This document shows, in pieces, positions 1 to 64,000 of a stretch of 64,000 bases of DNA. The DNA is taken from positions 9,078 to 73,077 of the forward strand of contig WAIB01000010.1 in the NCBI GenBank assembly GCA_009873655.1, read 5' to 3'. This DNA comes from Nitrospinota bacterium. Its GTDB lineage: Bacteria > Nitrospinota > Nitrospinia > Nitrospinales > VA-1. Both the position numbers and the translations under genes were made by a program. A model generated the notes under the pieces. It did no database searches, was not told the DNA's origin, and saw only the letters and a program-made list of their open reading frames with translations. Position 1 is the stretch's first letter. The number at the start of each line of letters is the position of its first letter.

Positions 1-1
1 T

Positions 2-403
2 TCTTTTGACATCCAGAGAGGGCTCGACGAACACGCATCTCACGTCGTTTTTAACGGCAGGGAAGGCGGGTTGATGGGGGCCAACGCATTGAGGGCAAAA
101 GCAGGTGAAACTGTTCGTATTTATTTCGGTAACATCGGCCCCAACAGTATTTCATCTTTTCACATCATTGGTGAAATTTTTGACAAGGTTTATAACGAGG
201 GAGGAATTGGTGGAGCCGCGGGTAAAAACATTCAAACCACATTGGTTCCTTCCGCGGGTGCAACGATTGTTGAATTTAAAGTGGATGCACCGGGAACCTA
301 TGCCCTGGTAGACCATAGCATCTACCGCGTCGCCAAAGGTGCCATCGGGCACCTGGTGGCTGAAGGCGATGACAACCCAAAAGTAATCCGTCAAGGAAAG
401 TAA
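2..403 (+). CDS. nirK: Copper-containing nitrite reductase (NirK/AniA type), C-terminal part; truncated by the window start
   Basis: The frame is open from base 2 (SFDIQRGLDEHASHVVFNG...). Motifs GETVRIYFGNIGPN, SSFHIIGEIFDKVY and PGTYALVDH match the second cupredoxin domain of CuNIR. Confidence 0.9.
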   Translation, partial: SFDIQRGLDEHASHVVFNGREGGLMGANALRAKAGETVRIYFGNIGPNSISSFHIIGEIFDKVYNEGGIGGAAGKNIQTTLVPSAGATIVEFKVDAPGTYALVDHSIYRVAKGAIGHLVAEGDDNPKVIRQGK

Positions 404-428
404 CCGGTTACAAAACACCACCCGTTTT

Positions 429-465
429 AAGCCCTGATGATACTTCATCAGGGCTTTTCCTTTTT
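429..465 (+). terminator. Rho-independent terminator after nirK
   Basis: 12-bp perfect stem AAGCCCTGATGA / TCATCAGGGCTT with a TACT loop, followed by a T-rich tract. Confidence 0.8.
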
Positions 466-616
466 GCGCGATCCCTCCCCGTACCTTTTATGTAATCAAC
501 TCCAGGCTCAACCGACTATTATTCGATAAACATTTTCTTTAAAGTTGAAGACCACCTGTTAATAAAGTAAATTAAATTCAAAATTTTCATCTGGAAAAAA
601 ACGAGGAGATGGTTTT

Positions 617-2251
617 ATGAAAGCATCGGATCTATTTGTACGTTCCCTCGAACACGAGGAGGTCGAATATATTTTTGGAATTCCGGGCGAAGAAAATCTC
701 GATATTCTTGAATCGCTAAGGGAATCAAAAATCAAACTGATTTTAACCCGGCATGAACAGGCAGCGGGGTTCATGGCCGCCACCTATGGAAGACTGACGG
801 GAAAGGTGGGGGTCTGCCTTTCCACACTGGGTCCCGGTGTTACCAATTTTGTAACCTCGGGAGCCTATGCCCAACTGGGTGCTATGCCTGTTCTCATGAT
901 CTCGGGACAAAAACCCATCAAGAAAAGCAAACAGGGACAATTCCAAATCATTGATGTGGTTGAGATGATGAAACCTTTGACAAAATTTACCAAACAAATT
1001 GTGCATGGAAATAATATTCCTGTTCTGGTCCACGAAGCAATGCGCCTGGCGAGGGAAGAACGACCGGGTGCGGTCCACCTGGAACTGCCGGAAGATATTG
1101 CCGCTGAAGATTGTAACGTGAAACCGTTTGACCCGGTTTTTTTCCGCCGCCCTCAAGCTGACGAACTAACAATTGGAAAAGCATGTGAAATGATTCGCCA
1201 GGCAGAAATGCCCCTTCTGCTGATCGGCGCCGGGGCAAACAGAAACCGGACTTGCGAAGCACTGAAAAAATTAATAGACAAAACCGGGTTGTATTTCTTC
1301 AACACTCAAATGGGAAAGGGTGTGGTGGATGAACGACTCCCGACATTTCTGGGAACGGCTGCGCTTTCCGCCGATGACTACCTGCATTGCGCCATTGATC
1401 GCGCCGATTTGATTATCAACGTGGGTCACGATGTCATCGAAAAACCTCCCTTTTTCATGTCTCCGGGCGGAACCAAAGTCATTCACATAAACTACTTCTC
1501 CGCCAAGGTCGATGAAATTTACTTTCCTCAATTGAACGTGGTGGGAGACATTGCCGACAGCATACATCGGCTGGCCGACAAAATGGATAAATGCAAGGGC
1601 TGCGACTATTTCCACCGTGTCAAGGAAGAGGTGGAAGCGCATGTTAGAATGGGCAGCGATGACACCCACTTTCCCATTCGTCCGCAACACCTGGTGGCCG
1701 AGGTAAGAAATGCCATGCCAGACGATGGAATCATTGCCCTGGACAATGGGGTTTATAAAATCTGGTTTGCAAGGAATTACAAGGCCTACCGGCCCAATAC
1801 GGTTTTACTGGACAACGCCCTGGCGACCATGGGTGCCGGTCTGCCCTCGGCAATGGGAGCAAAAATTGTTCACCCCGATAGAAAAGTAATGGCCATTTGC
1901 GGAGACGGGGGTTTCATGATGAACTCCCAGGAACTGGAAACCGCAGTGAGATTAAAAATGAACCTGGTCGTGGTGATCCTCCGTGACGATGCCTATGGGA
2001 TGATCAAATGGAAACAGGCAGGAATGGGATTTCAAAGTTTCGGACTGGATTATGGAAACCCCGATTTCGTAAAATACGCCGAAGCTTATGGAGCCAACGG
2101 GCATCGTGTAAAATCCAGCGAGCAGTTGCCTGTTCTTTTTAACGAATGCCTGAATGGGTCGGGAGTCCATCTCATAGAAGTTCCCGTCGACTACTCTGAA
2201 AACGAAAAAGTTCTGATTGAAGAATTGAAATCCAAAACCTGTATATTATGA
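617..2251 (+). CDS. ThDP-dependent enzyme of the acetolactate synthase large-subunit family (possible 2-oxoglutarate decarboxylase)
   Basis: Motifs IFGIPGEEN and RHEQAAGFMA, ThDP motif GDGGFMMN...DDAYG; GAGGAG RBS upstream. No ilvH small subunit is adjacent. Confidence 0.85.
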   Translation: MKASDLFVRSLEHEEVEYIFGIPGEENLDILESLRESKIKLILTRHEQAAGFMAATYGRLTGKVGVCLSTLGPGVTNFVTSGAYAQLGAMPVLMISGQKPIKKSKQGQFQIIDVVEMMKPLTKFTKQIVHGNNIPVLVHEAMRLAREERPGAVHLELPEDIAAEDCNVKPFDPVFFRRPQADELTIGKACEMIRQAEMPLLLIGAGANRNRTCEALKKLIDKTGLYFFNTQMGKGVVDERLPTFLGTAALSADDYLHCAIDRADLIINVGHDVIEKPPFFMSPGGTKVIHINYFSAKVDEIYFPQLNVVGDIADSIHRLADKMDKCKGCDYFHRVKEEVEAHVRMGSDDTHFPIRPQHLVAEVRNAMPDDGIIALDNGVYKIWFARNYKAYRPNTVLLDNALATMGAGLPSAMGAKIVHPDRKVMAICGDGGFMMNSQELETAVRLKMNLVVVILRDDAYGMIKWKQAGMGFQSFGLDYGNPDFVKYAEAYGANGHRVKSSEQLPVLFNECLNGSGVHLIEVPVDYSENEKVLIEELKSKTCIL

Positions 2252-2275
2252 CCGCCAAAAATAAAGGATGTTCCC

Positions 2276-3664
2276 ATGACTGAAAAGCTAAAAGTCCTTT
2301 CTCCTTACGATGGACATTTAATTAAAGAAATTGATTTAGATGATGAGACTCGTATAGAAGAAGCCCTAACCGCCGCCCACGAATTGGAACAAAATAAGCC
2401 GATTCCCACTCCCGAGAGAATTTCCATTCTCAATAAAACGGCCGATCTGGTTGAAGCAAGGGCTGAAGAGTTTGCCCGGCAGGCTGCAGAAGAAGGCGGC
2501 AAACCCCTGATCGATTCGCGAATAGAACTCGCCCGGGCAGTACAGGGAATCAGGGAAGCCGCAAATTCAATCGGCCAGCTTACGGGACATGAAATTCCCA
2601 TGAACCTGACGGCTTCATCCATGAACCGGATGGCTTTCACTACCCGTGAACCCATTGGCATCGTTGCCGCGATCAGCGCATTCAATCACCCTTTCAACCT
2701 GATCGTTCACCAGGTGGTACCCGCTGTAGCAGTAGGTTGCCCGGTGATTGTCAAACCCGCACGCACCACTCCCCTGTCTTGCCTGAATCTTGTCAATTGC
2801 CTGTACGAGGCAGGGTTACCCAAAAACTGGGTTCAAGTTATTGTCTGTAAAGGATCGCTGGCTGAAAAAATGGCCACCGATCCAAGGGTTTCTTTTCTGA
2901 CCTTCATCGGTTCGGGAGAAGTGGGCTGGGGCCTGCGATCCAAACTGGCCCAAGGTGCACGCTGCGCGTTAGAGCATGGCGGTGCCGCACCTGTCATTGT
3001 GGAACCGGATGCCGATATTGAGGACGCGCTTCCTCTACTGGCGAAAGGGGGATTTTATCATGCAGGCCAGGTCTGCGTTTCGGTGCAACGCGTTTTTGTG
3101 CACGAAGAGATCGTTGAAAATTTTTCCAATAAACTGGTGGATATCGCAAAAAGGTTAGTGGTCGGCGATCCCACTGATGAAAAAACAGAGGTGGGGCCCC
3201 TCATCCAAAAAGGCGAAGTCGAGCGGATCCATAAATGGGTTGAGGAAGCCAAGGCAGCTGGTGGAAAAATTTTAACGGGGGGTAATCCAATCGGAGATAC
3301 CTGTTATGAACCTACCGTTATTTTGAATCCCCCATATGATTCCAATGTATCACAATGTGAAATTTTTGGCCCCGTCATCAATATTTATTCATACAAAAAC
3401 AGAAGCGATGCCATAAAACTTGCCAATGACGTTCCGTTCTCGTTTCAAGCAGCCGTTTTTACAAAAGATATCAATGCCGCTTTAGAATCGGCAAAGAACC
3501 TGAACGCGGCAGCCGTAATGGTAAACGACCATACCGCATTCCGGGTCGATTGGATGCCGTTTGCGGGTAGAAAATCTTCAGGACTCGGTGTCGGGGGAAT
3601 TTTGCCCACCATGATTGAAATGACAGAAGAAAAACTGATTGTATTCAGGTCTAAATTAATTTAA
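2276..3664 (+). CDS. NAD(P)-dependent aldehyde dehydrogenase family protein (possible succinate-semialdehyde dehydrogenase)
   Basis: Motifs FNHP, KPA, FIGS, LEHGG, catalytic Cys in AGQVCVS, EIFGPV. Confidence 0.88.
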   Translation: MTEKLKVLSPYDGHLIKEIDLDDETRIEEALTAAHELEQNKPIPTPERISILNKTADLVEARAEEFARQAAEEGGKPLIDSRIELARAVQGIREAANSIGQLTGHEIPMNLTASSMNRMAFTTREPIGIVAAISAFNHPFNLIVHQVVPAVAVGCPVIVKPARTTPLSCLNLVNCLYEAGLPKNWVQVIVCKGSLAEKMATDPRVSFLTFIGSGEVGWGLRSKLAQGARCALEHGGAAPVIVEPDADIEDALPLLAKGGFYHAGQVCVSVQRVFVHEEIVENFSNKLVDIAKRLVVGDPTDEKTEVGPLIQKGEVERIHKWVEEAKAAGGKILTGGNPIGDTCYEPTVILNPPYDSNVSQCEIFGPVINIYSYKNRSDAIKLANDVPFSFQAAVFTKDINAALESAKNLNAAAVMVNDHTAFRVDWMPFAGRKSSGLGVGGILPTMIEMTEEKLIVFRSKLI

Positions 3665-3676
3665 ACGACGTTTGTT

Positions 3677-5026
3677 CTAATCTGCCGCACACCTGAATCC
3701 TGTTCCGTCGGATTGCAATTGAAAATGGGAATTCATTCTATTGGCTGACCTCATTTGCCCAGCCTTTTTATTCCAGCTCCCTCCCCTGTTCACCTTTTGC
3801 GTGATGGAGAATGAACCCACGCAATCGACTCCGCTGCAGGCATCGAGTTCGGGACGAGGACCACGGGGATTTTTCTCGGGACTCATCAGATAATAATTTT
3901 CAGCTACCGGCATCCAGTCAAAAACCCATTCACTGACATTTCCGGCCATGTCATAAAGCCCAAAAGCATTGGGAGGAAAAGACCCTACCGGCGAAGTATT
4001 TTTAAAACCATCGGTTTTATCCGGGTCTCTCGAATTAAGATCGCATTCCCGGTCGCAAAAATTTCCCTCTTTTCCGGTCACCTTTTCTCCCCAGTAGTAC
4101 TCACTTTTCGTTCCGCCTCGTGCTGCGAATTCCCATTCAGCTTCTGTCGGCAAACGCATCCCCTGTTTTTTGCAATAATCCCTTGCATCTTCCCATGCGA
4201 CACTATCTACCGGCAGGTCCGCCCCGGGGAACTGCGATGGGTTGAAGCCCATTACACTTTGAAAAAATTTTTGCCTGACTTCATACTTTCCGATCTTAAA
4301 AGAGGACAGGCATACCTTGTGAACGGGACGCTCATCGGAGTTCCCTGAGTCGCTTCCCATTTGAAAACAGCCCTCTTTTATAACAACCATTTCCTCTTCC
4401 GGTTTATCCTGGCTTGTCGAAATCGCCATTTTTTGAACTTTCGCTTTTAGAGCCGTGACCAGCTCGCGAGTCGCTGTTGGAATTCCGTGATACTTTATCC
4501 GGTACCGGCTCTTAGGCAACAATTCCATTTTCCCTGTACTCATTATAAAAACCCGAAAATGAGGAACCGGGCCCAAAGCATCCTGCTTTACAAACTGGCT
4601 GATATCCTCATCCACTTCACCGGACTCATCCATTGCCATAACGGTTTCATCCACCAGTTCCGCTTTTCGACCCTTGGTTTCACCCTTGGCAAATACCAGG
4701 ATCGTTCTTCCCCTGGCCTCGGGCATAGCAAGAATTCGATTGAGAAGATCTTCCGCTTCCTTGAGTTTTTTCAATTCGATCTTCGTATCCGCTTGAGCAC
4801 GGAGGACCTTATAATTGTCCGAGTCTTTCCTTAAAACCCGATCAAACAACTTCTCGGCCTCGAGGTATTTACCTTCAGAAAAAGCCTTTTCGCCCCTTGC
4901 GAAAATTTTAACCAGTTCCTGTGCATGTATAACGGATGAGAAAAATAATAAGAGCAGGAGTTGTCCTGATAAAATTTTGAAAATCTTGGCAAACTTATCC
5001 ATGGGGAGATTCCTATAAATCGACAT
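3677..5026 (-). CDS. Exported TPR + SUMF1/FGE-sulfatase (formylglycine-generating enzyme family) domain protein
   Basis: Signal peptide (...SSVIHA-Q), N-terminal TPR helices, FQMGS, RLPTEAEWEFAARGG, NAFGLYDMAGNVSEW, RGGSW, GFRC. An alternative start is ATG 5002. Confidence 0.85.
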   Translation of the reverse strand: MSIYRNLPMDKFAKIFKILSGQLLLLLFFSSVIHAQELVKIFARGEKAFSEGKYLEAEKLFDRVLRKDSDNYKVLRAQADTKIELKKLKEAEDLLNRILAMPEARGRTILVFAKGETKGRKAELVDETVMAMDESGEVDEDISQFVKQDALGPVPHFRVFIMSTGKMELLPKSRYRIKYHGIPTATRELVTALKAKVQKMAISTSQDKPEEEMVVIKEGCFQMGSDSGNSDERPVHKVCLSSFKIGKYEVRQKFFQSVMGFNPSQFPGADLPVDSVAWEDARDYCKKQGMRLPTEAEWEFAARGGTKSEYYWGEKVTGKEGNFCDRECDLNSRDPDKTDGFKNTSPVGSFPPNAFGLYDMAGNVSEWVFDWMPVAENYYLMSPEKNPRGPRPELDACSGVDCVGSFSITQKVNRGGSWNKKAGQMRSANRMNSHFQLQSDGTGFRCAAD

Positions 5027-5295
5027 TTTTATCTATTAAAAAAAATGGTTTCGAAAGGAAAAATACAAGGTATCAAAATGATTTTTTTCTTCAGAAAACC
5101 ATAATTTTTTAATCTAAAAAGATTGCATGACCCTGGGCTGCCGCATTAAAATTAACTCGGATCCCAGGATATCACTTAGTATAGATGAATTAAAAACCGC
5201 TAACAGGTTAAGTTTAACAAAAATTTTCACACTATAATAAACACCTTGTTTATTAGTCCGTTACAGGCCCAAAAACATTCACCGCAAATTTCAAA

Positions 5296-5673
5296 ATGAA
5301 ACTTATTATAAAAAATATTAAAAACTTAAAAATTTTTTTTGCAGCTTTATTATTAATCATGAGCTGCACCCATGTAGACGAAGACCCATTAAACTTGCGA
5401 GTGGGGGCAGAACCATCCGCAAAAATGCGGAACGACGAAGGTATAAAACATTTTAAAGCAGGAAGAAATTATGATGCCCTTTTGCAATTCAACCAGGCAA
5501 ATTTGGCCGACCCCACTTCGGGAGAAATTCATTTTAACCTGGGGCTTGCGCTTTGGAACGAAAATAAAAAGGAAAAAGCCATAAAGCATTTCAAACAAGC
5601 GAAAAAACTGGCCAAAGGAAACCCCAAGATTTTACAGTCGAAATTAATCCAAAAAATCCTTCAAGAAAATTAA
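5296..5673 (+). CDS. TPR-containing lipoprotein
   Basis: Lipobox-like LIMSC after a hydrophobic stretch; TPR signature EIHFNLGLAL...AIKHFKQA. Confidence 0.75.
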   Translation: MKLIIKNIKNLKIFFAALLLIMSCTHVDEDPLNLRVGAEPSAKMRNDEGIKHFKAGRNYDALLQFNQANLADPTSGEIHFNLGLALWNENKKEKAIKHFKQAKKLAKGNPKILQSKLIQKILQEN

Positions 5674-5876
5674 AAAAGCATTTCGACTTTTTTTATAATT
5701 ATAAATCAACCAGGCTTAAATTCCTTCAAACCCAGTCTTTGAATTCTGGCAGTAAGAGCGGTTGGCCGCGTAACCCTGTTCCCAATCCCCAAATAAATAA
5801 AAGTCTGGCAATAAAATTAAATTAGCCTTTCTGAAATGTTATACTGTCGCTAACATTTTAAATCGAAGGCCTTTTT

Positions 5877-6893
5877 ATGATCATTGTAATGTCCCCGGGT
5901 GCCACCCCCGAACAAATAGAGGAAGTTGAAAAATCAATTAAAGAATTCGGGTACACCCCGCACGAAATTCAAGGAGTCGAGCGAAAAGTCATAGGTGCTG
6001 TTGGGGATGAACGGAACAAAGGCAGACTTCAGTCCATCGAAACGATGGCAGGGGTGGAAAGCGTCTTTCCCATTCTAAAACCTTATAAGCTTGCCAGCCG
6101 GGAAATAAAAGAAGTCAACTCGGTGATTCAAGCCGATGGGGTCTCTGTAGGAGACAAGAGAATCGCCATCATCGCCGGACCTTGCTCGGTAGAAAGCAAA
6201 GACCAGATTTGCACCACAGCGGAACTGGTAAAAGAAGCCGGAGCCAATTTTCTCCGGGGAGGCGCATATAAACCCCGGACCTCCCCTTATAGTTTTCAGG
6301 GGATGGAAGAAGACGGGCTCAAGTTGCTGGCAGAGGCCAAAGCCGTATCCGGGCTTCCCATCGTAACGGAAATCATGAATCCCAGAGAAATTGAACTGGT
6401 TGAAAAATATGCGGATGTCCTGCAGGTCGGGGCCAGGAATATGCAGAATTTTTCCCTGCTGAAAGAACTGGGCCGAGTAAACAAGCCCATCCTGTTAAAG
6501 CGGGGCATGATGAACACGATTAAAGAGTTTTTAATGTCAGCCGAGTATATTCTGTCGGAAGGGAACAGCGAAGTCATCCTTTGCGAAAGGGGCATCCGCA
6601 CTTTTGAAACCGCCACACGAAATACCCTCGATATAAGTTGCATACCGGTCCTGAAAAAGGAGACCCATTTGCCCATTATCATTGATCCCAGCCACGCTAC
6701 AGGACATTGGGATTTGGTGGAATCCATGTCCCGGGCCTGCATTGCGGCGGGGGCGGATGGCCTGATCATCGAGGTTCACCCCGACCCGGTCAAAGCGTTT
6801 TCGGATGGACCGCAATCTCTAAAGCCTTCCAAATTTTCCCGGCTCATGAAAAGCCTGCGACCTTTTGCGGAATTAATGGGGCGCACCCTCTGA
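5877..6893 (+). CDS. aroF: 3-deoxy-7-phosphoheptulonate (DAHP) synthase, type I-beta with N-terminal ACT-like domain
   Basis: Motifs [44 protein letters not shown]. Confidence 0.95.
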
Positions 6894-7015
6894 TCAGCAC
6901 CGCAAAACATACCGCTAACCTCTTGAATTCCTAAGCTTTTAGGTTTATTCTAAATCTGGCTTTTGTTAATTCCGGGGCGTCATTCAAAGACCTCGAATTT
7001 TGCGTAGAATCCAGA

Positions 7016-9727
7016 ATGAATGAACTCTATTCAACCAATCGCAATCTTTCCGAATCCTATCGGAAGAAACTTCAGGAAAAAATTTCCACCCTCGACCAGT
7101 CAAAAATATTTTCCGATCAAGACGAGATCAACCCGCAAAAATATTATTTGGATTTCAAAGACCGCGCCCTGGATTTTGTTTCCAAAGAAACCGAACATCT
7201 CAAAAAGGAATGTCTTAAATCGGATAATTCCCATCTTATCCTTCTCAATCAAACCGCACTGGTCGATACCATCGTTAAAGCGGCTTTTGTTTCTGCATTG
7301 GGGTTTTTCAATAAACAAAACCAGCAGAATTTAACTCCGGAAACAGCACCGATCGCCCTTCTTGCCTGCGGAGGCTATGGTCGGGAGGAAATGTATTTTC
7401 GGTCCGATGTAGACGTGCAGATTGTTTCCCAGGGTTCCCTGAACGAAGAGGAAAAAAAGTGGACAGAGGAAATCATCCGTCATTTTGAATATCTTTTTAT
7501 TTTTCAAAATATTTTCCCGGCCTCAAGCAATTCCTGGTACACGGATAATGAATCTTTTCAAAAAGAACTGAGCAGGCAAAACATAACCCGGTTTATTGGC
7601 CTGCTCGAGAACCGTTTTGTTACTGGAAATATTTTTGTCTACAAGGAATTTAAAAGCTCAATAAAAACCTTAAGTCTTTTGCATCAAGATGAAATCACCA
7701 AACACTGTTTGAGTCACGGGGGTTATTATGAAGTTCAAAATACCGTTTTCAAGCAGGAACCTGACATAAAAGAGGAACTGCAGAGATTATACTGGGCTCT
7801 CACTTCCGTCAGGATTATTCAAAAAATAGAAAAGACCAACCAGTTCGAATTATTAAACGACCTGTTCGCCAGAAACCTGATCAGCCCGCTTGCCTATAAA
7901 AGCATGCAAAAGGGATTCAACTTCCTCTCGAAGGTAAGGCTCCTGTTGCACACAATACAACGTGGAGCGCACAGGGATTTAATGAGCTACGAAGTGAGGG
8001 AAACCATAGCGCAGTCCATGGGTTATGACGTGAAGGCGTTTTTTCAGGACTATTTTTTCGAAGCCGTTTATCCACTTAAAAGATTCAGCCGCAACCTTTA
8101 TTCCGAAAGCCTGGCCTCAGACACCAAGAAACAAAAGAATCTTTCAGAATATTTTTCGTTAAATACCCAGAACCAGATTTATTTTGAAAAGGAACCGGAG
8201 TTTTTATTTTCAAAAAACCCTCACTGGTTTTTTAAAGTTTTCATATGGGTCGCAGAAAGAAATTACAACCTTTCCTATGAAGTAACCCGGGCCATTGAGC
8301 AACATGTCGATCAAGCCTATCCTATTTTTTCAGACGACAGTTCTCAGCTAGATATTCAAAATTGCTTTCATCGTATTATCCGAGGCAAGTATTTTTCAAA
8401 AGCCCTTCGCCTGTTGCATGAATTTGAGATTCTGGAAAACTTTTTGATTCCAGAGTTTAAAAACCTCCGCGGACTGCTACAAGACATCTACGTCCACAAA
8501 TTTCCTACCGATATTCACATCCTTTCCGCTTTGGATGCTTTGAATGAATTGGAGTTCAGAAAAACAGCAGACCCTTTCCTTGCCGAGCTTTACCATTCCC
8601 AGAGAGATAAAACCGCTCTCAAGCTTGCTGTTTTGCTTCATGATATCGGTAAGGGAGTCAAGGTGGGTGAACAAAATGAAGAACTGGTTGGAGCCCGATT
8701 GATTCCTAAAATCCTTAGAAACCTGGGTTATGGCAATAAACCGAAAAGGATAGATGATGTGGCTTTTCTCGTTGAGAAACATCTAACTCTTTACGACTTG
8801 ATGTTACTCGACCCGGAGGCAGATGACACCTATGACATGGTTTTGGATCTGGTCGACCATGATAAGGAAAGGCTTAAAATGCTGGTTCTGCTCACCCATG
8901 CAGATCGGGGTGGAACAAAAATGGATATGTCCCGCACCCAGATCGATCAACTGAAACTTTTTTATCAGTACACCCTGCATCATAAAAGGCGTGAAAGCGT
9001 TCCAAACGCATTAAAGCTTGAATTTTTAAAAATGGTGCGTCTGCCTCGCGAGTTACAATCGCAACTGGAATTTTATTACAAATTCAGCCAGTCAAAAAAA
9101 CCCTTCATGGCTGAAATGCTGTTCAATCCGGGACAACCTTCTGACTTGATTGTATGTACCCACGATACGCAGGGATTTCTACATAAAGTGTCTGCGGTAC
9201 TGGCCTTCAATCAATTGGATATTGTACAAGCCAATATTCAAACCATGAAAGACAAGGTATTCGATGTATTCAAAGTGATCAATACTTCAGGCGAACCTAT
9301 CGACTATGGTGATTTCTTTTTTATTCAAGAACGAATCCAGGAAGACCTGCATCGAATATTTATTGAAAAACAACCCCTTCCGGCTATTTTTGCCGGTAGG
9401 AAATTCGGACATAAAATTGAGGGAACCCGTTTTCAAAATGTTAAACTGAAGATGAAAACAATCGGACGCTCCGTAAAGCTTGCGACTCATAATCTGCCGG
9501 GAACATTTATGATGGAGGCAAAAGTATTTTCTGATGCCAATATGGAGTGCCAGAAAGCCGTACTACATACACATCAGGGAACCGCCTCCAATGTATTTTA
9601 TTTGCGCCCAAATGATGTGGCTGAAATAATGAACCATCAGGACCATTTCATCAAAACATTTACCAGGGCTTTAACACCCTTGATCAATGGGGAATCTGTC
9701 TTTTTACATGAAGAGATAAAAAATTAA
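7016..9727 (+). CDS. glnD: GlnD-like bifunctional PII uridylyltransferase / uridylyl-removing enzyme (NTase + HD + ACT)
   Basis: Nucleotidyltransferase motif GGYGREEM..SDVD, HD motif LLHDIGKG, ACT-like DTQGFLHKVSAVLA...DVFKV; 903 aa. Confidence 0.75.
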   Translation: MNELYSTNRNLSESYRKKLQEKISTLDQSKIFSDQDEINPQKYYLDFKDRALDFVSKETEHLKKECLKSDNSHLILLNQTALVDTIVKAAFVSALGFFNKQNQQNLTPETAPIALLACGGYGREEMYFRSDVDVQIVSQGSLNEEEKKWTEEIIRHFEYLFIFQNIFPASSNSWYTDNESFQKELSRQNITRFIGLLENRFVTGNIFVYKEFKSSIKTLSLLHQDEITKHCLSHGGYYEVQNTVFKQEPDIKEELQRLYWALTSVRIIQKIEKTNQFELLNDLFARNLISPLAYKSMQKGFNFLSKVRLLLHTIQRGAHRDLMSYEVRETIAQSMGYDVKAFFQDYFFEAVYPLKRFSRNLYSESLASDTKKQKNLSEYFSLNTQNQIYFEKEPEFLFSKNPHWFFKVFIWVAERNYNLSYEVTRAIEQHVDQAYPIFSDDSSQLDIQNCFHRIIRGKYFSKALRLLHEFEILENFLIPEFKNLRGLLQDIYVHKFPTDIHILSALDALNELEFRKTADPFLAELYHSQRDKTALKLAVLLHDIGKGVKVGEQNEELVGARLIPKILRNLGYGNKPKRIDDVAFLVEKHLTLYDLMLLDPEADDTYDMVLDLVDHDKERLKMLVLLTHADRGGTKMDMSRTQIDQLKLFYQYTLHHKRRESVPNALKLEFLKMVRLPRELQSQLEFYYKFSQSKKPFMAEMLFNPGQPSDLIVCTHDTQGFLHKVSAVLAFNQLDIVQANIQTMKDKVFDVFKVINTSGEPIDYGDFFFIQERIQEDLHRIFIEKQPLPAIFAGRKFGHKIEGTRFQNVKLKMKTIGRSVKLATHNLPGTFMMEAKVFSDANMECQKAVLHTHQGTASNVFYLRPNDVAEIMNHQDHFIKTFTRALTPLINGESVFLHEEIKN

Positions 9728-9743
9728 TTGGCGTTTTTTAATT

Positions 9744-10415
9744 ATGAACCGGAAACAACAACCGACATTTTCCCCATTGCTGATTTTATCTGCAATCATC
9801 ACTCTGGCATTGGCTCCTTTTTCAAACGCGGATGCTGCCTCTCTCAAAGAAGCCATTGAACTCGACAGGGACGGCTTTTATGAGGAAGCTATTGAGCAAT
9901 GGGAAAAATTACAATTGGATTCGCCTGAAAATATCAGGCTCTTGGCCGGACTGAAAATTTCGGGCACCCACGCCAAACTGGGTAACCTGGCCCGTGCGGA
10001 AGAAGTTTCCAAAGCCCTGACCCTGAGCCACCCCCAGCGATACGAATCCTGGTTCAGTTATGCCAACGCTTCCGGGGCCCTTAAAAAATATTCTCAGGCT
10101 GTAACCGCATTCAAAAAAAGCATTGAGCTCAACCCGGAAGAAGCATTGGGAAAGGTGGGACTGGCATTCGTTTTTTTTGGAAATGAAAAACCCGACCTCG
10201 CCGTGGAGGAATTAAAAGGGGCCATGAAAATTTTCAAGGCCAACAAAAATATCTCCTGGTATCGGGATTGCCGCCTGGCAATAAGACAGATTAAAGATTT
10301 CGCCCGATTTCCCCCCAAATTTGCCAATCTTTGGCTGGAAAAAAATCTTAAGCGAATCCAGGATACCTTTGAAAACTCCGTTCTTGATTTTGAAAGCATT
10401 CTGGAAACCAGGTAA
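9744..10415 (+). CDS. Exported TPR protein
   Basis: Signal peptide (...SNADA) and TPR patterns (AVTAFKKSIELNP). Confidence 0.75.
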   Translation: MNRKQQPTFSPLLILSAIITLALAPFSNADAASLKEAIELDRDGFYEEAIEQWEKLQLDSPENIRLLAGLKISGTHAKLGNLARAEEVSKALTLSHPQRYESWFSYANASGALKKYSQAVTAFKKSIELNPEEALGKVGLAFVFFGNEKPDLAVEELKGAMKIFKANKNISWYRDCRLAIRQIKDFARFPPKFANLWLEKNLKRIQDTFENSVLDFESILETR

Positions 10416-10529
10416 GCCCCCCCAAAAATACCAAAATGAAACCCGGTGGGGTTTCCAGTCTCCCAAATATTATTAAAAATTTTTAATTCAAGGTTAATAT
10501 TGTTTTAATTTTGTTCCTATAGAATCGAC

Positions 10530-10642
10530 ACAGTACTTTTTCTCCTCCTTTCTGGGGGTACGGATTTGGTTCCAAGGCCAGGTTCTACCCCCATATCCTC
10601 CACATTTGGGGAACAGACAGCGTCTGTTCCCCTTTTGTTTTT
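10530..10642 (+). ncRNA. Candidate small regulatory RNA with anti-SD motifs
   Basis: TAGAAT -10-like box at 10520-10525; CTCCTCCTT; a long stem-loop at 10553-10593 whose five G-U pairs form only on the + strand; TCCTCC; terminator at 10608-10642. The 5' end is approximate. Confidence 0.5.
10608..10642 (+). terminator. Rho-independent terminator
   Basis: 11-bp perfect stem GGGGAACAGAC / GTCTGTTCCCC followed by TTTTGTTTTT. Confidence 0.8.
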
Positions 10643-10914
10643 ATAGAATTCCCCAATCCACCCATTAAAAAATAAATCTTTATTAATTAACTAGTTAAGG
10701 ATCCAGACCGGGGGGAAACTGAATAAAACACAACGAAACAAAGGTTTATATTTCAGGCCATTTAAGATACAATCTGGATTCCGTTGAAATGGAAACAAAA
10801 AATTAATTTAAATTATTTGCCTCCGGGGATTTTTAAAATTGCCCTGACAGGCAAAAATCGGGATTTCGCGCCGGCATCCCTTTCCAAAGAAAGGTGCAGG
10901 GTAGAAAGATAAAT

Positions 10915-11496
10915 ATGGGAAAAAAATCAAAATACAATCTGGTTTGGATGGATTGTGAAATGACCGGGCTTGATGTTGAAAAAGAGGTCCTCATAGAAAT
11001 TGCCACCCTGATTACAGACAGCGAATTGAATGTATTGGAAGAAGGACCCTGCATCGCCATCCACCAGAGAAACGAAATCCTCGAGAAAATGGATGAATGG
11101 AATACCAAACATCACAATGCATCCGGCCTGGTGAAAAGAGTCCAGGAATCATTGATCAGTGAAGCGGAAGCAGAGAAAAAAACCCTGGCTTTTATTAAAA
11201 AATATTGTCCAAAGGGAACCTCCCCCTTATGCGGAAATTCCATACATCAAGACCGTAAATTTCTCCAAAAATATATGCCGGAAATGCATGATTATTTTCA
11301 TTACCGGAGCATTGATGTAACTTCAATAAAAGAGTTGGTAAACAGGTGGTATCCCACCGGACCCAAATTCCCCAAAAAAAGTCAGGAACATGTGGCATTG
11401 ATAGATATCCGGGAATCTTTACAGGAGTTGATTTTTTATCGGGAAAATTATTTTATTCCTCAGGAAGCCGGTGTTCCGGAATCCACTCCCATTTAA
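10915..11496 (+). CDS. orn: Oligoribonuclease
   Basis: DEDDh motifs LVWMDCEMTGLD, LCGNSIHQDRKFL, FHYRSIDVTSIKEL, H.ALIDIRES. ATG 10915 is preferred over GTG 10894. Confidence 0.95.
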   Translation: MGKKSKYNLVWMDCEMTGLDVEKEVLIEIATLITDSELNVLEEGPCIAIHQRNEILEKMDEWNTKHHNASGLVKRVQESLISEAEAEKKTLAFIKKYCPKGTSPLCGNSIHQDRKFLQKYMPEMHDYFHYRSIDVTSIKELVNRWYPTGPKFPKKSQEHVALIDIRESLQELIFYRENYFIPQEAGVPESTPI

Positions 11497-11504
11497 TTTC
11501 AAAC

Positions 11505-11774
11505 ATGAATAAAGGCGCAATTATAACAATCGGATTTTTGCTATTGGTTGCAAGCGTTTCCATAGACCTGCTTTGGACGGGGAACAAATACCAGTGCGAA
11601 ATCTGCGTAAAATACAAAGATCAAATTGTCTGTCAAAAAGTGAAAGGGATGGAAAAAAAGGATACCATCATGACAGGCATCAGCACCGCTTGCGGAGCGG
11701 TGGCAAACGGCATGACCGAATCTATCGAATGCCAGGCCCAACCTCTTGAAAAAATGGTCTGCGAGGACATCTAG
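11505..11774 (+). CDS. Small membrane-anchored or secreted six-cysteine hypothetical protein (89 aa)
   Basis: ATG at 11505, 8 nt after the orn stop; hydrophobic N-terminus GAIITIGFLLLVASVSI; CEIC plus four further Cys. Confidence 0.65.
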   Translation: MNKGAIITIGFLLLVASVSIDLLWTGNKYQCEICVKYKDQIVCQKVKGMEKKDTIMTGISTACGAVANGMTESIECQAQPLEKMVCEDI

Positions 11775-11790
11775 CCCCACTAGCGTGGGG
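11775..11790. repeat. Short palindromic hairpin CCCCAC-TAGC-GTGGGG; apparent empty site for the 39-nt element
   Basis: Perfect 6-bp stem. The core CCCACTAGCGTGGG is the same 14-mer obtained at 15466-15518 when 15474-15512 is removed. Confidence 0.55.
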
Positions 11791-11832
11791 AGGCAACGAG
11801 CCCCTTGAACAATTTACAGCTTTTGAAAATCA

Positions 11833-11940
11833 CCCTCACCCAAATCTTCCAGGAAGCTTTAAGTCCCTTCTCCCCTGGAGGGCGTTAAATTTTACCTTTG
11901 GCTTCGTGCCCCGCAGGGGTAAGAAGGCCGGGATGAGGGG
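11833..11940. repeat. REP-like intergenic palindromic element (CCCTCACCC...CCTTCTCCC-loop-GGGAGAAGG..GGGATGAGGG type), interrupted by a 39-nt insert
   Basis: Outer arms CCCTCACCC (11833) and GGGATGAGGG (11930-11939). The inner 9-bp hairpin CCTTCTCCC/GGGAGAAGG is perfect once 11883-11921 is removed. Confidence 0.6.
11883..11921 (+). mobile_element. 39-nt miniature insertion, copy A
   Basis: CGTTAAATTTTACCTTTGGCTTCGTGCCCCGCAGGGGTA is 28/39 identical, ungapped, to the reverse complement of 15474-15512. It splits a hairpin and has no target-site duplication. Confidence 0.55.
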
Positions 11941-11989
11941 GTATGCAGTTGAACCCATTCTTTACTTATGGATTCATAAAATTTCCGCG

Positions 11990-12700
11990 CTATTCGGCGC
12001 AAATGAGGTCGTAGACCTGCTGGTATTTTTCTTCAACCCTTCCCAGGTCAAAACGAAAACGGTCTTTGTCCATTTTTTCGTTGGTTTCCCAATCCCATAA
12101 CCGGCATCCATCGGGACTGATTTCATCACCCAGGAGCACTTCGCCTTTATGTCGGCCGAACTCCAGCTTGAAATCGACCAGTCTTATTTTTCGTTCCTTA
12201 AAAAACTCCACCATCAGTTTATTGACCCTGAGTCCTGCCGACTTCAAAATCTCAACCTCTTCTTTGGTGGCCCAGCCGAAAACGTCAACATGACATTCGT
12301 TGATCATGGGATCGCCTAAAGGATCACTTTTGTAAAAGAACTCCATAACGGGTTGCTCATCAAAAATCCTTCCTTCTTCGATGCCCAACCGCTTGCACAA
12401 ACCTCCTGCTGCGACATTTCTAAGTACCACTTCTACGGGAATTATCTCGAGGTTTTTTACCAGCATTTCCCTGTCATTGAGGGATTTTACAAAATGTGTT
12501 TTCACCCCGTTTTCTTCCAGGTATTCAAATATACGACTGGATATATGGTTGTTCATCACCCCTTTATCGACGATCGTCCCCTTTTTTTTCCCATTAAATG
12601 CGCTCGCATCGTCCTTAAAATACTGAATCAACAAATCCGGGTCAGAGGTTTTGTGCAAAATTTTTGCCTTGCCTTCATAAATCTTTTCTAGTTTTTCCAT
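11990..12700 (-). CDS. purC: Phosphoribosylaminoimidazole-succinocarboxamide synthase
   Basis: Motifs YEGKAK, FKDDASAFNG, IPVEVVLRN, LVDFKLEFG, DEISPDGCRLWD, DKDRFR. Confidence 0.97.
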   Translation of the reverse strand: MEKLEKIYEGKAKILHKTSDPDLLIQYFKDDASAFNGKKKGTIVDKGVMNNHISSRIFEYLEENGVKTHFVKSLNDREMLVKNLEIIPVEVVLRNVAAGGLCKRLGIEEGRIFDEQPVMEFFYKSDPLGDPMINECHVDVFGWATKEEVEILKSAGLRVNKLMVEFFKERKIRLVDFKLEFGRHKGEVLLGDEISPDGCRLWDWETNEKMDKDRFRFDLGRVEEKYQQVYDLICAE

Positions 12701-12710
12701 AACAATCTCT

Positions 12711-14006
12711 TTAACTTTTAAAGATCCGGTTAAAAATGATATTTATATTTTTGAATTGAGCTTTCAAGTTAAATATCTTATCGATCTCCTGCTCAGTCAT
12801 TAATTCGCGGATTTTTTTATCTTTTTTAAGCAGCTTTAAAAAATTTGTTCCTTTGGTCCAGGATTGCATCGCATTTTTCTGAACCAGCCGGTAAGCTTCT
12901 TCGCGGGTGATGCCTTTATCGACCAATGACAGTAATACACTTTGGGAAAAAATCAGGCCTTCTGTCTTTTCCAGATTGCGCATCATGTTTTCCGGATAAA
13001 CAATCAAACGCTCCATCATTGTTGTCATTTTCCTTAACATATAATGGATGAGAATGGTACTGTCGGGCCCAATTACCCTTTCCACTGAAGAGTGGCTGAT
13101 ATCCCTTTCGTGCCAGAGCGGCATGTTTTCAAGGGCCGCAAACGCATTTGCCCGGACGATTCGCGCCAGGCCGCACATTTGTTCCGACACCACGGGATTT
13201 CTTTTATGAGGCATGGCAGAAGACCCTTTTTGTCCACTCGAAAAAAATTCTTCCGCCTCCAGAACTTCGGTTCTTTGAAGATGCCGGATTTCCGTCGCGA
13301 TTTTATCAATGGTACCGGCAACAATCGCCAAAGTGGTAAAAAATTCTGCGTGCCGGTCTCGTTGAATAATCTGTGTCGAAACCGGTGCTGGTTTTAATCC
13401 CAGCTTGGAACACACATATTTTTCCACCTCCGGGTGTATGCAGGCAAATGTTCCAACCGCACCTGAGATTTGACCGTAGGAAATACTTTGCCGGGCGCGC
13501 TTCACTCTCTCAATGTTGCGTCCTACTTCTTCATACCAGTTTGCCACCTTCAGCCCAAAAGTAAGAGGCTCGGCATGGATTCCATGAGAACGGCCCATGG
13601 TCGGGGTCATTTTATGTTTCAAAGCCTGGGTTTTCAAAGCTCCCTGAAAAGCCTTTAGTTCCTTTAAAATAAGAGTGGAAGCCTGCTTCAACTGGACTGC
13701 CAATGCCGTGTCGAGCACATCCGAAGAAGTCATACCCAGGTGCATATAGCGGGCCGAGTCTCCCACGTATTCCGCAACGCATGTGAGAAAAGCGATGACG
13801 TCATGCTTGACTTCCCTTTCAATTTCATCAATACGCTCTACCTTGAAATCAGATTTTTCCTGAATATCTTTTAAAGCGGATTTGGGAATTTCCCCGCGCT
13901 TCGCCAATGCTTCACACGCAAGAATTTCAATTTTCAACCAGATTTTAAATTTGTTCTGCGGCTCCCAGATGGAAGCCATTTCGGGAAGTGTGTAACGTGG
14001 AATCAA
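12711..14006 (-). CDS. purB: Adenylosuccinate lyase
   Basis: Signature GSSAMPHKRNP, HLGMTSSD, GRSHGIHAEP. The likely start is TTG 14006 (MIPRY..., 431 aa) rather than 14096. Confidence 0.95.
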   Translation of the reverse strand: MIPRYTLPEMASIWEPQNKFKIWLKIEILACEALAKRGEIPKSALKDIQEKSDFKVERIDEIEREVKHDVIAFLTCVAEYVGDSARYMHLGMTSSDVLDTALAVQLKQASTLILKELKAFQGALKTQALKHKMTPTMGRSHGIHAEPLTFGLKVANWYEEVGRNIERVKRARQSISYGQISGAVGTFACIHPEVEKYVCSKLGLKPAPVSTQIIQRDRHAEFFTTLAIVAGTIDKIATEIRHLQRTEVLEAEEFFSSGQKGSSAMPHKRNPVVSEQMCGLARIVRANAFAALENMPLWHERDISHSSVERVIGPDSTILIHYMLRKMTTMMERLIVYPENMMRNLEKTEGLIFSQSVLLSLVDKGITREEAYRLVQKNAMQSWTKGTNFLKLLKKDKKIRELMTEQEIDKIFNLKAQFKNINIIFNRIFKS

Positions 14007-14115
14007 AATAAAATACCCCAAAAAAGGAAATAATCCCGAAAAGACGAAGGGAAAATTCATTAATATGATATAAATGCCCGAATATATTAAACACAAATTT
14101 CTGGTAAATCAATAA

Positions 14116-14604
14116 ATGAACACAACATTACATGTTTGCTTTGTATGTCATGGAAATATTTGCCGTTCCCCGCTTGCGCAGGGGGTAATGGAAACACTGG
14201 TAAAACAAGAGGGAATGGAAAAATCCATCCTGGTCAGTTCGGCAGGGGTCAGCGGATGGCATGTTGGCGAACCGCCTGACAACCGGATGCAGGCGACCGC
14301 CCAAAAACACGGGGTGACACTCAACAGCCGGGCACGTCATTTTCAAGCACACGATTTTAAACAAATTGACCTGGTTTTAGCCATGGACCATAGCAATCAC
14401 GAAACTCTAAGGGCGATGCGGCCATTGACGGAAACACGAGACAAACTTTATTTGTTCCGAAAATTTGATCCCAATAATAAAGGCGACCTGGAAGTCCCCG
14501 ATCCTTATTATGGCGATGGGAGAGGATTCGAACTTGTTTTTGAAATGGTTGAAAGAACCTGCCCGAAAATTCTGGATCATTTAAAAACAATGCTCCAGAT
14601 ATGA
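14116..14604 (+). CDS. Low-molecular-weight protein-tyrosine phosphatase
   Basis: P-loop VCHGNICRS and DPYY; ATGA overlap with the next gene. Confidence 0.92.
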   Translation: MNTTLHVCFVCHGNICRSPLAQGVMETLVKQEGMEKSILVSSAGVSGWHVGEPPDNRMQATAQKHGVTLNSRARHFQAHDFKQIDLVLAMDHSNHETLRAMRPLTETRDKLYLFRKFDPNNKGDLEVPDPYYGDGRGFELVFEMVERTCPKILDHLKTMLQI

Positions 14605-15473
14605 AAGATGAAATCAACAAATTACTGGAACCCCTGCTGGGAGCCACCGTAAAATCCACTTACTCAACGGGAGGGGGAAGCATCAATCAAACACAGGTAC
14701 TGGAATTAACCAATGGGGAACGGGTTTTCATGAAGCATAATTCGAATCCCCCTACCGATTTTTTTTTAGCTGAAGTAAAGGGCCTTCGCCTTCTCGCACA
14801 GGCTGAGAACGGACCGAGAATTCCCAAACCCATTGCTCTTCAATCCGGCTCACGTCCCACTTTCCTTATAATGGAGTACCTCGAAAATTCCAGCGAAAGC
14901 AAAAATTTTTCTGACCGGCTTGCCCGGGCTCTCGCCGAACTCCACCGAATAAGTCAGGATCATTTTGGACTGGACCATGATAATTTTATAGGCAGCACCC
15001 CGCAAAAGAATGACCTCGAAAAGGATGGAATCGTTTTTTTTCGAGACCAGAGAATTGAGTTTCAGAGGCAACTCGCTCGAAAGGCGGGCCTTCTGCCTGC
15101 TGCCATCGACAAAAAAATCGATTCACTTTGTGAGAATTTAAACCGGTATATGGATACCACTGGAGAAAAACCCGCACTGATGCATGGAGACCTTTGGTCC
15201 GGAAATTATTTCCCAGACTCAAAAGGGAACCCCTGCATATTTGATCCTGCGGTGTATTATGGGTTGCGCGAGGCAGATATAGCGATGACAGAACTTTTTG
15301 GCAGGTTACCGCAAAGGTTTTACGATGCGTACCATGAAGCTTTTCCCATGAATCCCGGTTACCCGGAAAGAAAAGACTTGTACAATCTCTACCATTTATT
15401 GAACCACCTGAACCTCTTTGGCGGTTCTTATTTGTCTTCCGTGCAACAAGCGGTCAACCGGTATGCCCACTAG
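14601..15473 (+). CDS. Fructosamine/ribulosamine 3-kinase family protein
   Basis: Motifs GGGSIN, FGLDHDNFIGSTPQ, LMHGDLWSGN, FDPAVYYG.RE.D.AM, LYHLLNHLNLFG. Confidence 0.92.
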   Translation: MKDEINKLLEPLLGATVKSTYSTGGGSINQTQVLELTNGERVFMKHNSNPPTDFFLAEVKGLRLLAQAENGPRIPKPIALQSGSRPTFLIMEYLENSSESKNFSDRLARALAELHRISQDHFGLDHDNFIGSTPQKNDLEKDGIVFFRDQRIEFQRQLARKAGLLPAAIDKKIDSLCENLNRYMDTTGEKPALMHGDLWSGNYFPDSKGNPCIFDPAVYYGLREADIAMTELFGRLPQRFYDAYHEAFPMNPGYPERKDLYNLYHLLNHLNLFGGSYLSSVQQAVNRYAH

Positions 15474-15512
15474 TACCCCTACGGGGCATGAAGGCTAAGG
15501 AAGCCTACAACA
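15474..15512 (-). mobile_element. 39-nt miniature insertion, copy B
   Basis: Reverse complement TGTTGTAGGCTTCCTTAGCCTTCATGCCCCGTAGGGGTA. It sits inside CCCACTAG|CGTGGG, directly after the kinase stop codon. Confidence 0.55.
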
Positions 15513-15619
15513 CGTGGGTGGCAGAAAGGCCACGGATAATAAATTTTTGGGAATTTTAAGAGGCAAAACAATGTTGTCGGTCTATTTGGGTATCGACCTG
15601 CTGGCCCTGCGCCTGGCAG

Positions 15620-16378
15620 TTAGAAGCCGCCCCCGATTTTGGCAATAAAGGTATTCAGCTCCCTTTCAACGGGACCGTCCCAGTTTTTCTTTTCTTCCGC
15701 TAAGGTGGTCAACACCGACTTACCTTCGCTGATTTCCATCGCATCCGCAATGCTGACCAGAATTCGGGTACCGTACCTTTCCACCAGTTCGTGTTCTTCC
15801 GCCGCTCGAAATGCCACCTTGGAACCAAGGATCATGGCCCATGCCTGGATGACAGCCACCTGGGTGGATTCTCTAAAACGCAGGGATTCAAGCTCTTCCA
15901 TATAAGTTTCCGCATCGATTTCCCCGCTTTCAAATTTTTCAATCAATTGCTGCAAGCTCTCTTCCTTGGAATCAACTTTTTGAAAAATATATTCAAAAAA
16001 TTTGGCTTCAAATTTTTTGAGTTCCCCCATGTTCCAGGGGCACCTGAAATCCAACTCCACATCACTGGTGGTTTTTCTGGCTTCTCTTTCAATTTTATAA
16101 AGACAATCCGGACACCTTTTGCCCGAATCATGACTGAATTCACCGCCACAATGACAGGCAGCCAAAACCGTTTGAAAAGCCAGGGCCAGGGCTTCTCCCT
16201 TCAGGCCCAAAACTTTACGGAAGGCCACTCTCACCGGATTCGCGCGTGAAACGCTCAAATGGTTGGAGCAACTGGAACAGTATATGGCATAGGTGGTTTT
16301 ATCTTCCTCCGGCTCAATCAACGGCTCAAAGACCTCGGGACAAAGAATGCATTGAACCTCTTTTTGAAAAGTATCCAC
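15620..16378 (-). CDS. Hypothetical protein with N-terminal Cys pairs (probable Zn-binding) and an acidic helical C-terminus
   Basis: CILC, CSSC, CHC and CPDC in a 252-aa ORF with a GTG start. Confidence 0.7.
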   Translation of the reverse strand: MDTFQKEVQCILCPEVFEPLIEPEEDKTTYAIYCSSCSNHLSVSRANPVRVAFRKVLGLKGEALALAFQTVLAACHCGGEFSHDSGKRCPDCLYKIEREARKTTSDVELDFRCPWNMGELKKFEAKFFEYIFQKVDSKEESLQQLIEKFESGEIDAETYMEELESLRFRESTQVAVIQAWAMILGSKVAFRAAEEHELVERYGTRILVSIADAMEISEGKSVLTTLAEEKKNWDGPVERELNTFIAKIGGGF

Positions 16379-16480
16379 GGTAAAAGTTTTCGTTAATGTT
16401 TAATAATAGATCCAGACTTTATTATTGGATGAAAAATAATCCCCCAAGTTCCAAAAAACAAGCCGCCCGCTACTGATGGC

Positions 16481-16512
16481 AAAAAAAAACCCATGGCTGA
16501 AAGCCATGGGTT
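16481..16512 (-). terminator. Rho-independent terminator of the oxidoreductase operon
   Basis: 11-bp stem AACCCATGGCT/AGCCATGGGTT with an A9 tract on + (U-tract on -), 21 nt after the ferredoxin-subunit stop. Confidence 0.85.
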
Positions 16513-16533
16513 GAAACTTTTTTGCGGAGCAAA

Positions 16534-16815
16534 CTAGCCGGAATAGGCTTGACCCAGATCTGCGGTTTCAGATTCCTTACCCCCCTTAATAACCTTGCCC
16601 GTAGTCGGGTCAACAGGGAACATCGTAATGGCATTATGGGTACTGCATACGACCTTGCATAAATCACAACCCTTGCAGCGAGGCTCAATTACGAGGGCTT
16701 TCGTCGTTGATTCATCCAATAAAATACAGTCGGCTTCGGGACAGTACATAATGCACAGTCGGCAACCCTTTTCAGCGATACATTTTTCGTTATCAACCCA
16801 CGCTACGTTATACAC
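16534..16815 (-). CDS. forE: 2-oxoacid:ferredoxin oxidoreductase, ferredoxin-like 2x[4Fe-4S] (epsilon) subunit
   Basis: CIAEKGCRLCIMYCP and CKGCDLCKVVC; AGGAG RBS before the GTG start; last gene of the D-A-B-G-E cluster. Confidence 0.8.
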   Translation of the reverse strand: MYNVAWVDNEKCIAEKGCRLCIMYCPEADCILLDESTTKALVIEPRCKGCDLCKVVCSTHNAITMFPVDPTTGKVIKGGKESETADLGQAYSG

Positions 16816-16941
16816 TTGAACAATCTCCTAATCTAAAAATAATTAAACCCCACAAGTGGGGGTTTAATTCCCCGCAGCTTGCCGCATTTATGAAAAACCT
16901 TGAACCAGATTGCAATCCTACCGAGTGCAGCCTGTTTTTTG

Positions 16942-17628
16942 TTAGACGGTTATCAAATTCAGATTTTCCTGCTTTTCTGCCCACTCAGAAGACATTTTGT
17001 AGGACTCTGTAATACATTCCAAATTAGCCTTGAGCAGCATTTCTTTCTTGGCGTATTTCTTTTTAATTGCTTCGTCAAGTGTAGCCGTACCCCCTGACGC
17101 AACATACCTTTTTCCAAAGCGGTCCTGAAGGGCTCCATCCAAGGCTTCCAGACTCACTACTTTGGTCACCCCGGCACAGGCACCGATCATCGCCATGTTG
17201 GTAGAAAGCTCGGTTTTCCCGATTTCCAGGGCCAGTTTGGTGGCATCGTGATTGAGCACTGCGACATTAAGAGCCTCCAACCGCTGGTGGTCCTCTTCGG
17301 ACAACAGGTCATCACTCGTGTTAATAATGACGATTCCATTTTCTTTAATACCAGAGTAAAACGGCGCCGTGTAGCTCTTCTGCATGGTAATAACCTGGGG
17401 GTGGAAGACCATAATGACGTCCGGGTAAACCAGCTCACCCCGGTCATAAATGCGTTCCGTCCCAATCCTGGCATAACTTTCTGCAGGAGCCATTCGCTTT
17501 TCAGCTCCAAAAAAAGGATTAGAAATAGAGTACTTCCCATCCTTATTTGCTGCCATGGCCAGAAGATGCGCCGCTGTTACCGCACCCTGACCTCCTAATC
17601 CGGAAATTCGGATATTCATCCTGCTCAT
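16942..17628 (-). CDS. forG: 2-oxoacid:ferredoxin oxidoreductase gamma subunit
   Basis: Motifs IRISGLGGQGAVT, FFGAEKR, NMAMIGA. Confidence 0.85.
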   Translation of the reverse strand: MSRMNIRISGLGGQGAVTAAHLLAMAANKDGKYSISNPFFGAEKRMAPAESYARIGTERIYDRGELVYPDVIMVFHPQVITMQKSYTAPFYSGIKENGIVIINTSDDLLSEEDHQRLEALNVAVLNHDATKLALEIGKTELSTNMAMIGACAGVTKVVSLEALDGALQDRFGKRYVASGGTATLDEAIKKKYAKKEMLLKANLECITESYKMSSEWAEKQENLNLITV

Positions 17629-17648
17629 AGTATTTCTACTCCTATTTC

Positions 17649-18554
17649 TTAAGCGTTAACCGGCTTTTTTGCTTTAGCCGCTTTTTTTCTTGCTTTGGTT
17701 TCTTCTTTTATAGAATCAAGAAGTTTCTGCGCTTCTTCTGTGATGTACTCTTTTTGAACAAAACGGCCGCCAATGGATTCGGACTCTTTCATCTCATCCA
17801 GACCTTCCATACTCTGTTTACCAATTTCAAGAATACACGGAGTATAAAGCTGAACAAATGTGGGGCCTACTTCGCGCGCTACATAAATAGCGTTTTTGAT
17901 AGCCTGCTCAACTCGATTAGGCTTACTGACGGTCAACAGAGCGACATAAGCACAACCCGCTTCGCGTGCAATTTCCGGCAGTCGAACTTTTTCAAAGTTC
18001 TTTCCGTTGGGGGCCATTTTGGCAACAAACCCTTTTTGCATCAAACCACTTTCCTGGCCACCCGTATTCGCGTAAAGCTCATTGTCAAAACAAATGGTGG
18101 TGAATTTTTCCTGACGGAACCAGGACTGCATGGTCATGTCCAGCCCGATATCAACGGTAGCACCGTCACCCGCCAGAACCACGACATCTTTTTCAACATC
18201 GGGGAACCGGGCTTTCAATGTCCGCTTCAAACCCGATGCAATGGCGTTCTGGTTGCCAAACAAAGAGTGGATGTTGTGCACCGCAACATGAGGGAAAACC
18301 AGACTGGTACAGCCTGTCGAACCCACAAACACGGTATCTTCCGGCGCTGGCAAGCTGGCCAGAATATAACGGAAAGCGATGGACTCGGGGCAACCGGCAC
18401 ACAAAGAATGCTGTTCGATCAACTCTTTGGAAGAACCGATGTCTTTCCAGCCACGATCCTGATTACCGAAGGTCGCTGTTTCAACCAGCTCCTGATATTC
18501 CGGCGGCATGATATCAGCCAAATCCTCACATAAAACAATCTTTTCCTTGCTCAT
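17649..18554 (-). CDS. forB: 2-oxoacid:ferredoxin oxidoreductase beta (ThDP-binding) subunit
   Basis: Motifs LCAGCPE, TGC, GDG...DNELYANTGGQ, YTPC. Confidence 0.87.
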   Translation of the reverse strand: MSKEKIVLCEDLADIMPPEYQELVETATFGNQDRGWKDIGSSKELIEQHSLCAGCPESIAFRYILASLPAPEDTVFVGSTGCTSLVFPHVAVHNIHSLFGNQNAIASGLKRTLKARFPDVEKDVVVLAGDGATVDIGLDMTMQSWFRQEKFTTICFDNELYANTGGQESGLMQKGFVAKMAPNGKNFEKVRLPEIAREAGCAYVALLTVSKPNRVEQAIKNAIYVAREVGPTFVQLYTPCILEIGKQSMEGLDEMKESESIGGRFVQKEYITEEAQKLLDSIKEETKARKKAAKAKKPVNA

Positions 18555-18608
18555 AAATTCCCCTTTAAATTTAATTCCCGTACGGGAAAGACGACTTAGT
18601 TGATAAAT

Positions 18609-19853
18609 CTAGCCAAGGCTCACTGCTTCCGCAGTTTCCATGCCCAGATGTTTTTTAATTTCATCTACAATCACTTCAGAAGGCATCGTCATGCCGCCTG
18701 CAACATGAGGTCCGGCATAGACCCTTTCGTTGTCAGGAATGCAGGCCTTGATTTCACGAGCCAGCCATCCGCCAACATTGAATTCAGGAACAAAAATATG
18801 TTTTGCCTTTTTGGTTGCCTGTCGAACTTCCTCATACGGGAAGGGACGAATGGTTTTGATTTTAACCAGTCCTACCTTGATTCCTTCCTGTTCCAGCAAC
18901 CGAATTGCTTCACGACTCTGTGAAACAGCCGTTCCAGAGCTGACCACAAGAATTTCCCGATCGGTATTATGCTCATCGATCAGACCGTCCAACAGCGGGA
19001 TGGTGTGCTTGCGGGAACGCTCAACCGCCGCCTTGATTTCCTGTTGCCAGGAAGCATGAGTGGCGTAACTGATGTAGTTCGATTTCATTACAAACGGATC
19101 GCGCATCATGCGAATCGGTGCGGTTTCCATATCCATGACCGGTTGCGGATTTCTATACGGATCATAAGGGGTCAGGCATATATCATCCGGCGGAAGCTCA
19201 ACCGTGTCTTTGGTATGAGTCACAAAGAAGCCGTCACAACAAGTTGCAATCGGAACATGAACATCAGGCTGTTCCGCTACAATGAACCCCTTCAAAATAA
19301 AATCAAACAAATCCTGAGCGGTTTCTGCGTGCCATACCAGCATTCCCGTTTCAAGAAGGTAATGCATTTCCAGAGTGTCGGGCTGAATACTCAATGGAGA
19401 GTTAATGCCCCGGCAAGTCACACAAACCTGAATCGGCAATCGCGACCCGGCCCACATGGGGAAGTTTTCCATGGCCCTGAGAGTTCCCGGACCGGCAGTG
19501 GTCGTGAAAACACGGTGTCCACCGAAAGCCGCTCCCGCACATTGACCCATAACCGCGAACTCACTCTCGCCACGGAAATACTCATCCAGATAACCTTCCG
19601 AATAAAGCTCACCGATCAAAGCCGCCGCTTCACTCTGTGGGGTGATGGGATAGGCAACCGAAGTTCCTACGCTGGCAATCTTGATCGCGGCACGAATCAC
19701 CTCACTCCCGGTCAGGAAGCTGGGTGTCTGTTTTGCCTTATAAAAGATATCGTTGACATCCGTGTAGGTCTGGCCTTTCTGGTTTTTCTGGCCTAGTTTC
19801 ACATGTTTTGAAGCTATGATTTTTCTATCACTAGTTTCAACTTGTTTATTCAT
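18609..19853 (-). CDS. forA: 2-oxoacid:ferredoxin oxidoreductase alpha subunit
   Basis: Motifs YPITPQSE, ESE, TTTAGPG, DGFFVTH, IRPFP. Confidence 0.87.
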   Translation of the reverse strand: MNKQVETSDRKIIASKHVKLGQKNQKGQTYTDVNDIFYKAKQTPSFLTGSEVIRAAIKIASVGTSVAYPITPQSEAAALIGELYSEGYLDEYFRGESEFAVMGQCAGAAFGGHRVFTTTAGPGTLRAMENFPMWAGSRLPIQVCVTCRGINSPLSIQPDTLEMHYLLETGMLVWHAETAQDLFDFILKGFIVAEQPDVHVPIATCCDGFFVTHTKDTVELPPDDICLTPYDPYRNPQPVMDMETAPIRMMRDPFVMKSNYISYATHASWQQEIKAAVERSRKHTIPLLDGLIDEHNTDREILVVSSGTAVSQSREAIRLLEQEGIKVGLVKIKTIRPFPYEEVRQATKKAKHIFVPEFNVGGWLAREIKACIPDNERVYAGPHVAGGMTMPSEVIVDEIKKHLGMETAEAVSLG

Positions 19854-19947
19854 AAAATTTACTCCCGCAAAAAGAGTGCTTTGAAATGTTCAAAAAACGA
19901 CTTTTAATCTTTAGCCCTATTAATTCTATAAATTCACGAAGGTCGCC

Positions 19948-20583
19948 TTATGGGGTTAAAGGACCGGACGGACCCATTACAAACTGAGTAAAGGGTTCGG
20001 CCTGGGATTCCACGCCCTCCGATTTCAACTTTTTAATCTTTGCCGTGAGCTTTTGGATCATGTTGAGATCTGCATCACGAAAAGAAAGACAGGCATCTTC
20101 ATGCCCGGCCATGGCACACATCGCTATTGTATAACAACTCGTCCCGCCACGAATAATCTTTAGGGATAAATTCGCCATATGGCAGTGCACCCCGATAAAG
20201 ATACAGACATCAATCTTGTTATGCCAGATCGTCAAATTGGGGTGGTTGGGGTTGATCTCATATTCCTGAATAATCTTGGGGTATTTGGGTCGGTAATCTG
20301 CCATGGGGATCAATCGCATCGGAGCTTCAACCGCCAGCTCACGGAGCGCCTTGGCTTTTTCAGCCACATGATCGGTCCATTTCCACAGCACTAAAGGGCC
20401 CGGAAATATGGTTGGAACTTTGGCTGCCAGAATCTTTCTTGCAGCTAAATCATATGCATCATCCTCTGGTACCAGTTTACCTCCAATATGGGCTTCACCG
20501 GGATCCGGCAAAACATTTCCCATCGTTGCTGCAGCTGGAGGTAAAAATGCCTCCGGGCCAGCTTTGACCTCGTAGTTGCTCAT
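19948..20583 (-). CDS. forD: Five-subunit 2-oxoacid:ferredoxin oxidoreductase delta subunit
   Basis: Motifs GPEAFLPP, PTIFPGP, DYRPKYPKI, EINPNHPNLTIWHNKID..IFIGVHCH, typical of ForD/PorD in rTCA autotrophs; first gene of the operon. Confidence 0.8.
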   Translation of the reverse strand: MSNYEVKAGPEAFLPPAAATMGNVLPDPGEAHIGGKLVPEDDAYDLAARKILAAKVPTIFPGPLVLWKWTDHVAEKAKALRELAVEAPMRLIPMADYRPKYPKIIQEYEINPNHPNLTIWHNKIDVCIFIGVHCHMANLSLKIIRGGTSCYTIAMCAMAGHEDACLSFRDADLNMIQKLTAKIKKLKSEGVESQAEPFTQFVMGPSGPLTP

Positions 20584-20631
20584 TCTTGTAATCCTTAGTC
20601 TTTTAAGTTAAATGTGAAGAAAAAGAGCTTA

Positions 20632-20660
20632 ATAATAAACCAGCCCAAAAATGTTGTCAA
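20632..20660 (-). promoter_or_regulatory. Sigma70-type promoter of the oxidoreductase operon
   Basis: The minus strand reads TTGACA-N17-TATTAT, ending about 48 nt upstream of the delta-subunit ATG. Confidence 0.7.
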
Positions 20661-20912
20661 ACCTTAATAATTAAAATGTTTAGCCCCTTTTTCACGGTGT
20701 ATTTTCAGTATATCCCGTCAAACGGATTAAGCATAAGGCTAAATGCCCAAGAACCCGTCTTAAGAAGGTGAAAGTGGAGTTCCAAATCCCAGAATAACGG
20801 GGTTAACTAATTAATTTTCAAGGGATAAAAGGACATTTTTCTTGGCAATTCTTACATGCCGGCCAACAACAAGAGGCAAAAGAAAATTGGGACACTCCCC
20901 CCCCCTCACGAA

Positions 20913-21434
20913 TTAAAACTTTTCTTTCAAACCTTCCAGGAGGGCCAGGTGTTTCTTTTCTTCCACCATTAAATGCGAAAAAATGGCTTTCACATCGAGT
21001 TTTTTTTCATTTTCCAGTAATTGGCTCAAAATGTTTATGGAACGTTTTTCAGATTCAATTCCATATTCCAAGGCTTCGACATCGCTTTTATATTTCTGCA
21101 CTTCTTTCGTTTCAGAGGCGGGGAAAATTTTCCCCTTCAACTCCTCGTTGACAAATGAATCGACTCGTCTTCGGGCTTTCCCTTTGCCGGAAATAGCAGG
21201 CTGCAAAAACTGAACCTTGTTTTGCAGAGTCTGAATATGATCCCTTTCTTCCTCTGCCAACCTTAAAAACATGTCCCTCACTCTTGTGTCAGAAACATTT
21301 TTTGCTGCCTTCTCATAAAAACCAAGGCCTTCTTTTTCGATGAACAAACTGATCTCGATGGCATCGATACACTGAAACGACGTGGTTCTCGAATCATTTT
21401 CCGACCCGGTTTCTTTATTGGTTTCTTTAACCAT
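20913..21434 (-). CDS. Rubrerythrin/ferritin-like diiron domain protein (no rubredoxin domain)
   Basis: Paired E...ExxH motifs: IEKEGLGFY...LAEEERDH and ESEKRS...EEKKH. Confidence 0.8.
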   Translation of the reverse strand: MVKETNKETGSENDSRTTSFQCIDAIEISLFIEKEGLGFYEKAAKNVSDTRVRDMFLRLAEEERDHIQTLQNKVQFLQPAISGKGKARRRVDSFVNEELKGKIFPASETKEVQKYKSDVEALEYGIESEKRSINILSQLLENEKKLDVKAIFSHLMVEEKKHLALLEGLKEKF

Positions 21435-21782
21435 GTGCTCTCCAAAAATAAATGGTTCCGTTAATCTACCATATCTTTTTATGGCCCATCATTAGAATCT
21501 TGAAAAACCCGGCAAGTTCGAATTTCTCTAAAAAAAATAATATGTTATAGTAAATGCAAGTTGCGGGATCCCTCCCGCTCCCGAAGAAACTGAATGGTTT
21601 TTTCTAAAAAATGTTGAAAGCCATAAAGTTTATTTTTAGAAACTTTAAAACCAGAATTTTCCTTAAAAACGCCCATTGCCTGCAGGCGTTACCTGATACT
21701 TCAGGAAGAAGGAATCAATAATTTCCAGAATTTTGAAGAACACTTTCCACCGTAATATTTTGAGAACCCTTACTGGCAGGCA

Positions 21783-22220
21783 TTGTCTGTGAAATCGGTT
21801 GAAATTTTTACAGACGGGGGATGCAGGGGGAATCCCGGTCCTGGCGGCTATGGTTGTATCATCCGGGATGGCGATCATGTTCTTGAACTTAAAGGAGCCC
21901 ACCCGCAAACCACAAACAACATCATGGAAATGACCGCAGCCATTGTTGCCTTAAAAAAACTGAGTGAACCTCACAAAGTAACCCTGTCCACAGACTCACA
22001 GTATCTGGTAAAGGGTATGACCGAATGGATCAACGGGTGGATCAAGAAAGGCTGGAAGACCGCCTCTCGGCAACCGGTAAAAAACAAGGAATTGTGGCAG
22101 GAACTCCACGACCTGGGCAAAAAGCATGAGATTACCTGGGTCTGGGTGAAAGGCCATGCCGGTCACCCGGAAAATGAACGTTGCGACCAATTGGCAAATG
22201 AAGCCATGACTAATATTTAA
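21783..22220 (+). CDS. rnhA: Ribonuclease HI
   Basis: Motifs [42 protein letters not shown]. The start is TTG 21783 or GTG 21789. Confidence 0.96.
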
Positions 22221-22276
22221 CGCGTGTTTTCCGATAACAAAACTAGAACCCATTTAAAACCCACGGGGGAGCTCCT

Positions 22277-23623
22277 GTGTTCCTAAGCCAAAGACAATTC
22301 GATTCTCTCTGTAGAAAATTCCACCTGGCAATTCCACAGCTGATCATTTTCGGATTATTTTTTCTGATCGCCTCCTGTTCTACCCAGGGTCCCAGCCGAT
22401 CGGGGAACCTGTATCCGGAGAAACCTGAAAGGTATGGGAAAAACCGGAACTATAAATTCGACTACCGCAAAAACAGGTTATTAAAAAAAGAAAAAGAAAT
22501 CCCCTCTGAAGTAAAAGCAGATATGGGGTCCATCGCGGACCTTAAAGGATTCAAAGACGATATGAACCCCGCATCCCTTAAGCGGGTTATCAATAACCAG
22601 CTGGGGGTGATGTACGAACAAGACCCGGCTTCTCCGGTGCGCCTTGGGGATTTTACCCTCACCCGGGGCCGGTTGATTGAAACGCTTGAAGCGTTTCAAG
22701 AACTTTTGCAAAAAAATCTTTCCCAGGAAGAGTTCGATAAAAAAATTGCGGAAGAGTTTTCGCTCTACCGGGTAGGAAAAGGAAAAAATAAAAAAGTCCT
22801 CTTCACCGGTTATTACCGGCCTGTGATCCCGGCAAGCCCGGTTCCTTCGCCTCGTTATCGATACCCGATTTACCAGATGCCGGACAAAGATTTCCATATG
22901 GTAAAAAAGCAGGAGGGCATTCGGCTGGTAGGGTCCAACACAGGGATAAAAAAAATCAGCCAACGTGAATCTGGAGAAAGCTGGAGAAACCTCACTCGTG
23001 AGGAAATTGACCGAAAAGGGGCACTTAGTAATCAGGGGCTGGAAGTGGCCTGGCTGGAAAACGAACTCGAACGTTATTTCCTGCATATCCAGGGATCAGG
23101 AGTCCTGGAGTTTCCAGATGGAACCCGGCAGGGGGTTCGCTATCAGGGGTCCAACAAATACTCTTATAACGGAATTGGCAAACTGATGATCCGTGACGGC
23201 GTCATCACAACCGGTCAGGGATCCATGCAGGGTATTAAAAAGTATTTCGCCCAAAACCCCAAGGACATCCCTAAATATCTCAATCAGAACAAACGCTATA
23301 TCTTTTTCTCACTCACCGACGAGGGGGCCATCGGCTCTGGCGGGGGAGAGCTGGTTGGGGGAAGGTCCATTGCTACCGACAAGTCGATCTATCCCGCAGG
23401 CGGGCTGGCCTTTGTTAAAGTGCGCCAGCCGGTACTCGATGCCAGCAATGAAATAAAATACTGGAAACCGATTACCCGTTTTGTTCTGGACCAGGATACG
23501 GGAAGTGCCATTCGCGGTAAGGGACGGGCCGATTTATATTTTGGAACCGGCCGGAAAGCCGGAGCCATGGCGGGTCACTACCATGAAAAAGCGGAAGTCT
23601 ATTACCTTATCAAGAAAAGCTGA
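22277..23623 (+). CDS. mltA: Membrane-bound lytic murein transglycosylase A (MltA/3D domain lipoprotein)
   Basis: Lipobox LIASC; FTGYY.P, FLHIQGSG, SIATD, QDTGSAIRG..RADLYFG.G. Confidence 0.9.
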   Translation: MFLSQRQFDSLCRKFHLAIPQLIIFGLFFLIASCSTQGPSRSGNLYPEKPERYGKNRNYKFDYRKNRLLKKEKEIPSEVKADMGSIADLKGFKDDMNPASLKRVINNQLGVMYEQDPASPVRLGDFTLTRGRLIETLEAFQELLQKNLSQEEFDKKIAEEFSLYRVGKGKNKKVLFTGYYRPVIPASPVPSPRYRYPIYQMPDKDFHMVKKQEGIRLVGSNTGIKKISQRESGESWRNLTREEIDRKGALSNQGLEVAWLENELERYFLHIQGSGVLEFPDGTRQGVRYQGSNKYSYNGIGKLMIRDGVITTGQGSMQGIKKYFAQNPKDIPKYLNQNKRYIFFSLTDEGAIGSGGGELVGGRSIATDKSIYPAGGLAFVKVRQPVLDASNEIKYWKPITRFVLDQDTGSAIRGKGRADLYFGTGRKAGAMAGHYHEKAEVYYLIKKS

Positions 23624-23778
23624 TCCCTTTTTGTTGAATGAAATTGATTGATCTGCACCGCCCCCCATCCTCCAAAAAAACCACCACTCTCCATAGCCCT
23701 CTTCCGTTTCTTTGGGTGGGTTTTTCTTAATGATCCAAATTTCCCCAAAAACTGTAACTATTGAAAGAAAAAAGCTGC

Positions 23779-24321
23779 TCAAACTTCGCTGAACAAAGAT
23801 ACCAGCCGCTTGTCGATAAAATCCATTCTTTCATCTGAAACCATCAACTGTTCCTTTTCCGGATCTCCTTTTACGGCGGAATAGTCCAGGTTGGCCGGGT
23901 TGCGCTTGATCATGCACGCAAAGGTGATGGTCTCCGGTTTTTCTTCCACTTCCAGGTAATCGACGGCGCGGATAAACGAATGACCCGTTGTTACAATATC
24001 ATCCACGATCAACCAGTGCGTGTCGGCGGGATAAGCCGGAACGGGAACCTGTGCATAGTCCAGTCTTTTTTTGGGCATGATATGAAAGGGCAGGTTCATG
24101 AGCTTGGAAAGCTGGTGACCGATGCGAATGCCCTCGGTTTCACAGCCCACCACCACATCGAATTTTTCATGGTTCTTTTGCCAGGCCAGGAGTTTTTTAA
24201 GCAGCACTTCGCAGTAAGCCTCGTTCATGGCATCCGTCAAGTCACCGTACTCATAGGTATACGTCGACTTGACGCCGGAACTGAGTGTAAAATTTCCCTT
24301 ATGAATTATTCTTGAAAACAC
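23779..24321 (-). CDS. Type I phosphoribosyltransferase (divergent PyrE-like)
   Basis: N-terminal FTLSSG..S.Y and PRPP-binding motif LIVDDIVTTGHS. Confidence 0.75.
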   Translation of the reverse strand: MFSRIIHKGNFTLSSGVKSTYTYEYGDLTDAMNEAYCEVLLKKLLAWQKNHEKFDVVVGCETEGIRIGHQLSKLMNLPFHIMPKKRLDYAQVPVPAYPADTHWLIVDDIVTTGHSFIRAVDYLEVEEKPETITFACMIKRNPANLDYSAVKGDPEKEQLMVSDERMDFIDKRLVSLFSEV

Positions 24322-24376
24322 TTTTACTAACCCCCGTTAAAGCAACGTTTCCGTCTGAAACGTCCATATCGCCATT

Positions 24377-25048
24377 TTATTTTTCCGGCCAGCCGTATTT
24401 TCCAACCAGGGGAACAAATTTGCAATCACCAATTTCTTTCCGGTTCACCCTGTTGCCTTTTTTGGTCAAAAGAATGAGCTTTTGTTGGTCTGCATCGCCT
24501 GCCGGTGCTACGAGCCTTCCTCCTTCTCCCAGCTGTTTGATCAATGCTTCGGGAATTTCTTTTGCGGATGCGGTCACAATTATTGCGTCAAAGGGTGCCT
24601 GGTCCGGCCAACCGTAAGTACCATCAAACATTTTAAAAACGATATTGGAATAACCCAATTCCTCAAGGGTTTTCTGGGCTTTGCGAGAGAGAGCATTGAT
24701 CCGTTCGATGGTGAAAACCTGAGCGGCCAGTTCCGCTACCACCGCTGTCTGGTAGCCCGAGCCTGTACCAATTTCCAATACCCGCTCATCTCCTTTCAAC
24801 CCCAAAGCGGCTGTCATGCTTGCAACGATATAGGGTTGGGAAATCGTCTGATTTTCTCCAATGGGCAATGGCGTATCTCCATAAGCCCGGTGTTGCAAAG
24901 AGTCAAGTGTGAAAAGATGCCGCGGCACCCGACTCATCACTTCGAGCAAGCGCAAATCTTTTATTCCCCGGTCTCCCAACTGCTCTTCGACCATTTTACG
25001 GCGCTGTCCTGCATGCGAATGAATCGCTTCAGGGCTCAATCGGTTCAT
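24377..25048 (-). CDS. pcm: Protein-L-isoaspartate O-methyltransferase
   Basis: Motifs VPRHLF, QTISQPY, VLEIGTGSGYQ, APFDAIIVTA, FVPL. Confidence 0.96.
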   Translation of the reverse strand: MNRLSPEAIHSHAGQRRKMVEEQLGDRGIKDLRLLEVMSRVPRHLFTLDSLQHRAYGDTPLPIGENQTISQPYIVASMTAALGLKGDERVLEIGTGSGYQTAVVAELAAQVFTIERINALSRKAQKTLEELGYSNIVFKMFDGTYGWPDQAPFDAIIVTASAKEIPEALIKQLGEGGRLVAPAGDADQQKLILLTKKGNRVNRKEIGDCKFVPLVGKYGWPEK

Positions 25049-25115
25049 AAAATATTATTCGGCAAAATTCAAAAACTGGTTTTTGTTAATTTATGAGCGG
25101 GCTGCTCTTTGAAAT

Positions 25116-25427
25116 TCAATTTATTGGATGGATATTTTCCAGATCTTCAATCTCTCGTCCAGAACCCTGGAGTGAACCAAGATCCGGGTCGGGCAAAGCG
25201 TCCAGCATTTTCGGGTTTTGATAAAAAACCCACTCCCAGCGATCCATTCGTTCATCGTATTTCAGGAGGTAAATATTATCATCGTCTGCTTTGATCTTGA
25301 AATAGCGCGAACCTTCCCCATACCAACGGTCAATAATTTCTTCCACCTTGTAACGGCAGTTACTGAGGGAGAAGGCCACCGGTCTTTCATTTAATTTTGA
25401 GGATGTATAACACTCTACCTTTAACAT
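25116..25427 (-). CDS. Conserved-looking hypothetical protein
   Basis: Pattern V.EIIDRWYGE...YFKIKADD.NIYLL.YD...W; co-oriented upstream of pcm. Confidence 0.65.
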   Translation of the reverse strand: MLKVECYTSSKLNERPVAFSLSNCRYKVEEIIDRWYGEGSRYFKIKADDDNIYLLKYDERMDRWEWVFYQNPKMLDALPDPDLGSLQGSGREIEDLENIHPIN

Positions 25428-25577
25428 GAGGCCATGTTATGACTTTCGAACTGAATTGTAAACTATTTTCTCCTACCTCTTACCTCAACAAAACGAAAGA
25501 AAAACAGGGCCATAACTCCACCCACCGCTTCCTGCCCATTCCGAATATTTATTGTTATAATCCATCGGCATCAGACC

Positions 25578-26468
25578 TTGCAAGAAACCATTGAAATCAT
25601 GCTCACACCGGAGAAAAAAAATATCGAAGAGCATCTGCAATTCCTTGTTGGAGAAAGGAATCCTTTTACGAAACCGGAACACCTGGAAAAAACCCGTCTC
25701 TATATCGCAAAGCAATTCGAGACGTTCGGATTGTCTGTAACTGAAGATGCCGTAGACTATGAAGGCAGCCGTTCCTTCAATATTTTTGGCAAGGGTAAAA
25801 ATTCGGGAGAGAAACCCTTCGTGCTTGCCGCCCATTATGATACCAAACCAGGAACTCCGGGGGCCGATGACAATGCAAGCGCTGTGGCGGCATTACTGGA
25901 AATTTCACGGTGCCTTGCGGACCAAACTTTCCCAGTCCCCCTCATTTTTGCCGCATTCACTCTAGAAGAATATGGGTTTATAGGGTCCCATCAATTCATA
26001 AAAAAGGCCGCCGCGGAAAACATGACTTTCAGCGGCATGATATCTTTAGAAATGCTGGGATATAAAGTCTCAACCCCTCACTCACAGAGCTATCCCGCTT
26101 ATGTCGATGCAGAAAAATATCCCGATAGCGGAGATTTCATCGCGGTGGTGGGCAACGAACCCTCAGTGAATCTGGTACGAAGTCTGGCTAATGGAATGAA
26201 AAAGCATGTTCCTTCTTTGAAGGTAGAAACACTGGTGGTACCCGGAACAGGAGAAAACTTTACCGAAGTGCGCCTGAGCGACCATTCCCCTTTTTGGGAT
26301 GCGGGAATTCCAGCGGTAATGGTCACCGACACCGCGTTTTTTCGCAATCCCCATTACCACCAGCCCTCAGACACTGTGGACACATTGGATATGGATTTCA
26401 TCCGGGAAAATGCCGAAGCGGTGACTGAAACTTTAAAAACCCTGCTGCACAAAAAAGAAGCGGCATGA
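25578..26468 (+). CDS. M28 family metallopeptidase
   Basis: Zn-ligand motifs AHYDT, GADDNASA, LEE, SLEM, SDH.PFW, YH...DT; ATGA overlap with the next gene. Confidence 0.85.
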   Translation: MQETIEIMLTPEKKNIEEHLQFLVGERNPFTKPEHLEKTRLYIAKQFETFGLSVTEDAVDYEGSRSFNIFGKGKNSGEKPFVLAAHYDTKPGTPGADDNASAVAALLEISRCLADQTFPVPLIFAAFTLEEYGFIGSHQFIKKAAAENMTFSGMISLEMLGYKVSTPHSQSYPAYVDAEKYPDSGDFIAVVGNEPSVNLVRSLANGMKKHVPSLKVETLVVPGTGENFTEVRLSDHSPFWDAGIPAVMVTDTAFFRNPHYHQPSDTVDTLDMDFIRENAEAVTETLKTLLHKKEAA

Positions 26469-29400
26469 GAAAGAACAAAACAAATCCGGCAAGCAAGGAA
26501 AAAGAACCGGAAAGCGAAGCACCTGTCCGCGAGGCTAAAAAACCATCGCTGGCTGCAAAGCTTTTAAAAGGATGGGTCTATTTTTTCTTCTTTCTTTTTG
26601 TGCTGATCGCAGGAATCGGGCTGGTACTGGAATATTATTTTCCAGCAGAAGAAATTCGAGTTCTCGCAGAAAAAGAAGGCACCCGGCAACTCAAGCTACC
26701 CCTCGCAATTAAAAAAATAAAGTTCAGCCTGCTTAGCGGCATTCGAGTTGATGGATTGGTATTGGGCCCTTCGGCAAAACCTATCGCAAGTGTCCAGACC
26801 ATGTTATTGGACTACGATCTTTCCCAATTAATACAGGGGCACCTCGTAATCAACCAGGTTCTCATTGACCAGCCCCAAGTGATCGCGATATCCCAAAAGG
26901 GGGTGTGGAATTTTCAACCGCTTTTGGATCTGGGGGGTTCAAAAAATACCCCCGCTCCCTCAACCACAGGCACTCCTGCATTGCCGCTTACAAAAATCGA
27001 TTTACAGCAACTCAAGATTCAAAATATCGGGGCCACCCTGGTGATGGATGACCAGATTTCCGCCATCATCAAGGGGCTCAGCCTGGAAGCAAAAGGAAAA
27101 GCCGGCAGGGACAAATTGGATCTCACGTTGCGAGTCTTGATGCATCCTGAAAAAGATGCCAACATTTTATTCAAAAATCAAAAAGAGAAGCTTTATTTTG
27201 AGTCCAAAACCACTACCGACCTGACCTTCTCCGCCAGGGACTTAAATAAGCTGAATGTTTCAGGCAGATTCGGCTTTAACGAGAACCAAGTTAAACTGGG
27301 GGATGCTCTTCCCTCCCCCGACCTGGAAGGGAGCCTGTCAGCGGAAGTTCAACTGCAACCTGAGCGCATCCATCTCTCTGCATTCTCTCTGAAACTGGAT
27401 GACAAAAACAAAATCGCTTTCTCCACCAAAATAAAAAACTTTTCGACCGCGCCAGCAATAGAAACGCAGATAGAAAAGGTTTCGTTCCGACTCTCCGACA
27501 TTTTGAGATGGGGGGCCAAGTGGCTCCCCCCCATTTCCGGCAACGGGACTTTGGAAGCGGAAAACCTGGGTATCCAGGCGGAACTCCCCGGATTCAAACC
27601 CGAAAATATTTCCTTAAAAGGCGGCTCTTTATCAACCCGGGATCTGGCCCTGGATTATTCAGATTTCAAAATTCATATCCGAGGTCTTGATTCCTCACTC
27701 AAAATCAACGAGGCCATTTTAAAAAAAGGAAAACCCGCTAAAGTTTCTGCGGAGTTAAAAATGCAGCTTGTAAAAGGCCGGGCCGAGGAAGCCGAAATTC
27801 GCAACTGGAAACAAAAACTCACCTTGGACGCAGGAGGCCCTGAACTTTCAAAAATTAAAATGGGTTTTAATACCGATATCGGTTCGTTGCATTACCAACA
27901 CCCTCTTTCAAAAAAGGTGAGCTTGCCGTTTCATGCCAAAGGCTCTCTAAGCGGAGATTTGAAAAGAGGGGATTTAAAACTACAAAAAATCTCATATCAG
28001 TCGGGGAAATTCTTAAAGGGAAATCTTTCAGGGGAAATAAAGGAAGAGAAATCGGTTCAACTGCAAAAAGGCATTTCCTTAAACATCTCAGAGGCATTAA
28101 AAATCTTGCCCCGGGAAATTTCAAGCAAGATTCCTAAAGCGGAAGCATCGGGTCAAACACAAGTTTCATTTTCTGTTTCAGGCAAATTAAATTCAAAATT
28201 TCAGCCCACCCATCTCCACACAAATGCAGAAATCAATTTAAACCAGGTTTCGGCAAAACTGGATGAACCCCGTATTGAGGTTGAAGGATTAAACACCTCT
28301 CTAACATTCCCATTGGATTATGAGGTTGAACATGGGGTGAAAATTCCCATCCTGGAGATCGAAACAAAACTGAAACATATCCAGGCTTTGAACAACTGGA
28401 ACCTCAAAAATTTTTCATCAAATATAAAATTGAACTCCGAATCTTTTTACAACCTTAAATCTGATTTCGGCACCCTGCCTGTCAAATTGAACTCACAAAT
28501 CAAACTCGGCAAATTGATTTCCACACAACCCGAACTTTCACTGGCTGACTTTAAGACAGATGCGCTCTTAAAAGGAGATTTGCGGCCGAATGATTTCCGC
28601 AACAGCCGGTTAGAAGGAAAGGTGTCAATTCGAAACCTTAATGCCCTGAAAAAAATTCAAGTTGGAAAAGTTGACTCCCAGTTCTCATTGCAGGTCCATG
28701 ATAAATCTTTATCGCGAATTCATCTTTCCCAAAAAACCAAAGTCACATCCATAAACGAAGACGACTTGAAATTAAGCCTGAAAGAAATGAGTATCGAGTC
28801 TCTTTCCCGCAAAGATTTATTGAATGGAAACTTTGACCTCGACAAATTCAGATTGAACGCGCCTGGCCTTGTTGCTTTTCACCTGAAAGGAAATGCAAAG
28901 AACTGGGGAGAAAACTTTGAACTCGAAAACACCGTAGACGGCTTTGAACTCGCATCTATTTTGAGGAACATTCCAGAGGACACTAAAAAAAGTCTTGGCA
29001 TTAAAGACCTGGGTGGAAAGATACAGCTGACTTTCCAAACTCATGGGGAATTGCCTCCCGCAAACAACAAAGATTTAAAACCTTTTGAAAGGTGGAAAAA
29101 ATTATTCGCTTCCCTCGGCCCGAACAACCTCCCCCCCCTTGAGATTTCAAGTCGATTCCAATTGCTAAACGGTAAAGCGGGCCATTTGGATAAAAACATC
29201 AGGGGAGTGAACCTGGAAACCCAATTGAATTTTAAAAACGGCTCCGCAAATTTATCCGGAAAAACTTCCGGCAACCTCCAGGGAATGGAAATTTTTGAAA
29301 CCTTGCCTCTGTACCCGGAATTTGAATTCCATTACCAACTGGAAAACCTGAACACTCTCATCCTGGCAAAACATCAGCTCAATCTGAAAAACAGGGGACT

Positions 29401-30487
29401 GAGTCATAAACTGGGAGGGAAAGTGGACGGACTCAAAGTCCTGTTGAAAGGACCTTTTGAACTTCCCCGGATATTAAAAAATATCAATATTGCCCTTAAC
29501 AATGAAATCAATCTGAAAATCGAAAAAGAAATGAAGGAAGAATTATTTGGAAACATAAATGCCAGGGGCGAACTATATACAGTACAAAAAATCAAACAAG
29601 TCGCCGGAGAAAGGATAGATCTTGAGGGACAACTTGGGTTCAATCATTTCAGTGCTGAGATCCCCTCGGTAGTTGAATTGAAAAATTTGACCGGCAACTT
29701 TCCATTCAGCAAATCCCTTTTACTTTCCTCCGACTCTACTTCCGGAAATGCTGTCTCACCCGCGCAAAAAAGTTTTTACAAACAGTTGCGGGAGTTTTCC
29801 CGTTACAAAAATAATATCAAGATGGACTCCCTGGAAATATCCGGTCAAAAAATTGAAAATATTGGCATGGATGCTGTGTTCAAGGACAACCGGCTCACTG
29901 CGGACAAATTTATTTTCGATGTTTTAGGCGGAACGGTGGGAGGACATTTTTCTTTCACACAAACATCAAGCGGACCTACCCTGAAATTTGTCACGGAATT
30001 TGCCAAAATCGATTCATCCCGGCTACTACCGCAAAACCAGGAAAAAAATATCGACTCGAAAATTGACGGCAATATGGAAATAGCTGTTCAGGTAGAAACG
30101 GCTGATGTCTCTTTGGATAAATTGTCTTTAAAAATAGCGATTACAAAAATCGGTGCGGAAACCTTAGATCGCCTTCTGCTTTATATTGATCCGGAAGAAA
30201 GCAAACCGGCCATTGTGGACACACGCGCAAAACTCAAAATCGCATCACCTCATCGTGTTTTGATCTCCCTGGGAAATGGAAATTTGAATATGGAAGCCTG
30301 GCTGAAGAGTGATTTGCTGGGAATCATTAAAGCGCCGGAATTGAAAAGAATTCCCGTGGCGGGACTCAAACAATTCGCGGCAATCAATGAGAAACTGCAC
30401 TCGCTTAAAGGAACATTAGAACTATTGAATATTGTAGCTGCGAAAAGAATTGTGTTTGAAAACGAAAAACCGGTTTTCAAAAACTGA
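26465..30487 (+). CDS. Large AsmA-like (repeating beta-groove, TamB/YdbH-like) envelope protein
   Basis: Single N-terminal TM helix, AsmA-type N-terminus (INQVLIDQP...GVWNFQPL), about 1300 aa of amphipathic beta-strands. Confidence 0.7.
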   Translation: MRKNKTNPASKEKEPESEAPVREAKKPSLAAKLLKGWVYFFFFLFVLIAGIGLVLEYYFPAEEIRVLAEKEGTRQLKLPLAIKKIKFSLLSGIRVDGLVLGPSAKPIASVQTMLLDYDLSQLIQGHLVINQVLIDQPQVIAISQKGVWNFQPLLDLGGSKNTPAPSTTGTPALPLTKIDLQQLKIQNIGATLVMDDQISAIIKGLSLEAKGKAGRDKLDLTLRVLMHPEKDANILFKNQKEKLYFESKTTTDLTFSARDLNKLNVSGRFGFNENQVKLGDALPSPDLEGSLSAEVQLQPERIHLSAFSLKLDDKNKIAFSTKIKNFSTAPAIETQIEKVSFRLSDILRWGAKWLPPISGNGTLEAENLGIQAELPGFKPENISLKGGSLSTRDLALDYSDFKIHIRGLDSSLKINEAILKKGKPAKVSAELKMQLVKGRAEEAEIRNWKQKLTLDAGGPELSKIKMGFNTDIGSLHYQHPLSKKVSLPFHAKGSLSGDLKRGDLKLQKISYQSGKFLKGNLSGEIKEEKSVQLQKGISLNISEALKILPREISSKIPKAEASGQTQVSFSVSGKLNSKFQPTHLHTNAEINLNQVSAKLDEPRIEVEGLNTSLTFPLDYEVEHGVKIPILEIETKLKHIQALNNWNLKNFSSNIKLNSESFYNLKSDFGTLPVKLNSQIKLGKLISTQPELSLADFKTDALLKGDLRPNDFRNSRLEGKVSIRNLNALKKIQVGKVDSQFSLQVHDKSLSRIHLSQKTKVTSINEDDLKLSLKEMSIESLSRKDLLNGNFDLDKFRLNAPGLVAFHLKGNAKNWGENFELENTVDGFELASILRNIPEDTKKSLGIKDLGGKIQLTFQTHGELPPANNKDLKPFERWKKLFASLGPNNLPPLEISSRFQLLNGKAGHLDKNIRGVNLETQLNFKNGSANLSGKTSGNLQGMEIFETLPLYPEFEFHYQLENLNTLILAKHQLNLKNRGLSHKLGGKVDGLKVLLKGPFELPRILKNINIALNNEINLKIEKEMKEELFGNINARGELYTVQKIKQVAGERIDLEGQLGFNHFSAEIPSVVELKNLTGNFPFSKSLLLSSDSTSGNAVSPAQKSFYKQLREFSRYKNNIKMDSLEISGQKIENIGMDAVFKDNRLTADKFIFDVLGGTVGGHFSFTQTSSGPTLKFVTEFAKIDSSRLLPQNQEKNIDSKIDGNMEIAVQVETADVSLDKLSLKIAITKIGAETLDRLLLYIDPEESKPAIVDTRAKLKIASPHRVLISLGNGNLNMEAWLKSDLLGIIKAPELKRIPVAGLKQFAAINEKLHSLKGTLELLNIVAAKRIVFENEKPVFKN

Positions 30488-30491
30488 TTGA

Positions 30492-31139
30492 TTACCGGCG
30501 GCCTCTGCCTCTGGGTCCCCCGCCACCCCGGCTGCCTCGGTTTTGTCCGCCTTGTTGCCGTTGCGGCCGTTGTCCCCGAAAATTTCCCTGACCCCCTTGC
30601 CGTTGCTGACGTTGTCCTTGTAAATTTTCTCTACGCCCCTGTCGTCGATCCTGCCTGGCATCACGGCGGTCCTGACGTTTTTCTTGAAATTGCTCTCTTC
30701 TGTCTTGCCGTCGTTCCTGTCTTGCATCCCGACGTTCCTGACGTTTTTCTTGAAACTGCTCTTTACGGTCCTGTCTTCGTTCCTGCCTGGCGTCGCGTCG
30801 ATCCTGACGTTTTTCTCGAAATTGCTTTCTTCTGTCTTGCCGGCGTTCCTGTCTTGCGTCCCGCCGTTCCTGACGTTTTTCTCGAAACTGCTCTCTTCTG
30901 TCTTGCCGGCGTTCCTGCCTTGCGTCCCGGCGTTCCTCCCGGTTTTGCCGAAATTCTTCTCTTCTTTTTTGAATTTCTTCCCTGCGCTGTTGTTGCTCTT
31001 CCTGCCGTTGCTGGCGTCTTCCTTCAAAAGCTTCCCTTCGAGTATCTTCCGTGCCCTCTATAGAATCCTGGCCCCAGGCCACACTCGCACTCAAACCTAA
31101 AAAAATAAATGTCCACACAGATAGCCATGTTTTCATCAC
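30492..31139 (-). CDS. Secreted R/E/Q-rich tandem-repeat protein with a Gly/Arg-rich tail
   Basis: Signal peptide MKTWLSVW...SVAWG-Q, RBS-like AGGGGTG, 5 x 22-aa repeats. The start is GTG 31139 or ATG 31136. Confidence 0.75.
   Translation of the reverse strand: MMKTWLSVWTFIFLGLSASVAWGQDSIEGTEDTRREAFEGRRQQRQEEQQQRREEIQKRREEFRQNREERRDARQERRQDRREQFREKRQERRDARQERRQDRRKQFREKRQDRRDARQERRQDRKEQFQEKRQERRDARQERRQDRREQFQEKRQDRRDARQDRRQGRRENLQGQRQQRQGGQGNFRGQRPQRQQGGQNRGSRGGGGPRGRGRR
30636..30965 (-). repeat. Intragenic tandem repeat, 5 x 66 nt
   Basis: Encodes five degenerate copies of RREQFREKRQERRDARQERRQD. Confidence 0.85.
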
Positions 31140-31164
31140 TCACCCCTTTCTCAGAAAGGAAAAA

Positions 31165-32049
31165 CTATTTTTGGGAAGACTTGTTTAGCTGGCTCATAAC
31201 CGTTTCGGTTTCTGCTTCTACTTCCTCGCGCTTTCTCCATTCCCATACCTTTAAATGGGCACCCATATAATAGGTATGGTCGAGCAGAGACTCCCCATCC
31301 ATAACCCCCCAGCGACCATCTTCAACTTCAGTCAAAGCTTCGTAAATGGGATTTTCTACGGAAGTGTAGAGCAACTCAAGATCCTGCGGGCTTACTTTTT
31401 GTCCCAACAAAATTTTAACTGACGAATCATCAATTTCAAAATCCGCCTGAATGGCTTTCAGCGCCTCCGATCTGGACTTGCCTTCTTTAATACCCTCCTG
31501 CCATTTTTCCTCAATGGTTTTATTTCTTTTCGCAAAAGGGTAATGGGTGTAACCCAGGCTTTTACCAACATGGAAATCCATATCCGGGAAATACAGATAC
31601 GACCAATCTTCGAAGTCCACTTCCGCTGCTTCCGACACCTCCATTTCTTTTGCTTTTTCAGGGGATTCGACCAGCATTCGGTTATAAAACTGAACGAATT
31701 CATTCATACTTTCAAAAACCACCGAGTGGTAAAAGGAGTTCATCCGGTACCAGTTATTGGAAGAGTTTTGGGCGTTCAACAATTTTCTAAGCATCTGAAC
31801 GAGTGTTTCCGCATCGGCAAACTGGCTGGAGATGGGGAAAAAATTCTGTAAAAACTGCGTAAGTTTCTCACTATCGCCGGAATCGATAGTTTCCTGCAGC
31901 TGGTTTTTTACATATTCCAAGGAGTGCTTGACCAAATTGACATGGTTGAGCTTGCGCTGATAATCCATATACTGCTTGATTTCGTCATTTTCACTCTCTT
32001 TGGGGTTTGCCGGTTTGTTTTGGGTAATATCTAGCGCAAAAGCAAGCAT
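31165..32049 (-). CDS. Hypothetical acidic protein (294 aa)
   Basis: Long ORF with protein-like composition, 25 nt upstream of the repeat-protein gene. No family recognised. Confidence 0.7.
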   Translation of the reverse strand: MLAFALDITQNKPANPKESENDEIKQYMDYQRKLNHVNLVKHSLEYVKNQLQETIDSGDSEKLTQFLQNFFPISSQFADAETLVQMLRKLLNAQNSSNNWYRMNSFYHSVVFESMNEFVQFYNRMLVESPEKAKEMEVSEAAEVDFEDWSYLYFPDMDFHVGKSLGYTHYPFAKRNKTIEEKWQEGIKEGKSRSEALKAIQADFEIDDSSVKILLGQKVSPQDLELLYTSVENPIYEALTEVEDGRWGVMDGESLLDHTYYMGAHLKVWEWRKREEVEAETETVMSQLNKSSQK

Positions 32050-32322
32050 AAGGGTTTTCTTCCAATTCGTTTTTAAAGGAAACTAAATCAAATGTATTGA
32101 ATAGTTTATAAGATAATTTAAATTCCCCCCTCCTGTCAACCCGGGCCACGCCCTGTGGAAATAGGTCCATACCCGAAATTCTGGCATTTACCATCAGCCT
32201 TTAATTTAAATTTCATTCCTAATTTTCCCAGACGCCGTCCGGGAGTTGCACCATCCAGAAGCTTGAAAGTTTTCTTATCGTGATAAAGGCACCGACCCAA
32301 TATAATCCAGCATCACGCCGGG

Positions 32323-32351
32323 TTGACAAGGATGTTGGGGTCTGTTAGCGT
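32323..32351 (+). promoter_or_regulatory. Sigma70-type promoter of hflKC
   Basis: TTGACA-N17-TAGCGT with an extended -10 TG, about 50 nt upstream of hflK. Confidence 0.55.
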
Positions 32352-32402
32352 AACTCCCATTGTTTTATCTATTTATTAATCTTTTTTGGATGTATTAAAA
32401 GT

Positions 32403-33467
32403 ATGCCCTGGGACGATTTACATGATTCGAAAGAACCTGATGACAGGTTTAGAAATAGAGGACCTCAAGGTGGAGGGGGACAGGGAGGACCTCAAAAACC
32501 CCCGTTTGAAATTCCTCAGTTAAAGATTCCTCAATTCAAACCCTCTATGTTGTTGGGGGTCATTCTACTTTTACTTGTTGTCTGGATCATTCCGGGTACC
32601 TTTTATTTCGTAGAGCCTGATGAAGAAGGGGTGGTAACGCGGTTTGGAAAATTCAGCCGAACCACATCACCGGGTTTGCATTTCAAATTTCCATCTCCAA
32701 TAGAGCATGCGGCAACACCAAAAATCACACAGATAAGACGGGCAGAAATTGGTTTCCGGGCGGCCCCCGGGCGGCCCACTCAAAGAGTCCCTGCAGAATC
32801 GCTCATGCTTACCGGTGATCAAAACATTGTCGACATCAATCTGGTGGTCCAATATCGGATAATGGATTCGGTGGCTTACCTGTTTAATGTCCGCCGACCC
32901 CATAAACTGATTCGCGATTCGGCAGAAACGGTAATTCGTGGAATCACAGGCAGTAAAAAAATCGATGAAGCTTTGACCACTGGGAAAGCCGAAATACAGG
33001 TTCTGGCAAAAGATCAGATTCAGGGTCTTCTTGATAAATACGAATCAGGGCTGCAAGTCGTCACCATTCAGCTTCAAGATGTGAACCCACCCGAACAGGT
33101 GGCAGATTCATTCAAGGACGTAGTACGAGCCCGCGAAGACAAAGAGAGAATGATCAATGAAGCGCAGGGCTATCGAAATGCAGTGATTCCTGAAGCCCGT
33201 GGGCAGGCCGCACAAATCGTTCGAGTCGCGGAAGGTTACCGGGAAGAAAAAATCAAAAAAGCCGAAGGTGATGCCAAACGATTTCTTCAGCAATATGAAG
33301 AGTATAAAAAAGCCCCTGACATTACCCGCAAAAGGATATATCTGGAAACAATGGAAGAAATCCTCCCTGATATAAACAAGGTGGTCATGGAAAGTAAAAA
33401 AGGCGGTGGGGTCTTACCCATCCTCCCATTAGGCAAAAACCCCATATTGGGAGGTGATAAAAAATAG
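32403..33467 (+). CDS. hflK: FtsH protease modulator HflK
   Basis: MPW N-terminus, TM helix, SPFH domain (GVVTRFGK, MLTGDQNIV), EARGQA, TRKRIYLETMEE. Confidence 0.95.
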   Translation: MPWDDLHDSKEPDDRFRNRGPQGGGGQGGPQKPPFEIPQLKIPQFKPSMLLGVILLLLVVWIIPGTFYFVEPDEEGVVTRFGKFSRTTSPGLHFKFPSPIEHAATPKITQIRRAEIGFRAAPGRPTQRVPAESLMLTGDQNIVDINLVVQYRIMDSVAYLFNVRRPHKLIRDSAETVIRGITGSKKIDEALTTGKAEIQVLAKDQIQGLLDKYESGLQVVTIQLQDVNPPEQVADSFKDVVRAREDKERMINEAQGYRNAVIPEARGQAAQIVRVAEGYREEKIKKAEGDAKRFLQQYEEYKKAPDITRKRIYLETMEEILPDINKVVMESKKGGGVLPILPLGKNPILGGDKK

Positions 33468-33469
33468 CC

Positions 33470-34321
33470 ATGAAACAAAACACTTTTATTATCGCGGTCG
33501 TTATTGCCATCATCATTCTTTCGTCATCCATGTTTACGGTACACATGACGCAAAGCGTGATTGTGCTGGAATTGCAGAAACCTAAAAAAACGATAACAGA
33601 ACCCGGGCTTTACTTTAAAATCCCGTTTTTCCAGCAGGTTAAATATTTTTCCAGGCAACTCCTGGACAACGATTCTCCTCCAGCGGAAGTTATAACCAGG
33701 GATAAGAAAAACCTGTTAATAGACAATTTCACCATGTTCCGCATAAATGATCCCCTGAAATTCCTTGAAACGGTCCGTGGCGAGCAGGGTGCCCGTGCAC
33801 GTCTGGATGATATTGTTTATTCTGAACTTCGTGTAGAAATCGGTCAGCATGACTTGATTGATATAGTTACAGAAACTCGTGACACCATCATGACCAAGGT
33901 AACCAAGGAAGCAAATAAAAAAGCCGCGGAATATGGACTCGAAGTCATCGAAGTAAGAATCAAACGTACGGATTTGCCTCCTGAAATCGCTAATTCCATT
34001 TTCAACCGAATGCGTACCGAGCGTGAACGGATTGCCATGGAATACCGGTCGGAGGGAAAAGAAGAAGCCACCAAAATTCGCGCTGAAACAGATAAAGAGA
34101 AAACCATTCTCGTCGCCGAAGCCTATAAGCAGGAACAGGCGATCCGGGGTGAAGGCGATGGTATGGCGACAAAAATTTACGCGGACGCTTTTGCGAAAGA
34201 CCCCAAGTTTTTCTCGTTTATGAGATCTATGGAAGCGTATAAAAAATCGTTAAAAAAAGATACTACTCTCCTGATGTCTGAGGAGTCCGATTTTCTTGGA
34301 TTCCTTAATAAATCTAAATAA
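33470..34321 (+). CDS. hflC: FtsH protease modulator HflC
   Basis: Motifs PGLYFKIPF, TRDKKNL, VRIKRTDLP, RMRTERER, DPKFFSFMRSMEAY; follows hflK. Confidence 0.95.
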   Translation: MKQNTFIIAVVIAIIILSSSMFTVHMTQSVIVLELQKPKKTITEPGLYFKIPFFQQVKYFSRQLLDNDSPPAEVITRDKKNLLIDNFTMFRINDPLKFLETVRGEQGARARLDDIVYSELRVEIGQHDLIDIVTETRDTIMTKVTKEANKKAAEYGLEVIEVRIKRTDLPPEIANSIFNRMRTERERIAMEYRSEGKEEATKIRAETDKEKTILVAEAYKQEQAIRGEGDGMATKIYADAFAKDPKFFSFMRSMEAYKKSLKKDTTLLMSEESDFLGFLNKSK

Positions 34322-34401
34322 CCTGCTCCCCTGATACTGGGGTGGAAAAAATAACAGGAACCTCTTATTATAGTGATGGGATTTCTTTTCTATAAGGTCG
34401 C

Positions 34402-35769
34402 ATGAGAATACTCATTGTTGGCGCGGGAATAGTCGGGTTCAATCTTGCTCAGGAACTTTCGCAAGAAGGTCATGACGTCGCCATTGTGGATATGGACCTG
34501 GACCGCACACGGAGAATCTCGGATACGTTGGACGTCATGGCGATTCATGGCAATGCCTGCAAGCCCAGCGTATTGGTCAGGGCAGGTATTAAATCCACCG
34601 AAATGTTGATTGCCGTGACCGAAAAAGACGAGATCAACCTACTCGCCTGTTCTTTAGCTTCCCGATTTAACGTTCCAAACAGGTTTGCCCGTCTACGTGA
34701 CATGGAATTTACCACCAACGGGGCTGTCCTTTCTCCTCAAGACCTGTTTATTGACCAGGCGATCAATCCCCCGCAAATAATGATTGAGACCATTCTCAAA
34801 TTTCTGGAAACTCCGGGGGTGGTCAACGTGGCTGAATTCGCTGACGGGGAGGTTCTTTTGCGAGAATTCGACGTTCCCGAAAACGCTCCCATTTCCGGGA
34901 AATCCATTCAGGACATCCGCAATATCACTTTGATGGAATCCTTTTTAATCGTGGCCATTGTCCGAAATGGGGAACTTGTTCTCCCCAAGGATGAAGATAT
35001 CATTCATTCCGGCGACCGGTTTTACACACTTGTCGATAAAGAATTCCTGCCTTTTTTGCTTCCCATGCTGAACAAAACTCTGGATGAGGTTGAAAAGGTA
35101 ATCATATACGGCGCAACCCCTATGGCGATTCATCTTGCGAAGGCTTTGGAAGAACAGGGTCACGATGTCCGCATTATTGAACCCTCCAGAGAAATGGCCC
35201 ACGTCGCAGCGGATGCTTTAAAGAAAACCGTGGTGATGCATGGCAGTGGAACCGATATGGATTTGTTCAATGAGATTAATATGAAAGAAGCTGATTTTTT
35301 TCTGGCTCTTTCCGATGACGATGAAAACAATATCCTCTCTGCGTTGCTTGCCAAAAAATATGGAGCCAAACGGGCTCTCGTAATCACCAACGATCCGGAA
35401 TACCTGCCTATTCTAGATTCCATTGGAATGGATATCACCATCAATCCCAGGTTAATAACCGTCAGTGCTATTTTGAAGCATCTAAGAAAAGGTCGGGTGA
35501 TGTCTGTATTCAAGCTGATTGAAGATGCCGAGGTCATGGAAATTGGAGTCGAACCCGACTCCTCCATCGTGGACAAGCAAATTTCAAAAATCAAATTTCC
35601 CAAAGAGGCCATCATCGGTGCCATTCTAAGAAAAGGGGAAATGCTGATTCCTAACGATGAAATCACCCTGGAAGCCGGCGACTCCGTCATACTGGTCGCC
35701 CTGCCCGGGGCTATAGAAAAAATTGAAAAACTCTTTGACCGCAAGCGCTCCTTTCTCCCCTTTCGATGA
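34402..35769 (+). CDS. trkA: Trk potassium uptake NAD-binding subunit
   Basis: MRILIVGAGIVG and two TrkA-N/TrkA-C repeats; 455 aa. Confidence 0.95.
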   Translation: MRILIVGAGIVGFNLAQELSQEGHDVAIVDMDLDRTRRISDTLDVMAIHGNACKPSVLVRAGIKSTEMLIAVTEKDEINLLACSLASRFNVPNRFARLRDMEFTTNGAVLSPQDLFIDQAINPPQIMIETILKFLETPGVVNVAEFADGEVLLREFDVPENAPISGKSIQDIRNITLMESFLIVAIVRNGELVLPKDEDIIHSGDRFYTLVDKEFLPFLLPMLNKTLDEVEKVIIYGATPMAIHLAKALEEQGHDVRIIEPSREMAHVAADALKKTVVMHGSGTDMDLFNEINMKEADFFLALSDDDENNILSALLAKKYGAKRALVITNDPEYLPILDSIGMDITINPRLITVSAILKHLRKGRVMSVFKLIEDAEVMEIGVEPDSSIVDKQISKIKFPKEAIIGAILRKGEMLIPNDEITLEAGDSVILVALPGAIEKIEKLFDRKRSFLPFR

Positions 35770-37238
35770 ATATCCAGGCGATATTAAATGTTGTTGGAGT
35801 TTTATTAATTCTTCTTTCCGCTCTTCTACTGGCCCCGCTGGGGGTTTCCATGTACTACGGGCACCCGGCTCTCGAAGGTTATATTACGGAAACCCTTGCG
35901 TTCAGCATGACCTTTGCAGGAGGTCTTGTAACGGGCCTCCTGTTTTGGAAACTATTCCCCTCGGGGATTGAAAAGCTTCGGGACCGGGAGGGGTTTGCGA
36001 TTGTCGCTTCATCATGGATGGCCATGTCCGCCTTTGGCGCTCTTCCTCTTTACCTCACTGGAATCTGCCCTGATTATATCGACGCATTATTTGAAAGCAC
36101 CAGCGGCTTCACAACTACGGGAGCATCCATCCTCATCGATATCGATGCGGTGCCTCGTGGAATCCTCTTCTGGAGAAACCTGATGCAGTGGGTGGGGGGA
36201 ATGGGAATCATCCTGCTCTCTTTGGCCATTTTCCCGATGCTGGGAATCGGCAGCTTCCATTTATTCAAAGCAGAAATTCCCGGTGGATCCACCGTGGAAC
36301 AGATGCAACCCCGATTGGCGGAGACCGCAAAAATTCTTTGGAAAACGTATCTCGCTTTGACCGTCATTGAGATCATCGCTTTGCTTTTCGCTGGTTTGGA
36401 TTTATTCGATGCAGTGTGCCACACCTTCTCCACCGTAGCCACAGGCGGCTTTTCACCCCACAATGGCAGTGTGGGTGTTTTTAATAATATTTTTATTGAA
36501 GCCATTGTGATCTTGTTCATGTTTTTTGGAGGGATCAATTTTGCCCTGCATTCGCAAATAGTCAGAGGGAATTTCGCAGGCGCATTAAAAAACCCGGAGT
36601 TTCGGGCCTACTGTTCCATGTTGATAATAGGAATTCTGCTGGTGACCTGGGGGCTCACCCGGGTATACCCTGACGGCCATGCAGGAGAAGCGTTCAGGAA
36701 TGCCACTTTCACCGTGGTTTCTATTCAAACGACAACCGGGTTCGTTACGGACGATTTTAATTTATGGCCTGAGTATTTAAAGCTCCTGATTCTGGGAATA
36801 ATGATGGTTGGCGGCTGCTCGGGTTCAACAAGTGGTTCTTTTAAAGTTATCCGTTTTATTATCCTTATAAAAATCATACTAAGAGAGCTCACCAAACTGG
36901 TTCATCCACGGGCCATATTTCATGTGAAAGTGGGAGATAAAACCATCAGTCCGGATGACCTGTCGAATGTTGCAGCCTTGACATTTCTTTTCATGGGAAT
37001 TTCAGCCCTAAGCTCCGTTTTACTTTCATTCATGGGGGTTGATTTGACCACTGCAATTTCTGCATCCATTGCTTCTCTGTTTAATATCGGTCCCGGCCTG
37101 GGTGCCGTAGGAGCGATGGGCAATTACGCCTCTATACCCGCCATGGGGAAGGGAATCCTCATTACCTGCATGTTATTGGGAAGGCTTGAAATTTATGGCA
37201 TTCTCCTTCTTTTACTTCCTATTGCCTGGCGCAAATAA
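35766..37238 (+). CDS. trkH: Trk potassium uptake membrane subunit
   Basis: Motifs FESTSGFTTTG, QWVGGMGII, ATGGFS, TTTGF, GGCSGSTSG, NIGPG, GRLE. Confidence 0.95.
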   Translation: MNIQAILNVVGVLLILLSALLLAPLGVSMYYGHPALEGYITETLAFSMTFAGGLVTGLLFWKLFPSGIEKLRDREGFAIVASSWMAMSAFGALPLYLTGICPDYIDALFESTSGFTTTGASILIDIDAVPRGILFWRNLMQWVGGMGIILLSLAIFPMLGIGSFHLFKAEIPGGSTVEQMQPRLAETAKILWKTYLALTVIEIIALLFAGLDLFDAVCHTFSTVATGGFSPHNGSVGVFNNIFIEAIVILFMFFGGINFALHSQIVRGNFAGALKNPEFRAYCSMLIIGILLVTWGLTRVYPDGHAGEAFRNATFTVVSIQTTTGFVTDDFNLWPEYLKLLILGIMMVGGCSGSTSGSFKVIRFIILIKIILRELTKLVHPRAIFHVKVGDKTISPDDLSNVAALTFLFMGISALSSVLLSFMGVDLTTAISASIASLFNIGPGLGAVGAMGNYASIPAMGKGILITCMLLGRLEIYGILLLLLPIAWRK

Positions 37239-37403
37239 GATTTGATTTTGCCAGGGCAATAACTTAGAATTTCGTGTCCCCAGCCAGAGTCTTTACTTTT
37301 TTTATCTAAATAAATATTTCTTGCTGGTATCTTTTTGTATTTGTTTAATTTTTCAGAGGGTCCAGGGCAAACGCGCCTCTGAATTTTCAGGGAATCATGG
37401 AGA

Positions 37404-39191
37404 ATGGAAACAAAACCTTTAAAAGTCACCGAACTCGTCCTCCGGGACGCTCACCAATCTCTTCTAGCTACCCGGATGAAAACAGAAGATATGCTGCCCA
37501 TTGCAGAAAAGCTCGACCAGGTGGGTTTTTTCTCAGTGGAAATGTGGGGTGGAGCTACATTTGATACCTGCATCCGCTTTCTGAATGAAGACCCCTGGGA
37601 AAGAGCCCGGGCTCTCAAAAAGAGGATGCCCAAAACTCCCTTCCAAATGCTGCTTCGAGGCCAGAATGCAGTGGGTTACCGGCATTATGCGGATGATGTT
37701 GTCGAAAGATTTGTCAAACAATCCGTTGAAGTGGGCATCAATATCTTCAGAATCTTTGATGCTCTCAACGATTTCCGAAATATAGAAACCGCAGTAAACA
37801 CCGTTAAAAAATGCGGGGAAACGGTTGAAGGCTGTATCAGTTATACCGTCAGTCCCGTCCATAATATTGAGCTTTATGTTCAAATGGGGAAAGACCTTGA
37901 AAACATGGGGTCGGATATCCTTTGTATAAAAGATATGGCGGGCCTGCTGACTCCCAGTGTGACCAAAGACCTCATCACAGAATTGAAGAAAAACGTCAAG
38001 CTGCCGATCCATCTACATTCGCACGCAACCACCGGCCTTGCGGGAATGAATTTTCAATGCGCGATCGAAGCCGGAGTTGACATGGTGGACACCGCCATCT
38101 CCTGCCTATCCATGGGGACATCTCATTACGCCACCGAATGTATTGTGGCAGCTTTGAAAGGAACTCCGCGCGATACCGGATTGGATCTGAGCCTGCTCGA
38201 GGAAATCAACGATTACTTTAAAGAAGTTAAGAAAAATTATGCTGAGTTTGAAAGTGATTTCAAAGGGGTGGACATCAACATTCTCAAGTCACAGATTCCC
38301 GGTGGAATGATTTCCAATATGGAAAACCAGTTGCGGGAGCAGAATGCCCTCGACAAGCTGGATGAAGTACTGGAGGAAGTACCGCGTGTGAGAAAAGATA
38401 TGGGTTACCCTCCCCTGGTTACCCCGACCAGCCAGATAGTGGGTTCGCAGGCCACGCTGAATGTTCTGACAGGCGAGCGCTATAAGGTAATCACCAAGGA
38501 AACCCGGCAATGTGTGATGGGCAATTACGGTAAACTTCCCGCCCCCATTGATGAAGGGCTTCTAAAGAAAGTGGCCGGGGACAAAAAAGTGACAGACTGC
38601 CGCCCCGCCGACTTGCTTGAACCCGAATGGGAAGGGGTCTGTAAAGAACTGGGAGATAAATATACCAGCGAAGAAGACCGGTTAACCTACGCGTTGTTTC
38701 AAAAAGTAGCCCTGAAGTTTTTTGAGAACCGGGGGAAACCCGCCCCAGCGAGCAAGCCTGCGGCCGCAAAAGCGGCCCCTGCAAGCGCACCTGCAAGTCC
38801 TGCTGCCGCACCCGCACCTCAAGGGGGTTCGTCCGTTTATCAAGTCAGAGTTAATGGAAAAGATTTTACAGTGGAAGTGGCAGCGGGGGGATCAGGAACA
38901 ATGGCCCCTGCACCGGTTGCTGCCGCACCTGCTGCTGCCGCGCCTGCAGCACCCGCACCCGCACCTGCTTCGGGAGGAGGGACCCCGTTGACGGCTCCCT
39001 TACCCGGGTCGATTTTCTCACTAAAATGTAAAGTGGGGGATGTGGTAAACCCAGGGGATACGATTCTAATAATGGAATCCATGAAAATGGAAAGTGAAGT
39101 GAAGGCCCAGCAGGCTGGCACCATTCAATCCATTTTGGTTAAAGAAGGTGATAATGTTCAGACCGGCGATCAATTGGCAATCATAGGGTAA
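37404..39191 (+). CDS. oadA: Oxaloacetate decarboxylase alpha subunit (carboxyltransferase + biotin carrier)
   Basis: Motifs [44 protein letters not shown]; Ala/Pro linker; biotinyl ESMKM. Confidence 0.92.
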
Positions 39192-40426
39192 TGGAATTCA
39201 GCTTCGGTGCATCCGCATCAAAAATAATTCATAGCACGGGTTTTTCCGATCTAGCCGGGGGCGATCTGATAATGATCGCTGTTGCCTGCACATTGGTCTA
39301 CCTCGCCATCTGGAAAAAGTTTGAACCCCTTTTGCTGCTTCCAATGGGATTCGGCTGCCTTCTCGCAAACCTGCCATTGAGCATGATGGCGGCCACCGAT
39401 TCAGGTGGACTGCTGAACTTTTTCTATCAAGGGGTCAAACACGAAATTCTTCCCCCGATTATTTTTATGGGAGTGGGAGCCCTAACTGATTTCGGCCCCC
39501 TGCTGGCCAACCCTACAACACTGCTATTGGGTGCTGCCGCGCAGATCGGTGTCTACACAACTCTGATTGGAGCGGTCTATTTAGGGTTTAACATGCAGGA
39601 GGCAGCCGCGATCGGCATCATTGGTGGAGCCGACGGCCCTACCTCCATTTTTATAGCCAGTAAACTCGCGCCCCATTTGCTGGCACCCATAGCCGTTGCG
39701 GCATATTCCTATATGTCCCTCGTTCCCCTGATTCAACCGCCGATCATGAAACTTCTGACCACGGAAGAGGAACGAAAAATAAAAATGGCCCAGTTAAAGC
39801 CCATTTCACAAACGGTGAAAATCGTGTTCCCTGTTGTCGTGACCTTTGTCTGTTGTCTCCTGTTACCGGGAGTCACCCCTCTTCTTGGCATGTTTATGCT
39901 GGGGAATCTGTTCCGTGAATCGGGAGTAACGCAACGTCTGCATGAAACAACAGAAACCCATCTGATCAATATTATGACTATTATGCTGGCTCTATCCGTA
40001 GGCTCATCAATGACCGGCGATTCTTTTTTACGGTTGGAGACCATAAAAATTATTGTGCTGGGTTTGCTGGCATTTGGGTTTGCCACTGCAGGTGGACTGA
40101 TCTTCGGGAAAATCATGTGCAAAATGTCAGGGGGAAAAGTGAATCCCTTAATTGGTTCCGCCGGAGTTTCCGCGGTTCCCATGGCGGCCCGGGTATCACA
40201 AAAAGTAGGAGCTGATGCCGACTCTTCAAACTTTTTACTGATGCATGCCATGGGTCCCAATGTTGCAGGCGTAATAGGGAGCGCGGTTGCAGCCGGTATT
40301 TTCGTTTCGCTTTTTGGCGATATGGGTGGAGCAGCGGATACCCATGCGGCTCTTGCTCCGGTGATAGGAAATCCGGAACCAGGAATTCAAGCGCTTGCCA
40401 CCGTTGTGGATGCGATTAAGCAATAA
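39191..40426 (+). CDS. oadB: Na+-transporting decarboxylase beta subunit
   Basis: Motifs [53 protein letters not shown]; TAATG overlap with oadA. Confidence 0.95.
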
Positions 40427-40438
40427 AGGAAAATTAAA

Positions 40439-40699
40439 ATGGAAGTCAGTGTCCTTGCAGCAGTCAATGTTTCAATTCTCGCAATGACTGTAATCTTTGT
40501 AGTTCTAACCATCCTTATCTTTACCATTCAGATGCTGGTAAAGTTTATTCCCTACGAAGAACCTGCGGCTTCCCAAAAAGTTTCTACCGGCAGTCCTTCC
40601 GGACAGGATGACCAGGTGGCAGTGATAACCGCAACCCTGGCGGCCCATATGGGGAAAAGACCGGACGAATTCAGGATTGTCAATATTCAATCCCGTTAA
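40439..40699 (+). CDS. oadG: Na+-transporting decarboxylase gamma subunit
   Basis: N-terminal TM (AMTVIFVVLTIL), linker, VAVITA.LAAH motif; follows oadB. Confidence 0.85.
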   Translation: MEVSVLAAVNVSILAMTVIFVVLTILIFTIQMLVKFIPYEEPAASQKVSTGSPSGQDDQVAVITATLAAHMGKRPDEFRIVNIQSR

Positions 40700-40706
40700 C
40701 TGGTAT

Positions 40707-43700
40707 TTATTTGCTTTCTTCGGTGGAAGGAGCGGGCGGGTTTTCAATTTTTGGCAGTGACTCAAGAATTCCAACCGGAGTCTGCAGGATACCCTGAAAA
40801 ATGCCCATTACTTTTTTTCCTAATGAAGTAAAGGGAATCGGTGAAATCTCAGGATCATCAAAATCACCTTTGACCGTGTAATAGGTTTTTAGCAGACTTT
40901 TCTCATCCCCTGCGGTCAAAATTTTCCCAACAAGTGGAATTTTTGTCAGGAACCGGTCCAGTTGGGCCAGTGGTGCGACGCCTACCACTGTATCCATTTG
41001 ATTTTTGCTCAAATCAAATGTTCCTACGATCGAGGTCCTGCGGTCTTTGGTTTCAAAAATAAAATTTTCAGTTTCAAAAATCCCGTTCTTTGGAATAAAG
41101 TCTCCCGAAAGCTGTTTAAAAGGGGAACGGCTATCTTTACTGGGGGGTAATGAACCTGGTGAAGAACCAAATAATTTGTTGACTCCGTGCTTCAGCTTTT
41201 CTTTATCAATCATACCCGATTGGATATCCAACGAAATATTTCCCGACAACGACTGGGAAACTTCCTTCCAGTCTTTTCCTTTTCCCTTTAACTTTGCATC
41301 AAATTTTTTAACATCTCCACTCAAGCTGTTTTTAAACACATCACCAAACAGGGCGAAAACATTTTCCGTTTCAACATCTTTTGCTTTGACCCTTCCTTCA
41401 AAAATGCTCACCCCATTTTCGTCGATGGTCAAATTTCCAGAGCTTTTAACCAATGGGTTCGTCCCTACACTCCAATCCTTGAGTTCCAGGGACTTGTTAT
41501 TCAGGGAAATTTTTCCTGTGACATTATTTAATTGCAGCATCTTAAAACTTAACTCTCCAACGTCAAAATCCAGCCTCCCTTTACCTTGTTTGAAAAAATT
41601 TGTCCGGGTAAACAAGTCTATCAGTTTTACATCTTTTTCCTGGGAGGCAGGTAATAGTTCGTTGATATCGAGTTTTTCACCGGTAAAAATCAATTCTAAA
41701 TTTGGAGAATCACCAAGCTGATAAAGTCCGCTGAAGTTTAGCTTGCTGTTTGGAGAAGAAACATTGGCCGAGCGGATATCAAACCTTTTTTTCTTAAACC
41801 CCACTTCGGCGTTGAGAATAAGGTCAGACGATAAATTTTTTGGCTTGATCTTCAGATTAATCAGATCCATTTTTCCTTCGAAACGCGAATCTTCTATCTG
41901 GTTTAAATTTCCATCTCCGGAAATATCAAAATTAATGGAGCCCTCCGCTGTCCAGGACTCGGAAATTTGATCGGAGGGATAGGCTTTAAATTCTTTCGAG
42001 GCCAATTGAATTGAAAAATTCCGGTTATCCAAATCGGGAATCTGCATTGATCCGGAAATTTTGTTGCCCCCTAATTCATACACCCAATTTTCTATATTGA
42101 GTCCTTCTTTTTCCGTGAGCGAGCCTTTCGCTTTAAACTGGTTTAGAGCGTTTTCTTTTTTCTGGACCAGTCCTGGAATTTTGTATCCCGCCCTTGTCAA
42201 ATCCGCCTGTTGCTCAAACTTAAAGTCTTCAGGGGTCCCATAAATATTCATGGAAACATGAGCGGAACCGGAATAGTCAAAATCACTGAAAACGGGAATA
42301 TCTTTCAGGTCGGAATTCTGAAAAGCAGGAAGGTTCAAGCGCAGGGAAAATTCGGGTGCATATTTATTTTGACGTCCGATCTCCCCTTCCAGATGCAGGG
42401 AGGAATTGCCATACCGGCCCAAAACATTTTCCAATCGAATTTTTTCATCATTATATGCAATCATTCCATTCAAATCCGTCATGGCCTGCGATCGATCTCT
42501 ATATTTCATCGAAAGGTTCTTTAACTTGATTTTTCCCCATTCCTTTTCCGTCTCCGGTTTTTCGGGGTTCCCCTTAAACTCATAGTCGACAAGCACCCCT
42601 CCAGATGTAAAATCAAGGCCTTCCTGCAATGCCAGCAACGCATCTTCAGAATCTTCTTCAATGATCCAATGCAAATCGCTGAAGTCAAGATGATAAAGGG
42701 CGGTGGCTTTTTCAAGAGGCTCCCCATTGCTTAAACCAAGCTCACCATTCAATTGGCTGAATTTGCTGTTGGAAAAATTTCCGGAAAGGTCTTTATATTG
42801 AATAATCCGGATCCAGGGTTCATTTTTTCTTTGAACCACTTCCGGGGTATGGGTATAGATTATTTTGCCATTCAGGTTTTCAATTCTGGGTTCGAGTTCT
42901 TCGTCTTTCAGTGAAACAGATTGAAGGTCAATGACCCCCGCTATCGCAAGTTTGTCGAAGTCTTCCAGGGGCCCTTTGACATCTAACCTTAGATTTGCCG
43001 AGCCTTCTAAGTCAGAATAAATGGAAATTGCATCGTGAATAGGGTGTCCTTTAAAGGCTTTTTTCAGAGTACTGTGGAATTGGGCTATATCAACGGTATT
43101 CTCTAAAGACATGTCAGCAACAGGCCGGGTCAGGAAATTTTTTATGCTTCCCTGCAAATTGGCCAGCGGCTGTTTTTCATAACGGGCTTTTTGAATATGG
43201 AAGCTGCTGTTGCCCTTATCAACCTTAAAGGTTCCAGTTACTTTTTGCAGAGGAGGAAGAGGTCTGTGCCAGTCTACCTTTCGCATCTCGACTTCACCGG
43301 AAATCTTTTTCCGGTTCTCGGGTTTAGATATCTCCCTGAGTTGCTTCAGGGTTCCATTAAATTTAAACGAATTAAATTTTATCGATCCATTTTTGAAAGT
43401 CTTTTGGATGACTTCGTGGTAGCCCTCGGGAAATATTTTCAAGGGGAGATAATCGATACTTTTGTTAATCTGGAAGGGGTCGGTTTTCAGGTCTATGGAA
43501 ACAGCGGGATCCTTTGAAAATATATCTTTTAAAGATCCACTTGCTTTAAATTTGAAAGGCCCGGCATCCGTTTTCAATTCTTCGATGGTAATGGCGTCCT
43601 TTTCCATGGAGATCTTATACTCAAGTCCACCTCGGTGCGGGATACGCGCATCTCTTAAAACCGCTCTTTCCGGTTTTGTCTCAGAGGAATACTTTAAGAC

Positions 43701-44546
43701 TCCCTCGGTTTTGAGCGCCCCTCCCAAACTTCCGGAGAAACTGGAATTTATAGACAACCAACTGTCCAAGGGTGTTTTTGTTAAAACTTTTTTCAAATAG
43801 GGTTGGAACCTGGAAACATTCAAGGGATTTATACGGATATCACCATCTATTGAAATTCCCGTAAACCCTTTCTCTTCGGAAAAATTGTCAAACTTACCCG
43901 AAACTTGAAATGCTGTAGAAGATCCTGAATCAGGAATTTCACCTTTTAAGGAAAACTGAAACGGGGATTTTAAAAGGCTTTTTCTGAGGGTAAATTGAAT
44001 GTGGTCCATCTCCAGGGGAAGAGGCTTGCCTTTGGGCTGGTCTAAATAGTCCAGAAAATGGATAGAACCATCTTCCACCATAACCTGATTCATCAGGCTG
44101 ACACGGAGTACTTTGAACAACTGGCTGTCTTCGGGCTGGGAAATCCATTTCTTAACATCCCCTAAACTAAATTCTCCCGATGCATTCCGAACCACCCTGA
44201 GAGACGAACCCTGAATTATTATTTGTTTGACTTCTATCCGGTTCTCCAGAAGCGGTAGAAGTTTCACCACCACCCAAACGCTTCGCGCTGTCAATTCCGG
44301 TTTTTTATCCCAACGGGATAGAACGGAAACGTCTTTGAGGAGAATGCTGAGCCCTCGGACAATATCCATCTCCGCATCCCCAATGGAAACTTGCCGGCCC
44401 GTTAGCTCTTCCATTTTTTCTATGGCAAGATGCTTTACTTCCCCTAAATTACGAAGCTGGTAATAGGCAAGGGAAAAAATGGAAAACACGCCGATCAGCA
44501 AAACGAAGAAGGAATAAAAAATTACCCTTTTTTTTGAAATCGACAT
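40707..44546 (-). CDS. AsmA-like / YhdP-type envelope protein (AsmA_2 C-terminus)
   Basis: N-terminal TM helix, long beta-rich body, C-terminal ...G.FDL...MD..VGVAPL...KIPLVGKIL...YTVKGDFDDPEI. Confidence 0.8.
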   Translation of the reverse strand: MSISKKRVIFYSFFVLLIGVFSIFSLAYYQLRNLGEVKHLAIEKMEELTGRQVSIGDAEMDIVRGLSILLKDVSVLSRWDKKPELTARSVWVVVKLLPLLENRIEVKQIIIQGSSLRVVRNASGEFSLGDVKKWISQPEDSQLFKVLRVSLMNQVMVEDGSIHFLDYLDQPKGKPLPLEMDHIQFTLRKSLLKSPFQFSLKGEIPDSGSSTAFQVSGKFDNFSEEKGFTGISIDGDIRINPLNVSRFQPYLKKVLTKTPLDSWLSINSSFSGSLGGALKTEGVLKYSSETKPERAVLRDARIPHRGGLEYKISMEKDAITIEELKTDAGPFKFKASGSLKDIFSKDPAVSIDLKTDPFQINKSIDYLPLKIFPEGYHEVIQKTFKNGSIKFNSFKFNGTLKQLREISKPENRKKISGEVEMRKVDWHRPLPPLQKVTGTFKVDKGNSSFHIQKARYEKQPLANLQGSIKNFLTRPVADMSLENTVDIAQFHSTLKKAFKGHPIHDAISIYSDLEGSANLRLDVKGPLEDFDKLAIAGVIDLQSVSLKDEELEPRIENLNGKIIYTHTPEVVQRKNEPWIRIIQYKDLSGNFSNSKFSQLNGELGLSNGEPLEKATALYHLDFSDLHWIIEEDSEDALLALQEGLDFTSGGVLVDYEFKGNPEKPETEKEWGKIKLKNLSMKYRDRSQAMTDLNGMIAYNDEKIRLENVLGRYGNSSLHLEGEIGRQNKYAPEFSLRLNLPAFQNSDLKDIPVFSDFDYSGSAHVSMNIYGTPEDFKFEQQADLTRAGYKIPGLVQKKENALNQFKAKGSLTEKEGLNIENWVYELGGNKISGSMQIPDLDNRNFSIQLASKEFKAYPSDQISESWTAEGSINFDISGDGNLNQIEDSRFEGKMDLINLKIKPKNLSSDLILNAEVGFKKKRFDIRSANVSSPNSKLNFSGLYQLGDSPNLELIFTGEKLDINELLPASQEKDVKLIDLFTRTNFFKQGKGRLDFDVGELSFKMLQLNNVTGKISLNNKSLELKDWSVGTNPLVKSSGNLTIDENGVSIFEGRVKAKDVETENVFALFGDVFKNSLSGDVKKFDAKLKGKGKDWKEVSQSLSGNISLDIQSGMIDKEKLKHGVNKLFGSSPGSLPPSKDSRSPFKQLSGDFIPKNGIFETENFIFETKDRRTSIVGTFDLSKNQMDTVVGVAPLAQLDRFLTKIPLVGKILTAGDEKSLLKTYYTVKGDFDDPEISPIPFTSLGKKVMGIFQGILQTPVGILESLPKIENPPAPSTEESK

Positions 44547-44755
44547 ATAAGAGGATAGGTGAAAAAGGTTACAATAACCTGAATTTGTTCTTAGAGGAGG
44601 AACAAGATCAATTTTTATTGCTGAAAAACAACGGGCGAAACCTTCGGCAAAATAAACCCATTGTTTTCATAAAGTTATAGTTCATTTGCGGCCCTACGTC
44701 CAGAAAATTCCAAGGCCCCGATAATCTGAAATATCAAGGATACATTCCCTGAAAT

Positions 44756-45517
44756 ATGGATTCTTTCGACAATTCTACTGTTTTCGGGCTCAACCCGGTA
44801 ATGGAAGCCCTTAAAGCTCAAAAACGCCGTTGCTACAAGCTCATTCTGGAAAAGGGTAAATCTCAGGCACGGTTGAAATCGTTGATCGAATTGGCCCATG
44901 AAAATAAAGTGCCTATTGAAACGATCCCAAAAACCACATTCCAAAAAAAATACCGCAACCACAACCATCAGGGAGTAATAGGAATTTTTGCTATCATCAA
45001 AGCCCTGGAACTTGAGGAACTGATCCAGCAGGCTTTTAAAAGATCTGCGTTACCAACCCTGGCCGCGCTGGACAGTATTCAAGACCCGCACAACCTGGGT
45101 GCCATCATCCGCTCTGCAGAAACACTGGGAATCCACGGAATCATCCTTCCCAAAAATCGCACTTCAGCTATAAACGAGACCGTTGCGAAATGCTCTTCTG
45201 GTGCTATTGAGCATCTTCCCATATCATGGGTAACAAACTTAACTCGTGGAATCGAACAGTTGAAGGAAGCCGGGTTCTGGATTGCCGGCATAGCTCCCGA
45301 TGGAGAGATTCCCTGTTATCAATACAAATTTGACGCGCCAATGGTTCTACTCATCGGTGGAGAAGAAAAAGGGATTCGACCCTTATTGAAAAAATCATGC
45401 GATGTCACCCTGAAAATACCCATGGAAGGCTCATTGGAGTCTCTGAACGCATCCGCTGCCGCGGCAGTGGTCTTTTACGAGGCCTTGCGACAAAAAAATC
45501 CTGTAAATAAAAACTGA
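44756..45517 (+). CDS. rlmB: 23S rRNA (guanosine-2'-O)-methyltransferase (SpoU/TrmH family)
   Basis: Motifs GLNPVMEAL, NHQGV, DSIQDPHNLGAIIRSA, GGEEKGIR, IPM.G.LESLNAS. Confidence 0.9.
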   Translation: MDSFDNSTVFGLNPVMEALKAQKRRCYKLILEKGKSQARLKSLIELAHENKVPIETIPKTTFQKKYRNHNHQGVIGIFAIIKALELEELIQQAFKRSALPTLAALDSIQDPHNLGAIIRSAETLGIHGIILPKNRTSAINETVAKCSSGAIEHLPISWVTNLTRGIEQLKEAGFWIAGIAPDGEIPCYQYKFDAPMVLLIGGEEKGIRPLLKKSCDVTLKIPMEGSLESLNASAAAAVVFYEALRQKNPVNKN

Positions 45518-45608
45518 TTCACCAACCTTTTTGGGTGATAATTCGGGACGCTCTGAATGAGATATGAAAATTTGAACGCACCTGAGTCCGGGAGAGAAAA
45601 ATCGAACC

Positions 45609-45812
45609 TTAGATTCGGTTGTAAGACCGCATTCTACGCATAGCGGCTTTTCTTTTTTTCTTAGCTTCCTTCTGCTTACGCTTTTTCTTTACAGAGGGCT
45701 TTTCGTAAAAACGACGGCGTTTTAACTCTTTTAACAACCCTTCTTTGGTCATTTGTCTTTTAAGAACTTTTAACGCTTTTTCAACCTGATTTTGGTAAAC
45801 TGTTACTTCCAA
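45609..45812 (-). CDS. rpsU: 30S ribosomal protein S21
   Basis: EKALKVLKR...KRRRFYEKPSVKKKRK; TTG start with AGGAGGT RBS. Confidence 0.95.
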   Translation of the reverse strand: MEVTVYQNQVEKALKVLKRQMTKEGLLKELKRRRFYEKPSVKKKRKQKEAKKKRKAAMRRMRSYNRI

Positions 45813-45968
45813 TAACCTTTACCTCCTAGCTAGATGAATAAAATAACCCTTTGGCGTATTGATAAAAATCATGCTTCTACAACAAACCACGCGCCTGTAG
45901 GCAACCTTTTTTGGCATGAAGCTTTGAATTATCAACAAAATTTCCAATAAAGTCAATAGCTTAAAATT

Positions 45969-47174
45969 ATGAGCCCAAACCCGGTCACGCAAACCATACG
46001 AATCGTACTTACCATATTGTTTTTGTTCTGGTTACTTCTTTTCGCCAGGGAAGGCCGGACCGAGGAATTCGCGGTTCCAAACTCGGGTTCTCCCTATCTG
46101 AATCTGGGCGATCTTCATACCGGCCAGATCCTGCATTTACCCACCGGTTTGACCGTCACATTCGACCAGATGTTGGACTCAATTAATCCTTCCCGAGTGA
46201 TTTATGTAGGTGAAACCCACGACAATATTGAAGCGCACAAAGTACAGCTTAAAATCATAAAAAGATTATCCGAGAAGCATCCCGTAGCCATCGGATTGGA
46301 AATGTTTCGACGTTCATCCCAGGAAAAACTCGACCAGTGGAATTCAGGCCAACTCTCTAAAAGCGAATTTAAAACCCTCTTTCATACAAACTGGGGCACG
46401 GGTTACAGACTTTATCAACCCATTTTTGATTTTGCGCGGGCAAAAAATTTGCCTTTAATAGGGTTGAAATCGTCTCAAAATGTTGAAAACAGTTTTCGCT
46501 CCGGTGACCCCGCCCCCAACGGCACGTTTTACCCTGAATTGGATGACCAGGACCCTTACCATCGAGCCTTTTCAATGGCCGCTTTTGGTGGCCACCGCGG
46601 AACCGAAAAAGCCCTTGAGAAGCCCTATCGCATGTTGCTTCTCTGGGAAGAGACGATGGCTCAAACCGTTTCACAATTCTTAACCAACCCAAAATATAAA
46701 AACACAAAGCTGGTTGTTCTTAGCGGGGGATTTCATGTGCAGTACGGATTCGGCATCCCCAAACGGGCCTACCGAAGAGTGCCGCACGCCTATTCCATCA
46801 TCCAGCCTACGGTGACCCACATCCCCGAAGAATTGAAGAACAGGGAAATGGAAGTTGAAAAAGTATCGATCCCTCTTTTTGCAGCTGACTATGCCTGGAA
46901 GGTTGATTACAAAGTACCGGATAACGTGCGTTTAGGGGTAAGGCTGGCAAAGAAAAATGCGGGTGTAACAATTATGGAAGTAATGGAAAACACCAACGCC
47001 GAAAGAGCCGGAATTCTTAAGGGGGACTTATTGCTGAGTATGGATGGAAAAAATATTTCTCGCGTAGAAGAGATTTTGGAACAATTGCAATCCAAAAGTT
47101 TCGACGACCATTCCATCTTCCGGATCCAGCGTAATGGTAAAGAGCAAAAAGTGGAAGTGGTGTTTATAAAATAA
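45969..47174 (+). CDS. ChaN-family (heme-binding uptake/TIKI-fold) exported protein with a C-terminal PDZ domain
   Basis: Motifs IYVGETHDN..H, IGLEMF, WEETMA, GGFHV.YG.GIP; PDZ motif AERAGILKGDLLL. Confidence 0.8.
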   Translation: MSPNPVTQTIRIVLTILFLFWLLLFAREGRTEEFAVPNSGSPYLNLGDLHTGQILHLPTGLTVTFDQMLDSINPSRVIYVGETHDNIEAHKVQLKIIKRLSEKHPVAIGLEMFRRSSQEKLDQWNSGQLSKSEFKTLFHTNWGTGYRLYQPIFDFARAKNLPLIGLKSSQNVENSFRSGDPAPNGTFYPELDDQDPYHRAFSMAAFGGHRGTEKALEKPYRMLLLWEETMAQTVSQFLTNPKYKNTKLVVLSGGFHVQYGFGIPKRAYRRVPHAYSIIQPTVTHIPEELKNREMEVEKVSIPLFAADYAWKVDYKVPDNVRLGVRLAKKNAGVTIMEVMENTNAERAGILKGDLLLSMDGKNISRVEEILEQLQSKSFDDHSIFRIQRNGKEQKVEVVFIK

Positions 47175-47188
47175 ATCCTTTGAGATTT

Positions 47189-49510
47189 TCAGGTTTTCAA
47201 CTTATTGAAAATTGAATAGAGCTCCCTGTTTTGAATGGCAGAAAGTTTGCCAACCACTTTTTCCAACCTTCGGCTTTCCAGCTGTTTATTGACACCCTTG
47301 ATCTTTAAATTATATTTTCTGTAATTTTCCGACGATTTGTCCAAACCCTCGACAAACCTTGTCCAATGAATAATAGCCAGGGGGAAATTCCTGATTGAGA
47401 AATGATAGTCCCCCAGGTTCCTGTTAACTTCCCCGTTTTTAAAATTGATCAACAAGGCATCGTAAAAAGCAGCCAGGGCTTCTTCCTTCTTTCCTATGCT
47501 TTCATAGGATATGCCTTGTTCAATTAAAAAACTCTCGTCTGTTGAATTGTAATCATTCAGCTTTTTATAATCGTCTAATGCCAAAAGCCAGTTTTTATTT
47601 TTAAAATATTTTCTTACACGTATTTTTAAACTGCTAATTTCGTCCTTTTTTACCTGGATTAATGCAGTCAGCCTGGAAATTTCATTCTGGACCTTTACCC
47701 GCTTTTCCCGGTTTTCCTCCAATGGAAGAATTGCCTTTAGTGAAGCCAGTATCCTTCCCGGCCTGCTCAGGTCCCTGTAGTAAAGTCTTATAAGATTCCT
47801 GCGGGGTGATGGATCCGAAGGATCTGCAAGAATACTGTATTGAAGATGGCGAATGGCCTCATCAAACTTTCCACGTTTTTCTTCTACCTCGGAAAGCATC
47901 CGATGCAACTCGGCATCAAGGGGTTTTATCAGAACCGCTCTTTTTAAAATCTCCCCTGCCTTTTCATCATTGTTTTGCAGCAAATAATAAGCGTAGAGTT
48001 TATAGATCATGTCCAGCCCGCCCTTGCTTTCATGATCCACAAAAGTTCTTCTTTCCGAATCCCAGCAGTCTATTCCATATTTTTCTGCTTTTTCCAGGTC
48101 AAACCATTTTTCTCCAAACCCGTAATAGCCTAAGCTCCAGTTACAATAGTCTACATAGCGTATAACCACCTGGTTTTCGGGAATCTTGAATCCATACAAA
48201 CAAATTAATAAAACCATTGTCATCAATCCGAACGGTTTCACCTTCCTTTGTTTTATCCAGTCTATTGCCCGCCCCAAAGCATAGGCTGCAAATAAAATAA
48301 AAAAGGGGATAACAGGGAGCCTGAATCGCGACACCACGTGAAATAAAACCACGGAAAGAATCAAACTCCCCAAAAAAGAATAAAGCAAAAACAGTTTTTC
48401 TTTTTTCAAAACTGCCAAAACCACGCCTATCAATCCAAGAGAAGAATACAGGGAAAAGTGACTCAATAAATGGGGCAACAACCTCGACGATTCGAGATAC
48501 AGATTGATGGAAAGATTGGATGCGGCTTCAAGGTCGTTAAAGAAAAAATAAATTTTTCGCAAATACATTCCAATAAAGCCCAAAGGGTTGTCCAATAGTT
48601 GTTGAAAAATAAACGCAATTGGAGAAAGGTTTTCCAGTTTATATTTTTCCTGGAAATGGGCTAACAATCCCGCATCAAAACCCACACCGGGATAATCAAA
48701 AAAATTTCCCGCCAGGAAAGCGGTGGGGCCACTGGAATCAAAAAACACAAACCTCCCGTGGACCAGATAACACTGGATTAAAAGAGGAATCAAAGACAGG
48801 ACAAGAGGCACCAAAAACTGCAGCCAGCTTTTAAATCTTACCTTCCCATCCATTCCCCGGAATACATACTTATGGAGAAAGAACACAATAAAGGGTAAAC
48901 AAAGAAATGTATTCGGCCGCGATTGAAAAAACAGGGAAAGAGCCAGAGAAGAAATTAAAAGCTTCAGGGGAGTGGGAGCCTCCTGCAACTTCAGCAAAAG
49001 GTAAAAAGAAAGAATTCCGAGAAAAGTTATAAACGCGGCTCTCAGTATGATGCCTTCATAAATTATTTCATTTGAATAGAATGCGAATCCGGCATAGGCA
49101 ATCAATGCAACGCGTTTATCAAACAGGTGTCTTCCTATCAAATACAGCAACACCGCTCCCAGGGCACCAAAAAGAAACTGTATGCCGTAAATCGCATAAA
49201 AATTTCTGCCAAAAACCCAATAAATTATTCCAAGAAAATATTTGTACAGAGGGGAATAGCTGTTGTTAGGAGACAAAGCCAGCCAATCCCCTCCTGCAAA
49301 ACTTTTTGCCCCTTCATCAAAATTGTAATGGTCATAGACAGAAAGGATATTGTCGAAGAAGGGAAGTTGTGCAAGTTCGAACAGGTAAAATATTCGAACC
49401 GCGAGAGCGACAAAGAAAAGGGAAGTCAAAAATAAAAATGACGGGTTTCGGGTTTTTGCCATTTTGGAATTGTAGGTTTTAGATTCCTGCATTATCCCAG
49501 GATTGCTCAC
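47189..49510 (-). CDS. GT-C (PMT/ArnT-like, GT39-type) membrane glycosyltransferase with C-terminal TPRs
   Basis: About 11 TM segments, early acidic loop (VYDH.NFD), PLY..FL, RPN, RFRLP, then TPR repeats. The start is uncertain (ATG 49462 possible). Confidence 0.75.
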   Translation of the reverse strand: MSNPGIMQESKTYNSKMAKTRNPSFLFLTSLFFVALAVRIFYLFELAQLPFFDNILSVYDHYNFDEGAKSFAGGDWLALSPNNSYSPLYKYFLGIIYWVFGRNFYAIYGIQFLFGALGAVLLYLIGRHLFDKRVALIAYAGFAFYSNEIIYEGIILRAAFITFLGILSFYLLLKLQEAPTPLKLLISSLALSLFFQSRPNTFLCLPFIVFFLHKYVFRGMDGKVRFKSWLQFLVPLVLSLIPLLIQCYLVHGRFVFFDSSGPTAFLAGNFFDYPGVGFDAGLLAHFQEKYKLENLSPIAFIFQQLLDNPLGFIGMYLRKIYFFFNDLEAASNLSINLYLESSRLLPHLLSHFSLYSSLGLIGVVLAVLKKEKLFLLYSFLGSLILSVVLFHVVSRFRLPVIPFFILFAAYALGRAIDWIKQRKVKPFGLMTMVLLICLYGFKIPENQVVIRYVDYCNWSLGYYGFGEKWFDLEKAEKYGIDCWDSERRTFVDHESKGGLDMIYKLYAYYLLQNNDEKAGEILKRAVLIKPLDAELHRMLSEVEEKRGKFDEAIRHLQYSILADPSDPSPRRNLIRLYYRDLSRPGRILASLKAILPLEENREKRVKVQNEISRLTALIQVKKDEISSLKIRVRKYFKNKNWLLALDDYKKLNDYNSTDESFLIEQGISYESIGKKEEALAAFYDALLINFKNGEVNRNLGDYHFSIRNFPLAIIHWTRFVEGLDKSSENYRKYNLKIKGVNKQLESRRLEKVVGKLSAIQNRELYSIFNKLKT

Positions 49511-49518
49511 GGAAATTT

Positions 49519-50310
49519 TTATTTGAGGCCGGGGCCCTCTTTCCCCGGCCCGGTGGAACGCAGGGAATCAAGAAGGGATGCAAAATCGGAATCGCCGGTG
49601 AGTTTGAGAAATACCTCTTCCAGGTCTCCGTGTTCCTGTTTTGCCTGCGAACGCAATTGATCCACCGTACCCATGGCTACGATTCTCCCTTTTTGGATGA
49701 TGCCCACCCGGTGACACATATTTTCAGCCACACCCAGTGAATGGGTAGACAAAAAAATGGTGGTTCCTCCTGCGCACAAATCCTGAAACAACTGTTTCAC
49801 CTGCCGGGCCCCCTTCGGGTCCAGCCCCACCAGAGGCTCATCAACCACCAATACGGTCGGGTTATGAATCAATGCTCCGGAGATGATCAACTTTTGCTTC
49901 ATTCCATGTGAATAACCCTCAATCAGTTCATCAGCGAAACCATCCAAATCGAAAAAGTTCAGAAACTTTTCCGCCCGGTCATGAGCCACATTTATTTCCA
50001 TGGAATAAAGCCCGGCTACGAACTCCAAATATTCCCAGCCTGTCAACTTATCGTAGAGGAAAGGTCGGTCGGGTATATAGCCGATTATTTTTTTTACTTC
50101 GAGAGGGTTTTTGAACAGGTCCATGCCATCAATATGAATGGAACCGGATGTCGGCTTCAGTAAACCGACCAATAATTTTATGGTAGTGGTTTTCCCCGCT
50201 CCATTTGGCCCCAGGAAACCAAACAGTTCTCCCCTTGGAATTTCAAGATCCAACCCGTCCACCGCGGTAACGGAATCGTATTTTTTGGTCAACCCCTTGA
50301 TGGAAATCAT
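49519..50310 (-). CDS. ABC-2 type exporter ATP-binding protein
   Basis: Walker A GPNGAGKTT, signature YSHGMKQK, Walker B LVVDEP, H-loop STH. Confidence 0.93.
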   Translation of the reverse strand: MISIKGLTKKYDSVTAVDGLDLEIPRGELFGFLGPNGAGKTTTIKLLVGLLKPTSGSIHIDGMDLFKNPLEVKKIIGYIPDRPFLYDKLTGWEYLEFVAGLYSMEINVAHDRAEKFLNFFDLDGFADELIEGYSHGMKQKLIISGALIHNPTVLVVDEPLVGLDPKGARQVKQLFQDLCAGGTTIFLSTHSLGVAENMCHRVGIIQKGRIVAMGTVDQLRSQAKQEHGDLEEVFLKLTGDSDFASLLDSLRSTGPGKEGPGLK

Positions 50311-50328
50311 GAGGTAAAATTTTGGCGG

Positions 50329-50601
50329 TCAGGAACGAATTTCAAAGGATTTAAAATTTTGCAATGAGATCGGACTGAGGTCCAGCGACGTGACATTTGC
50401 CGCAGGGGTTCCTTTGCGGCACCAGGAAATAAAAATTTCGAGTTGAGATTTTTCCCCTTCCGCATGAATTTCTACCGTTCCTTCGGGTCTGTTCTTAACC
50501 CAGCCCAGAATACCAAGTTCATCGGCTCTTTCTTTAGTTCCAGCACGGAACCAAACCCCTTGAACCCGACCATGAACAAGGATGTGGATGGCCTCTATCA
50601 T
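50329..50601 (-). CDS. acyP: Acylphosphatase
   Basis: Motifs VHGRVQGVWFR, GWVKN..GTVE, FEIR. Confidence 0.93.
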   Translation of the reverse strand: MIEAIHILVHGRVQGVWFRAGTKERADELGILGWVKNRPEGTVEIHAEGEKSQLEIFISWCRKGTPAANVTSLDLSPISLQNFKSFEIRS

Positions 50602-50617
50602 TGCAGTTTATGGATCT

Positions 50618-50857
50618 TCAACTCTTTTTCCTGAAAGCGTCGTCAAACAAATGTTGAACTTCACGATAGGTCTTAAATTTATTCCCATCTGAAATTTTTT
50701 CACCGAATTTTCCCAGGTCGCGCATGATGCGCTGAAACTCCTGGGTCTGACCTTTGAAATTATCAATCAACGGACGAAAATACTGTTGTTCGTCTTCGTC
50801 CAGACGATCACAAATAATTCGTAGTCGGGCTTTTAATGGTTCAAAATCTTTTTCCAT
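50618..50857 (-). CDS. Small helical hypothetical protein
   Basis: 79-aa ORF filling the gap between co-oriented genes. Confidence 0.6.
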   Translation of the reverse strand: MEKDFEPLKARLRIICDRLDEDEQQYFRPLIDNFKGQTQEFQRIMRDLGKFGEKISDGNKFKTYREVQHLFDDAFRKKS

Positions 50858-50908
50858 TTTTTAATCACAAGATCGAATAAATAAGAAGGGGAATCCAGTA
50901 GTCGGGAA

Positions 50909-51241
50909 TCACTGACCTTTTTTCTTGCGCTCTATCATAATCTTCTTTAAACGCAGGGCAGCAGGGTTATCTTCAGGAAGAGCCAGGTATTTGTCGCGGG
51001 TTAAAATTGCTACCTCAACATCTTCTGTGGCAACCACCGAGGCCGTACGAGCATCATTGGAGATCATGGCCATTTCGCCAAAAAGATCATTCTCTTTCAG
51101 GTTCGCCAGAACTTTTTTGTTGCCATTGGCATCTGTTACAAACACTTCAACCTTTCCTTTTTTAATGAGAAAGGCACTGGTTCCGTGAGTGCCCTGGCGG
51201 ACAATGGTCTTGCCCTTTCTGTACTCTTTGATAACAAACAT
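50909..51241 (-). CDS. Stand-alone cyclic nucleotide-binding domain protein
   Basis: G..IVRQG, AFLIKKGKVEV, phosphate-binding cassette FGEMAMI...RTASVVA. Confidence 0.88.
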   Translation of the reverse strand: MFVIKEYRKGKTIVRQGTHGTSAFLIKKGKVEVFVTDANGNKKVLANLKENDLFGEMAMISNDARTASVVATEDVEVAILTRDKYLALPEDNPAALRLKKIMIERKKKGQ

Positions 51242-51397
51242 GGCCTTTTATCAACCTAGTTAGCTCTCAACAGTAACGCTACCAATATAAAAAAATGGGG
51301 GCCCAAATTCAATCCCAATCAAGGAAGATAAAAAAACTCAAATATTTATTGGAAAATTTTCTGATTTTTCTTTGGCCCACGTTTTCCAGCGATCCCC

Positions 51398-51886
51398 TCA
51401 TTTTTGCCCGCCAAAACCCGGGTAACTCAGGAAATAACGTTTCAATTGTCGTTGAGTTGAACGTATTTTTCGATGATTTCTCTTTTGGGTGTACAAATGC
51501 TGCGCCATTTGCATATGGTGGATAGCTTTTTCACCCTCCTTCAAATGATCGTAAGCAATGCTTAAATTATAATGGATCAATGCGGATTTTGGGTTCAGGC
51601 TTAAAGCCTCCTTGTATGCCTGCACCTCTTCTTTATGTTTGCCTAATGTCAAATAAGCCAGGCCCAACTCAAAATAAGATTGGAAATCCATTGGGTCCTG
51701 TTGGATGATGGCTTTCTGTCGGAATATTTCCTGCTGCGCTGTTTTTCGGTAAGTTTGGAAATCCGTTTCACCTCCATACACACTCGGACAGCCCCATGAC
51801 AAAAACAAACCAAGCAGGATAAAAAATACCCCCTTGTTTTCAGAGGTAATATCAAACAAAATATGTGGCTTGCAATCCTGGATCAT
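51398..51886 (-). CDS. TPR protein, probably exported
   Basis: Hydrophobic N-terminal segment; TPRs SYFELGLAY...YKEALSLNP and IHYNLSIAY. Confidence 0.75.
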   Translation of the reverse strand: MIQDCKPHILFDITSENKGVFFILLGLFLSWGCPSVYGGETDFQTYRKTAQQEIFRQKAIIQQDPMDFQSYFELGLAYLTLGKHKEEVQAYKEALSLNPKSALIHYNLSIAYDHLKEGEKAIHHMQMAQHLYTQKRNHRKIRSTQRQLKRYFLSYPGFGGQK

Positions 51887-51920
51887 CTAATGAATGTAAC
51901 ATTTTTCTATTGAGGCCAGA

Positions 51921-52904
51921 ATGAAATATAGAAAATTTGGCAAAACAGACAGACAAATATCAGAAATCGGATTGGGTACCTGGCAATTAGGAGCTGACTG
52001 GGGAAATGTCGATGATTCCACCGCTGAAAAAGTTCTGGCAACTGCAATTGATGCGGGAGTCAATTTTTTTGATACTGCCGACTGCTACGGTGAAGGTTTG
52101 TCCGAAACCCGGCTTGGGAAATTCTTGAATTCAATCTCCCGGGAAGTATTCATCGCTACAAAGCTTGGCCGGTTTCCAAAACCCGGTGGATCTGATAATT
52201 TTTCAATACAACAGTTTCGCCTGCATACGGAAAACTCGCTCAAACGCCTTGGCATTGAATGTCTCGACCTCACCCAGGTACACTGCCCGCCCACAGAGTT
52301 GATCAAGCAGGGAGAAATGTTCCACTGGTTACGTACTTTAAAAAAGGAAGGGAAAATAAAGGAATTCGGAGTCAGTGTTGAGTCCATGGAAGAGGCGGAG
52401 ATCTGTCTCAAACAAGAGGGTCTCTGTTCCCTGCAGATCATTTTCAATGTGTTACGGCAAAAACCAATAGATACTCTTTTTGATTTGGCCTTGAAAAAAC
52501 AGGTGGCCCTGATCATCCGTCTGCCACTGGCATCCGGGCTTCTTTCCGGAAGTTTAAATACGACAAGCACCTTTGCTTTCGACGATCATCGCAACTTCAA
52601 TCGAAACGGTGAACATTTCAATGTCGGTGAAACCTTTTCCGGTCTTCCTTTCGAAAAAGGTGTTGAAATTATCAGTCGGCTGGAACCATTGATCCCGGAT
52701 GATTTATCCTTATCTCTAGCCGCCTTAAGATGGATTCTTGATTTTGAAGCGGTTTCCGTGATTATTCCCGGGTCCAAGTCCCCAAAACAAGTCCTGCAAA
52801 ATTGCCAGGCAAGCGACCTTAAGCCTCTTTCCGCAAATTTTCATGAAACATTGAAGCAATTTTACAAACAGGATGTTGCCCCGCACATTCGAGGAAAGTA
52901 TTAA
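51921..52904 (+). CDS. Aldo/keto reductase
   Basis: Motifs SEIGLGTW, FFDTADCYG, IATK, SLKRL...DL.Q.H, PLASGLL, IPG. Confidence 0.92.
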   Translation: MKYRKFGKTDRQISEIGLGTWQLGADWGNVDDSTAEKVLATAIDAGVNFFDTADCYGEGLSETRLGKFLNSISREVFIATKLGRFPKPGGSDNFSIQQFRLHTENSLKRLGIECLDLTQVHCPPTELIKQGEMFHWLRTLKKEGKIKEFGVSVESMEEAEICLKQEGLCSLQIIFNVLRQKPIDTLFDLALKKQVALIIRLPLASGLLSGSLNTTSTFAFDDHRNFNRNGEHFNVGETFSGLPFEKGVEIISRLEPLIPDDLSLSLAALRWILDFEAVSVIIPGSKSPKQVLQNCQASDLKPLSANFHETLKQFYKQDVAPHIRGKY

Positions 52905-53599
52905 TTCACAGGCTTAATTTTCTCGAATAAGATATTGTTCTCCTTATGAATATGAAGGTGTGTATCCTTTTCAAGAAATTTCAACTCCTCGTACAATAGC
53001 CGAAAAGACTGGCACCCCTCTTCGGGAACTTTAAATCCGGCTGTTATTTCCCTTATATTTTTCAGCAAATCGCCAGCTTGATCATGTTCCTTCAACATGA
53101 CCCGAATGGGTCCGGAAACGGCTTTCATATTTTGGCCCAGCTCTTCTGATTCAAGTTTTCTTATTAGAGGAAATAAAACCCGCTCTTCTTTCAATAAGTG
53201 CGGCTCAAGTTCTTCCCGCAACTCTGCAAACTTTACTTCTAAAACGATTAGCTCCGGGAAACGATCCCCATGCGCGGATAAAACTTTTGTGAGCAATTCC
53301 GCAATTCGAGGCAAGGCTTTTTTAAGATATTCATGATGCTCCGATTCAATCTGCAATGTCAGTTGTCCCGGGGTAACAGAATTTAAATCTCCCTCCTGAC
53401 CTGTTTTAGGATTCTCTAACCCCCTTAACCGGTTTAACACATCTTCAGGTTCAAGACCGGTATCCAGACAGGCGTTTTCAAGAGAGGTCTCTCCCCCACA
53501 GCAAAAATCGATGGATAAATCTTCAAAAGTTTGGGCGCATAGAATATTGTCTTCTACAAACTCCCCCACCTTGGTTTGGGTACTCCAGTTGGAATTCAT
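52901..53599 (-). CDS. ric: Iron-sulfur cluster repair di-iron protein (RIC/YtfE/ScdA)
   Basis: IDFCCGG and hemerythrin-like ligands HH.YL, HLLKEE, EHD, HLHIHKEN. Confidence 0.93.
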   Translation of the reverse strand: MNSNWSTQTKVGEFVEDNILCAQTFEDLSIDFCCGGETSLENACLDTGLEPEDVLNRLRGLENPKTGQEGDLNSVTPGQLTLQIESEHHEYLKKALPRIAELLTKVLSAHGDRFPELIVLEVKFAELREELEPHLLKEERVLFPLIRKLESEELGQNMKAVSGPIRVMLKEHDQAGDLLKNIREITAGFKVPEEGCQSFRLLYEELKFLEKDTHLHIHKENNILFEKIKPVN

Positions 53600-53647
53600 A
53601 ATTGTCTCCCTTTTTCACTTTTTTTCGAAAAAATCCGTCTCGCCAAA

Positions 53648-53677
53648 AAAAAGATAAAAATATCCTTTTATCTTTTT
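53648..53677. promoter_or_regulatory. Perfect 12-6-12 inverted repeat in the divergent ric / nfu promoter region (candidate repressor operator)
   Basis: AAAAAGATAAAA-ATATCC-TTTTATCTTTTT, 48 nt upstream of the ric start. Confidence 0.55.
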
Positions 53678-53822
53678 ATTTGAATATAAACCTGTTAAAA
53701 TAAAATTTCAAGGCAAAATCCTATTTTGCTTGAAAAAAACTATTTAAAAACTTTTTGAACCCCCGTTGGCGAGAACCCATCTTAAAAGATGAATGGAGTA
53801 AAACTTTTTCAATGAGAATGGG

Positions 53823-54410
53823 ATGTCTGAAAATTATAAAGTTAAAGAAATAGAACTCACACCTAACCCGAGGGCGGTGAAATTCATATTAGACCAGGTC
53901 GTTTTGGAATCAGGCTCAAAAACAATTGAGGCAGGGGCCTATTTGGAAACCGATGTCTTTGCGACCCATATTTTTGATTTAGGCATCGTCGACCTGGTTT
54001 ATTGCCGGGAAAATTTTATCTCCATTACCCTCCAATCTCCTGACCTGTGGGTTGTTTTTAAGGATAAAATAAAAAACATCATTGAAGCAGACTTAAAAAA
54101 ATACGAAGAAGGAGATGATGAGGTCTCCTCCTCAATCCTCGATGATTTTGATAAGGAAAAATATCCAGAACTCTCAGATGACGAAAAGGTAATCATTGTT
54201 GAAGCGATTCTCGATGAATCTGTACGGCCCGCGTTGGCCAATGACGGGGGAGGTCTTGAAGTCATTGAAGTCGAAGGACCCATTGTTCGAATTCGGTATC
54301 AAGGTGCCTGTGGTGGTTGCCCCAGTGCAAGCGGCGGCACTCTTCGGGTTATAGAAAATCACTTGAAGTCCCAACTCGATCCTGAAATCAAGGTACACAC
54401 ATATACTTAA
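53823..54410 (+). CDS. NifU/Nfu family Fe-S carrier (Nfu N-terminal + NifU C-terminal domains)
   Basis: TPNP.A.KF N-domain; VRPALANDGG and YQGACGGCPS. Confidence 0.9.
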   Translation: MSENYKVKEIELTPNPRAVKFILDQVVLESGSKTIEAGAYLETDVFATHIFDLGIVDLVYCRENFISITLQSPDLWVVFKDKIKNIIEADLKKYEEGDDEVSSSILDDFDKEKYPELSDDEKVIIVEAILDESVRPALANDGGGLEVIEVEGPIVRIRYQGACGGCPSASGGTLRVIENHLKSQLDPEIKVHTYT

Positions 54411-54630
54411 TTGATTTTTTTGAATTAACACATCCTCCCTCCAGCCCACCCGACAAGCCTGATTTACAGTTAAAATCCATCGCAATTTTGCAACAAATTG
54501 ACCCTCCTATCCCTCAAATAATCAAATATTTATAAAAACTTCCTTTGTTTTTATTGACCTTTCGACATATCAAAGGGTTGATGGAGCTAAATATTTAAGT
54601 AATAATTAGTTATCCAACGAAGAAAAAATA

Positions 54631-55239
54631 ATGAACACAAAAATTTTCTTTCAAATCTTAACTTTGGTTGCGCTTTGTCTTTTTGGGTCCAATTTCAATT
54701 CAGCCTGGGCCATTGAGAACAAGAGCCGGGTGGTTTCGGGGTATTGGCAATCGGATACGACAAGCTATACTTTCATTGCCGTGTCTCACTCTTCCTTGTC
54801 CGGTCTCGCATCCCAAATCGGGCTGGTCGTGAATGCAATACAAAGTGACCAGACCGCTTTTGGAACCGCCGTAACCTTTACAATTTCAGCGGGCTCGACC
54901 CAACGGTTGTTTGTTGCTCGGACGAATCATTCAACTATAAATTCGACAAATATTCCAACCGCATTGTTTATAATAGGAACCACAAATTTTAAACATGGCC
55001 ATATAAGAGTCGATCCTGTTGCCAGCAACCCTGAATTTGGTGTCGACCCAGATCTCCCTCCAAGTGCAAGCACTCTTGAGAACAGGGGTTTTAGAGATAT
55101 CACGATGTTGAATTACTGGGGGGCCGTTACTATAGAAGCAAATACAACCGGGTTTGCGATGGAGTTCATTGGCGACATGCATGACAGCGCTGCAACATCC
55201 TCTATGGACGACTCGGTTCCCGTAAGCGGAGTAAATTAA
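54631..55239 (+). CDS. Secreted hypothetical protein, paralog 1 of an unrecognised beta-rich domain family
   Basis: Signal peptide (...NSAWA); shares RV.S.Y.Q...SYTFI.V.H.SL and FAMEFIGD.HDS with the next two genes. Confidence 0.8.
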   Translation: MNTKIFFQILTLVALCLFGSNFNSAWAIENKSRVVSGYWQSDTTSYTFIAVSHSSLSGLASQIGLVVNAIQSDQTAFGTAVTFTISAGSTQRLFVARTNHSTINSTNIPTALFIIGTTNFKHGHIRVDPVASNPEFGVDPDLPPSASTLENRGFRDITMLNYWGAVTIEANTTGFAMEFIGDMHDSAATSSMDDSVPVSGVN

Positions 55240-55242
55240 ACT
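55141..55242 (+). repeat. Left arm of a perfect 102-bp inverted repeat
   Basis: Checked block by block; identical to the reverse complement of 55929-56030. Confidence 0.95.
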
Positions 55243-55899
55243 ATGAATGCTAAAACCGAAAAATTAAATTGGCTTGATTTTTTAAGGTCTTTGTTTATTA
55301 TTTTTTTACTCCCGCAAATAGCCCACTCACAGGTCATTGTTCCTGAGACCGTCTCAAAATCCAGAGTCGTTATATCACCCTATGCGCAAGCCGTTCCCAA
55401 CGACAGTTATACTTTTATATCCGTAAGCCATCCCTCTCTGGATTCTGCACAAACCCAGATCGGAGTGGGGCTGGAGGTGATCGGTATGACGACCGTCCCA
55501 GATAATGCAGCGGGGCGAGCAGCCATCTTCACCATTGACGCTGGAACCACGCATCGAATTTTTGTAGCTAATCTTTCCCATTCAACAGTCAATAGTTCCA
55601 TTGAAAGCTCAACCACCCATTTGATTTTAACAGCAGACTCCGCTCAGTTCGGAAATGTAAGAGCCGTCGGCATTCATGAAGACCCAGCCAATTCTGTTGT
55701 AGTCAACAATGTCAGAAAATTCAACAACCTTTCTCAATTGGATTTCTGGGGGGTTGTTTTCATAGAATCAAGTGGCACTGGTTTCTCCATGGAGTTTATT
55801 GGCGATGCCCACGATTCAACTATTGGCCGTAATTACGACTCAAGCATTATGGATGGTACAACAGGAGTATCTACGGGAATAACCCGCGGAATAAACTAA
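55243..55899 (+). CDS. Secreted hypothetical protein, paralog 2 of the same domain family
   Basis: Signal peptide (...QIAHS-Q); RVVISPYAQ...SYTFISVSHPSL...FWGVVFIE..GTGFSMEFIGDAHDS. Confidence 0.8.
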   Translation: MNAKTEKLNWLDFLRSLFIIFLLPQIAHSQVIVPETVSKSRVVISPYAQAVPNDSYTFISVSHPSLDSAQTQIGVGLEVIGMTTVPDNAAGRAAIFTIDAGTTHRIFVANLSHSTVNSSIESSTTHLILTADSAQFGNVRAVGIHEDPANSVVVNNVRKFNNLSQLDFWGVVFIESSGTGFSMEFIGDAHDSTIGRNYDSSIMDGTTGVSTGITRGIN

Positions 55900-55928
55900 G
55901 GACCGAAACCGGATTATTATTTGTCGGC

Positions 55929-56030
55929 AGTTTAATTTACTCCGCTTACGGGAACCGAGTCGTCCATAGAGGATGTTGCAGCGCTGTCATGCATGTCGCC
56001 AATGAACTCCATCGCAAACCCGGTTGTATT
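55929..56030 (-). repeat. Right arm of the perfect 102-bp inverted repeat
   Basis: 3' end of the protease gene plus 3 nt; identical to 55141-55242 in inverted orientation. Confidence 0.95.
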
Positions 56031-57914
56031 AGATTCAATAACAATGGCCCCCCAGTAATTCAGCATCGTGACATCCCTAAACCCTTGAACACTTACTTCT
56101 GGGTTGCTGGCCACGGGACTGATATCCACAAAACCATGACGGAAACCTGAAATTCCTGCAATCAATTCGACATCTATCAAATTGCTGCTGTTTATGGAGG
56201 GGTGATCGGATCTAACAATAAAAATTCTTCTTGTAACTCCCCTGTCGATGGTAAAGGTCCTTGAGGAACCGAATAAAGTCCCGTTTTTTCTTACCGCTTG
56301 AACCAAAACCCCTACCTGGGAAGCCACGCCAGAAAGGGAAGGATGGGTAACAGCAATGAATGAATAGGAAGAATCATCAGACTGCCAATAAGGAGACATG
56401 ACCCGGTATGCACTGTTTTTAGCAATCGAAGCAACCTGTTGATTTCCAATTGATTCTCTAAAGTTTGATACTGTAAGGGCCGTATTTTGAAAAGTTTTTC
56501 GATTATCTGCAGCAAGCGCATTGCCTTCAGCGACACCCGTTACTGCACCTCCAAATAACACATTCGGATTCGAAAAGTTTTGAATGCGGGTATTGCTCCC
56601 TGTCCCCATGATAGTTTTGAAGTTGTTAGCGGAATCCACGTAACCATGATTGAAATCGAAAGGAAGTCCATCCGTATCATCATTGGCGCGATCATGGCGC
56701 GCGGCCATATTGTGTCCAATTTCATGCCCGAATGTAAAGTTTCCCGTCGCACAATTGGTCTGAGTTACAGAATATCCAAAAGCCTCAAAAGAAGAAGATA
56801 CTTCTGTCATTAAATACGCAATACCACACAAACTATTATCTCCCTTTACCAACACAACGACTAGATCCGCTCCGTGAGTGTTTCTCAAATCGTGAAGATC
56901 GGGAATAGAACCATTCTGAGCAGAAGACAAAGTCCCGCTAAAGCTGAAATTGTCCTCCGAAAAAACGATTTCCTGTCTGGCGACTACATTGACAACCAGC
57001 GTTAAACCGCTATTTGAAAAGGCAGCATTGGTTTCCGATTCTGCTAGGTCAATGAGGCTCTCCATGGCGCTTGCTCCCCCCTCTGCTTCTCGGGCAGCTG
57101 CGGTGTAGACGACCAGCAGCTCAATCACGCTGCCATCGTCAGATCCTGTAGTAGAAGATGAGTCCGTACCTCCTGAAGCACTGAAAGCATCAGGTTTGTC
57201 TACTTTATCTGACATGAACAAATCGCCCATTGAATCATAACCAAACCCCAAATCAGAAGAGCTGGAGGTCGGATATTTATTCTTGGCTAAAAACGAAGAC
57301 ATAGTTTTGTCCCCATTTTCAGACATTTTATCCTCATCAGGCAATGAAGAGGGATTGGTTTTCATGCTGGGACCAACTGGTTCCCCGTCGGGAGGAAACC
57401 TGGAAGGGTCTATCTCGTATACAAAATGTAATCCATCCGCAACATGACGTATCTGATAGGTTAAGCCTGGTTTTGATATGTTTCCATAAACCGCTTCGCC
57501 TTTTACGACTAGGACTACTTGACTCATTGGAACGTTTTCCAACTTTCCATACCAGGAATAACTCCCAGATCGGTTTCTTTCTATCTTATAAACGAGGACT
57601 GAGAACTCCGTTGCCGGGAATAAATTTAAAATCAACGGAATTTCATGGTCTGGTTCCGCAATAAAATTTTCATCGGGTACAGGCAAAAATCTCATGTCCA
57701 GCTTCACGAGCCGGGAACGTAAAACTGTCGGAGCTTTTTTGGGTTTAAAATCTTGAGTATTTGGGGTTGAAAGGAAGAGATAAGGTGGAAGGGGGTCTTG
57801 AGTTTCTTGCTCGGCCTCGGCCGCATCAGCAACAAGGGTTTTCATTAAATTCAGACAGAAGCATGAAAAAATAATTGCTGCCAAAAACAGGCTTAAACGG
57901 TTCTGTTTTAACAA
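55932..57914 (-). CDS. Secreted M12B/reprolysin-like zinc metalloprotease with a C-terminal copy of the shared domain
   Basis: Signal peptide, pro-region, S/T/G linker, I.LLVVYT, GADLV, CGIAY, HEIGHNMAARH (HExxHxxxxxH), Met-turn TIMG, FSNP; TTG start. Confidence 0.85.
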   Translation of the reverse strand: MLKQNRLSLFLAAIIFSCFCLNLMKTLVADAAEAEQETQDPLPPYLFLSTPNTQDFKPKKAPTVLRSRLVKLDMRFLPVPDENFIAEPDHEIPLILNLFPATEFSVLVYKIERNRSGSYSWYGKLENVPMSQVVLVVKGEAVYGNISKPGLTYQIRHVADGLHFVYEIDPSRFPPDGEPVGPSMKTNPSSLPDEDKMSENGDKTMSSFLAKNKYPTSSSSDLGFGYDSMGDLFMSDKVDKPDAFSASGGTDSSSTTGSDDGSVIELLVVYTAAAREAEGGASAMESLIDLAESETNAAFSNSGLTLVVNVVARQEIVFSEDNFSFSGTLSSAQNGSIPDLHDLRNTHGADLVVVLVKGDNSLCGIAYLMTEVSSSFEAFGYSVTQTNCATGNFTFGHEIGHNMAARHDRANDDTDGLPFDFNHGYVDSANNFKTIMGTGSNTRIQNFSNPNVLFGGAVTGVAEGNALAADNRKTFQNTALTVSNFRESIGNQQVASIAKNSAYRVMSPYWQSDDSSYSFIAVTHPSLSGVASQVGVLVQAVRKNGTLFGSSRTFTIDRGVTRRIFIVRSDHPSINSSNLIDVELIAGISGFRHGFVDISPVASNPEVSVQGFRDVTMLNYWGAIVIESNTTGFAMEFIGDMHDSAATSSMDDSVPVSGVN

Positions 57915-58129
57915 GTTTGAATTCCCTTTAAGAAAGGACGAAATTTTGCCGGGATACCATTGATTTTATTCTAAAGACCACAAATCCATATCGGCAAAAG
58001 CCCCAATTTCTAAAGGATTTAGGAGCATTAACTTGAAAAAACCAACGAATGCTTTTAGATTAAAGCGTTGATCAGGAAGGCTTGCGGAAAATCATTTTCC
58101 AAAAATATTCTCATCTGTATTTTTTAAAT

Positions 58130-58480
58130 ATGGAAAAAAGAAACACCACATTTTTTACAATCGTGCATTTTACCGGTGACTCCTCTCTCACCTATGAGGA
58201 AATAAAGAAGAGTCACCTCGATAGCGGTGAAAGTGAAATCGGCTTCCATTACATCATCGATTCGCAGGGAAAGATTTTAATGGGCAGGCATGCATCCAAA
58301 ATAGGAGCTCATTATCCAGAGTTCGACGAAACCAGCCTGGGAATATGCGTAATTGGCGCGAGACATGATTTACAAGAACATCAATCCGTTGCCTTGACTT
58401 TGTTGCTGGAAAACCTGAAAAACGATTTCCCGGAAATTCAAAAAGTTAAATATATTTATAAAGAAAAGGAAAACGAATAA
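58130..58480 (+). CDS. T7-lysozyme/Amidase_2-like protein, apparently missing catalytic residues
   Basis: IVHFT, IGFHYIIDSQG.I..GR....GAH, SLGICVIG. ATG 58130 is preferred over TTG 58082. Confidence 0.75.
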   Translation: MEKRNTTFFTIVHFTGDSSLTYEEIKKSHLDSGESEIGFHYIIDSQGKILMGRHASKIGAHYPEFDETSLGICVIGARHDLQEHQSVALTLLLENLKNDFPEIQKVKYIYKEKENE

Positions 58481-58759
58481 TGCTTTCCAAATGACCAGAT
58501 TTTATTTGTCAGCATAATTCAAGCGCCCAAACTCACAATTTTATAATCGCGCAGATCCATTAAAAAAGTTGCAATAAACCGCGGGGTGAGGGCTTGGGCT
58601 TAAAGCTCATGGTGGTCTTTCCGCGAGATTTCAGTCTATCTATTTTGAAACAAAAAATCAGGGCAAAACTTTTCCTGAAAAGCAAAAGTTGACTTTACTT
58701 ATTTTATAGAAAATTAATGCCGCCTTTTTTTTACAGACAAAACCTGACATAATGCTCCC

Positions 58760-60181
58760 ATGAAAAAAATTATTATCATTGGTGGCGGTATCGCCGGGTT
58801 GGCTGCTGCGTACCGTTTTCAACGGGAATTATCCGAAGGTGCCGATATGGAATGCATCCTTCTGGAGGGAAACGACCGGTTTGGCGGTAAAATTTCCACG
58901 GAGAAATCAGACGGGTTCGTCATCGAACGCGGCCCCGACTCCTTCATCTCGCAGAAACCGGCAGCCATCCAATTGTGCAAACAACTTGGACTGGATGACC
59001 GGCTTACGGGGACAAACCCGGGAGCACCCAGTACTTTTGTTTATACGGGGGGAAAGCTGGTAACAATGCCGGATGGGCTGAGCCTGATGATTCCCACCAA
59101 GTTTTTGCCCTTCGCCCTGACACCCTTATTCAGTATGCCGGGAAAAATCCGTATGGCCTTTGACCTGTTTATCCCAGGGAAAGAGGACGATTCGGATGAA
59201 AGCCTGGCGTCATTCGTTCGCCGCAGAATGGGAGAAGAAGCCCTAAACAAAATGGCGGAACCCATGCTTGCCGGAATTTATGCCAGTGACCCGGAAAAAA
59301 TGAGTATCAGAAGCACCTTCCCCATGTTTGTGGAAACAGAACGTAAGCACCGTTCCCTCATACTGGGAATGCTGGCCAGAAAGAAAGCCATGTTGATGAA
59401 TGCCGGAAAACGTCCTCCCACTTCCTATTCCCTGTTTATGACTTTAAAAGAAGGGCTGGGTGAAATGGTGGATGCCATTATAAAAAAATCACCCGACGTT
59501 CAGTTTAAATCTGGAACAAAAGTTTCCTCACTGGAGAAAAGACCCGATGGCTGGCATGTGAAACTGGAAAACGGATGGGAACGCCAGGCAGATGCTGTAA
59601 TTATTGCCACCCCGGGAACCATCACTGCAAAAATCCTTCAGCCCATTGCTCCTGACTCTGCTGAAATATTGAAGGGCATAAACTATGTCTCTACCGCAAC
59701 CGTGACTCTGGGTTATAAAAAGGAAGGCTTCTCCCACCCTCTGGATGGATTCGGATTCGTGGTGCCTAAAAAAGAAGGCCGCAGCATTCTGGCCTGTACC
59801 TGGACCTCCTCAAAATTTCCCCACCGCGCACCTGAAGGCTATGTCATGCTGCGCTGTTATCTGGGAGGGGCACTTCAGGAAGAAATAGCCGAAAAGGATG
59901 AGGAAACATTGGAAACTCTGGTTAGAAAAGATCTGCAGGAAATCATGGGAATAAAAGAAACTCCCGTGTTCTGCAAAGTATTTCGAAACCTTAAATCAAA
60001 TGTTCAATATCATGTGAGTCATTCCGAGAAAATTGATTCTGTGATGGAAGATTTAAAAAATTTCCCCGGACTTTTCCTTGCAGGAAGTGCTTATCGCGGA
60101 ATAGGTATTCCGGACTGCATTCAAAATGGAAATCAGGCCGCCGAGGCCACTCTGGAATTTTTAAATGGTAAATCCCCTTAA
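58760..60181 (+). CDS. hemG: FAD-dependent proto/coproporphyrinogen oxidase (HemY-type, often labelled HemG)
   Basis: Motifs IIGGGIAGL, ERGPDSF, EPMLAGIYA, GFGFVVP, CTWTSSKFP, GIGIPDCI. Confidence 0.92.
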   Translation: MKKIIIIGGGIAGLAAAYRFQRELSEGADMECILLEGNDRFGGKISTEKSDGFVIERGPDSFISQKPAAIQLCKQLGLDDRLTGTNPGAPSTFVYTGGKLVTMPDGLSLMIPTKFLPFALTPLFSMPGKIRMAFDLFIPGKEDDSDESLASFVRRRMGEEALNKMAEPMLAGIYASDPEKMSIRSTFPMFVETERKHRSLILGMLARKKAMLMNAGKRPPTSYSLFMTLKEGLGEMVDAIIKKSPDVQFKSGTKVSSLEKRPDGWHVKLENGWERQADAVIIATPGTITAKILQPIAPDSAEILKGINYVSTATVTLGYKKEGFSHPLDGFGFVVPKKEGRSILACTWTSSKFPHRAPEGYVMLRCYLGGALQEEIAEKDEETLETLVRKDLQEIMGIKETPVFCKVFRNLKSNVQYHVSHSEKIDSVMEDLKNFPGLFLAGSAYRGIGIPDCIQNGNQAAEATLEFLNGKSP

Positions 60182-60234
60182 CCGATTTGACATCTAATAG
60201 ATAAATCATTAAGTAACTTCAAAAGGAGCAAACT

Positions 60235-61425
60235 ATGAAATGGGTATCGGCCCTATCAAAACAAACGGATATCGATGCCGCTGTGCAAGAGGCCAGTGAA
60301 GAAATAATCCGGCAATTGGGAAACGACCAGGCGGATTTGACCGTAATATTCGTTGCTCCTCAGTATAGAGATTTTTATGACAAGGTACCCGACCTGGTAA
60401 ATCGATACCTCAAACCCGGCACGCTTTTTGGTTGTTCGGGCGGGGGGATTATTGGAAATGGGCAGGAAGCAGAACAACAGGCAGCCTTCAGCATCACTTG
60501 CGCTAAAATGCCCGGAGTTAAAATCCAGCCCATATATTCGGAAACCCGGGAGCTGCCGGATCAGGACACTTCGCCCTCCGTTTGGCGGGAATGGTTGAAT
60601 GTAAATATTGAAGACCAACCCCACTTTGTTTTTCTTGCTGACCCCTTCTCTTTCCGTGGAGATGAGTTTCTAGCGGGAGTCGATTTCGCATACCCCAATA
60701 GTAAAAAGGTAGGAGGACTCGCCAGTGGTGCGCAATCCATGGGAGGAAACGCTCTTTATCTGGGGGATAAGATCTACAACAAGGGTCTGATTGGCATTGC
60801 ATTGAGCGGTGACATAGAAATCGACACCATCGTAGCGCAGGGTTGCCGACCCATAGGGGAACCAATGAAAATCACCGATTGCCAGGATACATTGCTCAAA
60901 GAGCTCGACGGCAAACCTACATTGGAGGTTTTGCAGGAACTCAACGAAACTCTTTCTGACTCCGACAAAAAACTTTTACAGACTTCTCTCTTTCTGGGTA
61001 TAGAGATGGACCCGATGAAGGACGACCCGCAGCAAGGGGACTTCCTCATCCGCAACTTGATGGGAGTCGATCGGGAAAGTGGAGCTCTCGCCATCGGCGC
61101 ACTCCTGAGAACCGGGCAACTGGTGCAATTCCATCTTCGCGACAAAAAAATGTCTGCCGAAGATCTGGACATGATGCTCACACGCTACCGGTCGCAAGGA
61201 CAAGCTGAAAATGCCAGCGGAGCGTTATTGTTTTCCTGTCTTGGAAGGGGAAAATATCTTTACGGAGAAGAAAACCACGATACCAACATGTTCCGCAACA
61301 AACTGGGACAAATTCCGATAGGGGGATTTTTCTGCAATGGAGAAATAGGTCCGGTGGGGAACACCACATTCCTGCACGGCTACACCAGTTCTTTTGGAAT
61401 ATTCAGAAAAACCAGCCACACCTGA
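60235..61425 (+). CDS. FIST N/C domain protein (NosP-like small-ligand sensor)
   Basis: Motifs GCSGGGII, LADPF, GGLASG, VAQGCRPIG, LLFSCLGRG, GFFCNGEIGP...LHGYT. Confidence 0.88.
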   Translation: MKWVSALSKQTDIDAAVQEASEEIIRQLGNDQADLTVIFVAPQYRDFYDKVPDLVNRYLKPGTLFGCSGGGIIGNGQEAEQQAAFSITCAKMPGVKIQPIYSETRELPDQDTSPSVWREWLNVNIEDQPHFVFLADPFSFRGDEFLAGVDFAYPNSKKVGGLASGAQSMGGNALYLGDKIYNKGLIGIALSGDIEIDTIVAQGCRPIGEPMKITDCQDTLLKELDGKPTLEVLQELNETLSDSDKKLLQTSLFLGIEMDPMKDDPQQGDFLIRNLMGVDRESGALAIGALLRTGQLVQFHLRDKKMSAEDLDMMLTRYRSQGQAENASGALLFSCLGRGKYLYGEENHDTNMFRNKLGQIPIGGFFCNGEIGPVGNTTFLHGYTSSFGIFRKTSHT

Positions 61426-61441
61426 ATAGAAAGGAAAAATT

Positions 61442-61708
61442 ATGGCCGTTGAAGTAAGTGTGTCAACCACTCCCAATGAAAACGCAATGAAGTACACCCT
61501 CAATTGCAATTCCATCGAATCGGGACATAAGACTTATGCCAATGCCGAGGCTGCAGAAGACTCCCCCGTAGCCAAGGCGCTATTTGCAATAGATGGAGTG
61601 AGCCAGGTTTTTCTGATGGCCGATTTCATCTCCGTCACAAAAAAACCTGAAGCCAGTTGGAGCAATCTTGAAGCTTCCATCCTGGAAGCAATTAAATCTT
61701 CATATTGA
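61442..61708 (+). CDS. Stand-alone Nfu/NifU N-terminal domain protein
   Basis: TPNENAMKY, SP.AKALF.IDGV..VF...DFISVTK....W. Confidence 0.85.
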   Translation: MAVEVSVSTTPNENAMKYTLNCNSIESGHKTYANAEAAEDSPVAKALFAIDGVSQVFLMADFISVTKKPEASWSNLEASILEAIKSSY

Positions 61709-61713
61709 CCTGC

Positions 61714-62466
61714 ATGAAAGTCACCATACTGGGTTCAGGTACGGCCGTGCCCTCTTTGCAGCGAAATTCTTCGGGAGTTTTGATTCAGGAAAACGGAGTA
61801 AACTCGCTGGTGGACTTTGGTTACGGAAACCTGAAACAACTCCTCAACCTGGGAATCACCTACCACGATATTAACCGCATATTTTTTACACACAACCATC
61901 CCGACCATATGTGCGATCTCATTCCATTTTTATTTGGGTCGCGCTACCAGTTGGATGCCCGCAAAAAAGATCTCCAGATTGTAGCGGGACCCGGATTCCA
62001 GGAATTCTTCGACAAGCTCATGACGGCCTTTAAACACTGGTTGAAACCCACCGAGTACCAACTGAATATTTTTGAATTGGATGAAGGAGTTTACGAATTT
62101 GAAACTCTGAAAGTCCGGGCGGAAAAAGTGAAACATATTGCCATGAGCCGGGGCTACCGATTTACCAATGGCAAAGGAAAGTCCGTTGCCCTTTCAGGTG
62201 ACACGGATTATTGTCAAGGCATGATCGAATTAGGCAAACAGGCCGATTTGATGATTTTGGAATGCGCCTGGCCTGATGAAGAAAAAACCGAAGGCCATCT
62301 GGGACCGACCCTGGCTGGCAGGCTTGCTTTCGAGGCAGACTGCAAAAAACTCTGCCTCACCCATTTTTACCCCCCCTGTGATTTGGAAGACATTCGAAAA
62401 ACCGTGCAGGAAACTTATAAAGGAGAACTGGTACTGGCCCATGACCTGATGCAGTTTGAGATCTGA
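61714..62466 (+). CDS. Metallo-beta-lactamase fold hydrolase, RNase Z/AtsA-like
   Basis: Motifs ILGSG, DFG, THNHPDH, H, SGDT, EC, GH, LTHFY; ATG 61714. Confidence 0.85.
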   Translation: MKVTILGSGTAVPSLQRNSSGVLIQENGVNSLVDFGYGNLKQLLNLGITYHDINRIFFTHNHPDHMCDLIPFLFGSRYQLDARKKDLQIVAGPGFQEFFDKLMTAFKHWLKPTEYQLNIFELDEGVYEFETLKVRAEKVKHIAMSRGYRFTNGKGKSVALSGDTDYCQGMIELGKQADLMILECAWPDEEKTEGHLGPTLAGRLAFEADCKKLCLTHFYPPCDLEDIRKTVQETYKGELVLAHDLMQFEI

Positions 62467-62467
62467 A

Positions 62468-62620
62468 TCAATTTTTTCCTTCACGGCGGTCTTCAATGAG
62501 GTCCACCGTGAACATGAAAAGCTTGATCAATCCAATCATTGCAAAAATGCCGAGAAGCATTTGCAGTAAAGGGGGAAGGCCTATAATAAATGCTTCAACG
62601 GATTTTAATAAATTCTCCAC
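62468..62620 (-). CDS. Small membrane protein (50 aa), absent from the ORF track
   Basis: GTG start with AGGGA RBS; MENLLKSVEAFIIGLPPLLQMLLGIFAMIGLIKLFMFTVDLIEDRREGKN. It ends 1 nt from the stop of the convergent MBL gene. Confidence 0.6.
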   Translation of the reverse strand: MENLLKSVEAFIIGLPPLLQMLLGIFAMIGLIKLFMFTVDLIEDRREGKN

Positions 62621-63034
62621 AATAATTCCCTGTTTGCAAGATAGTTACTGAAATTAGCATACCTAAGCAGAACCCATTGCGCAATGGAAGTTCACCCATC
62701 CCACCTGTGGGCCCGAAAAAATAAATAGTTCTGTTTTCCAAATTTTGAGATGATTTTTAAATTTCATAATTGCAGATCATGGGACAGGGCTTTCATTTCT
62801 CCACTGAGAATCGCCAATTATCCCTTTAAATCAGAGAGATCAATCAAAACACGGGTTGAACCCCAACCGGCTGCAACATCGAGTCTGGTTGTATGAACGC
62901 ATTGTTTCATAATCTTAAATGGGATTCTTTTGCACGGAAAAATTTCCTTTAAAAAAGGAGGTTTTGCTTTTTTCTCCCTCACGGTAAAAATGGTATAATT
63001 GTTTTATCGTGGAAACGCAAAAAGGGGTCTTTTC

Positions 63035-63541
63035 ATGTTTTCAAAAACATTTTCACACTTTTTACCAGCCATTTTCTTCGTTCTATTTTGTTTTTCAAAC
63101 CCTGTCTGGGCCAAGCCTTTTAAAGATAATAATAACGGCACCGTAACCGACGAAGCCACCGGGTTGGTCTGGCAAAAAGGTGATTCCTATCACGACATTA
63201 AAAAAGGGCTCAACTGGTACGATGCCCTGGAATATATCACTTTAAAAAATTCCGAAAAGTTTGCCGGATATGATGATTGGCGTTTGCCTTCTTTGTCCGA
63301 ACTGAACAATCTTTGGTCCTCTTCAGGAAAAGTAAAAAGCAAAGATGAGGAAACCCTGGGGTTGGCAGCCGAGTTCAAGAGTGGAGGCAGCTACTACATC
63401 TGGACCGGCGAAGAAAGAGGATTGGACCACGCCTGGTATTTTGGCCTGGGACAAAAAGAAAATTATTTCAATTTGAAAGATTTAGCAGATTTAGAACAAG
63501 GTGTAAAAATGGTTCGCCAGCGTAAAGCTGGGCTCCAGTAA
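63035..63541 (+). CDS. Secreted DUF1566 (Lcl C-terminal-like) domain protein
   Basis: Signal peptide (...NPVWA); FKDNNNGTVTD..TGLVWQ, W.DA, AGYDDWRLPS..EL, AWY, VR. Confidence 0.85.
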   Translation: MFSKTFSHFLPAIFFVLFCFSNPVWAKPFKDNNNGTVTDEATGLVWQKGDSYHDIKKGLNWYDALEYITLKNSEKFAGYDDWRLPSLSELNNLWSSSGKVKSKDEETLGLAAEFKSGGSYYIWTGEERGLDHAWYFGLGQKENYFNLKDLADLEQGVKMVRQRKAGLQ

Positions 63542-63637
63542 CAAATGAAAATAAACTAATTAAAGGCCATGTAGTCCGGCCTTACGGTTATCGGCCTATT
63601 GGCCCCATGCCGAGTGGCCTCTCCACAGGAGTGAATA

Positions 63638-64000
63638 ATGAAACGGAAAATAAGTTCCTGCGCTTTTGTATTCGCTTTAATTGTTGGACTTTCTTGGATC
63701 ACCCCTTCCGCTTTTTCTGAAAAAAAACATATGGACCATGGCTCAATGGACCACGGATCGATGGATCACGGTACTATGGACCATTCCAGTCCACCTGCAG
63801 CTTCAGGGGACGAATATCGCGTGAAAGAACCCGCAGAAATGGACCATGGCTCGATGGACCACGGGCACATGGATCACGGAAAAAGCGATGGAAGTATTTT
63901 CAGGACGCTGGGCGCTCATGAGGACATGGGTATGTCCAAACCCGAAAACCTGGACAGCAAAGCCCTTTTAGCCCGGGGTCGCAATATCTTTATGCATATG
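63638..64000 (+). CDS. Exported His/Met-rich (MDHG-repeat) protein, probably a c-type cytochrome; truncated by the window end
   Basis: AGGAG RBS, signal peptide (...PSAFS), two blocks of MDHGx repeats. It ends ...LARGRNIFMHM, the G..IF context that usually precedes CxxCH, but the heme motif itself is outside the window. Confidence 0.7.
   Translation, partial: MKRKISSCAFVFALIVGLSWITPSAFSEKKHMDHGSMDHGSMDHGTMDHSSPPAASGDEYRVKEPAEMDHGSMDHGHMDHGKSDGSIFRTLGAHEDMGMSKPENLDSKALLARGRNIFMHM
63731..63880 (+). repeat. Two blocks of 15-nt repeats encoding MDHGx
   Basis: ATGGAYCAY-initiated units: four at 63731-63790 and three at 63839-63880. Confidence 0.8.

Follow-up and report, generated by a model that had tools for sequence, protein, structure and literature searches.

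A putative 39–41-nt insertion element in small hairpin repeats of Nitrospinaceae

Two 39-nt sequences (copies A and B), each splitting a small hairpin in the analyzed window (the whole 64,000-nt stretch of Nitrospinota DNA), are probably old, fixed copies of a non-coding insertion element of 39–41 nt, which is specific to one Nitrospinota family and would be moved in trans as a folded single strand (probability of this explanation as a whole about 0.6). The carrier lineage corresponds to the Nitrospinaceae, i.e., marine nitrite-oxidising relatives of Nitrospina; in the present genome, the element family appears to be inactive.

Copies A and B and their target hairpins

Table 1 Coordinates of both element copies and of their hairpin targets in the window
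Feature	Position	Strand	Description
Copy A, mini-element	11883..11921	+	39 nt; C/G subtype with base pair C1–G24; terminal hairpin TG-CCCC-GCA-GGGG-TA
Copy B, mini-element	15474..15512	-	39 nt; T/A subtype with base pair T1–A24; terminal hairpin TG-CCCC-GTA-GGGG-TA
Left piece of REP-like hairpin cut by A	11866..11882	+	5′ arm and loop, plus initial 3 nt of 3′ arm
Right piece of REP-like unit cut by A	11922..11941	+	AGAAGG, followed by GGATGAGGGGG-type tail of REP-like family
Intact small hairpin CCCCACTAGCGTGGGG	11775..11790	+	directly 3′ of stop codon; empty paralogue of the target of B
Left half of hairpin cut by B (CCCACTAG)	15466..15473	+	TAG is stop codon of ORF 14601-15473
Right half of hairpin cut by B (CGTGGG)	15513..15518	+	

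Copies A and B (Table 1) have the sequences given in a preliminary description of this DNA and share 28 of 39 positions overall and 23 of 27 at the 3′ end. With a covariance model they score 54.3 bits (A; E 9.6e-13) and 48.6 bits (B; E 4.9e-11), both copies being among the sequences used for building the model. Two matches to the 19-nt 3′ motif are present in the window, compared to none in 100 dinucleotide shuffles. Both restored targets that had been proposed were reproduced: upon excision of A, CCTTCTCCCCTGGAGGG (11866-11882) joins AGAAGG (11922-11927) to form a perfect 9-bp hairpin, and upon excision of B, CCCACTAG (15466-15473) joins CGTGGG (15513-15518) to yield a sequence identical to 11776-11789.

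The targets of both copies are members of repeat families with intact copies elsewhere in the genome. The REP-like 23-mer entered by A has eight uninterrupted matches (≤3 mismatches), a ninth match representing the filled C10 copy, and the 14-mer entered by B has four (≤1 mismatch). Further filled REP-like hairpins are located at C33:31337 (same bond as A) and at C10:45232 (3 nt further on), while the B-type junction CCCACG^CTAGYGGG (element orientation) recurs in a four-member cluster drawn from four other loci. No 39-nt skip at A or B was found in bridging contigs (which drop rare variants) from four runs of four metagenome studies; at window position 15508 (element position 5 of B), a C-to-T exchange yielding the family-consensus A was present in three of four metagenome runs. 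In 11 and 14 relatives of the genus, the intergenic spacers orthologous to those of A and B are devoid of the element, but too diverged to be aligned and to reveal the same hairpin in empty form. Folding of A together with its flanks produced an alternative pairing only (z = -1.7).

Sequence, length and distribution of the family

The family consensus reads 5′-YGTKATAT...TTCRTG-CCCS-GNA-SGGG-TA-3′. Contrary to the previously expected constant length of 39 nt, the 295 unique copies mostly comprise 39 (176 copies), 40 (47) or 41 nt (69), supplemented by two of 42 nt and one of 43 nt. The expectation of further genomic copies, on the other hand, proved correct: the own genome harbours 12 copies, all of them intergenic (covariance model, E ≤ 7.6e-7; next match only at E 0.004), and more are present in relatives, where matches were obtained in 18 of 41 genomes, ranging from 0 to 90 per genome inside one genus and reaching at least 183 copies in G041. 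Sister genomes, complete chromosomes among them, differ by 0 versus more than 70 copies; within one genus, G067 (97 % complete) has none and G066, G081, G082/G041 and G083 have at least 71 each. Many copies are identical in G041 and in G081. Across the phylum, matches were found in 32 of 92 genomes, nearly all in a single family (f1); by family, 29 of 51 genomes of one and 2 of 17 of a second contain matches, compared to none of 23 from seven others.

Searching Rfam with the copies and the window region yielded chance-level matches only (E ≥ 0.066), none of them on the element itself. Copies are dispersed, abutting or nested, unlike CRISPR repeats, which are regularly arrayed and separated by unique spacers (about 30–40 nt), and coincide with no Rfam CRISPR match. 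Orientation of the copies is unbiased with respect to flanking genes (16 co-directional, 13 opposite, 18 convergent, 10 divergent), and the replichore bias in G041 weakens to p = 0.05 after collapsing clusters, with the origin placed from dnaA alone.

Insertion as a discrete unit

For 65 of 209 copies, exact excision in silico yielded a junction that has an uninterrupted counterpart elsewhere (blastn-short), compared to 0–4 of 209 with ends shifted by 1–2 nt and 6 of 209 with permuted flanks. Target duplication is absent. The earlier claim of a gene-less mini-element with exact ends that inserts without duplicating its target is supported. Empty sites are mainly known as paralogues, complemented by one orthologous pair, in which the hairpin following the stop codon of the same gene is empty in G007 and contains two copies in G001. 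The alternative reading as an excision scar is unsupported, because copies nest, form tandems and keep a covarying structure.

The 173 junctions analyzed fall into 81 context clusters, 60 of which are singletons, whereas the largest target family accounts for 44 junctions, with 82 sister sites being empty in the sample. Within this target family, 70 copies are oriented forward and none reverse; overall, 150 of 226 junctions were found again in identical orientation, compared to 3 of 226 in reverse complement. Many copies reside in highly repeated surroundings; therefore, part of the copy number may stem from co-amplification with the host repeat. No longer parent element sharing its ends, as suggested before, emerged from 3.05 Mb of sampled DNA; partial HMM matches there represent truncated copies or the outer halves of nested ones, and none bounds a coding element. 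About 12 partial copies lack the 5′ part, and most 3′-truncated matches are outer halves of nested copies.

Target choice, nesting and tandems

The element enters the REP-like hairpin at two bonds (GGG^AGA and GGGAGA^AGG) and a CGTC-type repeat at two sites. CGTC-like repeats (CGTC-ATCGC...GCGAT-CCA) of several Nitrospinota genomes are targets of the element rather than relatives. Predicted 5′-arm/loop boundaries serve as targets in 13.9 % versus 5.8 % at control positions, a modest 2.4-fold enrichment. The 146 distinct junctions share no fixed word, yet are biased towards G at -5 (104 junctions) and A/T at +2 (121) and against A at -2 (2). The notion that insertion is guided by structure rather than sequence is only weakly supported, there being a sequence bias at -5, -2 and +2 as well. 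The search for guide pairing between flank and element revealed only an association of subtype with flank (L-2 versus position 1, 0.18 bit), which does not follow Watson-Crick pairing and is confounded by genome.

Iterative excision uncovered 17, then 4 and then 1 further full copies. Self-nesting thereby extends up to four levels, with the inner copies located at TGCCCS^GNA, i.e., the boundary of 5′ arm and loop. A control with shifted excision was uninformative for nesting, since loops altered by 1 nt are still recognized by the HMM. In addition, 67 of the 295 copies directly adjoin a further copy in head-to-tail arrangement, with no spacer in between. Inverted pairs noticed in G041 lie within larger duplicated blocks. 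Nested and tandem copies follow from a landing preference for hairpin repeats and the element's own 5′-arm/loop boundary.

Conserved fold

The terminal hairpin (6 bp, GNA triloop) reaches the last base of the element. Pair 30–34 is represented by CG (227 copies), GC (53) and TA (7), and pair 1–24 by TA (144), CG (134) and others (17). Considering 60 distinct sequences from relatives, pair 1–24 is UA in 40 and CG in 16, pair 2–23 is GC in 57, AU in 2 and GU in 1, and the covariation score exceeds those of all 500 shuffles. Covariation is confined to the 3′ hairpin and the 2-bp helix 1–2/23–24, no other column pair being outstanding. Since nucleotides 1–2 pair with 23–24, which adjoin the foot of the hairpin, both ends of the element abut in the manner of a nicked helix. 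The conserved G26.T38 wobble implies that one of the two strands is the functional one.

Candidate mobilising enzymes and an IS110-family guest

The preliminary description had named Y1/HUH transposases and IS110-family recombinases as possible movers, a proposal at odds with the distribution of their genes: no gene for Y1/HUH, IS110, TnpB or reverse transcriptase tracks copy number. Y1_Tnp (PF01797) gave no match in G000, G001, G007, G022, G041 (complete chromosome), G072, G081 and G083, but is present in G067, a genome devoid of copies. Of six Y1 loci, one is accompanied by a single copy at a distance of about 830 nt, with another ORF in between; at no locus do copies lie on both flanks. TnpB (PF07282) is absent from five of five high-copy genomes, and the Y2 transposase (PF04986) was matched neither in five genomes nor in the control genomes. 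RVT_1 genes occur in only two of five high-copy genomes; G001, G007 and G022 (each ≥90 % complete) lack them. Searches for IS110 genes were negative in G001, G007, G022, G024, G066, G067 and G072; six of these seven genomes hold many 39-mer copies and G067 holds none.

At the 39-mer, coding sequence was encountered only in the form of a 1.2-kb IS110-family element of G083 (24 matches), which resides inside the 39-mer hairpin, in five of six copies examined between TACCCC and TTCGGGGCATGAA. G041 contains a single homologue with the same right junction. The IS copies of G083 are about 99 % identical, whereas the flanking parts of the 39-mer vary from copy to copy; therefore, the IS landed in pre-existing 39-mers. 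Moreover, the IS occupies the bond between loop and 3′ arm, in contrast to self-nesting between 5′ arm and loop. Thus, the IS110-family element is a guest rather than the mover of the 39-mer, which in turn provides its landing pad.

Mode of movement and alternatives

As shown above, the element inserts as one discrete unit whose ends are exact to the base, without target duplication and in fixed orientation to the target, landing preferentially in other small hairpin repeats and at the 5′-arm/loop boundary of its own hairpin. The moving form may be a single strand, most likely of DNA, whose folded ends would present both junctions to one structure-specific enzyme of nuclease/ligase type supplied in trans. 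Movement could then proceed by cut-or-copy-and-paste via an intermediate with joined ends (circle or tandem), and the enzyme would probably be none of the usual suspects. One may speculate further, at rather long odds, that a hitherto undescribed DNA movement operates here, with the 39-nt single strand serving as its own recombination substrate: the first two bases would dock beside the hairpin foot, bringing both junctions to one nick, and an enzyme either host-encoded or so far unrecognised, and distinct from Y1, Y2, IS110, TnpB and reverse transcriptase, would cut and rejoin it into hairpin targets including its own loop.

Alternatively, the 39-mer could be a passenger module of mosaic REP arrays, spread between homologous repeats by gene conversion, oligonucleotide-like annealing at replication forks or slippage and lacking any transposition machinery of its own. 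The dominance of one target family with its many empty sister sites, identical copies in near-identical contexts of G041, the tandem arrays and the lack of an enzyme tracking the element agree with such passive spreading. It is nevertheless unlikely considering the 60 singleton contexts, the differing insertion bonds within one target family (REP-like hairpin, CGTC-type repeat), the precise four-level self-nesting and a conserved end-pairing structure that is needless for plain homology-driven copying. Retro-insertion, proposed for cyanobacterial SDR elements, would involve reverse transcription of an RNA copy into nicked hairpin targets; copies devoid of the 5′ part and a functional strand with a G.U-compatible wobble are in accord with this route. 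It is judged quite improbable in view of the patchy occurrence of RVT_1 among high-copy genomes, the lack of orientation bias relative to flanking genes, and junctions displaying neither target duplication nor A-tail.

Much less probability is assigned to the 39-mer as attachment site or remnant of an IS110-family insertion sequence: the residence of the G083 element in the 39-mer hairpin and the right junction shared by its G041 homologue fit this idea, but IS110-free genomes rich in 39-mers, the uniformity of the IS amid varying 39-mers and its different bond contradict it. Equally improbable is a non-mobile motif selected by the host (terminator, protein binding site or small RNA), despite exclusively intergenic copies in the own genome and a conserved, covarying hairpin, since relatives of similar gene content carry anything between 0 and more than 180 copies, copies nest and form tandems, their positions are not conserved at orthologous loci, and neither an orientation rule relative to genes nor an Rfam match was found.

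Comparison with known systems

Small dispersed repeats of Nostocaceae (SDR1–8; 21–27 nt), whose copies interrupt one another as well as other short repeats, were reportedly described by Elhai et al. in 2008 (Genome Res 18:1484). Based on excerpts of two accounts (PMC5861425, PMC3116915), the present element resembles SDRs in being gene-less and far below MITE size, inserting into other short repeats and own copies, having a common secondary structure with compensatory changes, being confined to one lineage and having no known mobilising enzyme. Compared by description rather than sequence, the cyanobacterial SDRs are shorter than the Nitrospinota family, which moreover has a long unpaired 5′ part with its first two bases paired beside the hairpin foot. 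Literature searches retrieved no paper combining Nitrospina with extragenic palindromes, a broader search returning general repeat papers only. The movement of gene-less sequences is a question common to SDRs, CGTC REPs and similar repeats. The exact ends, end-to-hairpin pairing, strict orientation, deep nesting and sister genomes with either no or more than 70 copies render the present element, the size of which is near the lower limit of mobile DNA, amenable to phyletic profiling and biochemical tests. At the same time, it remodels the intergenic DNA of Nitrospinaceae, which are the principal nitrite oxidisers of the sea.

REPs are defined by a GTAG or CGTC tag beside the stem, with CGTC-tagged ones lacking a known transposase (Di Nocera et al. 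2013, PMC3733652). Like REPs and REPINs, the element is a short, lineage-specific intergenic hairpin repeat with tens to hundreds of copies and a landing site of IS110-type elements. In contrast, it lacks a GTAG/CGTC tag, TTCR being located 5′ of the stem, possesses a 24-nt 5′ part beginning with YGTK, and appears to form head-to-tail tandems instead of the inverted doublets of REPINs. It also differs from repeats associated with RAYTs (Y1 HUH transposases) in that Y1 genes neither track the element nor are flanked by it.

In IS200/IS605 transposition, studied with IS608, bases beside the hairpin foot pair with those of the cleavage site, and an intermediate with joined ends is formed. The 39-mer shares with these elements and with PATEs, their miniature derivatives, the lack of terminal inverted repeats and target duplication, strand specificity, hairpin ends, foot-adjacent base pairing and, presumably, joined ends, although no such intermediate of the 39-mer was observed. 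Different from PATEs, which carry a subterminal hairpin at each end, it has a single one (3′). Different from IS200/IS605, base pairing involves the first two nucleotides of the element itself, no fixed tetra- or pentanucleotide precedes the insertion in the 146 distinct junctions, and most carrier genomes have neither TnpA nor TnpB. IS91 and Helitrons transpose by rolling circle with a Y2 HUH transposase, have a hairpin at the 3′ end only and use a fixed target tetranucleotide or an A^T site. The 39-mer resembles them in its exclusively 3′ hairpin, the lack of inverted repeats and target duplication and its head-to-tail tandem arrays, but has no fixed target word and is 20–100 times smaller.

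Tobes and Pareja are said to have reported in 2006 on IS110/IS1111 elements targeting REP hairpins. Similarly, the IS110-family element of G083 and G041 is positioned precisely in the 39-mer hairpin, as are IS621 or ISPpu9 in REPs.

A family of short repeat elements in Nitrospinota

The sequences of copies A (11883-11921, +) and B (15474-15512, -) are exactly as claimed in the preliminary description, with 28 of the 39 positions identical, 23 of them within the last 27; the 19-nt 3' motif common to both has two occurrences in the window and was matched in 0 of 100 shuffles. Removal of copy A regains the REP-like hairpin CCTTCTCCC-CTGGA-GGGAGAAGG, and removal of copy B regains CCCACTAGCGTGGG, present intact at 11776-11789, both as originally proposed. 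Both restored target sequences represent repeat families in the own genome (assembly of 2.53 Mb, 59 contigs, 44% G+C): the REP-like 23-mer is matched without interruption at 8 places (<=3 mismatches), a ninth match being the filled copy on contig C10, and the small hairpin has 4 matches at <=1 mismatch. Copies A and B, both retained in the contigs of four sequencing runs, each from a different study, are old and fixed in their own lineage.

The REP-like unit that copy A interrupts is part of a composite repeat (...CTCAAGGGAGAGG-(about 12 nt)-CCTTCTCCCCTGGAGGGAGAAGG-TTAGGATGAGGGG) found on contigs C18, C33, C38, C44 and C58 of the own genome, on C18 as a 79-nt tandem array (three units about 79 nt apart, minus strand). 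Another small repeat family, of the approximate form CCACT.GGCGTGGGGCCAAT.GGTCGAT.CCCGTAAAGC, is found immediately 3' of stop codons in several genomes from this genus; it occurs at 11775-11815 of the window, at C29:7675, C31:22561 and C37:14008 of the own genome and also in relatives, is struck by the 39-mer at more than one bond, and resembles a tRNA T-arm in its 3' part.

Further copies were sought across the whole genome with a covariance model made from ten of its copies. Twelve places were found in all at E <= 7.6e-7 (next best, E 0.004), of which ten were expected by construction as model-building sequences and two are new (C11:160063 and C58:43828). All 12 are intergenic, A and B being the only ones in the window, and no Rfam family matched. 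Scanned for the exact pattern, a set of genomes with one representative for each prokaryotic species gave at least 130 matching stretches; among the 80 matches listed, 77 are labelled as Nitrospina, Nitrospinaceae, Nitrospinales or Nitrospinota/Nitrospinae MAGs, and the three non-Nitrospinota stretches reach merely 14.7-18.3 bits with the covariance model. Three IMG/VR contigs (L200, L201 and L202; 38.8, 50.1 and 4.4 kb) carry true copies (38-50 bits) and may be Nitrospinaceae phages, prophages or host fragments.

Matches are present in 18 of 41 relatives and range within the window's genus from 0 (e.g., G010, 91% complete) to 90 (G001). Matches at E <= 1e-7 occur in 32 of the 92 genomes of the phylum with a completeness of >=80% (a per-genome value of 71 in this survey meaning at least 71); by family, these are 29/51 genomes in f1, 2/17 in f2 and 0/23 in seven further families. 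The complete 2.86-Mb chromosome G041 (= G082) harbours 183 matches, many of identical score. The 39-mer family is real and well delimited.

Exact insertion and nesting

A profile HMM detected 322 full-length copies, 295 of them unique, in a 3.05-Mb sample comprising the own genome and fetched regions of relatives. The length of 39 nt supposed to be constant is indeed the commonest (176 of 295), but lengths range from 39 to 43 nt (40, 47 copies; 41, 69; 42, 2; 43, 1). Every copy ends with GGTA, and 279 of the 295 start with YGTK.

For 209 copies neither abutting nor nested, the 13-nt left flank was joined to the 13-nt right flank; in 65 cases the joined sequence occurs uninterrupted elsewhere in the sample (<=3 mismatches), compared to 0-4 of 209 with boundaries shifted by 1 or 2 nt or one element base kept, and 6 of 209 with permuted flanks. 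Thus, the ends are exact and the target is not duplicated, in agreement with the preliminary description. Empty and filled alleles also exist in relatives, as one orthologous pair: the hairpin 3' of the stop codon that ends the gene to the left of copy A is empty in G007 (reading CCGGGCCACGCCCGGTGGGTA) and contains two copies in G001, one following GCC and the other GGG.

The 173 distinct junctions form 81 clusters, 60 of them singletons, and different bonds (^) are used within single target families: the REP-like hairpin is split at GGG^AGAAGG in copy A and C33:31337 and at GGGAGA^AGG in C10, and a CGTC-type repeat is struck at two sites. Some copies are also nested within another copy's hairpin, between 5' arm and loop (TGCCCC^GAAGGGGTA and TGCCCG^GCACGGGTA), with the 3' tails of the outer copies stacked in matching order. 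Iterative excision of full copies exposed 17 further full copies in the first round, 4 in the second and 1 in the third; a control with shifted excision was not informative here, since the HMM tolerates loop changes. Head-to-tail abutment without spacer was observed for 67 of the 295 copies.

In six nested cases at different loci (L076, L161, L106, L052, L128 and L066), the outer 5' arm immediately 5' of the inner copy reads TGAGCC rather than TGCCCC, a recurring junction variant. The near-complete relative G081 has long runs of identical copies every 77-120 nt (C1:490489-492440 and 1266282-1269535), which reflect either a host repeat arrayed together with the 39-mer or a separate mode of amplification.

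Conserved fold

The 39-mer folds into a 6-bp hairpin, closed by a GNA triloop and extending to the last nucleotide, which is stacked on a 2-bp helix made by the first two nucleotides, because positions 30-34, 1-24, 2-23, 25-39 and 26-38 pair or covary. Pair 30-34 is CG in 227 copies, GC in 53, TA in 7, TG in 2 and GG in 2, and pair 1-24, covarying as strongly as the stem, is TA in 144, CG in 134, CA in 11, TG in 3 and other in 3; positions 1 and 24 share 0.75 bit, position 1 and any other element column <=0.16 bit. In an independent alignment, 60 distinct sequences drawn from G001, G007 and G024 have UA (40) and CG (16) at pair 1-24, GC (57), AU (2) and GU (1) at 2-23, UA (58) at 25-39 and GU (57) at 26-38, with pairing in 99.1% of cells and a covariation score reached by 0 of 500 shuffles. 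In this fold, the 5' and 3' ends of the element meet at one nick, and hence both flanks meet there too. The constant G.T wobble marks the hairpin-forming strand as the meaningful one.

Target choice and orientation

Orientation relative to the target is fixed. At the GAAGA^ATC bond of the commonest target repeat, for which the sample also contains 82 unfilled sister sites, 70 copies are forward and none reverse. Of 226 junctions, 150 have a further occurrence in the same orientation and 3 as the reverse complement; co-amplification may have inflated these counts. The proposed guidance by target structure holds in part. Single-strand folds predicted for restored sites place the bond at the 5'-arm/loop boundary in 24/173 cases (13.9%; control bonds, 5.8%) and at the loop/3'-arm boundary in 2/173 (control bonds, 6.4%), and on account of the former enrichment structure appears to contribute to target choice. 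However, the preference is not purely structural: a tally of 146 distinct junctions has G at -5 in 104 cases, A at -2 in 2 and A/T at +2 in 121.

Several targets match the CGTC-tagged REP pattern (CGTC tag, AT-starting stem, CCA tail) described by Di Nocera et al. 2013 (PMC3733652). Intergenic regions of G041 (L162-L170) are dense with interleaved short repeat families of the GTCATTCTGAACGCAGTGAAGAATCTC and GTCATCCTTGAGGA types, including 162/325-nt tandem arrays (L166 9475-10251), and many of these repeats conform to a CGTC/TGTC-tagged REP pattern.

Orientation follows no rule with respect to the adjacent genes (18 copies convergent, 16 co-directional, 13 opposite, 10 divergent and 7 inside crude ORFs). 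With the origin of G041 set at dnaA and 150 of the 183 matches used, the minus strand carries 51/72 copies in one replichore and the plus strand 48/78 in the other (p = 8e-5, rising to 0.05 when each 10-kb bin contributes a single copy), a weak bias which may be due to gene orientation.

Candidate mobilising enzymes and related elements

No recognised transposase tracks the 39-mer; MAG incompleteness weakens single absences, complete chromosomes being unaffected. The suggested Y1/HUH transposase is not supported as the mover: Y1_Tnp was found in G013, G021, G023, G024, G027, G036, G066 and G067, the last having no 39-mer copies, and was not found in G000, G001, G007, G022, G072, G081, G083 or the complete, 183-copy G041. 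Nor are the Y1 loci flanked by 39-mer copies. A 325-332-aa protein with N-terminal Y1_Tnp domain, occurring as a single copy in G013 (L194 880-1869), G021, G027, G066 and G067, is scattered among Nitrospinota genomes irrespective of 39-mer copy number and resembles a domesticated or RAYT-like gene. The likewise suggested IS110-family recombinase is not supported as the mover either: it was not found in G001, G007, G022, G024, G066, G067 or G072; besides G083 and G041 (Table), one partial match was found in G081. TnpB was not detected in five high-copy genomes, with a working control; Y2_Tnp gave no match, but this profile was equally silent in the control; and RVT_1 is present solely in G024 and G041 among five genomes.

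The nearest known elements in behaviour are the SDR elements of Nostocaceae. Mechanistically, the 39-mer resembles IS200/IS605 elements in its hairpin with foot-adjacent pairing and lack of duplication, and rolling-circle elements in its 3'-hairpin-only ends and tandems, but defining features of both were not found in it. Among the papers searched, none mentions both Nitrospina and extragenic palindromes.

An IS110-family guest of the 39-mer

A 1.2-kb IS110-family element with a 336-aa ORF is inserted within the 39-mer hairpin in G083, between TACCCC and TTCGGGGCATGAA in 5 of 6 copies examined from the 24 matches (2-nt TT ambiguity at the junction), i.e., on the loop/3'-arm side of the terminal hairpin. 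The G041 homologue is 89% identical and has the same right junction. Since the G083 IS copies are about 99% identical and the surrounding 39-mer remnants and outer flanks vary from copy to copy, the IS targets pre-existing 39-mers; as an explanation of 39-mer spread it was rejected, having entered 39-mers already there. This precise insertion into different 39-mers makes the 39-mer a landing pad for the IS110 element. IS110/IS1111 elements target REPs, and the relation observed here is the same.

Table. Location of IS110-family elements in genomes carrying the 39-mer
Feature	Location	Matches
IS110-family element	G083:C1, L203-L208, e.g. L203 1264-2481	24 in G083
IS110-family homologue	G041:C1:1855953-1859378, L199	one in G041

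Follow-up and report, generated by a model that had tools for sequence, protein, structure and literature searches.

A perfect inverted repeat formed by head-on paralogous gene ends in a Nitrospinota genome: a probable product and substrate of homologous recombination

Two convergent genes in a Nitrospinota genome share the same ending, and the inverted repeat that they form encloses a third gene (Table 1). Is this a device that switches the enclosed gene between two operons, or a consequence of recombination between related coding sequences? An earlier sequence-only reading of the window (the whole stretch of DNA analysed, 64,000 nucleotides) had proposed a switch, with recent gene conversion or an assembly artefact among its alternatives. 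We consider that the repeat is probably both product and substrate of ordinary homologous recombination between head-on paralogous gene ends, with sporadic inversion and conversion. The locus is best read as an inversion polymorphism mediated by the repeat, the arms of which evolve in concert, rather than as an established regulated phase switch.

Table 1. Features of the locus, in positions of the window.
Feature	Position	Strand	Description
P1	54631..55239	+	202 aa; secreted stand-alone copy of the Nitrospinota-type C-terminal beta-sandwich domain; putative donor of the converted tail
P2	55243..55899	+	218 aa; second secreted paralog; enclosed gene, start 3 nt past the P1 stop
M12B/reprolysin-like metallopeptidase	55932..57914	-	660 aa, secreted; last ~170 residues are a P1-like domain, its tail apparently overwritten by P1 sequence
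Left arm, outer imperfect part	55087..55140		81% (44/54) identical to its partner 56031-56084; in some other populations the two match exactly
Left arm, perfect repeat	55141..55242		Final 32 codons of P1, stop, and ACT; exact identity to the right arm
Inter-arm segment	55243..55928		686 nt, comprising P2 and a 29-nt 3' spacer; contig L038 has it in the opposite orientation
Hairpin	55880..55945	-	Formed on the protease-sense strand where the homologous 3' ends of protease and P2 converge; without a T-run after it
Right arm, perfect repeat	55929..56030		AGT, stop, and final 32 codons of the protease, read on the - strand
Right arm, outer imperfect part	56031..56084		Partner of 55087-55140

The P1 translation has a hydrophobic N-terminus ending in AWA and is 58% identical to the C-terminal domain of the protease, and P1 orthologs are located upstream of P2 in relatives. 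A junction in which the P1 stop is followed after 2-3 nt by the P2 ATG is present at the locus of this genome (G000), in nine of the nine same-genus genomes examined, and in locus L043. The protease matches the Pfam families Reprolysin_5 (2.3e-16, residues 263-448, 61 bits against a cut-off of 27), Reprolysin_3 (49.2, cut-off 22.4), and Reprolysin_4 (46.3, cut-off 22). The zinc motif of such metallopeptidases is HExxHxxGxxH; the translation here reads HEIGHNMAARH, with A where the motif has G. Against the biofilm-associated metzincin Mep72 (NCBIfam NF052434) it scores 95.8 bits, well short of the equivalog cut-off of 645. The hairpin at the convergent 3' ends has a folding energy of -22.2 kcal/mol on the - strand (z -3.48, with 1 of 200 shuffles as good) and of -15.3 (z -1.88) on the + strand. 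A terminator scan gave no terminator-like site between P2 and the protease, and promoter-like sites number 11, versus 7.2 +/- 3.0 expected.

Neither P1 nor P2 matches a Pfam or NCBIfam family, a PDB sequence search returned no match below E 0.49, and the Atlas matches are unnamed Nitrospinota clusters only. The AlphaFold model (pLDDT 65.8) is a beta-sandwich with a disordered tail, for which Foldseek found no match at E <= 0.001. VIA-align ranked highest 1nc7 (Z 8.2, rmsd 2.5, 93 aligned), followed by a carbohydrate-binding module, 5aot (Z 8.0), in a range that it rates as common. On the predicted model, the fold can be said to be a generic beta-sandwich and assigned no further. The predicted P1-P2 complex scored 0.01 (mark 0.32), a value that counts neither for nor against binding. 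The locus points to a lineage-restricted family of C-terminal domains that occurs in secreted proteins of small size, in a protease, and in giant proteins.

By letter comparison, in a window free of N, 55141-55242 is the exact reverse complement of 55929-56030 over 102 nt. Between 50000 and 62000 no other inverted pair comes near it in length, the runner-up being 30 nt at 80%, and with its flanks the repeat extends over 156 nt at 94% (55087-55242 and 55929-56084). The sequence-only reading had described a perfect 102-bp repeat, arms made of the ends of two convergent genes plus ACT, and a left arm that stops just before the enclosed ATG with a GGAG inside it, and all of this holds letter for letter: each arm consists of 32 sense codons, the stop, and ACT, the left arm terminates at the base preceding the P2 ATG, and GGAG lies at 55228-55231, 11 nt before the P2 start. 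That reading also had the identity begin abruptly. There is indeed a step to 100%, but the preceding stretch is not unrelated sequence. In the body of the domain, P1 and the protease are identical at 200 of 396 nt (50%) and at 49 of 132 third codon positions, rising nearer the end to 44 of 54 (81%) at 55087-55140 and then to 96 of 96 inside the arm; identity is as low as 50% only further upstream.

How unusual such identity is can be judged from eight related loci that are not homogenised, in which P1 and the protease show 72-79% identity over the last 150 nt and share a longest exact run of 11-19 nt. By our own arithmetic, 102 consecutive matches at 79% identity would have a chance of about 4e-11. 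The arm identity is, by this estimate, far beyond chance or protein conservation. Protein conservation was considered as its source and rejected, both because synonymous sites and the 3 nt past the stop are identical as well and because the unconverted loci reach only 72-79% in the last 150 nt. A staggered-break inverted duplication was likewise rejected, the outer end of the identity lying in-frame within homologous sequence and varying between samples.

The composition of the tail indicates donor and direction. The shared ending (..DSVPVSGVN) is of the P1 type; unconverted proteases end in ..AGVSGVN, ..VGVSGVN, or ..AGVSGVD, and their stop is followed by TTG, TTT, or CTT, versus the P1-type ACT found here. 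In this genome, the tail of the protease shows 98% identity to the neighbouring P1, compared with 70-74% to protease orthologs. The arm identity is, judged by these signatures, a gene-conversion tract, which bears out the fallback offered by the sequence-only reading. The P1 of the window reads AVTIEA, the odd one among relatives, and the call of P1 as donor to the protease draws on the tail and ACT, not on 55100-55140. Locus L043 shares the gene order of this genome, but its arms are no more than 80% alike and its protease tail is of the protease type, a condition that may represent the ancestral state. The longest exact run between P1 and the protease measures 102 nt (G000), 41 nt (L038), and 35 nt (L043) in the head-on layout, and 11-19 nt in eight of eight loci with a co-directional layout. 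Only in the head-on layout does homogenisation appear to have taken place.

Metagenomes provide independent views of the arms. Of 24 sequencing runs, all in the form of contigs, 19 (7 studies) contain the stretch and none is on record as RNA; four (X1, X4, X19, and X11) were examined as Logan contigs. X1, X4, and X11 come from three studies, and in each of them the arm forms one contig piece, with a depth of 14.3, 15, and 12, respectively, versus about 4.4-11 for the flanks; in X1 and X4 it has no other letters. The inner arm end is fixed across samples, unlike the outer end, which gives arms of 102 nt in the window, 116 nt in X1 (to 56044), and 143 nt in X4 and X11 (to 56071). The 116-nt figure is less secure than the 143-nt one because the ends of contig pieces can also reflect strain variation, and X1 holds two P1 variants. 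Exchange between the arms looks recurrent. The double-depth arm piece of X11 carries a variant (55980 A>C) that both arms would seem to share. Contig pieces in all four runs end 30 nt inside each arm (55213/14 and 55957/58). No joints are present in the contig layout of these runs, and contigs that end at the arms could not show any; hence the layout says nothing on orientation. The lack of cover in X19 at 55974-56040 likewise carries no weight. A separate metagenome search, from which records of the own genome were possibly excluded, returned no near-identical contig, the best P2 identity being 83%.

Evidence for inversion comes from one short-read metagenome contig of 2415 nt, L038. Its order is protease>P2 <P1 <NifU-like, versus P1>P2 <protease in this genome, and the junction behind the protease is the same stop-ACT-ATG. 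By blastn, window 55087-56085 is collinear with L038 708-1698 and both flanks match the opposite strand, a pattern that would place the breakpoints inside the arms. The P2 tree places L038, the nearest relative sampled, as sister to G000 (100/95). The L038 arms are 93% alike, with exact shared runs of 41 and 28 nt; they have 8 mismatches in their last 110 nt, among them 833, 862, and 864 near the inner ends. The sequence-only reading had predicted that a crossover would turn 55243-55928 around without changing either flanking protein and would set P2 behind the protease with the same junction, and this is the geometry seen in L038. A comparison of relatives, which it had proposed as a check, yields the opposite orientation in a sister lineage; inverted arms do occur in relatives, but their identity is not maintained. 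A wrong assembly walk through the 41-nt run of L038 would give the same flipped picture, and orientation in the assembly of this genome depends on reads spanning the 102-nt repeat.

The layout is rare. In a survey of 60 classified loci, reduced to 47 distinct ones, the head-on inverted-repeat layout was found in three (G000, L038, and L043). It is absent from the nine same-genus genome loci examined, and other members of the genus have the three genes in a co-directional operon or are missing the protease, which is lacking altogether in five same-genus genomes. As far as these loci go, the layout is confined to a small lineage. With 3 of 47 loci, and with arms at 80% in L043 and 93% in L038, the distribution argues for what is plausibly a lineage-specific accident of paralogy over a conserved device.

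The machinery encoded in the genome, a 59-contig draft, is compatible with homologous exchange. None of the 48 ORFs in the window encodes a recombinase, as had been noted from the sequence, and the serine recombinase family PF00239 has no matches in the 92.2%-complete genome. The tyrosine recombinase family PF00589 has four, all away from the contig of this locus (on C13, C12, C44, and C5, and none on C1), and recA was found on contig C55 (2.1e-142). Minimal efficient processing segments of 23-27 bp for the RecBC route and 44-90 bp for the RecF route are quoted in the available part of a published account (PMC12074656), and the exact arms of 102 nt exceed both of these lengths. Graded identity with a variable tract end is, in what the letters can tell us, the pattern of homologous exchange between paralogs, not of a fixed recognition site.

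We propose that the 3' end of P1, its stop, and the 3-nt spacer were copied by gene conversion onto the 3' end of the protease C-terminal domain, a step that the comparison of tails supports and that would have produced arms of 102 nt here and of up to 143 nt in other populations. A crossover within the arms may then have inverted the P2 cassette, as one contig (L038) suggests once. Arms above the RecA minimal length should allow sporadic flipping of the cassette without a dedicated recombinase. Such a flip would change only the upstream gene with which P2 is co-transcribed and translationally coupled, the flanking proteins remaining constant.

Other explanations account for parts of these data. 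Differing arms might have been collapsed into one sequence in this genome, given a draft assembly and the capacity of bubble-popping assemblers to merge near-identical repeats, but this is highly improbable: three other runs of three studies show the arm as one piece with about double the depth of its flanks, contig pieces end at the inner arm ends in all four runs, and a collapse would itself require nearly identical arms. The doubled depth and the varying outer end in three runs mean that the repeat is not an assembly artefact, contrary to one alternative of the sequence-only reading. A static conversion tract, with P2 never inverted and the order of L038 an assembly error through the repeat, is rather unlikely. 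L038 is short and its arms share that 41-nt exact run, and the P1-stop/2-3 nt/P2-ATG junction occurs in every other locus read; however, the 8 arm differences of L038 would let reads of about 100 nt and read pairs phase the arms, and recurrent conversion, evident in the variable tract ends, makes some inversion likely. The same recombination intermediates can be resolved to either a conversion or a crossover.

A programmed phase-variable switch would entail reversible and appreciable flipping within populations, pairing P2 with P1 or with the protease, and selection that keeps the arms identical. Several observations fit: both states keep the three ORFs intact, P2 has the same upstream 102 nt either way (GGAG and the stop-ACT-ATG included), both states occur in sister lineages, each of the three independent runs with a readable arm piece again has arms that are identical or longer, and the X11 variant seemingly lies in both arms. 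Moreover, recombinase-independent inversion at intragenic repeats is known from pneumococcal hsdS, according to the accessible portion of PMC6620402. Nevertheless, such a switch is unlikely, with no recombinase in the window and no serine recombinase in the genome, with a layout limited to 3 of the 47 distinct loci, with L043 arms that show no conversion and L038 arms that have fallen to 93%, and with genus members whose co-directional operon or missing protease indicates that the alternative pairing of P2 is not a conserved need. A recombinase-free phase switch that hands the promoterless, translationally coupled, secreted P2 between two convergent transcription units, to pair with stand-alone P1 in one state and with the protease-borne copy of that domain in the other, concerted evolution keeping the arms identical and with them both flanking proteins and the P2 translation signals constant, is quite unlikely as well. 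What the sequence-only reading had inferred overall stands in its geometry, its conversion fallback, and its absent recombinase; its switch is not supported.

Read as a repeat-mediated inversion polymorphism, the locus is a clean natural example of head-on paralogous domains that create their own inversion substrate: conversion would make the arms, and the arms would then let a whole gene change operon without altering any protein. It also suggests that uncultured marine Nitrospina-like populations, represented mostly by short-read bins, carry small structural polymorphisms that short-read assembly cannot phase, and that gene order near such repeats in these bins is not trustworthy without spanning reads. 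Frequent flipping, if it occurs, would make the locus a simple model for phase variation without a recombinase, and a true phase switch would be the first phase-variation system in marine nitrite oxidisers, one in which only operon membership varies. A literature search on inversion at inverted repeats in Nitrospina gave nothing on Nitrospina among the ten matches listed.

Known systems resemble this locus in part. In Campylobacter fetus, RecA-dependent inversion between the conserved ends of opposed sap (S-layer) paralogs changes the homolog that is expressed. There the arms are 5' regions and the inverted segment carries the promoter; the present locus has arms made of 3' ends, around a promoterless gene. 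In the pneumococcal SpnIII (ivr) hsdS locus, as far as the available text of the report extends, inversions persist without CreX, XerD, XerS, and SPD_0921 (PMC6620402). By the same partial account, that system shares with ours inverted repeats inside coding sequences and an inversion that joins different downstream coding DNA to an upstream gene that stays in place. It differs in that the protein changes, through its target-recognition domains, while here no protein changes and a whole promoterless gene moves; furthermore, its locus contains a recombinase gene, homologous-recombination mutants still invert, and frequencies have been measured, whereas here no recombinase lies nearby. Invertons of the PhaseFinder/PhaVa type, the detection of which requires reads mapping to both orientations, likewise have a pair of inverted repeats around a gene-overlapping segment, but in the excerpt of PMC10028968 at hand they are invertase-mediated and preprogrammed, have short repeats (an 11-nt example), and recode or truncate the gene. 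In the present locus, paralogous coding sequence makes up arms of 102-143 nt, and their outer end varies, as is typical of homologous exchange. Finally, inversions between bacterial genomes are associated with inverted repeats in general, in the part of PMC5372343 available. The likeness to inversions by non-allelic homologous recombination is that sister lineages differ and that the breakpoints lie in an inverted homologous pair; those inversions usually involve IS elements, rRNA operons, and large segments, whereas the segment here is 686 nt long, holds one gene, and is bounded by the 3' ends of paralogs.

P1, the first of two secreted paralogs, and the convergent protease share gene ends that are exact reverse complements of each other over 102 nt, at the core of a larger inverted repeat (156 nt, 94%) with 686 nt between its arms; the second-best inverted pair within 50000-62000 is 30 nt at 80%. 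Each arm comprises 32 sense codons and a stop followed by the bases ACT, and the last base of the left arm adjoins the ATG of the second paralog, P2. The sequence-only reading had called the 102-bp repeat perfect and had drawn this layout of arms, genes, GGAG and ATG, all of which the exact sequence match and the ORF table bear out. Window P1 also carries a 15-nt patch with six differences from the protease arm (AVTIEA vs AIVIES); the patch is apparently missing in sequencing runs X1, X4 and X11 and is not matched by the paralog on contig C31 of the same draft, and P1 of relatives mostly reads AIVIE.

Coordinates of the locus and of compared features (window positions unless a locus is named)
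Feature	Position	Strand	Remarks
NifU-like gene	53823-54410		flanking gene
P1	54631-55239	+	202 aa, ORF table; domain family site
P2	55243-55899	+	218 aa, ORF table; domain family site
Protease, convergent	55932-57914	-	660 aa, ORF table; Pfam Reprolysin_5
Protease C-terminal domain	55932-56440		domain family site
Amidase	58082-58480		flanking gene
Exact repeat arms	55141-55242; 55929-56030		
Larger inverted repeat	55087-55242; 55929-56084		
GGAG in left arm	55228-55231		
AVTIEA patch of P1	55126-55140		
Hairpin	55880-55945	-	protease-sense
ORF of 1340 aa	26465-30484		no Pfam match at E <= 1e-5
Three ORFs of 215-294 aa	30495-31139; 31168-32049; 15623-16378		no Pfam match at E <= 1e-5
Second pair, contig C31 (L004)	5220-5849; 5904-6605		domain family sites
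Loci L194-L198			domain family sites
Amidase/protoporphyrinogen-oxidase-like interval	L025 8157-11391; L031 6578-9792; L035 8291-11521		~3.2 kb

P1, P2 and the C-terminal ~170 residues of the protease are paralogous (P1 vs protease domain 58%, P1 vs P2 40%), and the translations of all three genes have hydrophobic, signal-like N-termini. By Pfam the protease is a reprolysin-like M12 peptidase (Reprolysin_5, 2.3e-16, residues 263-448). The shared domain is covered by none of the curated families searched (Pfam, NCBIfam), and a sequence search against solved structures gave no match. Its predicted model, built on 27 relatives, shows a beta-sandwich at moderate confidence (pLDDT 65.8) with the final 21 residues disordered, and fold searches with this model returned generic sandwich matches only. 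Searching 1.84 billion representative proteins with a profile recovered only 194 members (representative clusters) with the domain; record titles of relatives name Nitrospina or Nitrospinaceae and Atlas neighbours Nitrospinota, and the family is apparently small and Nitrospinota-restricted. In our reading of the profile-search table, the domain lies at most 15 residues from the C-terminus in 46 of 47 proteins of at least 450 aa listed there. Domain-bearing proteins in that table reach about 3500 aa, with longer open frames seen elsewhere, and all five giant ORFs checked in a genome from a different family within the same order end with the domain and the motif SG[VIL]N. Stand-alone tandem P1-P2 pairs carry it too; the window's genome has two such pairs, the second (P1'-P2') lying on C31 without a protease. 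By appearance the domain is a putative module for sorting or anchoring that has small proteins as dedicated partners. A paralogous protease, 55-57% identical, occurs at another locus in three same-genus genomes (G013:C107, L032; G016:C182, L034; G004:C2, L036); its C-terminal domain ends in ..SGPSAP or ..SGPGAP, not ..VSGVN, and the P1' tail (..TGPAAP) resembles those ends.

In a codon alignment of P1 with the protease domain, 200 of 396 positions are identical in the body (third positions 49/132), 44 of 54 over the 18 codons that lead up to the arm, and 96 of 96 within it. Protein conservation was ruled out as the source of the 102 exact matches, since synonymous sites and the three non-coding bases match too, and since the unconverted ends of co-directional P1 and protease genes (eight related loci) share exact runs of just 11-19 nt, with 72-79% identity over the last 150 nt. 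The perfect repeat is a recent conversion tract, copied from P1 onto the protease in a lineage with head-on paralogs. P1 is the donor of the common tail: the arm ends in ..DSVPVSGVN, resembling P1 orthologs, and protease ends in other genomes and in L043, a related locus, read ..AGVSGVN, ..VGVSGVN or ..AGVSGVD followed by TTG, TTT or CTT. After P1, 2-3 nt and then the P2 ATG follow in the window's genome, in all nine same-genus genomes inspected, and in L043. At the nucleotide level the window's protease tail is closest to P1 of the same genome (98% identity), then to the tails of L038, a related contig (82-84%), and then to protease orthologs (70-74%). Recent gene conversion, a fallback of the sequence-only reading, is upheld by this P1-type tail and by the step in identity.

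Among relatives the locus keeps its flanks, with the NifU-like gene on one side and the amidase and a protoporphyrinogen-oxidase-like gene on the other. Sixty loci were classified by gene order between the NifU-like gene and the amidase (loci compared there include L025-L035 and L037-L081); 47 were distinct once nine with identical P2 and four with incomplete P2 had been set aside. The order P1>P2> without a protease was assigned to 26 loci, some with 1.2-2.9 kb before the amidase lacking gene assignment. Five read protease>P1>P2> on the other strand, seven P1>P2>protease>, two P1>P2> <protease as in the window's genome, one P1> <P2 <protease, and six were left unassigned. The whole three-gene cluster, beyond P2 alone, is repeatedly inverted or lost among relatives, and the protease part had no match in five same-genus genomes. 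From the amidase to the protoporphyrinogen-oxidase-like gene, genomes lacking a protease at this locus have about 3.2 kb vs about 280 nt in the window. L043 is the second locus with the window's order; its arms are 80% alike with an unconverted protease-type tail, and it shows the pre-conversion state.

L038 (2415 nt, no N) reads protease>P2 <P1 <NifU-like, and its protease stop, ACT and P2 ATG repeat the P1-P2 junction of the window's genome. By blastn, window 55087-56085 is collinear with L038 708-1698 (80.6% over 1002 nt), and the P1 and protease flanks of L038 both match the window on the opposite strand. The two are sisters on the maximum-likelihood P2 tree (ultrafast bootstrap 100, SH-aLRT 95) and share the P1-type protease tail. 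On the evidence of this one short contig, they most probably differ by a clean inversion that breaks within the arms. The flip outcome foreseen from sequence, P2 behind the protease with the same stop-ACT-ATG junction, is thus seen in a sister; the suggested comparison with relatives found the opposite orientation there, and arm identity of only 93% in L038 (162 nt, exact runs of 41 and 28 nt) and 80% in L043.

As for machinery, no recombinase, transposase or integrase occurs among the 48 window ORFs of at least 110 aa, as the earlier reading had said. The draft (59 contigs, 2.53 Mb, 92.2% complete; the window is from contig C1) has recA and four tyrosine recombinase genes, all on contigs other than the window's, and a search of the whole draft found no serine recombinase. 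Gene conversion and crossover resolve the same recombination intermediates in different ways, and a locus where conversion recurs is therefore expected to invert occasionally as well. Conversion copied the P1 3' end and spacer onto the protease end, creating identical arms, and homologous crossover within them could then invert P2 sporadically, no dedicated recombinase being required. By construction from the sequence, and as seen in L038, the P1 and protease proteins would be unaltered, and P2 would keep the same 102 nt upstream while being transcribed behind the other gene. A scan found no terminator-like site between the convergent genes; the homologous P2 and protease 3' ends form a hairpin (-22.2 kcal/mol, z -3.48; 14-bp stem without a T-run after it), and a flipped cassette would put an equivalent hairpin between P1 and P2. 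A P1-P2 read-through transcript would carry the two arms and might base-pair across 102 nt. PMC12074656 quotes 23-27 bp or 44-90 bp as the minimal efficient processing segment of RecA-dependent recombination, shorter than the arms.

That the repeat is an artefact, as the sequence-only reading had allowed, is very improbable and was not borne out by independent samples. Run data are assembled contigs (24 runs listed), and four runs from four studies were compared with the window. Their pieces end 30 nt within each arm (55213/14 and 55957/58), and no joints were seen, the contigs breaking off inside both arms; assembly with 31-letter words presumably explains these ends, its word length fitting the 30-nt overlaps. 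The arm is a single piece at depth 14.3 (X1), 15 (X4) and 12 (X11) against about 4.4-11 in the flanks, and so the repeat also exists in other samples. Against 102 nt in the window, the piece reaches 143 nt in both X4 and X11 and 116 nt in X1, lengths to be read with caution as strain variation can also set piece ends and X1 has two P1 variants. Because the inner end is constant in all samples and the outer end varies, exchange between the arms looks recurrent. P1 of these three runs has the protease-type letter at 55108 (T>C); within 55100-55140 exchange may have run either way, because window P1 (AVTIEA) is unusual among relatives.

Sporadic homologous inversion plus conversion probably explains the locus, whose sequence-level features are those of repeat-mediated homologous inversion. 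A conversion tract with no real inversion behind it is rather unlikely: an assembly path that went wrong in the 41-nt exact run of L038 would mimic a flip, but reads of ~100 nt could phase arms that differ as those do. A programmed switch is less likely again, as the locus lacks the conservation of a dedicated invertase switch, and there is a modest chance that it is a new kind of operon-swapping switch. Read as sporadic inversion with conversion, the locus illustrates a known process neatly and with good support, in an uncultured group of ecological importance.

The sap locus of Campylobacter fetus offers an analogy. Among the systems compared, the nearest described behavior is that of pneumococcal hsdS, with inversion at intragenic repeats independent of the locus recombinase and of other known site-specific recombinases (PMC6620402); in contrast to the window locus, its protein changes on inversion and a recombinase gene is present there. 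Invertons, including intragenic ones, are described in PMC10028968 as invertase-driven with short repeats, and according to PMC5372343 bacterial genomes commonly differ by inversions with inverted repeats at their ends.
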